Under the pieces are notes generated by a model. The model made no database searches. It was not told the origin of the DNA and saw only the letters and a list, made by a program, of their open reading frames with translations. A program made the translations under genes and the position numbers. From positions 120,471-184,470 of the forward strand of contig NIVC01002315.1 in the NCBI GenBank assembly GCA_002269645.1: 64,000 bases of DNA, written 5' to 3'. The stretch comes from Macrostomum lignano. Taxonomy: Eukaryota. Positions 1 through 64,000 of the stretch are shown in pieces. Each line of letters begins with the position of its first letter. Positions within the stretch are counted from its first letter, which is position 1.

Positions 1-630
1 TGCATTTTCCCATCTCTGAGTAATGGAATCCCTTGATAATCTGTTTTAAGTCGCAGTGGCCATCTGGCTGCATGGCCGGCTGGCCCAGTTGATAATGCAA
101 ATTATTGTTGTGCACTGTATATAGATAGCTGTCTCTGCAGGCCACAGCCACTCTGTTTTGTCTGGGTGTTCTGTGGCGAGGCGGACCAAGCATTGCTGCA
201 GGCCTATTCGAAATCTGGGATTGAAGAGGATAACTCTGTCTGTATCTCTCCGTCCCTCAGTTTGGTTGTCGGCGCCAATATAGAGAAATCCTTTTTTTCC
301 CACGCAGCCAGCCAGCGATCTCCGTCCGCTGCGCCTATAGCCGGCTTGTATTGATTGATGAAAGTGCTGCGGGGCGACCGCACGCTTCGGCGAGTCCATG
401 CGACAGTTGGAGAAAGAGGAGAGAGAGAGAGAGCGGCGCTATGACGCTGAATTGGCCAGTATTATTGCGTATAGTTTATATAAAATTATATACTGTTTTG
501 AGGCCTTTATTTTTCTATTTCTAATTCAAATACTCGTAGACTTGATAAAATATATCTAACTGGGCTATTGGCGCTATACTTACTTATTCTGCTAGGAGTG
601 AATAGACTTGCACTTTTGCTTGATTTAGAT

Positions 631-814
631 CAGGGTTCGGCAAAGTTAAACTTTTGCCTCGGGGGGCCAGATAGAGAATCTAGCGCGTATGACTGCGGGC
701 CAGAGGAGAGGAGAGAGTAGATAAGAGAGCTGAGAAAAGACAAACCTTAGGGGGGCCGATAGAGAGGCTTCGCTGGCCGCATGCGACCCGCGGACCGGAG
801 TTCGCTGACCCCTG
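631..814. mobile_element. hAT-like MITE (184 bp)
   Basis: Imperfect TIRs CAGGGTTCGGCAAA / TTCGCTGACCCCTG; flanked by near-identical 8-bp TSD ATTTAGAT (623-630) / ATTAAGAT (815-822). CAGGG termini plus 8-bp TSD are typical of hAT. Confidence 0.75.
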
Positions 815-1067
815 ATTAAGATCAAGAAGAAAGAGGGAAGCGATTCATCTTAGCGATAATAATATCTCTTTGAGAGAGCTCCGGTTCTGCTGTCATCGCC
901 ATTGTCTTGCCAGCCTTGCAGTCAAAGAGCGCGATCGCATTGCAACGCAAATCGATAATCCGCGCCCAGGTAATTTCATCCCAGTCGGCTTGACGTGAAA
1001 AAAGGCGCTCGCAAGAAATTGTTTAGCATGCAGTCAGATCCGGGTTTTGAGTACTCGGATGCGTTGT

Positions 1068-1193
1068 CAGGACTTTCCAGACCAGGTCCGGCCCCTTGGG
1101 TCCCTTGAAACTTCACAACAGCAAACCGGCTCGCTTAAGGTTTGCGTCTCTTCAAGTCAAGGCCCTTGACGTGAACAAGTTAGCCGACCCCTG
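1068..1193. mobile_element. degraded copy of the same hAT-like MITE family
   Basis: Ends in GCCGACCCCTG; internal CTTAAGGTTTGCGTCT is shared with the copy at 42908; no clear TSD. Confidence 0.4.
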
Positions 1194-1770
1194 ACCTAGA
1201 CAACTCTTTTCTACTTCCTGAGTTCACGCCGCGGTTCGTCTCTGACCCCCCCCCCCCGATCCGTTGTCAGTCAATATGAGAATCGATTATGCGAACTGGC
1301 GTTGAATTTTTGGTCCGGAAATTTCAATTTCTATGCCGTAACTGAGAGCTTAGTTAGGGCAGGGGGGCACTGCTGGCTGAATAAAGAGAGCTTGGAGAGC
1401 TCAGACGGTGCTCCCAGACCCAATTTGTTCGCTCCGGCCTCCGGCCAATCAGAGCCAAAGAAATTCCTCAATTAGCTAGCTGAAGCAGAGAGCGGCCAAC
1501 CAGTGGCCATTCCTGCATGGAAATATCCCAACAGGACTGCAACGGATTCACTGGCCAGTATATAAGCATGTAAAATTATAGAGCCTAAAAGTTCTAGACA
1601 GTTTTAATCTGCAGAACCGATTCAAATTTAAAGCGTTGATTGCACTTTACACAGAATAGCGGCTGTCATGGATGATGCTGTGCATGACAATTCAACTAGC
1701 CTGTGAGTTTACTGCGCTGCTCAAAAATGCTTGCTTGATTTTGAGCTCCGTCACTATCAGTCCCAGCAGT

Positions 1771-2660
1771 GCATTGGATAGTCCAGCAGCACTTTGGAAG
1801 TCCTTGGCGATGTAGAAGCTTTAATATGGATTTTGAATCCATTGGACAGTCCAGCAGCACTTTAGAAGTCCTTGGTGATGTAGAAGCTTTAATATGGACC
1901 TTGAATCCATTGGATAGTCCAGCAGCACTTTGGAAGTCCTTGGCGATGTAGAAGCTTTAATATGGATTTTGAATCCATTGGACAGTCCAGCAGCACTTTG
2001 GAAGTCCTTGGCGATGTAGAAGGTCTAGTAATGCCACCTTATTTACCTTGGATCCGTTGGACAGTCCAGCAGCACTTTGGAAGTCCTTGGCGATGTAGAA
2101 GCTTTAATATGGATTTTGAATCCATTGGACAGTCCAGCAGCACTTTGGAAGTCCTTGGCGATGTAGAAGGTCTAGTAATGCCACCTTATTTACCTTGGAT
2201 CCGTTGGACAGTCCAGCAGCACTTTGGAAGTCCTTGGCGATGTAGAAGCTGACTTATCTACCTTGAATCCATTGGATAGTCCAGCAGCACTTTGGAAGTC
2301 CTTGGCGATGTAGAAGCTTTAATATGGATCTTGAATCCATTGGACAGTCCAGCAGCAGTTTGGAAGTCCTTGGCGATGTAGAAGCTTTAATATGGATCTT
2401 GAATCCATTGGATAGTCCAGCAGCACTTTGGAAGTCCTTGGCGATGTAGAAGCTGACTTATCTACCTTGAATCCATTGGATAGTCCAGCAGCACTTTAGA
2501 AGTCCTTGGCGATGTAGAAGCTTTAATATGGATTTTGAATCCATTGGACAGTCCAGCAGCACTTTGGAAGTCCTTGGCGTTGTAGAAGCTTTAATATGGA
2601 TCTTGAATCCATTGGATAGTCCAGCAGCACTTTGGAAGTCCTTGGCGATGTAGAAGCTTC
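1771..2660. repeat. tandem repeat, ~68-bp unit with longer variants
   Basis: Unit TTGGA(T/C)AGTCCAGCAGCACTTTGGAAGTCCTTGGCGATGTAGAAGCTTTAATATGGATTTTGAATCCA, about 13 copies. Confidence 0.95.
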
Positions 2661-3603
2661 AGTAATGCAGTTCGAATCCGATCGGTAGTTATTCGTAAGA
2701 TGTCCATGGCAATCCAGTTTTAGCAAGTTTATTAGGCCGCAGTTTTGGTCAGCAACGAGCAGCTGGAATTCGATCGAATTGCTAATCCGCGGCTTCCCGG
2801 CCAAGCTGGATTCGAAAATCCCGCGTCCGGTGCTGAAGAGTACAAATCCGCGATCTAAGGTCTATACACGACCCCCCCTGTTTTTGTTGTTTTCCTCACT
2901 GCTCGCTCTGCCTCGAATGTCGAATGTTGTTCGACATCGCCAGCTGCGAGGCAAGCGCCGCGGGTTTTCAATTCGAATATTCATCCCCCTCCTGAGCCCC
3001 GCTGAGGGGGGGGAGCGCTTGAAAATCGAAAGGAAGACTAGAGAGAAAAAATGAGGTAAAATCAACAGAAGCCGCCCGCCAGCGTTTCAATTAGGACCTC
3101 CGGAGAGACGGGAGGAAAGGCGGTCGTGTGGGGAATAAATGAGCTCATGGGGATTCCTCATCTACCTTTGTCCTGATTCATTAGACAAATTAGTTCAAAA
3201 AATATCAAAGACTAATAACTGCTGCCGTACCTTGAAACGCTGGCGGTTAAAAAATTGTCTGTAGACTGCATTCTGTAGATCAAGGACAGAAGAAACCCTG
3301 AGGGGCTCTTGTCGCATCGCATGTATTTCTATCACGCGACTGCCGACCTTGCTTCAAATCAGAATTGCCGCCCTTGTTATCAAGAGCTTAAATAAGTCTT
3401 CCTTTCAATTTTTCTCAAACTTCGGCTCCTACTAATTTCCATCCTTTGTTTAATTGCAAACAAGGGTCAGGGCGGTAAATTAATAGGTCGACGCCTTCGA
3501 CGGGTGCAGAGTCAGTCGATTTGGGACTTTTCGCTCGACTGCTGATTTTATTCGATTATAATTTGCTTCTGTTGCTTTCGCATCTCTCGGTTTTGTTGCT
3601 CTG

Positions 3604-4338
3604 AAGCTTGACAGCTTGGAAGCTTGACAGCTTGGAAGCTTGACAGCTTGGAAGCTTGACAGCTTGGAAGCTTGACAGCTTGGAAGCTTGACAGCTTGGA
3701 AGCTTGACAGCTTGGAAGCTTGGAAGCTTGACAGCTTGGAAGCTTGGAAGCTTGACAGCTTGGAAGCTTGACAGCTTGGAAGCTTGACAGCTTGGAAGCT
3801 TGACAGCTTGGAAGCTTGACAGCTTGGAAGCTTGACAGCTTGGAAGCTTGACAGCTTGGAAGCTTGACAGCTTGGAAGCTTGACAGCTTGGAAGCTTGAC
3901 AGCTTGGAAGCTTGACAGCTTGGAAGCTTGACAGCTTGGAAGCTTGACAGCTTGGAAGCTTGACAGCTTGGAAGCTTGACAGCTTGGAAGCTTGACAGCT
4001 TGGAAGCTTGACAGCTTGGAAGCTTGACAGCTTGGAAGCTTGACAGCTTGGAAGCTTGACAGCTTGGAAGCTTGACAGCTTGGAAGCTTGACAGCTTGGA
4101 AGCTTGACAGCTTGGAAACTTGACAGCTTGGAAACTTGACAGCTTGGAAGCTTGACAGCTTGGAAGCTTGACAGCTTGGAAGCTTGACAGCTTGGAAGCT
4201 TGACAGCTTGGAAGCTTGACAGCTTGGAAGCTTGACAGCTTGGAAGCTTGACAGCTTGGAAGCTTGACAGCTTGGAAACTTGACAGCTTGGAAACTTGAC
4301 AGCTTGGAAACTTGACAGCTTGGAAGCTTGACAGCTTG
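3604..4338. repeat. minisatellite, 16-bp unit (two related 8-mers)
   Basis: (CAGCTTGGAAGCTTGA)n; ORF translations repeat every 16 aa (3 units). Confidence 0.97.
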
Positions 4339-4383
4339 CAACTTCGAGAATCTAGAATCCCGAAAACATGATCCATTAAGATT

Positions 4384-4396
4384 CTGTTTGTCTGCC

Positions 4397-4460
<64 letters not shown>

Positions 4461-4461
4461 A

Positions 4462-4496
<35 letters not shown>

Positions 4497-4498
4497 AG
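4384..4498. repeat. (TGTC)n microsatellite
   Basis: About 28 TGTC units. Confidence 0.97.
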
Positions 4499-4600
4499 TG
4501 GGGCCCGCATGTACGCCTGCATGTGCTCAAGAGTCAGCAGAATGGTCAGGATTGCCTCACAGCGCTGGCCGTGGGACGATTTCATCGAAGGCATTTCGCC

Positions 4601-7600
4601 ATGATGCTCGCAGCCTCACCTCAAATTCATTCAAGCCCGTACTTGTTATACATTACTCCCCAGTCCCCATAGCAACCAATATATCTCTTCTCGTCGCAGT
4701 CTCTCGGGCAAAGCCGGCCTCGAAGCCATCCTGCCGGCCTTCGTGGGCCTGGAGATGACCCTGGCCGGCCTGATCGCGCTGTTTGGCATCGCCGGCAACA
4801 TCCTCACCATCCTGGTGCTGCGGGTGCCCAACCTGAGGAAGACCAGCACAGCATTCTACTTTGCCGCTTTGGCCTCCGTTGACATCCTGGTGCTGCTGAT
4901 CGGCCCGACAGTCAAGGCGGTGTCGGCGGCAATATTCGAGTCCAACAGGCACATCCGGGACATCGGCACTGTCGCCTGCAAGCTGGTTCTCTACCTCAAC
5001 TACTCGTCATCGCAGATCAGCGCCTGGGTGCTCGTGGCCGTCACCATCGACCGCGCCATCTGGGTGCTGCTGCCGTTCCAGGCCCGCCAGCTCTGCACCG
5101 TCAAGCGGGCCGCTATTGTGGTGGCCGCCATCTGCTTTCTGATCTGCTGTATCAACTCGCAGGTAGCTATTGGCTTGAGTGCCCACCTGCTTATCTGTGC
5201 CACACCTTATCTATGCCACACCTCCTTATCTGTGCCACACCTCCTTATCTGTGCCACACCTTATCTGTGCCACACCTTATCTGTGCCACACCTTATCTGT
5301 GCCACACCTTATCTGTGCCACACCTTATCTGTGCCACACCTTATCTGTGCCACACCTTATCTGTGCCACACCTTATCTGTGCCACACCTTATCTGTGCTA
5401 CACCTTATCTGTGCCACACCTCCTTATCTGTGCCACACCTTATCTGTGCCACACCTTATCTGTGCCACACCTTATCTGTGCCACACCTTATCTGTGCCAC
5501 ACCTTATCTGTGCCACACCTTATCTGTGCCACACCTTATCTGTGCCACACCTTATCTGTGCCACACCTTATCTGTGCTACACCTTATCTGTGCTACACCT
5601 TATCTGTGCCACACCTTATCTGTGCCACACCTTATCTGTGCTACACCTTATCTGTGCTACACCTTATCTGTGCTACACCTTATCTGTGCCACACCTTATC
5701 TGTGCCACACCTTATCTGTGCCACTCCTCATCTGTGCCACATGAGTTGCCAATGCAAGCTCATGGGAGTGGTGGAAATTTTCAGTACAAGCGCAGAGAGA
5801 GAAGACTGGGCAAACACGATAGCAAACATCGCGGGCTAAGCAAGTTTGCTCGACGAAATTCTATACTAAATTTATCCCGACAATGCCTCTTTTGCTTCCT
5901 TGGTTTCTTAGTTGCCGGGTCGAAGGCTTTGAAACTTATCGTATTTTTTCTACTCAATATGCAAGTAGAATAACCTGTGCAATACTTCTGTTCTATGTGA
6001 AGCCAAATAAGACAAGTCGCAAAAAGTCCAAAGCAATTCTGACTAAAAGCAACAACTGCAAAGCAGATTGAATCAGTCAGATCTTATCCGGAGCCCTCTT
6101 TGAGCCATGGATATCCCTATTCTTTTCTTTCCAACTTGTCCCCAGACCCTCAGCTTCAGGTTTAAAGAATTAGCGAGTCGCTCGCCTAGTTGGGCCTTCA
6201 AAAAAGTCTTACCGAACTCGTCCATGGTTGAAACCTGACTCCCAATGCATGAATTAATAATTAGCGCCAGATGCTGCCTCCCCTGGCCCCGTCCGCGCGC
6301 AAAAAATCTTCCCAATTTCCCCAAACTTCCCAGAAAATAAGGCAGAAATCATTGGAAATTTCCTTTCCTTTTTTGCTTTTGCTTTGCTGTTAAGCTTTTC
6401 TTAAAATCGCAGAAAGCTTCTCTGTGTTATTCCTGGGTTGGACTACTGATGTAAGTGCAGATTTTAGTTAACCGGCTGCATACAGTACAGAGGCTGGAAT
6501 GTCTGAGGTTGGTTATGTTCGGATTCCAAAGACACGATTCTGTAGCTCAATAATTTCAAATGCCTGTAATTGCAGGTAATCCACGTAAAATATGGACGAT
6601 CATTTGATTCCAACAAAAATTGACGCATAAAGAAGCCTACGGAGAGAATCTGCCTCCCCAGGCCGCAACCCGTCAGACCGTTGACTGTACGGAATCGCTT
6701 GGACAGATTCACTTTCAGAGAATCGCCCTCCATTAGAGAATCGCCCTCCATTAGAGAATCGCCCTCCATTAGAGAATCGCCCTCCATTAGAGAATCGCGC
6801 TTCATTAGAGAATCGCCCTCCATTAGAGAATCGCCCTCCATTAGAGAATCGCCCTCCGCCAGAGAATCGCCTCCATAGAAAATCGCCCTCCATTAGAGAA
6901 TCGCCCCCCATTAGAGAATCGCCCCCCATTAGAGAATCGCCCTCCATTAGAGAATCGCCCTCCGCCAGAGAATCGCCCTCCATTAGAGAATCGCCCTCCG
7001 CCTGAGAATCGCTCTCCATTAGAGAATCGCCCCCCATTAGAGAATCGCCCTCCATTAGAGAATCGCCCTCCATTAGAGAATCGCCCTCCGCCTGAGAATC
7101 GCTCTCCATTAGAGAATCGCCCCCCATTAGAGAATCGCCCTCCATTAGAGAATCGCCCTCCATTAGAGAATCGCCCTCCATTAGAGAATCGCCCTCCGCC
7201 TGAGAATCGCTCTCCATTAGAGAATCGCCCCCCATTAGAGAATCGCCCTCCATTAGAGAATCGCCCTCCATTAGAGAATCGCCCTCCGCCAGAGAATCGC
7301 TCTCCATTAGAGAATCGCCCTCCGCCAGAGAATCGCCTCCATAGAGAATCGCCCTCCATTAGAGAATCGCCCCCCATTAGAGAATCGCCCTCCATTAGAG
7401 AATCGCCCTCCATTAGAGAATCGCCCCCCATTAGAGAATCGCCCCCCCCATTAGAGAATCGCCCTCCATTAGAGAATCTCCCTCCGCTAGAGAATCGCTC
7501 TCCATTAGAGAATCGCCCTCCCAAAATCAGTCTCCGCCAGACTCCCTAGACTCCTCAGGATCCAATACCAGCCTTACCAAACGCCTCGTACACTGAAGCA

Positions 7601-8355
7601 ACCCACACCACCTGCTTCCTCCCCTCCAGGTGATGCTCCACGCGAACATGATTCAGCGCGAGAACCTGAGCATCTGCCACCTGCACGATCCCATCATTAG
7701 GCACACGTACGTGACCTACATTGACCCCGGCCTGGTGACCATCGGCCCGTTCCTAATCATGCTGGCAGCCAACCTGTTGATTGTGCGCAAACTCCGCCAG
7801 GTGCGCGCCCGCCGCGAGACCAGCCTCAACAAGCAGCACCGCAGCGGCAGCGGCCGCAACCTGACCCGGATGCTGCTGTGCACGAACTTCTTCTACTTGT
7901 TGTCCTCGCTGCCCTACCTCCTGCTCATGCTGCTGCTCAAAGAGAAACGCGTGGAGATAATGAGCAGGCCGGTACTGCTGAACGTGGTGTACCTCATCCA
8001 GATCCTGTGTTACTCCATGTTCAACCTCAACTACGCCATTCACTTCCTGCTCTACTGCCTGGCCGGGCCGGCCTTCAAAGCTGAAGCCTTCCGCATTCTC
8101 GGCATCCGGCAGAGCGCGGCCGCCGCCGCCACCGCCGCCACCTCCCAGAGGGGCCGAAGCAGCGCCGACGGTGGCAAGTCGGCGGCTGCTGGCGGCTGCC
8201 GCGAGTTGGCCAGCCAGTCCTGCCATCAGGGCGAGCTGCAGGAGCTGCAGCCGGAGGAGGACAAGGAGAATTTGATGGCGGAGGCACCCAGCCGGCAGCC
8301 GGAGGAGATGGAGCTGCTGCCGGTGTCTGTCAATCAGTCAGGTGGTGCGGTGTAA
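4601..8355 (+). CDS. rhodopsin-like (class A) GPCR, peptide-receptor/FMRFamide-srw-like type
   Basis: Exons 4601-4638 (tentative), 4700-5162 and 7630-8355 join in frame with GT-AG introns. Seven hydrophobic helices; TM1 GN, TM2 LASVD, extracellular Cys (ACK), TM3 IDRA (DRY variant), TM6 SSLP, TM7 NYAIHFLLY. Confidence 0.9.
5180..5745. repeat. intronic minisatellite, 16-bp unit
   Basis: (GCCACACCTTATCTGT)n in GPCR intron 2. Confidence 0.97.
6716..7522. repeat. intronic minisatellite, 18-bp unit
   Basis: (ATTAGAGAATCGCCCTCC)n in GPCR intron 2. Confidence 0.97.
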
Positions 8356-9294
8356 CACCTGATCGACACCTGACGACTGTCGGTCACTATGGCCTCGGCT
8401 GTCTGTTTAATCGAATAATTGATTTCTTGTGTGACAAGATTACAACTCATAGGTTGAGCGCTTGTACACCGCGCCAGCATTACATGCGCAACACCGATCC
8501 AAAAATCGCAGAGTCGCAAAAATGGCCACCCGAAAATAGACGGAGTACTAATTAGATGACGAAGCTTTAGCCTTAATTAAGACAGTTCATTTACTCCCGC
8601 CGTTCACCCAAAATTACGTTAACTTTGCTTACGTTTCTTTCATAGGTAAGTCGCATTTTTTGTCAAAAAGTAAGTCTTAAGGCCACCCTTGCTTCGGGTC
8701 CATATTTCTCATATTACTATTTTTCTTGACGAATCGCAACTGTACTTAAAATCACTACTAATGTAGCATAGCAGTCAATTCGACTCTGTTTCACACACAC
8801 ACACCCCTTGAATTGCACCAGTCGGTCAATGAAACTTTGAAATTCAATTTCAAATTATCAGTAAACTTTTCTTGGCACAGTGAACCCCCCTCACCTTCCG
8901 GTCATTTTATTGCTGTGAATCTTCTGATCGAGAAGATGAAATAAAATATACACGGACTTTTCAACTAATTGAAGTTCAGTTGGGTGCGTTTGAATAGCTC
9001 GTAGCTGTCATATTTGCTGGCCAGCTTGTCCGCACCAAATTAATATTCATAAATACTCATAATATTCATTAGACTGATTGGTTATTGTTGCTATGCTAGT
9101 ATTGTGTGCAAAACCTGTCTAACACCCCCGATGCTGCTACGGCTGGAGATGCTGACTTGGTCAGAAGTATCAGACCGGATCTCAGGCTATGACTGCCGTT
9201 CTGCATTGCTCTGCCTTTTAGTTAAAATCTCCCAGAGCTCTTGCAAGAGTTTGTGGTGGCAACTGGCGATTGAAAACTGGGAATTCTTCGGGTA

Positions 9295-9980
9295 GGATTT
9301 CTCCCAAACACAAGAAGTGGGATTCTTCCCAATGAGAGGTGGGATTCTTTCCAATGAGAGGTGGGGTTCTTCCCATACACAATGAGAGGTGGGGTTCTTC
9401 CCAATGAGAGGTGGGATTCTTCCCAATGAGAGGTAGGGTTCTTCCCATACACAGAGAGAGGTGGGATTCTTCCCATACACAGAGAGAGGTGGGATTCTAC
9501 TCAAACACAGAGATGAATGGGATTCTTTCTAAACACAAGGAGAGACGTGAGATTCTTCCCAAATGCAGAGAGAGGTGGGATTCTTCCCAGATGCAGAGAG
9601 AGGTGGGATTCTTCCCAAACACAGAGAGAGGTGGGATTCTTCCCAGATGCAGAGAGAGGTGGGATTCTTCCCAAACACAGAGAGAGGTGGGGATTCTTCC
9701 CAAACACAGAGAGAGGTGGGGATTCTTCCCAGATGCAGAGAGAGGTGGGATTCTTCCCAAACACAGAGAGAGGTGGGATTCTTCCCAAACACAGAGAGAG
9801 GTGGGATTCTTCCCAAACACAGAGAGAGGTGGGATTCTTCCCAAACACAGAGAGAGGTGGGGATTCTTCCCAAACACAGAGAGAGGTGGGGATTCTTCCC
9901 AGATGCAGAGAGAGGTGGGATTCTTCCCAAACACAGAGAGAGGTGGGGATTCTTCCCAAACACAGAGAGAGGTGGGATTA
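9295..9980. repeat. minisatellite, ~28-bp unit (22-bp variants at left end)
   Basis: (CAGAGAGAGGTGGGATTCTTCCCAAACA)n. Confidence 0.95.
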
Positions 9981-9994
9981 AAATGAATGAGAGA

Positions 9995-10312
9995 ATAAAC
10001 ATTAACTCTTTTTTAATTACTTTAATTCAATTGCCAATGCATTTCGACCCTTGTAGGTCATCGTCAGGGCAGTAGTGAAATTGAAAATTCTAATAAACAG
10101 TTGAATAAATATACCTGTGATAAGTTGAATACACAATATAAATAATTGTACGTAGTTTTCAATCGACACAAGTTAACACACGGTGCAGTAGCGTACACTC
10201 CAAGCTAAAACACGCTGAGTTGGCGGCTGGCACCCCCCATAGCTAGCTGGCAGTTTAGGCTCGGGTTCTGATCTTTGATGTACATAGCCTCTAAGATATT
10301 CAAAGTGTGCTA
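9995..10312 (-). mobile_element. 5'-truncated Penelope-like retroelement 3' end (GIY-YIG endonuclease C-terminus, 3' UTR, hammerhead)
   Basis: Minus strand ~10307-10205 reads TLNILEAMYIKDQNPSLNCQLAMGGASRQLSVF*, matching the PLE GIY-YIG C-terminal LEAxxIKxxxPSLN pattern; hammerhead motif follows at 10071-10032. Confidence 0.8.
10032..10071 (-). ncRNA. minimal type I hammerhead ribozyme motif
   Basis: TGCC-CTGACGA-T-GACC-TACAAG-GGTC-GAAA-T-GC-A-TT-GGCA: conserved core CUGANGA/GAAA, 4-bp stems I and II, palindromic stem III (AATGCATT), AUU cleavage triplet. Confidence 0.7.
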
Positions 10313-10815
10313 AAACGAGACGTGAGATTCTTCCCAAACGCAGAGATGAATGGGATTCTTTCTAAACACAAGGAGAGACGTGAGATTCTTCCCAAACGCA
10401 GAGATGAATGGGATTCTTTCTAAACACAAGGAGAGACGTGAGATTCTTCCCAAACGCAGAGATGAATGGGATTCTTTCTAAACACAAGGAGAGACGTGAG
10501 ATTCTTCCCAAACGCAGAGATGAATGGGATTCTTTCTAAACACAAGGAGAGACGTGAGATTCTTCCCAAACGCAGAGATGCATGGGATTCTTTCTAAACA
10601 CAAGGAGAGACGTGAGATTCTTCCCAAACGCAGAGATGCATGGGATTCTTTCTAAACACAAGGAGAGACGTGAGATTCTTCCCAAACGCAGAGATGAATG
10701 GGATTCTTTCTAAACACAAGGAGAGACGTGAGATTCTTCCCAAACGCAGAGATGCATGGGATTCTTTCTAAACACAAGGAGAGACTTGAGATTCTTCCCA
10801 AGCATCGAGTGGGAT
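10313..10815. repeat. tandem repeat, 58-bp unit (dimer related to the 28-bp array)
   Basis: (GAGACGTGAGATTCTTCCCAAACGCAGAGATGAATGGGATTCTTTCTAAACACAAGGA)n, about 8 copies. Confidence 0.95.
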
Positions 10816-11574
10816 TCTTTCCAAAAACAAAGTGAATTAAGATTCTTCCTGAACACAGAGAGAGCCAGAAACTAGATTCGGAGATTAGCCAACGGATTAA
10901 CCATAGCGCAGTCTGAAATGCCAGTGGCGTATCAGCTGCAGACCATTTAGCCCAGAAGATGAATTCTGGTTGCAGTTTATCCAGCTGCTGTCACTTGCAC
11001 CAACCTACAGACGGCCAGCGCGCACACTCACTGCTTTGATTCTGGCTGCTACCGCAGCTGGTTTGCGGTGCGACAGATGCCTTCCACCTCTCCACCTGGC
11101 CAAGCAAGCTCCCGTATTTCAGTTTTTCTGTGAACTTCTCTTTTGCCTTTCCGTGTTTAACGGAACTGGACTGAACTGAACTGGATGTGGGAACTGAAGC
11201 CGGTGGTTGTCACGAGACATAATTCTGGAGGGAGACGGACAGAGAGAGAGAGAGAGAGAGAGAAGTGTGGGGCCAGCGCGCCAGAGAGGTTCAAGGGTCC
11301 GGGTAAAAGGCTTCGCCTGATGAGTGGCAGGCAAATGGCCTGCGATGGAGACTGCGTGAGCAGGGAGAAACTGAGAGATTTGAAGAGAGTCTCGAGCGGG
11401 CTTAAGTAGAGACAGGTAGAAGAGTCTGTCTGCCTTTAAAACTTTGATGAAGGGTATTTTCAGGCTGGCGGCGCAGCCTGAGAAATGAGAAGAGAGGCAG
11501 CTGGTTGACAACTTCGGGGAAAAAGTTTTGTTTGATGAATTTTAAAGGCTGCGAGGCGCTTGAGTCCCTAATGG

Positions 11575-12190
11575 TAGCTGATTGATAATGACTCAGTGAG
11601 AGATTGATAGCTGAATGTTAATGACTCAGTGAGAGATTGATAGCTGAATGATAATGACTCAGTGAGAGATTGATAGCTGAATGTTAATGACTCAGTGAGA
11701 GATTGATAGCTGAATGTTAATGACTCAGTGAGAGATTGAAAGCTGAATGTTAATGACTCAGTGAGAGATTGATAGCTGAATGTTAATGACTCAGTGAGAG
11801 ATTGAAAGCTGAATGATAATGACTCAGTGAGAGATTGATAGCTGAATGATAATGACTCAGTGAGAGATTGATAGCTGAATGTTAATGACTCAGTGAGAGA
11901 TTGAAAGCTGAATGATAATGACTCAGTGAGAGATTGATAGCTGAATGATAATGACTCAGTGAGAGATTGATAGCTGAATGATAATGACTCAGTGAGAGAT
12001 TGATAGCTGAATGATAATGACTCAGTGAGAGACTGATAGCTGAATGATAATGACTCAGTGAGAGATTGATAGCTGAATGATAATGACTCAGTGAGAGATT
12101 GATAGCTGAATGATAATGACTCAGTGAGAGATTGATAGCTGAATGATAATGACTCAGTGAGAGATTGATAGCTGAATGCTAATGACTCCA
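11575..12190. repeat. minisatellite, 33-bp unit
   Basis: (GATAGCTGAATGATAATGACTCAGTGAGAGATT)n, about 18 copies. Confidence 0.97.
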
Positions 12191-12807
12191 AGTTTTTTTT
12201 TTTTTTCTTAAGTACACAGCAATCCGACGAAGTACAACAGCACCGGCGACAAGTGAGCTCAACGAGGCGAGTGAATCAAATCAGCCTCAAGGCTCCCCAC
12301 CCGCCGCTTTTCTCTTCGCTTCGCCGAGCAGCACTGCCCTTGCGAGCTGCGGGTACCGCGGTGCGTCTCTCGAAGCGCTGACAGACTGGGGGGGGGTTGA
12401 TTTTGAATTTCGGTTGAGCTCCTCCGCTGGGAAGACAGACGATAGCGAAAGAGAAAAATTGCGGTTTGCGGATGTCGAGACACGGTGGGTTCGCTGAGCT
12501 GAGGCAAATTGGCCTTAACGGGAATGGGAGAACAGGTAACACCTGTGTGCAGGAATGCGATCTTGTGCTCGCCCGAATAAGCGCAGAGTTTAGTCAAGAA
12601 GAAACGAGAAATGAGAGCAGATCAGTGGGTCAAGGATATTCGTAAATTATAAGGGGACTTCAATGGCGTTCAGTGGGTCGCTAGGGTAATCTAAAATGTT
12701 GGGAGAGGATTAGGAAGGTCAGGAGGGGATCACGCGAGTACAGAAGCTGTTTCTGAGGATGGGTTAGTACGGCTTAGAAGGGTCAGAAGGATCATAATCT
12801 GTCACAA

Positions 12808-13230
12808 CTTGACACAATCACAGCCTTCCCTGACACAATCACAGCCTAACCTGACACAATTACAGCCTATCCTGACACAATCACAGCTTTCCCTGACACA
12901 ATTACAGCTTTCCCTGACACAATCACAGCTTTCCCTGACACAATCACAGCCTACCCTGACACAATCACAGCTTTCCCTGACACAATTACAGCCTATCCTG
13001 ACACAATCACAGCTTTCCCTGACACAATCACAGCCTACCCTGACACAATCTGAATCTACCCTGACACAATCACAGCCTTCCCTGACACAATTACAGCCTT
13101 CCCTGACACAATCACAGTCTAACCCGACACAATTACAGCCTATCCTGACAGAATCACAGCTTTCCCTGACACAATCCCAATCTACACTGACACAATCCCA
13201 ATCTACACTGACACAATTACAGCCTACCAT
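12808..13230. repeat. minisatellite, 21-bp unit
   Basis: (CTGACACAATCACAGCCTTCC)n with variants. Confidence 0.95.
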
Positions 13231-14144
13231 AGCCAAAATCATATAAAAGCAGATGGCCCTATTTGTTTGACACTTCTCCCTTACCCCAGAAGCCAAAACT
13301 CTACTTCCCACGCTAACAAGCGTTGAAATTGAGTCCCAATTAGAATTTAGTCCTACTCAGGGTATCTGATTGAAGCGCTCAACTCAAAAGAAGTCGCTAA
13401 AGCTATTGTGCAGAAAATTTCTCATAAACCGGGCAAATCAGGCAAATAATTATTCCCTTTGACAACACTAAAGCTCTCATGACCTACTCAGGCAAATCGC
13501 AAAGGCAGACAACTAAAAAAGAGCCGAAAAAGGGACTGCAAATGGAAACACGATGACAAGTGGCTCGAAATTTCAATGCTAAAAAAGCTTCAATATGAGA
13601 ATTGAAAAAAGGCGAGACAAAGAGACTACGACGTATGGCTGTGTTGATGGGGCGCTATCAAAGAGTCTGCATGAGCCAGCCTTTCTCGATAGGGTGGATA
13701 TTTGCCCTCAGACTAGAGGGGATTAGGGGGATACGAGAAAATCCTAAGCTATAGTCTCGAAATCCCCCGCCTAAAACCCTTGCTGCTGCGATTGCCCGCG
13801 GTTGTCAGGCCCAGCATCATGGAGGCACCGCGGCGGCAGGACCCGTGGAACTGCCTGCAGGCTTGTAGGAATGCATTGCCGCGATTATTGCAGGCTCAGA
13901 CAGTCACGTGCTGTGCTTGCCGGGCTAAGCAAGATATACATAGCCCTTGTCTCGTGCACTCAGCAATGAATCTGTGCAGTGCTTATACATGTATAGTTAC
14001 AGTCGAGAGAAAGTTCTGTACAGCTGCATTGGCTACTTATAACTGAGCGTTGGGTTGCTTTTTACGAACGATAACTATTTAAGATATCGTTATCGATATC
14101 TTAAATATCTTAAATATCTTAAATATTGCGGTATATGATACCAG

Positions 14145-14572
14145 ATAAGGTCTGGGAAGCTGGCTGCTCAGCCTGAGGCTCTGGGAGTGTGGCTGCTCAG
14201 CCTGAGGATCTGGGAGAGTTGCTGCTCAGTCTGAGGGTATGGGAGGCCGGCTGCTCAGCCTGAGGATCTGGGAGGGTTGCTGCTCAGCCTGAGGGTATGG
14301 GAGGCTGGCTGCTCAGCCTGAGGATCTGGGAGAGTTGCTGCTCAGTCTGAGGATCTGGGAGAGTTGCTGCTCAGCCTGAGGCTCTGGGAGTGTGGCTGCT
14401 CAGCCTGAGGATCTGGGAGAGTTGCTGCTCAGTCTGAGGGTATGGGAGGCAGGGAGAGTTGCTGCTCAGCCTAAGGTCTGGGAGGCTGGCTGCTCAGCCT
14501 GAGGCTCTGGGATAGTGGCTGCTCAGCCTGAGGCTCTGGGAGTGTGGCTGCTCAGCCTGAGGCTCTGGGAGG
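14145..14572. repeat. minisatellite, 29-bp unit
   Basis: (TGGCTGCTCAGCCTGAGGCTCTGGGAGTG)n with variants. Confidence 0.95.
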
Positions 14573-14689
14573 CTAACAATCGAAGAGATCGGTCATAACA
14601 CAACCCGAGAATTAGAGAGATAAGTGACTAAAAAATCGAGAAGCCAAAACTCTAAAAAACTATCGACTATCCTGAGAACGTAAAAACGC

Positions 14690-14840
14690 ACAGGCACGCT
14701 CACACAGAGTGTACAGCGGCACTGACTGTCTAATCATCAGGCATGTACACTCTGCGCCTTGGTGGTCCGCTCTCATGGGTGGGAATCGAACCAGGGGTCG
14801 CGGCGCAGGAGTCAGACGCGTTTACCGCTGAGCTGCAAAG
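14690..14840 (-). mobile_element. tRNA-derived SINE (family A)
   Basis: Minus strand GCAGCTCAGCGGTAAACGCGTCTGAC...GGTTCGATTCCC (A and B boxes) with no full cloverleaf; head and tail are similar to the copy at 40921. Confidence 0.7.
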
Positions 14841-15495
14841 GTCAGGCGCGCCGTTGGATCTCAGGAAATTGGAAAGCACCTCGAGAGGGAGAGAGGAGGT
14901 GGCACTAATAAAGGGCTTCTTAAATCAGAAATCAAATTTGCACACTCGGGGGGAAAAGTCAGAAATGCGATAAAAGGAATTGGCATGAACAGGAAATTTC
15001 AGCCACTCGATCTCTGCAGCAAAATTTGAGCTGCATCAAAACTGCTTGGGGTTAATAAGTGCCAATTTATTAAAAATGCGAGCATACAAAAATTGAAACA
15101 CAATTAAAAGAAGGCGAGCGAAAACAAAACAAAAAAACCGAACAGAAAAATCTAAGAAAAAAACAGCGGGGATTGAACAAAAGCAATTCAAGCCCAAAAA
15201 TGCCTTGCGAGAATATGATTAGCTGAAATTGTTTTTGAGGCTTCAATATAAAACTGTGAGTAGATTCTCAGACAGCAATGTGTAAAGAACCCGGGCGGAG
15301 AGTGCAAGCGCACTAAAAATACTAAGACAATAAAATATGCATGAATAAGGAAAGCTGAGCCAACACCAGTTAGGTAACACCGGTAACTGAAAATATTTCA
15401 ACGATTCCTTTTCCTCGAATCTCCTTTTTTCTGTCTAGAAAATAAAAACAAAAAATGGAAACGCACTTTTAACTGTTTCAGCAGCAAACGAAAAT

Positions 15496-18400
15496 TTATG
15501 CGCGGAAGCTGAAATCGAACAGCGAGGGCGACTCCTCGTTGGCGGCATCGGCCGCTGCCACTTCCGCTGGGGGAGTCGTGCCTGCCTGTTCGTTCTCCTC
15601 GTCTGCTGCGTCGCATAGCAACTGAAACAGTGCGAGAGGGACTAAGTGGTGAGTTACTGGGGGCGATTCTACAGGGTGTTGGAGGGGCGATTCTACAGGG
15701 TGTTGGAGAGGCGATTCTACAGGGGTGTTGGAGAGGCGATTCTACAGGGTGTTGGAGGGGCGATTCTACAGGGTGTTTGAGGGACGATTCTACAGGGTGT
15801 TGGAGGGGCGATTCTACAGGGTGTTGGAGAGGCGATTCTACAGGGGTGTTGGAGGGGCGATTCCACAGTGGCTTGAAGGGCGATTCTACGGGGGCTTGAA
15901 GGGGCGATTCTACGGGGTGTTGGAGGGGCGATTCTACGGGGTGTTGGAGGGGCGATTCCACAGGGTGTTGGAGGGGCGATTCTACGGGGTGTTGGAGGGG
16001 CGATTCTACAGGGTTGTTGGAGGGGTGATTCCACAGGGTTGTTGGAGGGGCGATTCTACAGGGTGTTTGAGGGGCGATTCTACAGGGTGTTTAAGGAGCG
16101 ATTCTACAGGGTGTTTGAGGGGCGATTCTACAGGGTGTTTGAGGGGCGATTCTACAGGGTGTTTGAGGGGCGATTCCACAGTGGCTTGAAGGGCGATTCT
16201 ACGGGGTGTTTGAGGGGCGATTCCACAGGGTCTTGAAAGGGCGATTTTACGGGGTGTTGGAGGGGCGATTCCACAGGGGCTTGAAGGGCGATTCTACGGG
16301 GTGTTTGAGGGGCGATTCCACAGGGTCTTGAAGGGCGATTCTACGGGGTGTTGGAGGGGCGATTCTACAGGGTGTTGGAGGGGCGATTCTACGGGGTGTT
16401 GGAGGGGCGATTCCACAGGGTGTTGGAGGGGCGATTCTACGGGGTGTTGGAGGGGCGATTCCACAGGGTCTTGAAGGGCGATTCTACGGGGTGTTGGAGG
16501 GGCGATTCTACAGGGTGTTGGAGGGGCGATTCTACGGGGTGTTGGAGGGGCGATTCCACAGGGTCTTGAAGGGCGATTCTACGGGGTGTTTGAGGGGCGA
16601 TTCTACAGGGTTGTTGGAGGGGTGATTCCACAGGGTTGTTGGAGGGGCGATTCTACAGGGTTGTTGGAGGGGCGATTCCACAGGGTTGTTGGAGGGGCGA
16701 TTCCACAGGGTTGTTGGAGGGGCGATTCCACAGGGGCTTGGAGGGGCGATTCTACAGGGTTGTTGGAGGGGTGATTCCACAGGGTTGTTTGAGGGGCGAT
16801 TCTACAGGGTTGTTGGAGGGGTGATTCCACAGGGTTGTTGGAGGGGCGATTCCACAGGGTTGTTGGAGGGGCGATTCCACAGGGGCTTGGAGGGGCGATT
16901 CTACAGGGTTGTTGGAGGGGTGATTCCACAGGGTTGTTTGAGGGGCGATTCTACAGGGTTGTTGGAGGGGTGATTCCACAGGGTTGTTGGAGGGGCGATT
17001 CTACAGGGTTGTTGGAGGGGCGATTCTACAGGGTTGTTGGAGGGGTGATTCCACAGGGTTGTTGGAGGGGCGATTCTACAGGGTTGTTGGAGGGGCGATT
17101 CTACAGGGTTGTTGGAGGGGCGATTCCACAGGGTTGTTGGAGGGGCGATTCTACAGGGTTGTTGGAGGGGCGATTCTACAGGGTTGTTGGAGGGGCGATT
17201 CCACAGGGTTGTTGGAGGGGCGATTCTACAGGGTTGTTGGAGGGGCGATTCCACAGGGTTGTTGGAGGGGCGATTCTACAGGGTTGTTGGAGGGGCGATT
17301 CCACAGGGGCTTGAAGGGCGAGTTCACAGTGCTGAATTTATAGACATACAAATTTTGGGTTAATAAGCCAAGTTGTCGGTGTTTCTAAATGAAAAAAGCG
17401 CATTAGGTATACCGAACTGGATGAAGCCCCAGTAGAAGTACCCGTTGAAATAATTGAGCAGAAAAAAAATTATCAAAAGAATTCTTATACATACAGCTAA
17501 AATTAATTTTGTTTTTAGAATCTATTTTGGCACTGCTAGAAGTTGAGGCTTGAGAAGCATTCTTATAAATATACACTGTACTGTTGGCAAACTTCAGCTT
17601 CACTTGGCACACTTGCTGCTCCTAGAAGAGGGAGAGAGCCCCCCGATAGTTAGCAATAAATAAGACTGAAGCACGAAAACAGGATGTAAAGCCTGGCTCG
17701 AAATAAATCGTAATGTATGGCTGCATTTCAAAACCAGATGCAAACAGTTTAAAGCAGTCTGTAAATCGAGCTGACTGTTGCTATGCGGAGTGCTGCAATC
17801 GCTTCCGATATGCACAGAAGAATGCAGAGACTTTAAGGCTGTAAAAAGTGTTCCCTTCTACAGCCGGCCAAGTTGCTAGAGAGACTGTCGCCCTGCACGC
17901 GGTTTCCGCCCGGGTTTGTGCCAACACGCCGCCCCCTCCCACCTCCTTCACAGCATCAAGGCAGCGCGGGCAATTCAGTGGGATTATTTGCCTAACTACG
18001 CATATAGCCACAGGCCATGCACTGTCGCGGCGGTCAATTCAACAGTAGGCCGGACGGACAGACAGAACAAGGCGGGAGAGAGTAAGGCTTGTAAGCAGCA
18101 ATCGAAATGACCAAAATTGCATGGCCAGCAGGCCTCAAGGGAAAGCCTGAACGGCGGGTCGAGTTAAAGCACCGAATTGGATAGCGGCAGCTTGAAGATG
18201 GCCTCTGGCCCACTTGACTAAATTTGCGGCGCCCGCAAGCGCTCGATGCCACGGCTTAAAATTCACGCTCGAATGCTCGGAATTAGAAAATATAATAATA
18301 ATGCTGACTTGTAAGTGCTTCGCTCCCTGCTAGGCTCTGCTTTGAGTTGCAAGGTTGGAACTCGAATTCTTTTAACAGTTTTACTCAACAAGTGGCCAGT

Positions 18401-21400
18401 ATTTTTACGAATGAAATTTAAAGCGTCCGCGGAGACTTCCCTACAGACGGAATTTGCTGTGACAATCTAATCAAATCCTTGATTAGAGAAGGAGAATTCG
18501 ATTCGGTTTGGAAACTACGCGTTTTTTCAATTCATTGAGTACAGCATGATGAAGGACTCAGACTCCGCGGAATCAATTCATTGAGTACAGCATGATGAAG
18601 GACTCAGACTCTGTGGAATCAATTCATTGAGTACAGAATGATGAAGGACTCAGACTCTGTGGAATCAATTCATTGAGTACATCATGATGAAGGACTCAGA
18701 CTCTGTGGAATCAATTCATTGAGTACAGCATGATGAAGGACTCAGACTCTGTGGAATCAATTCATTGAGTACAGCATGATGAAGGACTCAGACTCTGCGG
18801 AATCAATTCATTGAGTACATCATGATGAAGGACTCAGACTCTGTGGAATCAATTCATTGAGTACATCATGATGAAGGACTCAGACTCTGTGGAATCAATT
18901 CATTGAGTACATCATGATGAAGGACTCAGACTCTGTGGAATCAATTCATTGAGTACATCATGATGAAGGACTCAGACTCTGTGGAATCAATTCATTGAGC
19001 AACAGCATGATGAAGGACTCAGACTCTGTGGAATCAATTAATTGAGCAACAGCATGATGAAGGACTCAGACTCTGTGGAATCAATTCATTGAGCAACAGC
19101 ATGATGAAGGACTCAGACTCTGTGGAATCAATTCATTTAGCAACAGCATGATGAAGGACTCAGACTCTGTGGAATCAATTAATTGAGCACATCATGATGA
19201 AGGACTCAGACTCTGTGGAATCAATTCATTGAGCAACAGCATGATGAAGGACTCAGACTCTGTGGAATCAATTCATTGAGTACAGCATGATGAAGGACTC
19301 AGACTCCGCGGAATCAATTCATTGAGTACAGAATGATGAAGGACTCAGACTCTGTGGAATCAATTAATTGAGCAACAGCATGATGAAGGACTCAGACTCT
19401 GTGGAATCAATTCATTGAGTACAGCATGATGAAGGACTCAGACTCTGTGGAATCAATTCATTGAGTACAGCATGATGAAGGACTCAGACTCTGTGGAATC
19501 AATTAATTGAGCAACAGCATGATGAAGGACTCAGACTCTGTGGAATCAATTCATTTAGCAACAGCATGATGAAGGACTCAGACTCTGGAATCAATTAATT
19601 GAGCAACAGCATGATGAAGGACTCAGACTCTGTGGAATCAATTAATTGAGCAACAGCATGATGAAGGACTCAGACTCTGTGAAATCAATTCATTGAGCAC
19701 AGCATGATGAAGGACTCAGACTCTGTGGAATCAATTAATTGAGCAACAGCATGATGAAGGACTCAGACTCTGTGGAATCAATTAATTGAGCAACAGCATG
19801 ATGAAGGACTCAGACTCTGGAATCAATTCATTGAGCAACAGCATGATGAAGGACTCAGACTCTGGAATCAATTAATTGAGCACATCATGATGAAGGACTC
19901 AGACTCTGTGGAATCAATTCATTGAGTACAGCATGATGAAGGACTCAGACTCTGGAATCAATTCATTGAGCAACAGCATGATGAAGTACCCAGAGTAATT
20001 CAGATCCCAACGGTCTATCGAAAGTGAAAACCGAATAAATTTAGCTAGAGATCTGAGATGAATCAAAAGGAAAGCCGGCGCCTTTAATTTGATTTCCAAT
20101 GTTGGATAGCATGCACAAAGAAGCGGCCAGCTCTAATCTGTTAATTATAAAAGTACAAGTGCCATGGGCACAGGCTAGACAGATTACTATTAAGAAAAGT
20201 AAATTAAACTGCATATTAAATGAGCAGCCCTCCTACCTCGGATAGAGCATCTCGTATAGTTGGAGTTTTACGACGCAGCCGCAAATTCGATTTACGCTTC
20301 GGGGTTGGCGTTAAATCCGCCAGCGGAGGTTGCGGTTGTGCGCAGACAGGCGCTGGCTGACTGCTAGCATTGGTGTCTGCGGGACAAAGGCAATGCATTG
20401 GCTCTGTGCAAAACAAAATTGGCAGCTTTGTGCTTAATAAATTGCCGATCATTTTGTAAAACACAGCTTGGGTCCCGTATAGAGGGTGACCCAGGCAGGC
20501 AGGCGGAACGCAAGAGGACGGATGATGGATAGAGGCGGGGTGTGACAGGGGGCGGAAGGTGGATAAAGGCGGGGTGTGACAGGGGGCGGAAGGTGGATAA
20601 AGGCGGGATGTGACAGGGGGCGGAGGATGGATAGGGGCGGGATGTGACAGGGGGTGGAGGATGGATAGGGGCGGGATGTGACAGGGGGTGGAGGATGGAT
20701 AGGGGCGGGATGTGACAGGGGGTGGAGGATGGATAGGGGCGGGATGTGACAGGGGGTGGAGGATGGATAGGGGCGGGATGTGACAGGGGGTGGAGGATGG
20801 ATAGGGGCGGGATGTGACAGGGGGTGGAGGATGGATAGAGCGGGATGTGACAGGGGGTGGAGGATGGATAGGGGCGGGATGTGACAGGGGGTGGAGGATG
20901 GATAGGGGCGGGATGTGACAGGGGGTGGAGTATGGATAGAGCGGGATGTGACAGGGGGTGGAGGATGGATAGAGCGGGATGTGACAGGGGGTGGAGGATG
21001 GATAGGGGCGGGATGTGACAGGGGGTGGAGGATGGATAGGGGCGGGATGTGACAGGGGTGGAGGATGGATAGGGGCGGGATGTGACAGGGGTGGAGGATG
21101 GATAGAGCGGGATGTGACAGGGGGTGGAGGATGGATAGGGGCGGGATGTGACAGGGGGTGGAGGATGGATAGGGGCGGGATGTGACAGGGGGTGGAGGAT
21201 GGATAGGGTGGGATGTGACAGGGGGTGGAGGATGGATAGGGGCGGGATGTGACAGGGGGTGGAGGATGGATAGAGCGGGATGTGACAGGGGGTGGAGGAT
21301 GGATAGAGCGGGATGTGACAGGGGGTGGAGGATGGATAGGGGCGGAAGTGACAGGGGGTGGAGGATGGATAGGGGCGGGATGTGACAGGGGGTGGAGGAT

Positions 21401-23580
21401 GGATAGAGCGGGATGTGACAGGGGGTGGAGGATGGATAGGGGCGGGATGTGACAGGGGGTGGAGGATGGATAGAGCGGGATGTGACAGGGGGTGGAGGAT
21501 GGATAGGGCGGGATGTGACCTGGCGGTAGATAATTTTATAATTGGATAAGTTTAGCAACGCTAATAAAAGAAGATATCTGGTAGTCAATGTCGAAGACAA
21601 TTAATATTCATTATGATACAGCTAATTTACATTATCCACTCACTAAATAAAGTACTATTTTAGTTATAGATGTGAGAAATACAGAAGTAGATTAAAATGC
21701 TGATTGCAGGATCATAAGCCAGAGAAGTAAACTATGATGATGATATATGGCGACGCGGTTAGGCCGGCCTCAAAGAGCAACCACACTATAGCAACTTCTT
21801 GCCGAGGTAAATGTATAGCAACAAAAAATCGAAGCCAATATTTCACGCGCAGGCCCAGAATCGGCAATAAAAAAAGCTCACAGCCACCCCCACCCCCTAG
21901 CCACAGTCCTAGCGCTCACCGTTGCAGAGTTCAAACACGGTACTTTGCTGAGTAGAATTGGCCGCCGCGCTAAAACTCATGGCCGCCATGTGGTTGAGCA
22001 CTGAAATTGATAAAAAATTTCAAATATCCTAATCTGTTTGACAGATCTAGAGAGAGCGAGAGAACTTATATTTATTCAGATTGCAATATATGCAAAAAAA
22101 TTATGCGCAATCAATTTTCAATACGATTTTTATAAAATAACGCTGGTTAACTACTTAATAATTATGACTAAGTAGTATGAATTGGGTGCGAAAACTCACG
22201 CTGGTCGAGTTTGGCGGTGATAGCAGCCAGGCTATGCGCCTGCTGCGCTTCCATAGCCTGAAACCGGCCGTTCATAAAGTCCCACAGATCCTGCACTGTT
22301 GCCTCGCCAAGCTGCAGCAGGCTGGCAGCTGGCACCGACGGCTGACTGCTGTAACGCGTCCAATCAGTTTGAGTAGCCAGCCCTGGCCTGAACTGTTGCT
22401 GACTGTGCCCGGAGCTCATTGCTCCACTGGCTGGAGTGCCTGTGCGCCCAATTGAATTGCTTGATAGTGTTGTAGCCTGACTGTGCCCGGTGCGGCCTCG
22501 CTTGCTGGCTGATTGGTCCTGCTGGCTCATCGATCGCTTCAGGCTCCATGCCTGAGGCTCCGAGGACCGCTGGCTGAATGCCTGGCTAGCGCTGGCCCGC
22601 TGTTGTCCTTGACTGCCGCTGCCGATCTGCTCCGAGGACCGCTGGCTGAATGCCTGGCCAACACTGGCCCGCTGTTGTCCTTGACAACTGGCCCGATGAG
22701 TTGGTCTCTGGCTAGAAGCCTGACTTCCATCTCTAGAGTTTAGTTGCCCTTGACGACCGCCGGTCTTAGTTACTCTCTGGCTGAAGGCCTCACCAGTAGG
22801 AGCTGCGAATGGCATTTGGCTGGAGGAGCCTTGACTAAATCCCCCCATATATTGGCCGGCTTGGCGTCCTTGGTTACCATCGGGCGGAGGTCTCTGATTG
22901 AAGCTGTCGCCAGCCCAAGCGACTGCTACGCGGCCCTGATAGCCGTCTCGATTTACCCATTGATTAAATCCCGCGGGATTCGAATTCCGGACTACTGACG
23001 AGCGTCCTTGGTAACCACCGGTTTGCTCTAGGCGTTGACTAAAGCCTAGGCTCTGTTGCACCGAAGGTATGACCTGAGACGACGACTGGTACATAGCTGC
23101 AATGCAATAGTCATATGGACTGGCTAAAATAAAAGATCCAAGTGATCTAAGACTTGAAAGATCTAAATAATGGCCAATACCACTGATTTGACAGAAGCAT
23201 AGGACTATTAAATCAAATTTGGCGGGGACCACTGGTTTGACAAGACCGAAGACCAATAAATCTCAATGGCCGAGGACCACTGACTAGACAGGGCCGAGGA
23301 CCACTAAGTTAATAGGACAAGGTCAAGGACCACTGCATCGAATTGGTCACATTGGTCACAATTACAATGACAGAATATCACAAAAACTACTATAATTAAA
23401 TTGGCCAAGGACCACTAAAACCGACAAGAGCCAAAAACGCGACTCACAGCCAGACTGCCAGGACATGACGGGCTGCGAGCTGTGCCGAGAAAACAGCGGC
23501 CGATCGCGAGTGTCGTCAAATGCCGGCACAGAATCGCCGCCGCCGATGGCCGCGCCGCGCCTACTGGCATTGAAGTTCAT
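15496..23580 (-). CDS. uncharacterised multi-exon protein: N-terminal SQ/FSQR-repeat disordered region, coiled coil, short globular segment, acidic tail
   Basis: Phase-consistent GT-AG exons 23580-23448, 23096-22200, 22000-21920 and 20403-~20237. Downstream exons ~20043-19990, 18445-18312, 17991-17943, 17621-17495, ~17384-17350 and terminal 15621-15496 (LLCDAADEENEQ...SLFDFSFRA*). Two junctions (near 20240 and 17490) could not be resolved, so the 3' half is tentative. No family recognised. Confidence 0.6.
15655..17325. repeat. intronic minisatellite, 24/25-bp unit
   Basis: (GGGGCGATTCTACAGGG(T)TGTTGGA)n over ~1.67 kb, with variant blocks. Confidence 0.97.
18528..19985. repeat. intronic tandem repeat, 46/47-bp unit
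   Basis: (GAATCAATTCATTGAGTACAGCATGATGAAGGACTCAGACTCTGTG)n, about 31 copies. Confidence 0.97.
20520..21518. repeat. intronic G-rich minisatellite, 34-bp unit
   Basis: (GATGGATAGGGGCGGGATGTGACAGGGGGTGGAG)n, about 29 copies. Confidence 0.97.
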
Positions 23581-23964
23581 CGGTATGAGCTCAGCAACAC
23601 CTGGCCAGCATTAAGCCGCATGAAAAAAATAATATTAAACATATTGAAATTCATTCACTGATACTACTAGCGTTCAATGCTACAAAAAATAACAATATCG
23701 TCATAGCTAGAAATGTTAGCGCCATAGATTTGCCAGCCTGTAAAGCGGGCAATGTTGCGAGAAAAGACAACGGAGCATTTCTGAGCGCATAGAACTGTCC
23801 TGTTACCAGGTACAATATTAATGCGTGGCTAGCCGTATTAACCATATAGCGAAATTTCACTATAATCGCACCGTGCATCACTCAAGACCGGGAGGCAATA
23901 TGCTGGGCCTAATGGCGTATTAACTATGCGTGTCTTTTATTAGGGCACTCGTCCTTTATCTTAT

Positions 23965-25345
23965 CGGTTAAGGGGTCCAGGGAATCTATCAGTCAATGGG
24001 TCAAGGATCCAGGGAAATCCATGAGTCAATGGGTCGAGGAATCCAAGGGAACCCATGAGTCAATGGGTCGAGGGATGCAGGGGAATCCATGAGTCAGTGG
24101 GTCAAGGGATCCAGGGGAATCCATGAGTCAATGGGTCAAGGGATCTAGGTAATCCATCAGTCAATGGATCCAGTGATCCAGGGGAATCCATCAGTCAATG
24201 GGTCAAGAGATCTAGGTAATCCATCAGTCAATGGATCCAGTGATCCAGGGGAATCCATCAGTCAATGGGTCAAGGGATCCAGGGGAATCCATCAGTCAAT
24301 GGGTCAACCGGTCAAGGGATACAGGGAATCCATGAGTCAATGGGTCAAGGGATCCAGAGAATTCATGAGTCAATAGGTCAAGGGATCCAGGGGAATCCAT
24401 CAGTCAATGGGTCAAGGGATCCAGGGGAATCCATCAGTGAATGGGTCAAGGGATATAGGGGAATCCATCAGTCAATGGGTCAAGGGATCCAGGGAATCCA
24501 TGAGTCAATGGGTCAAGGGATCCAGATAATTCATGAGTCAATGAGTCAAGGGATCCAGGGGAATCCATCAGTCAATGAGTCAAGGGATCCAGGGGAATCC
24601 ATCACTCAATAGGTCAAGGGATCCAGGGGAATCCATCAGTCAATGGGTCAAGGGATCCAGGGAATCCATGAGTCAATGGGTCAAGGGATCCAGGGGAATC
24701 CATGAGTCAATGGGTCAAGGGATCTAGGTAATCCATCAGTCAATGGATCCAGTGATCCACGGGAATCCATCAGTCAATGGGTCAAGAGATCTAGGTAATC
24801 CGTCAGTCAATGGATCCAGTGATCCAGGGGAATCCATCAGTCAATGGGTCAAGGGATCCAGGGGAATCCATCAGTCAATGGGTCAACCGGTCAAGGGATA
24901 CAGGGAATCCATGAGTCAATGGGTCAAGGGATCCAGAGAATTCATGAGTCAATAGGTCAAGGGATCCAGGGGAATCCATCAGTCAATGGGTCAAGGGATC
25001 CAGGGGAATCCATCAGTCAATGGGTCAAGGGATATAGGGGAATCCATGAGTCAATGGGTCAAGGGATCCAGGGAATCCATGAGTCAATGGGTCAAGGGAT
25101 CCAGATAATTCATGAGTCAATGAGTCAAGGGATCCAGGGGAATCCATCAGTCAATGAGTCAAGGGATCCAGGGGAATCCATCAGTCAATAGGTCAAGGGA
25201 TCCAGGGGAATCCATCAGTCAATAGGTCAAGGGATCCAGGGGAATCCATGAGTCAATGGGTCAAGGGATCCAAGGGAATCCATGAGTCAATGGGTCAAGA
25301 ATCCAGGGGAATCCATGAGTCAATGGGTCAAGTTACCCATGAGTC
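23965..25345. repeat. minisatellite, 33/34-bp unit with a 579-bp higher-order duplication
   Basis: (GGGTCAAGGGATCCAGGGGAATCCAT(C/G)AGTCAAT)n; identical or near-identical ORF translations recur at 24164/24743 and 24265/24844 (offset 579). Confidence 0.95.
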
Positions 25346-26556
25346 AATGGGTCAATTCCTCAAATGAATCGAGTTGGGGGTTAATCAGAAAACACTTACT
25401 TAGCTGCTCAGTCTAATTTAAAAAACCGTGATGGCTAAATAGCATGTCTGGCCAAGCATTTGAAAAAAGGCGCTGGTCACTGATTTGACTGGCAACGCCG
25501 CAAAGTCTGAATCGCTTGTCCGGAATATAGTTAATGTGCCCCGCGCAATTGATAAACGGCCATTGTTTTCGTAAAAAAATTGGCATAAAGCCAGCCGCAT
25601 ACCACTCAAGCTTGGGGTAGGCCTATTGCTGATATGCAATATAAATGTTTAATTAATAACTAATCTATACCTAAAAAAATTTTCAGAAAACAAAATTTAT
25701 GTAAGAGACATAAAAATTGAAACAATAATAATAAATACAAATAATTTAAATTTGTTTATTTGCACTTGTCCATTTTCAATTCGGCCTACACAGAGAGGCT
25801 TAATAATAGTTTAGGGCGCGAGCCATCAAGCTGCTGCAATGCTGCTGTTGTAAAAATAGCACAGTTTCTCAGGTACAAAAATATCCGACTAATGCTAAGA
25901 TTAGAAGCTTAGTATTAGACAGAGAAAATGCATACACAAAATTAGACGGCATCAAAGCCAAAAGCATAATTCATTCGAATAAGTTATTAGCTATTAACTT
26001 TCCAGCCTAGATAATACTTGATGCACACAAATTTTGAGCATGGAAGCCATTAGAGAGCTGCACTACTTACTGATGTAATATAAAGCTTAGCAACGCAATT
26101 TAAACAATTTGTATGTAATTCTCGATTTGAATGATAAATACAACAACAACGAAATAAAAGCGGTAACAGGTAGCAATCAATTAAGACTTTGTGGGGTAAT
26201 AAATAATTTAAAGTTAAAATACTAGAATTACTGCATAGATATGTCATTTATGCATATCTACTCTTTTTTCAGTAGCAGTAGCAAGAATAGCGTTTTATCT
26301 ATTAAAATTTAATGTTATTGAACCTAGATTTTTAGATCAATTCTATTTGCATCTTCATCCTGTTTTACGACTGCAGACTGTCTCAGACTCGAAATTATTT
26401 AGGATGAAAAATTTCAGATTTCAGAAAAACTTGAAAAACCCAAATCCAGTGCGTGTAAATAGCAAGCAAGAAAGAAAAGGGGTGGCGGCGTGGCGCCCCA
26501 GCCCGCTCGATTAACAGTTGGGCTTTCCTCTTGCCCGCTGATTGCGCCTGACTATG

Positions 26557-26772
26557 ATCTCTCTTCTTACTGTTGTCTCATTGGCTGAGCTAAATTGGTC
26601 CTGTCCCCTAGGCTAAGTTTCGTCCGCCTGACCCAGACCTCTCCCCTTACTGCTCTCTCATTGGCTGAGCCAGATTGGGCCTGTCCCCTAGACTAAGTTT
26701 CGTCCAGATGACTCAGACCTCTCCTTTACTGCTTTTTCATTGGCTGAGCTAGATTGGGTCTGCCTCCTAGAC
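26557..26772. repeat. three degenerate ~80-bp tandem copies, each with a CCAAT box
   Basis: CATTGGCTGAGC at ~26579, 26659 and 26738. Confidence 0.8.
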
Positions 26773-27460
26773 ACTTGTGTACATCGAGTTAATTACTGCT
26801 GCTCATTCCTAACCCCATATGCTCCTGAGGCCGCAAACCCGAAGAAAGAAAGGAAATTTTAACTGCCACATTAAATTTAAGTGAAACTGCGCAAATAAAC
26901 TACAGAAAAGAAGTAGACGCTCTACTTTTTTCACAAATTTAATTGCGATTGGAATACGTATAGTTAGACTACTACTAGTATATGTGGTTTTAGATTTAGT
27001 TATATAGATTTCAGGGGCTCATACTCCAATCACATAAATAAATTGTTTATAAACAGCAACATTATACCAGTAGGGAGTAACAAGCTGCATTAATACCAAG
27101 AGGCTCGTTATTGACACCAATCTACTGACCAGCTAGGTCCAATTACCATCCAATTCCTACAAGAATATATGCAGCGTTTTCCATTTTAAAGAACTACTTG
27201 GGATTTAACTTTTACACTCATACGTGCCATGAAATAATTGTCAATGAGAAGGGAGGGAAATGCTTCTGGTACATTTATAATTTTGACAAAGAGCCAAACC
27301 TAATAAATAATAAAGCAAATTGAATGAGAATATATCCTGCAAAAATATTATAATTGAACACTCTTATAGTACACAAACGCAGTACGCAAAATTGAAGAGT
27401 CCAGAAAACAGTGGTCCCATTTGTCTGTTTTTAATAGCAATACTGGCTGGCTGGCAGGAT

Positions 27461-28936
27461 TCATCGACCAACGGCGACAATGTCCATCTGCTCGAACTCG
27501 TCGACGGTAGCTCCGACGCCGACGCCGCCGCCAGGGATGATCACCGCGGCAGCCGCGTCTGTTGGCAGCTGGACTCGGAGCGGCCGGACTGGCGAGGCCG
27601 GCAGGCACCAGTCCAGCAGTGGCGGGCTACCAGCCGGCGGCCGAGCCCGGAACTTGACGCCGCCGTCGACATCATCGTCGGTGTTGCTGTTGTCGTCGTC
27701 TCCCATAGTCGGCTCCGGCGAAACCATGGCAAGGCCGCGGCCAACAGTGTGCCCGACCGGGTCCTCCTCCATGGCCTCTTCAGTGTAGCCTTCGATCTCT
27801 TGATCAGCTGCCAAGTCATCCTCGTCAGACTCGGCCGCTGAATAATTAGACGAAGGCGGCGGCAACGGCCGGCGAAGGCTTCGATAAGGGCTGGGCAGCA
27901 GAAGGCCAGGAAGCGGAGGCGGCGACGGCTGCGGCGCTGCCTGGTGGCCTGACGCGGCCGCGGCCTCGGTGCTGGACGCTGTGGAAGCTTCGCGACCACG
28001 TCGGCGACCGCTGTGCGCAGCCGGCGGACTCGACGACAGCGAGGAGTTCTGCGCTGCCTGATGCTGTTGAGATCGTGTAGCCATTAGTCTACAAGCCAGC
28101 ACGGATAGGGCTGGCGCTGAGCACGGACTCACGTACTGATTAGTAACCAAGTGTTCAGCAAGCGAGCGCATCGATGAAAATTCGGTGCCAAGTAGTTTTT
28201 GAGCCCATTGGACCACAACGGAGTCGTGTAAGCCGCCGCCGCCGCTGCTGAGGCTACAATCTTCATCTGAAGAAGCCTGCTGTGCAGCAGCCGCAGCAGC
28301 AGCCGTGGCCAAGGAGCCTGACGGCGCAAGCAGTTCAGTCAGTCGTGGCTGCGGTGGACAGGCCTGCTTGCGGAGGCCGCCGTAGCAGTACTTGGACTGT
28401 CCCCGCTGGCCAAGCCGGCGAGGTTTAACGCCGGGAAAGGCGCGCTTCATAGCTTTGCCAAAATCGGCCGTGTTTAAAGGCTTACAACCATGGGCCTCGC
28501 AATACTGCTTATAGTCTGAATAGACTTCGTCTTTGCGCAGACAGACTGTCGGATCCTCTTCTAAGTGGCTGAGAATCCACGTGTGCGCGTGCGCCTGCTC
28601 AGCCTGGTTGCTAAGCTGCAGCGGTTGCTGATGCTGCGACTGGCCAGACAGGCACTGATCGCCAGGGGCTCCGCCTCCGCCAGGAAGTTGCAGATATAAA
28701 AGCAGCTTCTCTAGGTCTGATAGAGAGCGTACAGAGTCTAGAATGGAGCAGACTCGCTCCCGCGCTTCAACTGACACGTCAGATTCAAGATCGTCGCGCA
28801 GTGTATCCATTAACGGCGTGGCGCCGCGACTGGAGTGGCTACCGCTGCTGGCGCTAGCACTGGCGCCAGCACATTCGGCTGCTGGCTCAGTAACTTCTCG
28901 CTTCATCGAGACAATAGTTGGACTAAAAATGTTCAT
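27461..28936 (-). CDS. RFX7: RFX winged-helix transcription factor, RFX5/RFX7 type (491 aa, single coding exon)
   Basis: RFX DNA-binding domain WILSHLEEDPTVCLRKDEVYSDYKQYC...ADFGKAMKRAFPGVKPRRLGQRGQSKYCYGGLRK; N-terminal LSDLEKLLLYLQLP and post-DBD QWAQKLL motifs are characteristic of RFX5/7; no RFX1-4 dimerisation domain. Confidence 0.9.
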   Translation of the reverse strand: MNIFSPTIVSMKREVTEPAAECAGASASASSGSHSSRGATPLMDTLRDDLESDVSVEARERVCSILDSVRSLSDLEKLLLYLQLPGGGGAPGDQCLSGQSQHQQPLQLSNQAEQAHAHTWILSHLEEDPTVCLRKDEVYSDYKQYCEAHGCKPLNTADFGKAMKRAFPGVKPRRLGQRGQSKYCYGGLRKQACPPQPRLTELLAPSGSLATAAAAAAAQQASSDEDCSLSSGGGGLHDSVVVQWAQKLLGTEFSSMRSLAEHLVTNQYVSPCSAPALSVLACRLMATRSQQHQAAQNSSLSSSPPAAHSGRRRGREASTASSTEAAAASGHQAAPQPSPPPLPGLLLPSPYRSLRRPLPPPSSNYSAAESDEDDLAADQEIEGYTEEAMEEDPVGHTVGRGLAMVSPEPTMGDDDNSNTDDDVDGGVKFRARPPAGSPPLLDWCLPASPVRPLRVQLPTDAAAAVIIPGGGVGVGATVDEFEQMDIVAVGR

Positions 28937-30210
28937 ATTGCTACTGGCAGTAGCAGACGATAGTACAGAAGAAAATGCTGCATTTTTTTGTTGGGCACTG
29001 GCAAAATTGCCGCTGCCTATTATTTTAGTTGCGGCGTTGCTGACCGGCAGAAATGCGAATTGTGAATCTATAGAACTAGTACCCTATATGCTACAGCATT
29101 TAAGCAAACCCCCTTATGAATTTCACTTTTACTTTCAACAAACAATTTTAAGATGCTGTAAAGGGGAAAGTTTAAAACATCTAAATAAGAAATGCATATG
29201 CCAGTCTCTACAACAATTCTATGAAGCTCTATAAAGACTTATAGGCTTATATTAAGTATAATTTACTATCAAGCCTATGATACTGAATACAGAAAAATAC
29301 TGATTCACTGGGCAGTATGAAACTACAATATAACAAATTTTGCAATAGTGCAGTGTAGCATAAAAAGTGGCGACCACATATTGAATCTTTTGTGATGGCG
29401 ACTTTTCAGTGTTGCTGAGTATAAATAGAAGGTTCACAATTGACAAAATAGCCAAGATAAAGCTAGCTATTTCATCAACTTCAAATCTAGCTCCCCATAT
29501 TTACAAAATGTTTGTCATATTACAGAGTTGATAAAATGGCTAGCAGCTAACTTTTCCTATTGTATATAGGTGCAGGTCATTTTTTACTATTATTTTGTCT
29601 GCCAGAGGTCTAAACTAGGGCAGGTAATTTATTTGCTATTTTGTCTAATGGAAACAAGTAGCCAACAGTAAAGTAGCATTTTTACAAAATAGTTATCTTT
29701 ATTTTTTTTTCTTATTATATTTCTTATTGCTACTTGTATTAAGATGAATAAACATGCCTGATACCTAGCCAACCTGGCTGATTTGGCTAGGTGGCAGGAG
29801 GTCTAGCCAAGTAAGTTGCAAAAATACAAACCTAAAAAGTTGGACAAAATAAAGAGGGAAAGAAAGAAAAAAGGCAAGAGATAGAAAAGGAAAGGCAAAG
29901 AACAAAAAAACAAAGGGAAAGATGCATAAACAGACTATGCTGTAGCTAGAGGGCAAAGGCAAGTAAGTGACAACCAGAAGCAACTAAGTTGCATTTCTTG
30001 GGAAAACTAAGTTACATTAGCTAGGTAAAATTTTGAAGTTGGATATATTTAAACATGAATATAGATTGTTGGCAATTTAGAATATGTTTTATTAATAAAA
30101 TAGAAACTTTTTATAGAGTTCATGATAAACAAATGCAAAAGAGAAGAAAGAATCAGAATTTGACAATGAAAATACAAAGAAAAGACATAAAAAACCTTAG
30201 ATTAAAATAA

Positions 30211-30814
30211 GGCAGTGCTTATCCCCATGGTACTGTAGCAATAATTTCTATCTTATTCCAATGGTACTGTGGGAATAATTCTCTACTTATCTGCACGGCA
30301 CACTGATGAGATAGCTGCCCTATCTTCTACATAAGCCATGGGAATAATTTAGTTTAGTACTGACAGTTTGAGTGCAGTATAACAACATAACTTTGCTTGA
30401 CCATTTGTTTTATAGAAGTAAAGATTTAATAGTTTTTTATGCAAAAAACACTTTTTGTATTTATAATGTATGATTTAAGGTAAATTGCTCTAGTAATTGT
30501 TTATAATTTGAATTTTTAGCAAAGTCTAATCCCGATGCTGATTAAAGTCCATTACCACTTCTATAGAATTCTACTAGTCATATAAATTTGCAATTTGTTT
30601 GTATAGATTATTGCATTGCTTCAACAATGTTGTGGGAAAAAATTATTCCCATGGCATATATAAAAGATAGAGCAGCTATCTGATCAGTTTGCCATGTGGA
30701 TAAGCAGAAAATTATTCCCACGGCATATGTAGAAGATAGGATAGCTATCTCATCAGTATGCCATGCGGATAAGCAGAAAATCATTCTCATGGAACCATGG
30801 GGATAAGCACTACC
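30211..30814. mobile_element. old MULE/foldback-like MITE
   Basis: Termini GGCAGTGCTTATCCCCATGG / CCATGGGGATAAGCACTACC; long internally repetitive inverted arms; perfect 9-bp TSD TTAAAATAA (30202-30210, 30815-30823). Confidence 0.85.
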
Positions 30815-32571
30815 TTAAAATAAAAGGATATTATAATATTTTTAAATTATACAATATATTACACTATGTATAAACCAACTAGAAGTATTTATTTTTCCTT
30901 TTACTTTTTTAAAATGAGCAACTCAATTAGGCTCATTGTAATGAATACTAAATAACAAAGCCAGGTAAAGGTACAAATGGGTTAATGAGTTAATATTATT
31001 AGCTTAATGTGCCTGCTAAAACTTTTAGCAATACGCTTGTAATGTGGTGAAAGCAATTGAATCTTAGGCAAACCCAGATAAATGTGAATGGAGTTTGAAT
31101 CTAAATTCTAATGAGCTAATCAATGTATATATAGTTGTAATGACCTATATAGATATTTGAAATTTTTGGCAATCTATTAAGTCTAATATATAGAGAGCAA
31201 TAGACAATCTCACTCTGAGCTCCACACAATGCATGCTTAGAAAGAAATCCAATTCAAATTATACATTATATAAAATATAAAATATAAAGGCTAAATACCT
31301 TATCAGCTAATTAGTACTACTTTTAAAATGTTTTGAATATGCATTTTTACAGTTTACCTAGGTTAGATCCTTGCCAACTAGCTAGATTGGCTTGGTGTTA
31401 AATCTAGATGATCTATGACTATATAAGGACAAGTGGCTTAATTATGGTTTAAGTATTAAAATTCCATATATGGCATATTACTATTTTGAGAAGAAAAGAA
31501 AAACTATAAATTATATTTTGCAAAACAAAATAATGCAAAATAATCTATAAGAAAAATGCTAAAAAATAATATATAAGGAATGGAAATCCATTGAATTTGA
31601 ATAGTTCAAAAGTTATGTCATCTATAACTTGGAAAATCAGACCTTTTGAGCAAAAATGATCACAGTGCCTTAGCTTATAGGAAAAATGCATTACAGGAAT
31701 ATCAAAAAATGATACTAAAAGTATTATAACTTTTTTACTACTTGACTAAATTTCAAAAGTTAGGTTTCATTTTGTTCATACAACAAATGTAATGTCTATC
31801 ATATGGTATCAAAAAGTAAATCAAACTCAAAAAATTTTAAATCTAGAAAGCCACCCTATTGTGCTTTACTTTAAATCCTTTAGCCAGGCTTAGTATACCA
31901 AGGTTGGCATACTAAGTACAACAAGTATATTCTAAGCGTATTAATTTAAACATCACAAAATATATATTAGCCTATGTAGGCCTAAAACAAAATCTAAAAT
32001 AAATTTGTTATGTCATTATGAGCATATTTTAAATCTATTTGATAGTTCATAGTTGCAAGTTATGAAATAAATAGTTGCAATTTATTTTGCTGCTACCAAA
32101 GCTGTCGAACTAGGCTTAAAATTTGGTCCTGGACATTTGCACAATTTGCCATCAGGTGTTTTTAAAGAAAGAACTTGGCAGGTCCTTCAGCTAAAGTTTT
32201 TTGCATACTTACGCAAGTAGGCCCTTTACTTTAGATATAGTTATGCGTCTTGCCTTTACTTCCGCATTTGTTACTTTTAAATATATGCTTCAGTTTAGCT
32301 TTGGCCATGCAATGCTGGTCATAAGGCCTTAGAAGCTTAAGGCATTGGAACCTGTAGGGCCTAGTGACAACAACAAATGGCGTTAAAAAAGTGTACTCTG
32401 TGTACGTGCAAAGACGGTCCGACGAAAATAAATAAAAACCATTTAAAAATACTGACATTTACAACAAATCAAACAGTAAAAAGTAAAAAAGTAATATTTT
32501 ATTCTAAAGTAAACACTTTTTTGTATTTTGAGTATTTACGTAAAAATCTTTGCGTTGAATAATGTTGATAT

Positions 32572-33263
32572 CAAGGACGACTTAAGTAGAAGGACGGGAA
32601 ACCTCGTTTCTTAGAAAAGTTTTGAAGGCACTTTTTCCCGAAAAAATACACTACGGAGATAGGAAGTTTTCATTTTTTCAGCACAAAAATTGTTATTGCG
32701 TTTGATAGGAGGCAGATCCAGTGTTCATCTCTTGATATGTTGTGCCTTTTTTATTGCTCTATCGATATTTATAAAGCTTTTCGTTCAGAAAACTAGGATT
32801 CTATGTTAATTTTTGATTCTACGTATGTTTCCTGTATCTAAAAATCACAAAAATGCATGACACAGCTCCAATATTTGGTTTTATGAACCTATTTTATCAT
32901 TCTTACCCGACTGTAGCAAATATTTGTAACAGAGATGATAAAATAGGTTCATAAAACCAAATATTGGAGCTGTGTCATGCATTTTTGTGATTTTTAGATA
33001 CAGGAAACATACGTAGAATCAAAAATTAACATAGAATCCTAGTTTTCTGAACGAAAAGCTTTATAAATATCGATAGAGCAATAAAAAAGGCACAACATAT
33101 CAAGAGATGAACACTGGATCTGCCTCCTATCAAACGCAATAACAATTTTTGTGCTGAAAAAATGAAAACTTCCTATCTCCGTAGTGTATTTTTTCGGGAA
33201 AAAGTGCCTTCAAAACTTTTCTAAGAAACGAGGTTTCCCGTCCTTCTACTTAAGTCGTCCTTG
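32572..33263. mobile_element. palindromic MITE (329-bp arms, 34-bp spacer), P-element-like termini
   Basis: Arms 32572-32900 and 32935-33263 are reverse complements with no mismatch found by eye; termini CAAGG...CCTTG; perfect 8-bp TSD GTTGATAT (32564-32571, 33264-33271). Confidence 0.92.
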
Positions 33264-33512
33264 GTTGATATTTTAAACTTTTAGTTTCAAATTTATGTTT
33301 TTCAAGGAAGTGAAATAAATCAAGTGAGAAACGTTATGGATCTCTTAGACACGCGGCGGCCATGTCTGTAATATAGAATGCGTCTCACTGGAGAGAGTCA
33401 GAGTCAAAGATACAGACAGCAGCTGTGTCAGTATCAGTAAGCCTGCATAGCGCCAGCGGCCGTGTCGTTATCATTAAAATATTTCACACTTAGACTTCAC
33501 ACTAGACTAGAG

Positions 33513-33624
33513 GGCAATCTTCTCGAATTATTCGTTTAATTATTTCCGGAATTATTTCGCCCTCTATTCAAGGGTGGTGGGGGGGTGGGGGTTGGAATTA
33601 AACGAACGATTCGAGAAGATAGCC
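33513..33624. mobile_element. 112-bp MITE, Merlin-like (GG termini, 8-bp TSD)
   Basis: ~29-bp TIRs GGC(A/T)ATCTTCTCGAAT..TTCGTTTAATT; TSD GACTAGAG (33505-33512, 33625-33632); interior shared with 62410-62524. Confidence 0.8.
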
Positions 33625-33689
33625 GACTAGAGACTGAGACAGAGGGTGGCCGTGTCCCTAATAATATAGACTCCTGGTAGCGATGCTCG

Positions 33690-34200
33690 TTTTATAAATA
33701 GTAGAAAAATGAAGGCCAACACCAACATATAAGTAAATTATTATATCCAACGCGTTTCGACACAAGCGGTCATCTTCAGGGCTTGCACTCATGGTTCACA
33801 ATTCCGTATATTTAAATAAATAAAGAAAATCAAAAACTGTACAGGGCAATAGACGAATGGGTTCAGTCCGGTCGATAATTGTACATTAAGAGACGAAAAT
33901 AAATTAAATTATTAGGCCATCACACAGAACAAACAAACACAGCGCAAACAATATTGGCAGGGAGAGAGCCGCAAACCCACACCAAGCCTAGAAAACTTTG
34001 AGCTGTAAATTGGCTCCTCCACCAGCAAGCTAAGTATTGAGACTAGGTTTATGATGCTTAATGTGCCAGGCTTCTAGCACTCTGAGTTTGCCATCAAATC
34101 TACATCTATTCAGAAGATGACTGCTTGTGTCAGAATGCATTGGCTATAATAATTTACTAACTATAATTTTTCTAATATACAATTCATTCAACACAGGCTA
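33690..34200 (-). mobile_element. Penelope-like retroelement remnant with inverted pseudo-LTR piece
   Basis: Minus strand ~34103-33988 reads LNRCRFDGKLRVLEAWHIKHHKPSLNT*LAGGGANLQLKVF* (same family as 10205-10307), followed by a 3' UTR and hammerhead at 33781-33747; an inverted decayed copy of the hammerhead/tail lies at ~34100-34165. Confidence 0.8.
33747..33781 (-). ncRNA. hammerhead ribozyme motif (weakened stem I)
   Basis: CC-CTGAAGA-T-GAC-CGCTTGT-GTC-GAAA-C-GC-G-TT-GG; palindromic stem III AACGCGTT; stem I has only 2 bp in this copy. Confidence 0.55.
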
Positions 34201-36701
34201 GAAGCCGGCCTTAACCTTAAATTTTCTTGCTATATTAAATTAAGTCTTAAATTTTCTTAACTAAAACTAGGTCTAGCTTAGTCTATTTTGGTCTAGACAT
34301 TTATAATTATAGGCCAGGGCCAAGCAATTATAAATTTATGATTTTTTCAAAATTTCCAATTGATGGTTTATATAGCCTATAGGTCCATAAAAATTGCTTT
34401 TAGACAAATTGCCTATTGAAATTTGCCTACCAAGCTTTTCTTGCCAAGACTTGCCTATAGTGCATTTTTCCTCTAAATAAATTTTTTACCAAGATTTAAT
34501 TTTAAATTGGATAAAAAGTATAAATGATCCGCAGATTAGCCCAGGGAAAGGCTCTGCTGCTAGATATATTAGGGACCATATTGCCAAGGATATAAAGCCC
34601 AAAAGGCCCAGATTAGGACTAGGACTCAAGGCCTAATGAAATAGCCTTATTGGATATTACTAGCAGCCTAAGCCTATAAGGATACTAGGGCCTACCAACC
34701 TAACAATAGAGTTAGGAGGATGAGTACAATGACTGTACAAAGACTAATCTACCTAAGCTAGCCCCAATGACAAGTCCAAAATATGCACAAAAAGATTAAA
34801 ATTGGAAATTTTTAGAAAATTAATAGAAACCCAGTCTACAGAAATGGCTTTAAGATTGGAGCAAGTCTAGGTAGGGGCCACTTATTTACTAAGGGCAAGT
34901 CTTTTATCAGATAGGTTGAAATTAGTAAAGTCAAAGATGTTCAAATTGATTCTCCTATAGGGCTGCAAGCCTTAAGGCTTTTTTACTATCTAGCTTTTTA
35001 ATAAGCCTAAGCTAAGGGGTTAGAGAGGTTTTCCTTATTTGGGACAAACTTTTCCCTAGGACATCAATCCACTATCAATGATAAGAGCCAAGAGACAATC
35101 AAAGGAGCCAACAAATGGACTAGAAAAGGCAGAGCTTATAACATTGGACAGCTACATAGCCAAAAAGGTAAAATGCAAAGCTAAAACAAAGGGATAAAAA
35201 CAATAAGAAGGAACACTTAAACCTTTATTATGGGGCTTAGCCTCAAGGCTAGTATCAATTGGGCTCTACTATACACTTTTGTAAATGGTCATCTTTCTTG
35301 CAAGGCAAGTACAACTAAGGGGCTCAAGTCCCATTCTACTAGTCATACTGCAATCCAAAGTCACAATTACTCAATGTTTTATATATCCCTTTCCTTGTAA
35401 ATAAAAGGAGGGCCAAAAAATAGAAAAATAAAGGGTCTATTTTTATATGTGCATATCACCTCAAATAAGGGTATTTAAATATTGAGCTTCTTGAAGGGTA
35501 GGTCAATTGAATAGCCCACTGAGATTTTCCTACAATGCAATTTGCTTGAGTAAGTTTTTTTCTACTGAGGTTTGCCCACAAAGCTTTTTCTTATATAAAA
35601 TTTAGTATATTTAGATAGAAGTAGCAACTAACTTGCTTTGTTAGCCAACATTTTTTAACCAAGTGCTTTCCATTATGAGCCCATTGATTTTTATTTCTTT
35701 TTAGTAGTGCAATAATTTTTGTTAACTCTTAGCCTCACCTTAAAGTGCTATTCACTCCAACCATCAAGGGGACCATTGTGTGCTTTTATTTGTGATTTGA
35801 ATGACAATGTTTAAAAAATTGGGGGAAGTGAAATAAATTTATAGATTTGTGTGAAGTACTACCATCTCACTTTTTACTTGTACTAATAGTGCCTAATAAT
35901 GTTCTTGATTTGACTTTCAAGATTTGATTAAATTATATTTTGTATACCAGTGCTAACCCAAAATCTATAACTTAGCATTGATTTTTCTAGTTATATTTTT
36001 TATTATTGTAAAAGTTTTAAACCATGTTGAATACATTTTTAAAAATATATTTTCCATTGTGGTTGTAAAAATATAAATCTGCCTTCTTACTAAAAGTACC
36101 AGGTCATCTGGACAATTATTGCATTTTCTCCAAATTATAATTAGTCAGACCAAAAACAGTTGCAAGCTGCTCCAAGCCAAATCTGTGGAATAGCCCATCT
36201 TTGGGCACAAAATCCCTATGATCCCCCATTTTTATCTCAAAAAATAAAAGATAAGTGCTAGGGGAAATGTCTTGGCTGTAAGCTGGATGCTTAGGTAGTA
36301 TGCTTATTTAGTACACTGGGCATACATGTGCAACCCCCCCCCCCTGATTTACACTGGCCATGCAACTTACAACCCTAGAGCAAAATTGATGCAATGTTGG
36401 GTAAACGGCAGGAGTAACTATTACTGTATTATTGAGGCTAAGTTACTCGTCATCTAATTAGTACTACGTCTGTATTCTTTGGGATCCTTGGGATATTCTT
36501 TGGGCATTTTTGTAACTTACCCCTGTACAATTTACTGTGGCCGGATCGGCCAGGTCGGCCAGCAGTTGCGCATGTATGACACTGAGAAAGTACAGTAACC
36601 GGGTAGTCTATTTAATCGGCCTGCATATTTGTACTTAGTCTTGCACTATGCCGCGTATATTCTTCAGCTTTTGGAATTCTATTCGGCTGCAACTCAAACA
36701 G

Positions 36702-39700
36702 ATGGCGGACCAGCTGCCTATAGACAATGAGGCCGAGCCTCGCTACGAAGATGCCATCGATGTCGAAGATGCTGGGGAAGCTGAAGCAATGATGGCGGAA
36801 GAAGTAGAAGCAGAAGAAGAGCAATTAGAAATGGAAGAAGGTGAGGAAGAGTTTCACCTGGCGGAAGAAGATTTGCAGCTAGATGATGAAGACGGAGATG
36901 AGGAGGCTGATGAGCAGCCTGGCGATCAGATTGGTGCAGCGGCCGGATTTCCCGCTCTGCTGCGTCTGTTTCCGCGCCGACTGGCCTGGCCACAGCAGCC
37001 GGAGCCCGATGATGCTTCATCAGCAATGGAAGCGGCCAACGCGCCTCACCTCATCACTTTCAATCGCCAGCTGCCCAGAGAGCACGCTTACCTTGGCGGG
37101 GATCTTGAAGCGCCGTCCAATGTCTCCACTTCAACAGTTAATTCGCTGGCCGATTCAGGCGTGATAGAGCTGCCATGTCTCACCTGCTCCCTGGGCATCC
37201 TGCTGCCCGGCCAGCTGTTGCCGGTGGCGCTGTTCCGCCCGTCTGACGTGGCCCTGGTGTCCGGGATGCACTCTGGCCAGGTAGGCCCAGTGGCCGTGCT
37301 GCACCGCTACCGGTACAGCAGCACGGCCGAGCTGCTGTCCTGCAGAGAGGAAGTTGACGACAACGTCGGCTTGACGATGATCCGAGCTAAGCTGATTGGC
37401 CGTCGACGATTCGAAGCGTTGAGTGTCCGGCGAGACATTGCCGGCCGATTGTTGGCCAAAATTCGACTGCTGCCGGAGCCAAAGTGAGTGCCGCTGTGCT
37501 GCCGTGTCCTTCATCCTTGCTTCCTTAGATAGCTTTCATCTTAGTGATCTATTCCAGCTTTGAATGTATCACCATCAATCAATTAAAATGCTGCAACAAG
37601 CAAAAAAGCGAGGATTCGTTTCGAGTCTCGGCCAATGGGAAGGCAATGCGAAAGACTAGTAAAAATGATTTATAAAAACCATTGTTAAACCAGTCATAGA
37701 GTCACATTAGTGAGAGTCTTAAACGTAAGTTATTAAGTTATTTCACAGGGGCAAGCGGTCAAGCCACGGATGATGCTGACCTCTGAGCATGCTCACACAG
37801 GGTGTAAACTACAGCGGCCCTGGCTTGCATCGTCATGGACTGCCTGCCATATGCCTTAAACACATTAAGTAAATTGCTAGTTTACCTATTACCGCAGGCA
37901 AATGAGTCCGTGTTCGTTCAGGCGGCCCAGTCCCCGTCGATCGCTCGCACTGTCAACTTGTCCGTTCCCGTCCTGGGTGGCCGATGCCTACGATGCCAGA
38001 CAGCTGGTCAGCGCGGTGCGGACTGAGCTGGCCTCGTGCAATCGTTCCTGGTCGGAGGTGCAGGTGTGACTGCTGGTTGCATTGAGAATTTAAGCGACTA
38101 CCTTTCTTTGTATTTAAGACTTGGGTAGGCTACTGCAGTGCCTCCCTGAGTAGGCTATTGGAGGTCAGTGACCCCCTGAGCATTAACAGGTTCCTGAATA
38201 GGCTATTGGAGGTCAGTGACCCCCTGAGCATTAACAGGTTCCTGAATAGGCTATTGGAGGTCAGTGACCCCCTGAGCATTAACAGGTTCCTGAATAGGCT
38301 ATTGGAGGTTAGTGACCCCCTGAGCATTAACAGATCCCTGAATAGGCTATTGGAGGTTAGTGACCCCCTGAGCATTAACAGATCCCTGAATAGGCTATTG
38401 GAGGTTAGTGACCCCCTGAGCATTAACAGATTCCTTAATAGTCTATTGGGGAGGGTCAGTGCCCCCACCAACAGTTCCTTAGTCTTACACGTGTTTAGAG
38501 TGCTAGGAAGGTGCCCCACCAAGCACAGATCCTCTTATTGGTTTCTACGGTAACTAAACAGATTTCACATGTCTGAAACCGCCTGTTAAATGTTGAACTC
38601 ACAGGCCGGCCCAGACGAGCCCACCGCCTTTGCCAACTGGCTGCTGGAGCAGCTGCCCCTGCCAGATTGGCTCCGCGCTGACCTGCTCGGCTGCCCTCAT
38701 CCGTCCGGCTGCCTTCGCCGCTGCCTCCGTCTGCTCCGTCGCTGCACCACCCTGCGCTGTGTCCGCTGTTTGAACCGAGTCGCCGACAAATCCGCCATCT
38801 TCTGCTTGGCCGCCGGCGGCTCCACAGGCGCCTACGTTAATCCTGGCGGCCACGTCCACGAGATGATGACTGTGGCGGCGGCCACCGGGGTGCGGCCGGT
38901 TGGCCGGCCCTGCACCGAGCACAGCTGGTTCCCCGGATACGCTTGGCAGGTGAGTCTCTTGGCCGGAGCATTGCTCAATTAGCTTCTGAAGAATATTAGA
39001 AGCTATTTGATATTTGCACCTGTCCTGAAATTGTTATTAGCGCGCGCTTACGATAGTGAACATTAATGATAGTGAGCATTTATCATAGTGAGCATTTATG
39101 ATAGTGAGCATTTATGATATTGAGCATTTATAATAGTGAGCATTTATCATAGTGAGCATTTATAATAGTGAGCATTTATGATAGTGAGAATTTATGACAG
39201 TGAGCATTTATGATAGTGAGCATTTATGATATTGAGCATTTATAATAGTGAGCATTTATCATAGTGAGCATTTATAATAGTGAGCATTTATGATAGTGAG
39301 AATTTATGACAGTGAGCATTTATGATAGTGAGCATTTATGATAGTGAGCATTTATGTTAGTGAGCATTGATGTTAGTGAGCATTTGACGGTGAGCACTTA
39401 TGATAGTGAGAATTTATATAGCGTGGCATTATCAGCACAGCATTAACTATACTCATCTACAATAGTAAATCTCATCTGTCTTCTACGCAGATCCTGGAAT
39501 GCGCCCAGTGCTCCCGTCACATGGGCTGGCGTTTCTCCGCACAGAGCTCGGACACCCGGCCGGCCGCTTTCTACGGCCTGTGCCGGTCCTCCGTACAGCC
39601 GGATCTGACGGCCAGCCTAGAGGAGGAGCGGGACAACCCGGATGAGGCGCAACTAGCCGAGCTGGAGGCTGGAGCGCGAGTCCAGCTTCGCAGTGCCGGC

Positions 39701-39748
39701 CTGGGTGCGGCCGGACCCAGTTTTGCAGATGGCGATGACGCGGACTGA
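36702..39748 (+). CDS. CRBN: cereblon (acidic N-terminus, Lon-like domain, CULT domain)
   Basis: Exons 36702-37483, 37898-38063, 38605-38949 and 39491-39748 join in frame. Motifs REHAYLG, YVNPGGHVHE, TEHSWFPGYAW, HMGWRF; Zn-binding CVRC and CAQC pairs. Confidence 0.95.
38140..38460. repeat. intronic tandem repeat, 51-bp unit
   Basis: (AGGCTATTGGAGGTCAGTGACCCCCTGAGCATTAACAGGTTCCTGAAT...)n, about 6 copies in CRBN intron 2. Confidence 0.95.
39050..39420. repeat. intronic minisatellite, 16-bp unit
   Basis: (GATAGTGAGCATTTAT)n in CRBN intron 3. Confidence 0.95.
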
Positions 39749-40920
39749 GTTTCACAATAAGCGCAGTTTAATGTAGTTGTTCTTGGCAAAGTTGTCTAGT
39801 AGCCATGGTCTGATCAATATTGTTATCGATATCGTTCTGTATCTCTGAGTTGGTATTTCCTTCTCTGACAGTTGCGAGGCTTATTAATCCGGTTTTGTTC
39901 CATCAATCTTTCATCAAATTATCGACTTTTGTACTTTAGATGCTCCTCTGTCATTCAAGTCGTCTCCTTAGCTGTGTGGACAAAACTATTTATTGATGTA
40001 AATAAATATCATAATTCAACTGCATTCTGTTTTGAGTGATTGCGTGTGAAAATGTATTAGAGCAATGGAAATAATCTAAGATTAGGAAGACCATAGTGGG
40101 TTGTTAACTAAGTTATTATTATAAAATTCAGTAACTAGGAAAAGGGATCGCTAGCCCTGTGGATTAGTGCATATTTGGGGTTGCCCGTTGAAAACGTCAT
40201 TGCAAACAATTCACAGATGACTCTAGCGACTCAAATGACTTTAATGCGACTGTTGAGTCACGAGCGCATCACTTGGGTTGCAGAATCGTAAGAGTCGCAA
40301 AAGATTCGTCCCAAGAGTCTCTGTGTTGGCGCTTGGTACAGTAGAAGCGCAATGCGATTCAAATTGATTAAGTGACGCAGGTGCGCTTTAGACGCAACTC
40401 TGATTCTTTAGCGACTCTGGCACGCCTCAGATGCCACTCTACTGCCCCAGAGTTGCAGATAATAAAACGCCTCAAATTGGCTCATGCGACTCCTATGACG
40501 ACTTCGAAGACTAGTGGCATTGTCGTTTAAAGAGTCGTCTAGAGCCACTTCTTTCCTATTTTACCTGTGTTACCTGCAACGACTCTGGGGCGAAGCAAGT
40601 GACTCTGAGACGCTTCTTGACTTAGGTACCGTTTTCATCGGGTTAGCATTGCAAGTTAAGCAGAGTTGACCGCGGTTAGTATGCAGCTAGCTATCTGATA
40701 AATCGAGCTTGCGTCATCCACAAAGCAGCCATAGCTACCTCCGATCAGCTTTCGGCAATGGCTTGACCCCTTTGTGGCCTGGCCGCCGACCGGGACTCCA
40801 TGGAGGATGACACCTATGCCAAGCGCTGGAGTAGCTCTCGGGATGATGCTTGGACAGTTGGACTGGTTTCCTCCTCAGTCAGACGTAATTCTGAGTCTCC
40901 TCTTATCCATTTACTCTCTG

Positions 40921-41140
40921 GGCATAGCAGCTCAGCGGTAAACGCGTCTGAAGCTCACATTACCGCCCCGGGTTCGAATCCGTACGCGGGCACATTTATG
41001 TGGAGCTTGTGCATCGGTGAGGGCCAACTCCTAAGGCACATAGAGTGTACATTCTTGACAATTAGAAATTCAACAAGGGCTGCTTTACACCCCCTGTGTG
41101 AGCCGTGTGTGAGTGCTCAGGAGTCTGCGAAATAAATAGA
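40921..41140 (+). mobile_element. tRNA-derived SINE (family A)
   Basis: GCAGCTCAGCGGTAAACGCGTCTGA...GGTTCGAATCC head; tail AGAGTGTACA...CTGTGTGAGC is shared with the copy at 14690-14840 and a fragment near 37785-37830. Confidence 0.7.
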
Positions 41141-41226
41141 ATCGCCCCATAGCCTTGGGCCAGGTTGTCCACAACGCTCCCGTGTATAGAATGGCCTAAT
41201 CAAAACCAAACTGAAACTCTCCTCAG

Positions 41227-42785
41227 CGACCTGTTAGTATTCGAGTTCTGCAGTTCAGCTCTCAGGCGGCGTCTGCGGCGGCTGCTGCCTCGGCGGCGCC
41301 GGGCTCGCATTCGCCCGTGCTGGCGGACGCTGTCACCGAGCTGCTGGTTGGCGCCTGCCAAGGAACTCGCCGCCCCGGCAGCCGGATTCTGCTGCTCGAC
41401 GCCACATTTGGCGCCGGCGGTCACACCCGACGACTGTTAAGAGGGGCGTCCGAAGCGTCGACGCCGATCACAGTGTACGCCAACGATCGCGATCCTGCCG
41501 CCTACCGGCTTGCCGGACAGCTGTCCGAGTCTTTGCCGCCCGGCTCCGACTCCGCCTCGGTGGTGCCGCTGTTGGGGAAATTCTCCCAGCTGGCCGAGCA
41601 CGCTGAGCTGACGGGCGTTGAGGGCATCGATGGCGCCCTGTTTGACCTGGGCCTGTGCTCAGCACAGCTGGATGAGGCAAGGCGCGGCTTCGCCCTGTCA
41701 GCTGACGGGCCGCTCGACATGCGCATGGGCGGCCCGGCCGAGGCCGACTCGCCAACCGCCGCCGATCTCGTCAACGGGCTGGAGACCGGCGACCTCGCCG
41801 CTCTGTTTCGCGCCTACGGCGAAGAGCCAATGGCGCGCCGGCTGGCCCGGGCCGTGGTTGAGCGGCGCAGCGGGCCGCGCGGACCTCTGCGCACGACGAA
41901 ACAGCTGGCCGATTGCCTGGCGGACGCTGTGGGCAGCGCGCGTCGGAAAGACAGCTTGGGCCGCAGTGCGCACCCGGCGACGCGAGTGTTTCAGGTGAGA
42001 GGAAACAGATAGTCAAGCCTGATGTTTTGTACCTTTGCTAAGCGTTGTTCTGATACATATCGGCTATTAGTTGATCCGTTTAAAAATGATTAGTATGGTG
42101 AACATGTTTTTTGTTATCATGTCGGTCTGAAAGGACGGTCTAAATAATTAGACAGAGTTTTCTGTACTTCGATACATATCGGCAAGCAAAGAATTTGTTT
42201 TAAAAATATTCTTAAGTAGTATAAATATATTTTTTGTAAAATTTTGTTCAAGTATATATATTCGTCTAAATTACTATTCTAGGTGCCTTCAATAGTTTCA
42301 ATACGCATCGGACATAAATCATTTAAATAGTGTCAGTAGTATAAATGGAGTTTATTGTCATAATATATAAATATGAAAAATAAAAACCCCAATCGCAGGC
42401 GCTACGGATCGCGGTGAACAACGAATTTATTGAGCTTCTCAGCGGGCTCCAGCTGGCCAGACAGCTGCTCAAGCCCGGCGCGCCTTGCCTGGTGCTGTCC
42501 TTCCACTCGCTTGAGGATCGCCTGGTCAAGCGCGTCTTCGCCAACCGGTCGCTGGACGACCTCTGCTGTCCGGCCGCCTGGGCCGACGCTTTCAAGCGGC
42601 AACGATCGCCGCAGTCGCTGCACGCCGAGCCGCCGCCGCCGCCGCCGCCGCCGCAGCCGCAGCTCTGGCAGCTGATGCGGTTCGATTCGAATCGGGGCGA
42701 AGATTACCTGATGGCCGGGCCGGCCGAGGTGGCCGAGAATCCTCGGGCCCGTTCGGCTCGGCTGCGAGTCGGACTGAAACTGTGA
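41227..42785 (+). CDS. METTL15: mitochondrial 12S rRNA m4C methyltransferase (RsmH/MraW family)
   Basis: Exons 41227-41994 and 42399-42785. Motifs HSPVL, LDATFGAGGHT, DRDP, DLGLCSAQLD..RGF...DGPLDMRM, HPATRVFQ|ALRIAVNNE, SFHSLEDRLVK, NPRARSARLR. The start codon is unresolved (see findings). Confidence 0.93.
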
Positions 42786-42907
42786 CTGCGCTTTTTTCAG
42801 AGACAATTTTTAATTGCGCCGTTGCTGTATTTTGTTTTAAAACATTGCTCATTTTGTTATAGTGTCTCAATAATTTCCGGGTTTGCACTCTTCTGAAGTT
42901 AGTGGTG

Positions 42908-43020
42908 CAGAGGTCGGCAAACTCCGGCCGGCGAAGCCTCTCAAGAGGAAGGCCCGCTCAAGGTTTGCGTCTGCTCAGCTCTCTTCTCTCTAATCTCCTT
43001 TCATCTCTCTCCTCTCCTTT
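42908..43020. mobile_element. truncated hAT-like MITE, same family as 631-814
   Basis: Starts CAGAGGTCGGCAAACTCCGG and aligns to the reverse complement of 720-814; the second TIR is missing. Confidence 0.6.
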
Positions 43021-43292
43021 CCTTTCATCTGAAATGTGAAACTTACGGAATATAAACTTTAGCGAATGTGAAATTCTGATATTTTATCAGCTGGTCTATC
43101 CGGCGCAGCCGGCCATCTGTAAACATTCTGTGTAAACATCATTTTCAAGCTAGTTTTCAGTGCTTATATTGGGTAGCAGTTACTGGTGTGTTTGAAAACC
43201 GTCATCACTACGCAACACACGTGCTGGTTGAATTAGCCAGTTTTGAAGTTGTAGCGATGCGTAATATACTCGGCATTCTTCATTAAGCAATC

Positions 43293-43620
43293 CCTGTCAA
43301 ATAACTTGCAACAAGTTGACTAACTTGTAGCCTAGTGGCTAGAGCGTTAGACTTACGACTTGAAGGTCGGGGGTTCGATTCCCTATCCCACTGGGAACAA
43401 TTTGTGTCCTTGAGCCTGTCAAATAACTTGCAACAAGTTAACTAACTTGTAGCCTAGTGGCTAGAGCGTTCGACTCACGACTTGAAGGTCGGGGGTTCGA
43501 TTCCCCATCCCACTGGGAACAGTTTGTGTCCTTGAGCAAGACACTTAACTCTGCATTGCTTCAGTTCACCCAGCTGTAAAGTTAGGGTGTGTGTGTGTGG
43601 CGACCCCCCAGTCCTTGGAC
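43293..43620 (+). mobile_element. tRNA-derived SINE (family B) with tandemly duplicated 5' part and a CORE-like central domain
   Basis: A box TAGCCTAGTGG and B box GGTTCGATTCC, present twice (43293-43414 and 43415 onward); then GTGTCCTTGAGCAAGACACTTAACTC...CAGCTGTAAA, resembling the conserved central domain of CORE-type SINEs. Confidence 0.75.
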
Positions 43621-44419
43621 TGAACAGCCGTACGCAGCCTTCAGATGCGCCGCGCAATAGCTGCGGCTGAGCTGTCGGTTGCACACCTGGCCATTAGGGC
43701 AGGTGTCATCAATTAATTAAGCAATAAACTCACACAATCTCGAATGCATTTCCAATTCAATTCAATTATTATTAATGTTGCTAATTAGCCTTTCTGTGCC
43801 TACAACTTTGTTTGTTATTCTATTGTAACAGATAAAGTTCAGAAAAAAACAGCATTTGAAGTGTTTGATAGCTAATGTAAATAATGAAGCCAACCCCTCT
43901 AAGAGGAGCCTGCACCGGCTACATGTGCAATCATTTACCAGTTCACACACTACGCAGCACCAGCTTCACTGCAAGGCTGACTGGGTAATTTACAGAAGTT
44001 ATATATTATTTCATCATCTTGCTGTTGTGTGTGTGTGCCCAATATCCGTACATGTATTAGCTAAATGTACATGCGGTGCGTGTGTCTGTCTATAGCTGCC
44101 TGTCTATATAAACTGTGTCAAATTAGAACTGTACTGTGCTGACTTCTCTGTCAGTCTCTCAGGCTGGTGAATTCTGTTCCTCACTGCGCGGATTGCATAT
44201 ACCGAGGTAGCTGGCTGCAGAACTGCCGAAGGAATTCAGTGCACAATACTGCAACTGTGTCACTTACTGTCTTGGACTCAAGGTTGAAATCGATTGAATG
44301 CATTGTGCTAGTGCTCACGTGTTTATGTGCTAGCTTACTGGATTTGGAGTTTTAGACATGTACATGCTCTCGTGTACATGTGCATGCCAATGCGTTTCAA
44401 AATGTACAGCTTGATAGAT

Positions 44420-46340
44420 TGAGAGCTACATTACAGTGCAAAACATGGTAGATTGAGAGCTAAATTACAGTGTACAACATGGTAGATTCGGAGCTACATT
44501 ACAGTGTACAACATGGTAGATTGAGAGCTACATTACAGTGTACAACTTTGTAGATTCAGAGCTACATTACAGTGTACAACTTTGTAGATTCAGAGCTACA
44601 TTACAGTGTACAACTTTGTAAATTTAGGGCTACATTAGTGTACAACTTGGTAGATTCAGAGCTACATTACAGTGCACAACATGGTAGATTGAGAGCTAAA
44701 TTACAGTGTACAACATGGTAGATTCGGAGCTACATTACAGTGTACAACATGGTAGATTGAGAGCTACATTACAGTGTACAACTTTGTAGATTCAGAGCTA
44801 CATTACAGTGTACAACTTGGTAGATTCAGAGCTACATTACAGTGTTCAACTTGGTATATTCAGAGCTACATTACAGTGTACAACATGGTAGATTGAGAGC
44901 TACATTACAGTGCACAACATGGTAGATTGAGAGCTAAATTACAGTGTACAACATGGTAGATTCGGAGCTACATTAGTGTACAACATGGTAGATTGAGAGC
45001 TACATTACAGTGTACAACTTTGTAGATTCAGAGCTACATTACAGTGTACAACTTTGTAGATTCAGAGCTACATTACAGTGTACAACTTTGTAAATTTAGG
45101 GCTACATTAGTGTACAACTTGGTAGATTCAGAGCTACATTACAGTGTACAACTTGGTAGATTCAGAGCTACATTACAGTGTTCAACTTGGTATATTCAGA
45201 GCTACATTAGTGTACAACATGGTAGATTCAGAGCTACATTACAGTGTTCAACTTGGTATATTCAGAGCTACATTACAGTGTACAACATGGTAGATAGAGA
45301 GCTACATTACAGTGCACAACATGGTAGATTGAGAGCTACATTACAGTGTACAACATTGTAGATTCGGAGCTACATTACAGTGTACAACTTGGTAGATTGA
45401 GAGCTACATTAGTGCACAACTTGGTAGATTGAGAGCTAAATTACAGTGTACAACATGGTAGATTGAGAGCTACATTACAGTGTACAACATGGTAGATTGA
45501 GAGCTACATGTACATTACAGTGTACAACTTGGTAGATTGAGAGCTACATTACAGTGTACAACATGGTAGATTGAGAGCTAAATTACAGTGTACAACATGG
45601 TAGATTGAGAGCTACATTACAGTGCACAACTTGGTAGATTCAGAGCTACATTACAGTGCACAACTTGGTAGATTCAGAGCTACATTACAGTGTACAACTT
45701 GGTAGATTGAGAGCTACATTACAGTGTACAACTTGGTAGATTGAGAGCTACATTACAGTGTACAACATGGTAGATTGAGAGCTACATTAGTGCACAACTT
45801 GGTAGATTCAGAGCTACATTACAGTGTACAACATGGTAGATTGAGAGCTACATTACAGTGTACAACTTGGTAGATTGAGAGCTACATTACAGTGTACAAC
45901 ATGGTAGATTGAGAGCTACATTAGTGCACAACTTGGTAGATTGAGAGCTACATTACAGTGCACAACATGGTAGATTGAGAGCTACATTACAGTGTACAAC
46001 ATGGTAGATTCGGAGCTACATTACAGTGTACAACATGGTAGATTGAGAGCTACATTACAGTGTACAACTTTGTAGATTCAGAGCTACATTACAGTGTACA
46101 ACTTGGTAGATTCAGAGCTACATTACAGTGTTCAACTTGGTATATTCAGAGCTACATTACAGTGTACACATTGGTAGATTGAGAGCTAAATTACAGTGTA
46201 CAACATGGTAAATTCAGAGCTACATTACAGTGTACAACATGGTAAATTCAGAGCTACATTACAGTGTACACATTGGTAGATTGAAAGCTACATTACAGTG
46301 CACACCTTGGTAGATTGAGAGCTAACATTACAGTGTTTAT
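44420..46340. repeat. minisatellite, 34-bp unit (31-bp deletion variants)
   Basis: (ACATTACAGTGTACAACATGGTAGATTGAGAGCT)n over ~1.9 kb, ending just before the TRIM first coding exon. Confidence 0.97.
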
Positions 46341-46378
46341 CAGCTATTCAAACATTGCATATCTGAATGCAGGGACCA

Positions 46379-49300
46379 ATGTCCAAGGCTCGTCAGGACC
46401 TGGAAGACCGGGTTACCTGCCCTGTATGCCTGGAGCACTTTGTCGATCCGCGCCACCTGAGCCAGTGCAATCACACGGTGTGTCTGCGCTGCTACGCCCG
46501 AATGCTGGCCGGCGTACCGGAGGGTGTCCGGTGTCCGCTGGGCTGTCCGGGTGTCTGCGACAAGCGGCCAGAAGATTTGGCACCGAATCGTACCATGTTG
46601 GATCTGCTGGAGCAGGTGACATGCGCGGTTTCTCAATCGAGTCAAAGTGTTGTTACAGGCGCTCAAATTCCACACAACTGACTTGACATTTATCAACAGG
46701 GACTGGCCCCCAACAACAGGGACTGGATATTCAACAACAGGGACTGGACATTCGACAACAGGGACTGTTAATTCAACAACAGGGACTGGACATTCAGCAA
46801 CAGGGACTGGACATTCAGCAACAGGGACTGGACATTCAGCAACAGGGACTGTTGATTTAACAACAGGGACTGGACACTAAACAACAGGGACTGGACACCA
46901 AACAACAGGGACTGGACACCAAACAACAGGGACTGGACACCAAACAACAGGGACACCAAACAACAGGGACTGGACACCAAACAACAGGGACACCAAACAA
47001 CAGGGACTGGACACCAAACAACAGGGACTGGACACCAAACAACAGGGACTGGACAGCAAACAACAGGGATTGGACACCAAACAACAGGGACTGGACATTC
47101 AGCAACAGGGACTGTTGATTTAACAACAGGGACTGGACACCAAACAGCAGGGATTGGACACCAAACAACAGGGACTGGACATTCAGCAACAGGGACTGGA
47201 CAATCAACAACAGGGACTGGACAGTCAACAACAGGGACTGGACAGTCAACAACAGGGACTGGACAGTCAACAACAGGGACTGGACAGTCAACAACAGGCA
47301 CTGTTGATTTAACAACAATTTTCACACACCTGAAATCCTCAGGCGAACCGCGCCCACTTGCTTGCCGTGGCGCGCCCGAACGGCGCCGCCTGCCAGCGCA
47401 GCGGCTGCTCCCGCGCCAGCCACGGTCGTTGCGAGCACTGCGACGCCGATTTGTGCAGTCGGCACCTGCTTGAGGACGCCTATCTCTATGGCAACGCTTG
47501 CGAGTCACTCTGCCAGACGACGCGCCGCCTCGCTGACGAGGCCGAAGCCGCCTGGCGTCGAATGCTGGCCGGACAGGAGGCTCGGCGCGGCCGTCTATCC
47601 GAGCTGCAGGTCAGTTCATCAGTGCGCGTGCACTTATGGTCTGTGCCAAAGGTGTTGACAAGCCCCGAATATGCTCGTACTCTTGTTGCGTCTTGGCGCA
47701 TCCATTGCGTCTTGACGTGCTCTAGTATCCAAGTGTACTAGTGTGCCTCTGTGTCTCAAATGGGCTTTGAGTGCGTCTTATCGCGTCCTAGTATCTGCTT
47801 CTGTGCCAAGAATCAATGCAAACCTCACTTTTGCTGAGTGAATCTCTTAACTGCATCGATATTCTCTGTCTCCTTAAAATCTTGTGGATATTTTGCCCGC
47901 CGAATGTTTTGGCCCCCGGATGTTTTTTCCCGGATGTTTTCCCCCCGATGTTTTGCACCCTCCCGTATGTTTTGCCCCCCCCCCGGATGTTTTGCCCCCC
48001 CGGATGTTTTGCCCCCCCCGGATGATTTGCCCGTTGGACGTTTGCCCTGTCTGATTTTTTCCCATTAGCCTACCCTTCACTTCTCTTCTTTAATACGCGA
48101 GAAGAGCTGTTATTATTAAATAATCTGATATTCCGCGGACCGCCAGACCGCCTGTCGCGAGCTGCTCACTCTTGCACGGGACGCCGACGCCGCGGCGGAA
48201 GGGCGCGCCAAATCTGCGCTCTCAGCGGCGCAATCCGAGGCCGACCGGCGCCGCGAGGCCCGCAGCCTGGCCGACCAGCTGGAGCGGGAGACGGCCGAGG
48301 GCAACACGGCCGAGATGCGCCGGCTGGCCGAGCGGCTCCAGCCGCTGCTCGACCGCCTGCGGACACGTCGACTGGCCGGCGAAGCCGACGCTCGCGCCGA
48401 GGCGGCCACGTCGGAAGCGCTTGAGCGTCTTGGTGAGGCCTGCGCAGAGCTTCGACGCTTAGCAGCTCCGCTGGCGCGTCGGCTGAGCAGTTGCGATGCT
48501 GCCGGAGGCGCCTGCGGCGGCGGCGGAGGCGGCGGAGCAGCCGGCGGCGATGCCGGAGTTCGCTGGCCCCCTAAGAAGATTTTTCACTACCGCTGCACTG
48601 ACGCTGCGGTTGTGGTGCACTCGGGCCGCGGCCTGGTGTGCCGCCCCGGCCTAGCCGGCATTCGAATAGCGACAGAGACGGAGCTGACGGACGGCCAGGG
48701 CGGCGACTCTGGATGGGAGCCGCTTCCGTCGCCTGTTGTCTACCTGCTGGCCCAGGGTGGCTCAGTCATCAAGGTGGCTATGGGGATCGATGGGGATGTA
48801 GAGATGAAGGCGGCTTTCGGGATCGATGGGGATGTTGGGATCACGGCCGGCTGTGGGGATCGATAGGGATGTTGGGATCAAGGTGGCTGTTAGGATCGAT
48901 GGGGATGTTGGGATCAAGGCGAATGCGGGGATCGATAGGGATGTTGGGATCAAGGTGGCTGTTAGGATCGATGGGGATGTAGGGATCAAGGCGAATGCGG
49001 GGATCGATATGGATGTTGGGATCAAGGCGGCTGTTAGGATCGATGGGGATGTAGGGATCAAGGCGGATTCGGAGATCGATTGGGGATGTTGGGATCAAGG
49101 TGGCTGGAGGATGTGCACGGGGCTTCGAATGGCTCTCAGCTTTTTACATGTGCTTATTCCACTTACCAGGTCCTCAGCTGCTCGGGCCGAAGCCTGACTT
49201 CACTGCAGTTGGACTCTTCTTCATCGGCGGTAGCTGACGCTGCGATCGCTTCAACCACTGTGGGCAGCCTGACCTGCCTGCTGTACATCGGCGGTCCCGA

Positions 49301-50060
49301 CCAGCTGCTGGCCGCGGCCGATGGAGGTCGAGTTTACCTGGCCGACTTGGCCGGCCGCCTGCGGCACGCCATCGCCGATGTCGGGAGGCCGTCTGGACTC
49401 TGCGCCGATGCCAGTCGGCGCCGGCTGTTCGTTGCCGACTCCGATCGGCGTAGCATCGCCGTGCTGTCGCTGGAGACTCGCGTCCACCAGATCGTCATTG
49501 ATGTTGTGCCCTTCGCGCAGTCGCTTGGGGGCATCGGCATTCTTGATGGTCGACTGTTTCTAGCTGACACAGTTGGCGGACAGGTGCTGACTGACTGACT
49601 GACTGACTGACTGACTGACTGACTGACTGACTGACTGACTGACTGACTGACTGACTGACTGACTGACTGACTGACTGACTGACTGACTGACTGACTGACT
49701 GACTGACTGACTGACTGACTAACTAACTAACTAACCGCTGTACACCCTCAGGTGGTGGTCCTGGACGCGGACACGGGGCTGCGTCAGCTGGAATTCCGAG
49801 TGGACTCGCCCAGCTGGCTGACGGCGGACGCAGCCGCAGGCGTGCTCTACGCGGTGACCAGCGGAGGCCAGCGCATCCAGGCGCACTGCTCAGACGACGG
49901 TCGTCTAATTGCCAGCGTTGGCGTCGCCGGGAGCAACGGCCGGCGCCCTGGCGAGTTTCGCGACCTCGGCGGCCTGGCCGTGTGCGCGGGCTGTGGCGAG
50001 TTGCTGGCCTGCGATCGGGGCAACGGCCGAGTGCAGGTGTTCTCGCTGCTGCCCACTTGA
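46379..50060 (+). CDS. TRIM-NHL-like protein (RING, B-box, coiled coil, NHL/beta-propeller)
   Basis: Phase-0 exons 46379-46615, 47343-47609, 48147-48773, 49170-49583 and 49752-50060. RING CPVC..CNHTVCLRC..CPLGC; B-box-like CQRSGC..CEHC....CSRH; Ala/Arg/Glu helical region; NHL repeat GSNGRRPGEFRDLGGLAV...CDRGNGRVQVF. Confidence 0.88.
46690..47315. repeat. intronic minisatellite, 21-bp unit
   Basis: (CAACAGGGACTGGACACCAAA)n with 15-bp deletion variants. Confidence 0.95.
47890..48060. repeat. irregular short tandem repeat (GGATGTTTTGCCCCCC-like)
   Basis: About 9 variable units in TRIM intron 2. Confidence 0.8.
48774..49105. repeat. intronic minisatellite, 36-bp unit (72-bp dimer), beginning at the splice donor
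   Basis: GGGATCAAGGTGGCTGTTAGGATCGATGGGGATGTT alternating with GGGATCAAGGCGAATGCGGGGATCGATAGGGATGTT. Confidence 0.93.
49587..49734. repeat. (CTGA)33(CTAA)4 microsatellite filling TRIM intron 4
   Basis: The intron spans 49584-49751; the array covers 148 of its 168 bp. Confidence 0.97.
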
Positions 50061-50345
50061 GTGCCAAGACGCATGCAGTTAGCTCGTAGCTGCCAAGGAC
50101 CACTGGCACAGGTCGTTATATATCTAGATAGCTTACTGTTTCACACCCAAGTGTAGCTACTCGTAGTTACTACATGTATGTCAGGAGAAACAGCTTCACA
50201 GTATCTGATTGAGTTGCTCCCCCGTACGCTATGCTTTCATACCGTGCATATGTCAACAAGTAGGGAAATACAGTACGAATTTATTAGATGTACTGAGTCA
50301 GATTAGATTAGGATAGGACCTGGCGCAAAGTTATTGATGTGATAA

Positions 50346-50427
50346 GTCGCGATGGCCGAGTGGTTAAGGCGTTGGACTAGAAATCCAATGGGGTTTCCCC
50401 GCGCAGGTTCGAATCCTGCTTGCGACG
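50346..50427 (+). tRNA. tRNA-Ser-AGA: tRNA-Ser (anticodon AGA)
   Basis: 82 nt; acceptor stem GTCGCGA/TTGCGAC, anticodon arm TTGGA-CTAGAAA-TCCAA, long variable arm, GGTTCGAATCC, discriminator G, downstream T-run Pol III terminator. Confidence 0.96.
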
Positions 50428-51009
50428 AATTTTTTTATTAAATTTTTTAAATCCCGAATTTCAACATACCAAATGGTAACTAAAAAGATAAATTTATCAT
50501 AAAAAGCCTATAGTAGTTATTAAACATTTTATATTTATAATAGCACCTTGTACTTCTCTGTTTTCTTAAAATTACGTAATCCGAGCGTTTTATCATACTA
50601 TTACTACTACTTAGCTATGTACAGTAGCTTAACTGCACAAGAACAAGAAGTGAAAATCAAATATCTTCTGTAGATTCAGTCTGCTGAAGTCGAATTGTTT
50701 CGCGTCATTTTAATAAATTTTTTGATTATTTTTGACTTTGCCTGTATGCAGTGTACACAATAATTCGTATTTTTCACGCTTCAAGCACGCACACTCCTCT
50801 AGTTTTTACGCATGCTTTTCACTCGTTTTTTATGCCACCTAGTGAAAAACACCCTAAAGTATTACAACTTAATTCCTATACTGCATAATATGTTCTATAC
50901 ATAAGAAACAGTTAATAATTAAATATACAAATGAGCTTTGCAATAAAATTATTCAAGATGAGTTAGTTTTTGGTTATTCGAGTGTCAAGGTCTGCAAGAG
51001 TCTGGAGTA

Positions 51010-52195
51010 AGACAGTCTACAACACCCTGTTGGAGAGCATGACAGTCTGTGAAACACCCTGTTGGAGAGCATGACAGTCTGTAAAACACCCTGTTGGAGA
51101 GCATGACAGTCTGTAAAACACCCTGTTGGAGAGCATGACAGTCTGTAAAACACCCTGTTGGAGAGCATGACAGTCTGTAAAACACCCTGTTGGAGAGCAT
51201 GACAGTCTGTGAAACACCCTGTTGGAGAGCATGACAGTCTGTGAAACACCCTGTTGGAGAGCATGACAGTCTGTAAAACACCCTGTTGGAGAGCATGACA
51301 GTCTGTAAAACACCCTGTTGGAGAGCATGACAGTCTGTAAAACACCCTGTTGGAGAGCATGACAGTCTGTAAAACACCCTGTTGGAGAGCATGAGTCTGT
51401 AAAACACCCTGTTGGAGAGCATGACAGTCTGTGAAACACCCTGTTGGAGAGCATGACAGTCTGTAAAACACCCTGTTGGAGAGCATGAGTCTGTAAAACA
51501 CCCTGTTGGAGAGCATGACAGTCTGTAAAACACCCTGTTGGAGAGCATGACAGTCTGTAAAACACCCTGTTGGAGAGCATGACAGTCTGTAAAACACCCT
51601 GTTGGAGAGCATGACAGTCTGTAAAACACCCTGTTGGAGAGCATGACAGTCTGTAAAACACCCTGTTGGAGAGCATGACAGTCTGTAAAACACCCTGTTG
51701 GAGAGCATGACAGTCTGTAAAACACCCTGTTGGAGAGCATGACAGTCTGTGAAACACCCTGTTGGAGAGCATGACAGTCTGTAAAACACCCTGTTGGAGA
51801 GCATGACAGTCTGTGAAACACCCTGTTGGAGAGCATGACAGTCTGTGAAACACCCTGTTGGAAAGCATGGCAGTCTGTGAAACACCCTGTTGGAGAGCAT
51901 GACAGTCTGTGAAACACCCTGTTGGAGAGCATGGCAGTCTGTGAAACACCCTGTTGGAGAGCATGACAGTTTGTACAGCAGACTCTTGGAGATTCTGACA
52001 GTTTGTACAGCAGACTCTTGGAGAGTATGACAGTTTGTACAGCAGACTCTTGGAGATTCTGACAGTTTGTACAGCAGACTCTTGGAGATTCTGACAGTTT
52101 GTACAGCAGACTCTTGGAGATTCTGACAGTTTGTACAGCAGACTCTTGGAGATTCTGACAGTTTGTACTGCAGACTGTTGGAGAGTATGACAGTC
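51010..52195. repeat. minisatellite, 32-bp unit, two subfamilies
   Basis: (GACAGTCTGTAAAACACCCTGTTGGAGAGCAT)n to ~51965, then (GACAGTTTGTACAGCAGACTCTTGGAGATTCT)n. Confidence 0.97.
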
Positions 52196-52449
52196 TGTAT
52201 AAGAAACAAAAAAGAAAAAAGAACCAAACGCGGGCAAAAGCAGCCCGAGTAGCATGTTTTTTCATCCAACAAACAGCACAATGGCTCTTCATATTCAGCT
52301 CGGCAAAACCAAGTGTATTTTTAGAGCAAGTGTCACTAGGCACTGCTGACGGTCAACAGTGAACGCACGAAGCAGACAATTACTAGTTATGGACTTTAGA
52401 AAAGTCCAGAAACACTCCACAGACTGTCTTTTCCCATTCTGTCAATCAA

Positions 52450-53447
52450 TTATTCCTTCTTAATGTGACGCTTCTTGTTTGGCTTGCGAAATCGAAGCGC
52501 GTTCGGCTTGGCCTTGGCCTCCTTGCGGATTTTACCGGCCGCCAGGGCGATGATGCTGTTGCGGATCTGTTGGGGAGAGTTGAAAGGATTATATGTATGC
52601 ACGTCTATTTTCAATGCAATTGGATTACATGACTGTTAATTCGATTTGATTAATGAGGGCGATTCTTGAAACAAAGAGATTAGACTTTTAATCCGATCGG
52701 ATTAGTGGGAGGCGATTATTGAAACAATGGGATTAGACTTTTAATCCGATCGGATTAGTTGAAGGCGATTCTTGAAACAAAGGGATTAGACTTTTAATCC
52801 GATCGGATTAGTGGGAGGCGATTCTTGAAACAATGGGATTAGACTTTTAATCCGATGGGATTAGTGGTGCCGATTCTTAAAAACAAAGGGATTAGAGACT
52901 TTTAATAGGATGGGTTTAGTAGGGGCGATGGCTAGTAACAATGGGATTAAGGGTCCATACTGAATCCTTGGGGGTTCGAATTTCAATCTTAAATGGGTTA
53001 TAGTGAAGATTCTATAAGCAGAGTCGAACTAATTCCCCCGTCAAATACATATGGCAACAAGGGCAAAATGGTAAAGCAGTGAAAGCCGCTAACCTGTTTC
53101 GCGCGAGCCAGTTTAAACCGATCGAAGTCGCTCATGTTAGTGCGCAGGCGGCGAGCCTCCAGCTTCTTAGCCCAGCTGGTCTCCTTCCACTTCTCGTCCA
53201 GCTTAGCGGCCGTCCATTTCCGCCTGACAACAGCGGTGCGAGCTGAGTGCGGCAGGTCGATACAGAATCTAGTCAGGTGCAGGCGCTTCATGTCGCACAC
53301 CTGCCGGCGAACGCCGCTGCACGGACCGTCAATCAGGACTCGGTTCTGGTCGATAATTTCAGCGATTGCACACACCTTGCCAGAGTCTTTGCCGTTGGCA
53401 ATGAAGGCCACGCGGCCGACCTCGACGAATTTATCGAGCTTGCCCAT
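52450..53447 (-). CDS. RPL14: 60S ribosomal protein L14 (eL14), 156 aa
   Basis: Exons 53447-53094 and 52566-52450; FVEVGRVAFI...AIAEIIDQNRVLIDGP...W..TSWAKK......MSDFDRFKL; Lys-rich tail. Confidence 0.96.
52655..52950. repeat. intronic tandem repeat, ~53-bp unit containing a 16-bp palindrome
   Basis: About 5 copies; TAATCCGATCGGATTA at 52689, 52742 and 52795. Confidence 0.9.
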
Positions 53448-53544
53448 TTCGAGCTACCTTGCCAGCTGCAAAATAAGCGTACAATAAAAGCATATATTAG
53501 CAATTACTTAAAGTAATTTTAAATTATTAAATAATAAACACGAG

Positions 53545-54362
53545 GATTTGTGAGACCAGGGATCTATCACGAGGCTCTGTGAGAGGAGGGATCTATCACG
53601 GGATCTGAGAGCAGGGATCTATCACGAGGCTCTGTGAGAGCAGGAATCTATCACGAGGATCTGTGAGAGCAGGGATTTAGCACGAGGATCTGTGAGAGCA
53701 GGGATCTAGCACGAGGATCTGTGAGAGCAGGGATCTATCACGGGATCTGAGAGCAGGGATCTATCACGAGGCTCTGTGAGAGCAGGAATCTATCACGAGG
53801 ATCTGTGAGAGCAGGGATCTATCACGAGGATCTGTGAGAGCAGGGATCTATCACGAGGATCTGTGAGAGCAGGGATTTATCACGAGGCTCTGTGAGAGCA
53901 GGGATCTGTGAGAGCAGGAATCTATCACGAGGATCTGTGAGAGCAGGAATCTATCACGAGGATCTGTGAGAGCAGGGATCTAGCACGAGACTCTGTGAGA
54001 GCAGGGATCTGTGAGAGCAGGGATCCATCACGAGGATCTGTGAGAGCAGGGATCTGTGAGAGCAGGGATCCATCACGAGGATCTGTGAGAGCAGGGATCT
54101 GTGAGAGCAGGGATCTGTGAGAGCAGGGATCTGTGAGAGCAGGAATCTATCACGAGGATCTGTGAGAGCAGGGATCTGTGAGAGCAGGGATCTATCACGA
54201 GGATCTGTGAGAGCAGGGATCTATCACGAGGATCTGTGAGAGCAGGGATTTATCACGAGGCTCTGTGAGAGCAGGGATCTGTGAGAGCAGGAATCTATCA
54301 CGAGGATCTGTGAGAGCGGGGATCTAGCACGAGACTCTGTGAGAGCAGGGATCTAGCACGAG
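53545..54362. repeat. composite minisatellite (29-bp and 16-bp units) between RPS27A and RPL14
   Basis: (GATCTGTGAGAGCAGGGATCTATCACGAG)n with internal deletions. Confidence 0.95.
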
Positions 54363-54625
54363 GATGGAAAAGAAGGATCTAACACAAATTCTGATAAGCT
54401 GAAGCATGCAACGAGAGGATCTAGATTGAGAACTAATCGGGAACAATCTAAAGCCAGTTAAAATATAAACACTCATAACGAAAAACTTCTATCCAAACGC
54501 TTCAAGCCAACTGTGCATAGTGCATAGGCTTTTTCAGTTTAAAAGAACAGCTTTTATTTATGCGCGAAAAACTTGACACTGCCATCAATCACTCTCCAGT
54601 TACTTGGTTGAAATCGTCCCGGGAT

Positions 54626-55216
<591 letters not shown>

Positions 55217-58200
55217 TTAGCCACGCACTTTTGATCTTTTTTTCATAACAACTTTATAAATAAAAAGTTGTTGCATATATAGCAACAATCCTGAATCCCA
55301 GTCTAAATAGTTTTCTCCTACATCTAAATTTCAGGGCTAAGGCTGCACTTCATGACATCCCAATGTGTTAGATAAATGTAGTTTGGTCCTGGCAAGGCAA
55401 TTTGGCCTAGAAATGTAGCCCTACAAGCACAAAATTCTAAATTCACAAACATATATATATATCATTAAATTTTGCTAGCATTTGTGCAGTATACATTGTA
55501 TGCCCCTCATTTTTTGCATGTACCCTTAACATTGTAAACATTACTGCAACAGGTTCTTTTGAACTACATAAAGACAAGGTGGCTACATAGACTTACATCA
55601 CAGCACAAATGGCAACAAAGTGACCTGCTGTTGGCCAACCTCCTACCCAGTTTTTCAAGCCATCAGTACCCCCTACTGGCCAAAGTAGGACAATAATACC
55701 ACATCATCACTTCTGCCTTGGCTGCTTCATAGACCAGGCACACTTCCAAGTAAGGTTAACTGAACCCAATAGTGCTTATGTATGAAAAATATGGCATATT
55801 TAGACATTGAGCTCCCTAGGTTTACTAATTTTAACAATTCTGATTTTAATAATTTTTAACTACTTAGAATATATAATAACTTATGCATGTAGCAACGATG
55901 CTGATACAAATGACTACAAAAGTACAAAATCTACACTATGCTTATACTTATTTTTATAGTAAACTTAATGTTTCCTAATGCCTAACTTCATTCAATAGGG
56001 TATCAAAAAAATTAAGTTGTTGGCTAAGTTTCTTCTAGATTACCATAAAGATGTCTTGCCTATCTATGTAGCAGGAATGAGTCTAATAACAATCAAGCTG
56101 ACTATAGTTCTAGCACAACAGAGATCCTTACTTTTAGGGCTATAGGTTTAAGTGCCTATTTTCTTTATAATCTAAAGTCCTAGATGGCTAGATATATACA
56201 AATAGATTTTTATATTATATAAAGGGTATAATAAATGTCTCTATCTAATTAGGTTGTTTGGCTATTAATTTATTCATGATAGTTACATTTTTAATAAACC
56301 AATTATACTACAAATGGGTATATATGAAAACTTCTTTTAATAGAGGCTATTGCCAAATTGTTTTATGGAATAATGCACTCTTAGCAAAAAGTATGGTGGG
56401 CAAAGCAACAAGGTCCTATAGCACCATACTAAGCTGAAGTGCATACTGCCTCCCTTGGGTAAAAATGCCTATATTAAGCCATTCTTAGACAAGACAATAT
56501 GCTATATTTTAAGGGTAATATGATATGAAGTGTAGCATCTATAAGTACTATATACTATGCTTTATTAGGCTATACCATGTACTATATAATAAGCAAAGTG
56601 GTGGATCAGCCAAAGGACCTAACATTGTACAGCAAATGTTTTGGCATAGCAAATAATTATACTTGTATAACATTTTATACACAAGTATAAAAAGAAAAAA
56701 TGAAATTTGTGCATTTTTGCTAAAATTTAAAATTGTTAAAAACATGAAAATCAGTTTTGGGTTATCAAATAGTTATCAGATTTTATGATTATAAATTATA
56801 ATGCAGAGACAAATATTATGACTCTTATTTATAGTAGGGCATAATTTAGAGGCAGAATTTAAACAAGATATATTTGCTTTTTTATTACTATCAATAGTTT
56901 TGGCCAATGAAAGTAATTATAATGGGGTAGATAGCAAATTTTGGGCTTCTTTATAATTATAAAGCAGTTGAGATTCAGAGAAAAGCATTGCATTGTCTTC
57001 CATGTGTGGTTTTTTAATTTCTAAATTTCTATCAAAGAACTCAAGATAAAAGAGGAAGATAGGGAACTAAAAATAGGAAATGCACAGAGTTTTGCACAGA
57101 AGAGTCTTGCCTCTAAAACTGGGAGTCTTGCCTAAGCACTTAAGGGAAACATAATATTAAATATAAAACAAACCACATGTATATTAAACATTTCTTTTTT
57201 AGTTGTTAAACTTGTATTACAACTTAATATTACATTGGTGTCCTGACTCAATCCTTTAACATTAACAATACTAGGGTTAGGGACTATCAAGAACCTGGTA
57301 ATAGCATTTTACCAATTCAAATCCACTAGAATAATAAACCAGTAGCATAAACTGCAAACCACAATAATCTATAGTGATAATGTATTTTTTGGTGCATGTC
57401 ATATACCAAAATATTAAACATATTCACCAAAACCCAAAATCACTTTTTGAATAACAATATGTACACTAAATTTCTTAAATGTGCCCTAGAAATTTCTGGT
57501 ATACATGCCTTTTTCTAGACTTTTCTTGGGTTTTTGTTTTCTTTTGTTTTGCATGCTTTTTGCAATTACGAGTATTACTTTTGTTTGCTGAACCACTTGT
57601 GGCCTCATGGCATGTCCAATGCAATGATAACTACTTATGTGTGTCCTATTTAAAATTGTGTATTGGTTGTAACTTTTAACTTTCTGTTTACTTCTACAAC
57701 TTTTTCTAGTTTTCCTATTTTTGTTTGGACTATTTAACCACAGTCCAGATCATGGAAAGCATATGTCAGAATAAAGAATTCTTGTTTTGGTTATTTTGCA
57801 AACATAAAATAAAAAAATTTACATTGAGTCCTGAGTTGTTTATACACTATTTTTTAAAAGAATATGTACTATTAGAAATAAAGGAGTTCTAAACTTTAAA
57901 ACTACCGTTTTTTTGCTAAAAAAACTGATATTGCGGAAGGTTTTCTGTGTACACTAGACATATTTTCATTAAATTTTCAATTGTACATCAACAAATATTA
58001 AATGTATGCCAACTTAAAAAACAGTAAAAAAATGAAGAATATTTAAATTAAAAATTGTATTACAAAAAAGTGATAATGACATGACGATTATTGTGACAAT
58101 ACTGGTAATTAAAATGATTAGTAAATGAGAAAATAGTAGCAAAAAGAACAGTTTTTGAAATAACTTAACATAGAAAAATGCACAAAAAAATCTTTATATT

Positions 58201-58629
58201 AATTTGTACACCAGTCTTTTATGCCACACTGTATACAGCTAAGAAATGTATGCCGGTATATGCCACAGAACTCAAGTATATGCCGGAAAATTCTAGTGTA
58301 TATCTCTCCTTCTGCAATATAGCCTGAATATTCTATATACCAAGTGTATGCCAAGATTGTTAGCAAAAGCAAAAATATGCTAGAATTTTTTGTCATAAAG
58401 GCCACTTTCCAGACTATGGCTGCTTAGTAGTACTTAAGTAACCTTTTATTAAACTTAAACTATACCAACTTTCAAATTACTTTATTCCTAACTAAAGCTT
58501 TGCTAGGAGTCTTGTACATGGCCACTTGACTGAATTTAATATAAGACTCTTATTAGGAGTCTTAAGCTAATAATATTTAAACATGTTTATTATTGGATCA
58601 ATAATAAATCTAGCTACTCAATCTTAAGT

Positions 58630-59444
58630 GGGAGTGCTTATTTAGCCGGCACCGGCCGAATAAGTTCGCTACTATTTAGCCGGCAGTCCTGCCCCACTGC
58701 CGGTCAAATAAGCTCGTCACTATTTAGCCGGCAGTCCTGCCCCACTGCCGGTCAAATAATTGCGTCACTATTTAGCCGGCAATCCTGGCCCCAATGGCCA
58801 CGCCCATATATATATTTATTTGAGATATTTAAACTTTGGGCAATACAAAGTATAGGTAAAGCGAATATAAATCAATGCAGATTCAGTACAATTTATTACT
58901 TGCCTTCAAGTTTGTTTAATTGTTTCTAGAAGTCTTGCATATTCCGGAAATTATTTGTAGCAGCAGAAGACACATTAACAATTAAAAAATTAATTATGCA
59001 TGTTTTACTTTCACTTTAATCTATGAATCAAAAAACTCCAAAATTGTCGGATTAATAATTAGCTTGTGTATGTTAAATTATTAATTTAAGGTCATGACGA
59101 GCAGTGCGCAGTTATAAAATGTATAAATGTATTTTGACCAGCGTGGCCATTGGGGCCAGGACTGCCGGCTAAATAGTGACGCAATTATTTGACCGGCAGT
59201 GGGGCAGGACTGCCGGCTAAATAGTGACGCAATTATTTGACCGGCAGTGGGGCAGGACTGCTGGCTAAATAGTGACGCGCTTATTTGACTGGCAGTGGGG
59301 CAGGACTGCCGGCTAAATAGTGACGAGCTTATTTGACCGGCAGTGGGGCAGGACTGCCGGCTAAATAGTGACGAGCTTATTCGGCCGGTGCCGGCTAAAT
59401 AGTAGCAAACTTATTCGACCGGTGCCGGCTAAATAAGCACTGCC
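58630..59444. mobile_element. young MULE/foldback-like MITE with modular TIRs
   Basis: Termini GG(G/C)AGTGCTTA; arms ~58630-58803 and ~59140-59444 built of 48-bp subunits (about 3 versus 5 copies); perfect 9-bp TSD ATCTTAAGT (58621-58629, 59445-59453). Confidence 0.88.
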
Positions 59445-62409
59445 ATCTTAAGTAATTTGTCTATTAGGTAAAAAATAACCAAGTAATCTCTATTTTGAAC
59501 AAGCTCTAAGAATCTAACATTTTATAACATAATTTATAATGGTAGCAACACTATGCAACTCTTAGAAAACATTAACAAATTTCAATGTATATTAAGTTAA
59601 TGGTATCTAAGGATCCCAAATTGAACAACTTATGCTTATACATATATAACTACTAGCCAAAATTGTGGTAGACCAGGGTTAAGTTGCCAAAAAGGGCCAA
59701 GAGAATAGACAGAATACTAATTAGATAACAAGGCATTTAGCCTTATAAGATAGTCATAGTTATTCCTATTATTTAAAAAAATTGCTGCATGGTCAATGGT
59801 TTCTTTTATACTTATGTTGCATTTTTGGTCAAAAAGTAAATCAAATGGCCAGTGTAAATCAGGGGGTGAGCATATGTGTGCCTGTTAAAGACCACTTAAC
59901 TACAATCATTATTATCCTACCTACCAGGATGGAATTTTTAAATGAGATAAAATCTTGGGCACATTCTGTGCATGCTGAAAAAATTTGCACACTTGCACGC
60001 ACATTTTTGACAAACTTGCACAACTTAAAAAGGTTCATGGGTCCGCAGCTTATTGTAGCCATTTGTAGGGACTTAAGTGAGGTTACCATAAGCTGATAAT
60101 TACACAAAAAATTGTAAAAGTGTTTTTTTAAAGAAATTGCTAAGCAAAGAAAACGTTTTTAGTAAAAACAAAATATACACGTTAAAGAAGAGTCTATACT
60201 CGTTCTAATTAGATATAGAAACAAAACTTATATACATTACATGCTGAGTATTGTACCACTGAACTTTGTCTTATTTTGTTTCTCGTTTTGTTGAAAAGCC
60301 AAATTGTCGTAGATTTTAATTTAAAAAGCATTAAATAAAACAAATCAAAAAACGTTGTTTAGTAAGCTTTTAATGAATAAATTGCAGCGCGTTAAATGCC
60401 TGCTATCACAGTTTTATTAAGATCAAAACGTCCATGAAGTTATTTTCGCTTTTTGAATTCGTCTTGTGAGCAATATCTCTGTGAAGCTACGTGTAAAACT
60501 TGATATACTTAAACCTTCTAAATCTAATGATTAAAGATGATACACGATGTGGATATGCTAATGAAAATATAATATATTGTGACGAATAAAGGCGGGAAGA
60601 CGTACGACTTGTGTAGCGGTTAAATTTAATAATCTAGAGCCAGCAGCTGACTTCCCTTAGCGTAAATTGCAGATATCAGATTTGGTATGTTTAATTAAAT
60701 GTTAGGTTTGGATTGGTAGCTGCTTAATTTTAGTGCGACTAAAGCAATTGAATGCGACGGCTAAGGGGCCGCGAGAAGCGGAGCGAAAACCCAGGAGAGA
60801 AGGGAGAGAGCGGCGGCTGACTGCAAGCGTATATTTAATTGGTAAGGTAAACAGATAACAAACAACATCCCTAATCCAAAATCCAGACAAACCCCTCACG
60901 CGGCGGGAAATGTACTTGTACAAATTAATCGATTAATTAATATATCGGGTAAGAATAACATACGCCAGTACATGTACATAGGTAGATCTACTGTACGAGA
61001 AATAATAACGATATGAATGAAATACAACTAATAGAATAAATACATACGAGGCTACAAAAACAAAGCAATTAACTGTAACATTAGCGCAATAATAATGCGT
61101 ATAGAATATTGTTAAAATAAATTTAAAAATACAAGTACGTAGTATGCATGCAATGCGAGATAAGGAAGTACGATCAGATGATTCTATGAATTACACTGTC
61201 ACAATATTATGGAATTTTTTCACATCTCTATAGGAATCAAGAGTGCCATCTATGAGTGTATAGGCCTTCTTTTGCTTTTTACTATTTTTTTAGTCTCAGC
61301 ATAACAAAGTATGAATCACGAAACCTAGTTTTTTTGCCTTAAATACCTCTCACTGCATCTACAGACCTCTACTGCGAGCCTCAAAGCAAGATTGAAATAA
61401 GAGCACAGGTTTTTAACCACTTGTGATGAAAGCAGGCTAGCTATCTAAATAAAATAATAATGTTGTTTGCTTTACCGAGTCTACCAGTGAGAATTAGGCA
61501 TCAGGATATTCTAACAATGGTCATCTTTTAAATGTAAAACTCAACGAAAAAAATTGGATGAAACAGTTTTTACGCAAGGTGATAAAAGCTAGAAAAATTT
61601 AAAACTATTTTTTATTTTCCGGTAATTTCGTTCAATACAACTTTCTACGAAATTCGAGCTAATTATGCGAAAAGTCTCGAATAAGCAAACCAATGACCAT
61701 TTACACGATCAATGTAAAAAAGAAATCAAATTTTGTATACAAACGGTGCGACCACATTGAATTTGGTTATTTTTTATTGCGGTGTGAACAAGCCTTTTAG
61801 GACTTGCAAAACGTAGATTAATAGAATCGACAACGACATGCTTCAATGAAAAGAACCCATAGGCCATAGCCGCATAAGCATAGTCCTTCGGCCTATAGGG
61901 CCTACTGTCCTTACACTACATAAAAATAAGAGCACAGTAATGACACTAGTTAAGTTTATTTGCAACATTAGCTAAATGACTAAAGCAAGCTTAAAAAATT
62001 GGACTACTGTACTGAGACTGACAGAAGCCTTGCCTTTGGTCTTAATTATTAATATTATTGTCTTGTCTTGAAACAAAAATTATTAATTTAGGAAATCAAT
62101 TCAATAATCAAATTTCAAGCCAAAACCTCTACTTACTATGGCATAATTGGTTAAATATTATCAAAAAGTATTCAATAGGTCATTTACTTAAAAAAAACAG
62201 ATTTTCAAATTGCAATTAAACTAGGCCTAATTAATATAAAGCTAGGCCTTTTTATAAAATTTTTATATCATTTAGATAATTTTAATTAATATGTATTTCA
62301 ATTTTGAACTAAGACCCCACCCCTAATAGGCCTACACAGTCTAGAAAAGAGTGTAGAGTAAAATATACCATTTTAATTTATACTTGGAAATGTATTTAAA
62401 TTATTTTAA

Positions 62410-62524
62410 GCCTATCCTGTAGTTTCGCACGTTAAATTATTACCCCCACCCCCCCCCACCACCCTTGAATAGAGGGCGAAATAATTCCGTAAAATAATTT
62501 AACGTGCGAAACTACAGGATAGCC
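62410..62524. mobile_element. 115-bp MITE, Merlin-like
   Basis: ~30-bp TIRs G(C/G)CTATCCTGTAGTTTCGCACGTTAAATTATT; perfect 8-bp TSD TATTTTAA (62402-62409, 62525-62532). Confidence 0.82.
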
Positions 62525-64000
62525 TATTTTAAACCCATAGTCAAGATCATGTCATGGTATACGCTGGAATAAAAAGTCCCCTAAAAAAATCTACGCCACT
62601 TTATACTGAAATGTATGCCAAGGTCCAAGGAACTTACGCTAGGTTTTCTAGGCTTTGTGACAATAAATGACCTTTTTTGCGTGTTATACATTTTTAACAA
62701 TAAAAATTTAACAAATGTGTGGTTTTCCTTTAAAGTAAATTGGCTTACAGATAATGCCAACAAAAATCAATTTTTTGTTTAAGTTTTTTTAGAAAATCAA
62801 CACGAATAGTTTGCGTGGAATTTTAAATTTTTATAAATCATAAACAGTTATGAACTTTCATCTTTGCTTACTAGTTTTATGGTTTTTATGATTTTCTAAT
62901 AAGATTCTGAGGTTACGGCATTATGCCAACAATTGTTAATATTAACTTTGACGTGAAGGTTGGAGTTGGCATATGCTGCTTGGTGTATTTACAACATGGC
63001 ATCACACCAAAAGGTACACCAAATATATTTTTTATGCCAATTGTACGCCGGAAATTTCTGGCATAATATACATCATCCTGACTATAGTTTCAAATATATA
63101 ATATGTTTATAATATAATATTAATATTGATTATTGTATTCAATCCAATGAAATGATCTAGCCTATATATATTTAAGTTTTTTTTTAATGAATATTGTTGA
63201 AGTATAACTTATAAGAAAATAAATAAGCATAGAGTTCTACCCCCTAGTTGTTTTTTCTAAACTATTGTTGGCCATATATTGCTAGTAGCTATACTGGTTC
63301 TATGAGAATTGCCTATAGACAAATTGACTGCCAAGCTTTTCTTGCCAAGATTTGCCTATAGTGCATTTTGCCCATAAGTAAATTGCCTGTGGTGATTTGT
63401 CTACCTAGGCTAGAATTGCCTGCCAAGTTTTTTTCTGCCAAGGTTTGCCTCCAATGTTTTTTCCTGCAGTGCATTAATGCATTAGCTACATATGGTAGAT
63501 TTTGTTTGCATTACCTCTCTAATGCTTAATAAGTTTTAATAAAGAGATTTTCTTAACTTAATCAAAATATTTTTTTAGTAATTGCATATCAAATGCATAT
63601 TTTCTAAGACTAAATTATATTTAAGTTTATAAAAAATATGTATATTTTATATTTATAAAAAATTTCTTAATGATTTTGTATAAAACTTCATATCTTTGCC
63701 TATTTGACTATTGAGGCAGAAGGCCTTTTAGTTCAATAGATATAATGGCAGCAAAGATTTTGCGCTACTTTGCGCATATATTTATTTACACAAACAGTGT
63801 GATATTAAAAGGCCTAGGAAGTGCAAAAAGGTGGCATGGCATGATAGGCTATGCCAACTCTCCTAGCTTAGCAAGCCAGCTATACAAAACTGTTGTAGCT
63901 GCTAGCTATGGTGTTGCTGGGCTACAGTGGCTGCTGGCTACAGTGTTGCTAGGCTATGATGTTGCTGGCTGCAGTGCACTAGGCTGCAATGCTATTAGAC

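What the first reader, a model, noticed from the sequence alone, without database searches (positions are those of the whole stretch)
41200..41330. METTL15 first exon has no ATG: a spliced leader may donate the start codon
Seen: the METTL15 frame is open from an in-frame TGA at 41212 to the conserved HSPVL motif with no ATG. A 3' splice site (ctgaaactctcctcAG, 41225-41226) lies exactly in phase 0 before CGA CCT GTT AGT ATT CGA GTT CTG CAG TTC AGC TCT. Established: flatworm spliced leaders end in AUG, and that AUG can initiate translation; METTL15 is mitochondrial. Inference: leader plus acceptor gives MRPVSIRVLQFSSQAASAAAAAS..., an Arg/Ser/Ala-rich, acid-free presequence-like N-terminus. Translation and import of this protein would then depend on trans-splicing.
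Basis: partly seen in the sequence, partly recalled or inferred. Interest (0 to 1): 0.72.

Follow-up and report, generated by a model that had tools for sequence, protein, structure and literature searches.

The report
Spliced leader supplies METTL15 start codon
In the flatworm Macrostomum lignano, the gene for the mitochondrial rRNA methyltransferase METTL15 has no start codon of its own and almost certainly borrows the AUG at the end of the trans-spliced leader, a mechanism already known in flatworms, so this is a correct but ordinary finding.

Summary
The window is Macrostomum lignano assembly Mlig_3_7, contig NIVC01002315.1. A two-exon METTL15/RsmH gene (41227-41994 and 42399-42785) is open from an in-frame TGA at 41212. 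It has no in-frame ATG until codon 165, which lies past the SAM-binding motif. A pyrimidine-rich CAG acceptor ends at 41226, in phase 0.

The M. lignano spliced leader is 35 nt and ends in ATG. Joining it at 41227 gives a 385-aa ORF starting MRPVSIRVLQF.

I could not inspect RNA reads. However, the deposited GenBank proteins for two of the three gene copies start exactly at 41227 as 5'-partial CDSs. They come from a pipeline that cuts transcripts at peaks of leader-containing reads.

The three copies also support the model. Upstream of the acceptor, divergence is neutral and the indels break the frame (2 and 37 bp). Downstream, all indels are multiples of 3 and dN/dS is about 0.3. Both upstream ATG-exon rivals are broken in one copy.

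The N-terminal extension is as long as in other flatworm orthologues. It has no acidic residues but only two basic ones, so it is only weakly presequence-like.

Initiation at a leader AUG has been established in flatworms since 2006. This is a new example of a known mechanism.

The parts
41212..41214 (+). In-frame TGA that closes the METTL15 reading frame upstream
   Evidence: In copy L003 a 2-bp insertion moves this TGA out of frame, and the in-frame stop there is a TAG 42 nt upstream of the acceptor.
41216..41226 (+). Pyrimidine-rich tract plus CAG: the 3' (trans-)splice acceptor (actctcctCAG)
   Evidence: It matches the published M. lignano trans-splice acceptor motif [T/C]TNCAG at 5 of 6 positions. 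The last 10 nt before the junction are identical in all three gene copies.
41227..41994 (+). METTL15 exon 1 (256 codons, phase 0 at both ends). It is the first genomic exon and has no ATG before codon 165
   Evidence: GenBank PAA58944.1 (P0122, 'partial') starts at exactly this base.
41227..41307 (+). 27 genomic codons (RPVSIRVLQFSSQAASAAAAASAAPGS). Together with the leader-encoded Met they form the 28-aa N-terminal extension, a putative mitochondrial presequence
   Evidence: 0 acidic and 2 basic residues, 54% Ser/Thr/Ala. The length equals that in Opisthorchis (28) and Spirometra (29) orthologues. A 9-bp in-frame deletion and a synonymous change in L003 fit a coding region.
41308..41319 (+). 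Conserved H-x-P-V motif at the start of the RsmH/METTL15 fold
   Evidence: Invariant H, P and V in alignment A2. The PDB alignment to mouse METTL15 starts at this residue.
41398..41424 (+). SAM-binding motif DATFGAGGH. It lies upstream of the first in-frame genomic ATG, so it must be translated from an earlier start
41719..41721 (+). First in-frame genomic ATG (codon 165). Starting here would give a 220-aa fragment without the SAM-binding motif
41995..42398 (+). Single cis-intron, 404 nt, GTGAGA...CAG, AT-rich
42399..42785 (+). METTL15 exon 2 (ALRIAVNNE... to the TGA at 42783-42785)
   Evidence: The end of the gene call matches L001 11559.
40807..40884 (+).
   Evidence: The donor is poor against the GT[G/A]AG consensus. 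In copy L002 a C-to-T change at the position equivalent to 40855 turns CAG into TAG in this frame.
40800..41108 (+). Second rival: an ATG-started ORF ending at a consensus donor TGT|GTGAGT, rejected
   Evidence: In copy L003 a 37-bp insertion sits just before the donor, and the donor itself is changed from GTGAGT to GTGTGT.

Best explanation
The pre-mRNA of this M. lignano METTL15 copy is trans-spliced. The 35-nt spliced leader (CGGTCTCTTACTGCGAAGACTCAATTTATTGCATG) is joined to the acceptor at 41226|41227. The leader's terminal AUG is the only AUG in the leader and the first in the mature mRNA, 32 nt from the cap. It then lies in frame with CGA CCT GTT... and serves as the initiator codon. The product is a 385-aa protein, MRPVSIRVLQFSS..., with a 28-residue acid-free extension in front of the conserved RsmH/METTL15 fold. 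That extension is probably the mitochondrial presequence. The genome encodes no usable start codon, so full-length METTL15 can only be made from the trans-spliced mRNA. Shown here: the gene structure, the phase, the absence of any alternative ATG, conservation of this arrangement in all three gene copies, and the fact that the public transcript-based model starts at this base. Inferred: that the leader is physically joined here, that ribosomes start at its AUG, and that the extension directs import.
For: (1) Organism and leader: the window is identical to M. lignano NIVC01002315.1. The leader ends in ATG and is found on about 30-39% of genes.
(2) Leader plus exons gives one uninterrupted 385-codon ORF from the leader ATG.
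(3) There is no in-frame genomic ATG before codon 165. The intervening ATGs are out of frame, and the SAM-binding motif lies upstream of codon 165.
(4) GenBank PAA58944.1 and PAA59314.1 are 5'-partial and start exactly at the acceptor, as do three UniRef entries. The annotation pipeline (TBONE) sets mRNA 5' ends at peaks of leader-containing reads. A 5'-partial ORF that stops 12 nt short of the in-frame stop at 41212 requires a transcript beginning at 41227.
(5) Comparison of the three copies: the 450 nt upstream diverge at 3.4%, close to pS of 2.9%, and carry indels of 2 and 37 bp. The CDS has only 9-, 9- and 3-bp indels and dN/dS of 0.26-0.34.
(6) The predicted 28-aa extension matches the orthologues' 28-39 aa and shares a weak RP(V/A)S...FSS resemblance with Spirometra.
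(7) The neighbouring gene's model also starts 1 nt after a YTNCAG acceptor. This shows that such 5' ends in this annotation are trans-splice sites.
(8) Precedent: the leader AUG is in frame in 28% of S. mansoni trans-spliced transcripts, and more than 40 cDNAs need it (Cheng et al. 2006, as summarised in PMC9851317).
Against: No leader-joined read or cDNA was seen. The searches that could have found one returned nothing, and they were insensitive. The gene is not listed in the supplements that are held. The third copy's deposited CDS starts 3 nt later, at PVSIR, which is unexplained. Two further in-phase CAG acceptors (41254, 41266) could be used instead of or alongside 41227. The acceptor matches the published motif at only 5 of 6 positions. 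The leader AUG has a weak context (T at -3, C at +4). The extension has only 2 basic residues against 4-6 in orthologues, so mitochondrial targeting is not established.
Confidence: 0.78

Rival explanations
1. A cis-spliced upstream exon supplies the ATG. The candidates are 40807-40884 (donor GAC|GTAATT) or 40800-41108 (donor TGT|GTGAGT), each spliced to the acceptor at 41227.
For: Both candidates are open, start with ATG and are in phase with 41227. The second has a consensus donor.
Against: In copy L002 the first candidate carries an in-frame TAG. In copy L003 the second candidate has a 37-bp frame-breaking insertion and a mutated donor, while the downstream CDS is intact in all copies. Upstream divergence equals the synonymous rate. 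The first donor is poor. The extension would contain acidic residues. Public models start at 41227 and include no upstream exon.
Confidence: 0.06
2. Translation starts at a near-cognate codon inside exon 1 (AUU 41239 or CUG 41248), whether or not the mRNA is trans-spliced.
For: In-frame ATT and CTG codons lie upstream of the HSPV motif. Non-AUG initiation is known for some organellar isoforms in other eukaryotes (general knowledge).
Against: On the trans-spliced mRNA an in-frame AUG lies upstream and would be met first. Flatworm leader AUGs have been shown to initiate. A non-trans-spliced transcript would carry the upstream ATG at 41191 followed by a stop.
Confidence: 0.06
3. The leader is joined at a different in-phase acceptor (41254 or 41266). 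This would give a shorter N-terminus, MFSSQAAS... or MAASAAAA...
For: CTGCAG|41254 matches the YTNCAG motif perfectly, and both sites are in phase 0.
Against: Public models for two copies start at 41227. The residues RPVSIRVLQ resemble orthologue N-termini. Removing them would take away both basic residues.
Confidence: 0.07
4. The gene is a decaying pseudogene that has lost its start codon.
For: There is no genomic ATG, and M. lignano carries many duplicated genes.
Against: All three copies keep an intact 377-384-codon frame. They have only in-frame indels, dN/dS of 0.26-0.34 and conserved splice sites. All catalytic motifs are retained. No other METTL15 gene from this species appeared in the homologue search.
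Confidence: 0.03

Closest known systems
[quoted passage not shown]
   Same: The leader ends in AUG, the acceptor is in phase with the ORF, and the recipient gene has no usable AUG of its own. More than 40 S. mansoni cDNAs are of this type.
   Different: The species is different: a free-living macrostomorph rather than a parasite. In Macrostomum the use of the leader ATG as a start codon is only mentioned in passing (PMC10468722), and it has not been demonstrated for this gene.
Echinococcus granulosus thioredoxin glutathione reductase: alternative trans-spliced mRNAs encode mitochondrial and cytosolic variants (Agorio et al. 2003, cited in PMC2873472)
   Same: It is a flatworm gene in which trans-splicing determines which N-terminus, and hence whether a mitochondrial leader peptide, is made.
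   Different: There, two alternative transcripts give two localisations. Here a single obligatory N-terminus is expected and no cytosolic isoform is evident.
Trypanosoma brucei isoleucyl-tRNA synthetase dual targeting by alternative trans-splicing (PMC3273800)
   Same: The choice of trans-splice site controls whether a mitochondrial presequence is encoded (title and abstract only).
   Different: The AUGs are genomic and the kinetoplastid leader does not donate the start codon.
Human and mouse METTL15, bacterial RsmH (PF01795; PDB 7pnx, 8ipi, 3tka)
   Same: Same fold and motifs (E = 2e-64 to human METTL15), with a mitochondrial N-terminal extension in front of the HxPV motif.
   Different: The mammalian extension is about 70 aa and is fully encoded in the genome with its own ATG.

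Membership tests
mRNA whose initiator AUG is donated by the spliced leader (flatworm slORF) | The organism has an SL RNA whose leader exon ends in AUG | tested here: met
   The organism was identified as M. lignano. Its 35-nt leader ends ...TTGCATG (PMC8629364). No SL RNA gene lies in the window itself.
mRNA whose initiator AUG is donated by the spliced leader (flatworm slORF) | The leader is physically joined to this acceptor (leader-containing reads or cDNA) | not testable with these tools
   The support is indirect only. The public 5'-partial CDS starts exactly at 41227, and the pipeline sets 5' ends from leader-read peaks. Searches for a junction sequence or an M-initiated protein found nothing.
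mRNA whose initiator AUG is donated by the spliced leader (flatworm slORF) | The acceptor is in phase, so that the leader AUG reads into the conserved ORF | tested here: met
   Leader plus exons gives a 385-aa ORF from the leader ATG. The phase is conserved in all 3 copies.
mRNA whose initiator AUG is donated by the spliced leader (flatworm slORF) | No genomic in-frame AUG can give the functional protein | tested here: met
   The frame is closed by TGA at 41212. The first in-frame ATG is at codon 165, after the SAM motif. Upstream ATG exons are disabled in other copies of the gene.
mRNA whose initiator AUG is donated by the spliced leader (flatworm slORF) | Ribosomes initiate at the leader AUG | not testable with these tools
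   This needs ribosome profiling, N-terminal proteomics or a reporter. It is inferred from S. mansoni.
METTL15 / RsmH N4-cytidine rRNA methyltransferase (PF01795) | Significant match over the full-length domain, with the conserved HxPV, GAGGH, DRD and QALRI-VN-E motifs | tested here: met
   PF01795 is precomputed for the cluster. PDB METTL15 matches at E = 2.4e-64 and RsmH at 2e-47. The motifs are visible in A2 and in the translation.
Mitochondrial matrix-targeting presequence | N-terminal, free of acidic residues, net positive, able to form an amphipathic helix, and predicted by TargetP or MitoFates | tested here: inconclusive
   The extension has 0 acidic residues and a length like the orthologues, but only 2 basic residues and a middling hydrophobic moment. 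No targeting predictor was available.
Downstream gene of an SL-resolved operon | An upstream trans-spliced gene on the same strand, within 1 kb after subtracting repeats, and a polycistronic precursor | tested here: inconclusive
   An upstream cereblon-like gene lies on the same strand, with its stop at 39748 and an AATAAA near 40012. The gap to 41227 is about 1.2 kb before any repeat adjustment. Synteny is kept in all copies. Precursor reads were not available.

The most novel reading that the evidence does not exclude
Loss of the genomic start codon makes METTL15 production, and through it maturation of the mitochondrial small ribosomal subunit, strictly dependent on SL trans-splicing in Macrostomum. 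This gene could be one of a larger, so far uncounted set of M. lignano genes deposited as '5'-partial' that are in fact complete once the leader Met is added, possibly enriched for organelle-targeted proteins.
Probability: 0.12. Interest if true: 0.45.

Novelty: new member of a known kind. Interest (0 to 1): 0.25.

Why it matters
The main value is for annotation. The GenBank and UniProt entries for this gene (PAA58944.1, PAA59314.1, PAA75191.1 and three UniRef entries) are labelled partial and lack their first residue. The same is likely true of other M. lignano genes whose leader AUG is in frame. It also gives a clean, testable example, in a flatworm that can be made transgenic, of a conserved housekeeping gene that cannot be expressed without trans-splicing. 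It does not reveal a new mechanism.

Tried and rejected
- A protein search with the leader-initiated N-terminus (126 aa), aimed at transcript-derived fragments starting MRPVSIR, returned one unrelated hit. It did not even return the known M. lignano protein, so the negative result is uninformative.
- An exact scan of metagenome contigs for the leader-exon junction found nothing, as expected for a laboratory flatworm.
- Searches for the gene identifiers in paper texts and in the supplements that are held found nothing.
- The Schistosoma phytochelatin synthase paper was checked as a possible precedent for a leader-donated mitochondrial start. That gene is not trans-spliced, so it is not a precedent.
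- A BLAST of the 1.2-kb upstream region against the window, to see whether it is a repeat, found only a 25-nt match. Rfam and ARAGORN did not call the tRNA-like stretch at 40915-40995.
- The bacterial promoter/terminator scan does not apply to this eukaryote and was ignored.
- The Wasik et al. 2015 genome paper is not held.
- The pseudogene, cis-exon and non-AUG readings were considered and rated low; see the rival explanations.

Full report
**What is in the sequence.** An in-frame TGA lies at 41212-41214, followed by AAC TCT CCT CAG and then CGA CCT GTT AGT ATT CGA GTT CTG CAG TTC AGC TCT from 41227. The frame stays open through HSPV (41308-41319) and the SAM-binding motif DATFGAGGH (41398-41424) to a GTGAGA donor at 41995. 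After a 404-nt AT-rich intron, a second exon (42399-42785) continues with ALRIAVNNE... and ends at a TGA. The first in-frame ATG is at 41719, codon 165. The only earlier ATGs in the exon (41630, 41672) are out of frame. Upstream, the only nearby in-frame ATG (41191) is followed at once by a stop.

**Identity of the gene and the organism.** The 384-aa translation matches human and mouse METTL15 structures at E = 2e-64 and bacterial RsmH at 2e-47. It belongs to PF01795. The best database hits are Macrostomum lignano proteins at 98-100% identity. The window is base-for-base identical to contig NIVC01002315.1 of assembly GCA_002269645.1, Mlig_3_7. M. lignano trans-splices about 30-39% of its genes to a single 35-nt leader, CGGTCTCTTACTGCGAAGACTCAATTTATTGCATG, which ends in ATG (PMC8629364; PMC5730564).

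**Evidence that the transcript begins at 41227.**
- I could not look at reads.
- The deposited protein PAA58944.1 (BOX15_Mlig020506g2, labelled 'partial') is exactly the translation from 41227. The gene call spans 41227-42785.
- The second copy (PAA59314.1) and three UniRef entries also start at RPVSIR.
- A 5'-partial ORF that begins 12 nt after an in-frame stop is only possible if the underlying transcript starts at that base.
- In this annotation, 5' ends were set by the TBONE pipeline at peaks of leader-containing reads.
- The neighbouring upstream gene shows the same signature. Its model starts one base after attcttCAG at 36667.
- I take this as strong indirect RNA evidence for trans-splicing at 41226|41227.
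- One loose end remains. The third copy's deposited CDS starts one codon later, at PVSIR, although its genomic acceptor is identical.

**The phase.** Leader plus exon 1 plus exon 2 gives one ORF of 385 codons. It starts at the leader's only ATG, 32 nt from the 5' end: MRPVSIRVLQFSSQAASAAAAASAAPGSHSPVL.... If that AUG were skipped, scanning ribosomes would next meet out-of-frame AUGs. For contrast, adding the leader to the upstream cereblon-like gene puts the leader AUG out of frame. It opens a 21-codon uORF that overlaps that gene's own ATG at 36703. In-frame use of the leader AUG is therefore a property of this gene, not of every trans-spliced gene.

**Comparison of the three gene copies.** M. 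lignano carries three copies of this locus: the window (L001), L002 and L003.
- The last 10 nt before the junction (CTCTCCTCAG) and the first codons are identical in all three.
- In the 450 nt upstream, L003 differs at 14 of 411 aligned positions (3.4%). It carries indels of 37 and 2 bp, and the 2-bp insertion lies only 8 nt before the AG.
- In the CDS, pS is 2.9% and pN is 0.7% (dN/dS 0.26-0.34). All indels there are 9, 9 and 3 bp.
- The first of these is a 9-bp deletion in the Ala/Ser tract of the N-terminal extension.
- Respect for the reading frame therefore begins between 41218 and 41266, which is where the acceptor lies. The gene is under purifying selection, so it is not a pseudogene.

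**The rival upstream exons.** I listed every ATG-started, stop-free stretch ending at a GT in phase with 41227.
In L002 it carries a C-to-T change that creates an in-frame TAG.
- The only candidate with a consensus donor is 40800-41108, part of a 111-codon ORF. In L003 it is disrupted by the 37-bp insertion just before the donor, and the donor itself is changed from GTGAGT to GTGTGT.
- Neither candidate can be a conserved coding exon.

**The N-terminus.** With the leader Met, 28 residues precede HSPV. The corresponding lengths are 28 in Opisthorchis, 29 in Spirometra, 39 in Calicophoron and 31 in Drosophila obscura. There is a weak resemblance to the Spirometra start: MSLRPASTICRIFSSA against MRPVSIRVLQFSSQA. 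The extension has no acidic residues and is 54% Ser/Thr/Ala. It has only two basic residues, against 4-6 in the orthologues, and a middling helical hydrophobic moment. 'Presequence-like' is plausible given that METTL15 acts in mitochondria, which is established knowledge. It is not demonstrated here, and 'Arg-rich' overstates the case.

**Remaining uncertainties.** Two other CAGs after the stop are also in phase: CAG|41254, which matches the YTNCAG motif perfectly, and CAG|41266. Sequence alone cannot say which acceptor is used, and the annotation points to 41227. In-frame near-cognate codons (ATT 41239, CTG 41248) exist, but they lie downstream of the leader AUG. Attempts to find a leader-joined transcript or an M-initiated protein in the available collections failed and were insensitive.

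**Comparison with what is known.**
- Cheng et al. 2006 showed that the leader AUG is in frame in 28% of S. mansoni trans-spliced transcripts and that more than 40 cDNAs need it (summarised in PMC9851317).
- For Macrostomum, the leader's final ATG is noted as a 'translation start codon' in PMC10468722.
- Trans-splicing that determines a mitochondrial N-terminus is known for Echinococcus thioredoxin glutathione reductase and for trypanosome IleRS.

**Verdict.** This case is a further member of a known class. Its practical consequence is that the database entries labelled 'partial' are probably complete apart from the leader-encoded methionine.

Noticed in passing
window 36660-36730: The upstream cereblon/CULT-like gene (model 36669-39748; weak Yippee-Mis18 Pfam hit) also begins right after a YTNCAG acceptor (cttCAG|C at 36667|36668). 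There the leader AUG would be out of frame and would open a 21-codon uORF (MLLEFYSAATQTDGGPAAYRQ) overlapping the gene's own ATG at 36703. This is a possible translational brake.
   Followed up: partly
L003 5998-6003 (equivalent to window 41227-41232): The third gene copy (PAA75191.1, Mlig033630g1) is deposited with its CDS starting one codon later (PVSIR instead of RPVSIR), although the genomic acceptor and first codons are identical. The cause is unknown and may lie in the annotation or trimming.
   Followed up: partly
window 43293-43537: Two tandem copies of a 122-bp unit each contain a tRNA-like core (sub-threshold Rfam tRNA hit, 22.9 bits at 43327-43387). This looks like a tRNA-derived SINE-type repeat just downstream of METTL15.
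   Followed up: partly
window 40915-40995: Another degenerate tRNA-like stretch (GGGCATAGCAGCTCAGCGGTAAA...GGTTCGAATCC) lies in the region upstream of METTL15. It is conserved in all three copies. ARAGORN and Rfam did not call it.
   Followed up: partly
window 44403-46336: A large 34-bp minisatellite with 57 copies and 90% matches lies between METTL15 and the next gene (a TRIM/NHL-like gene, 46379-50060).
   Followed up: no
window 38145-38466 and 39048-39421: Two intronic minisatellites lie in the cereblon-like gene: a 48-bp unit with 6.7 copies and a 16-bp unit with 23.6 copies.
   Followed up: no
window 42630-42665: The proline-rich tract near the METTL15 C-terminus (PPPPPPPPQPQ) varies in length between the three copies (PPPPLQPQ, PPPPPPQ) through in-frame indels.
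   Followed up: partly
window 50346-50427: A bona fide tRNA-Ser(AGA) gene (63 bits) lies on the + strand shortly after the end of the TRIM/NHL-like gene.
   Followed up: no
window 30001-36000 and 56001-64000: Long stretches have only 28-36% GC, against 45-63% elsewhere. Composition in this genome is strongly bimodal, with GC-rich exons and AT-rich introns and intergenic DNA.
   Followed up: no
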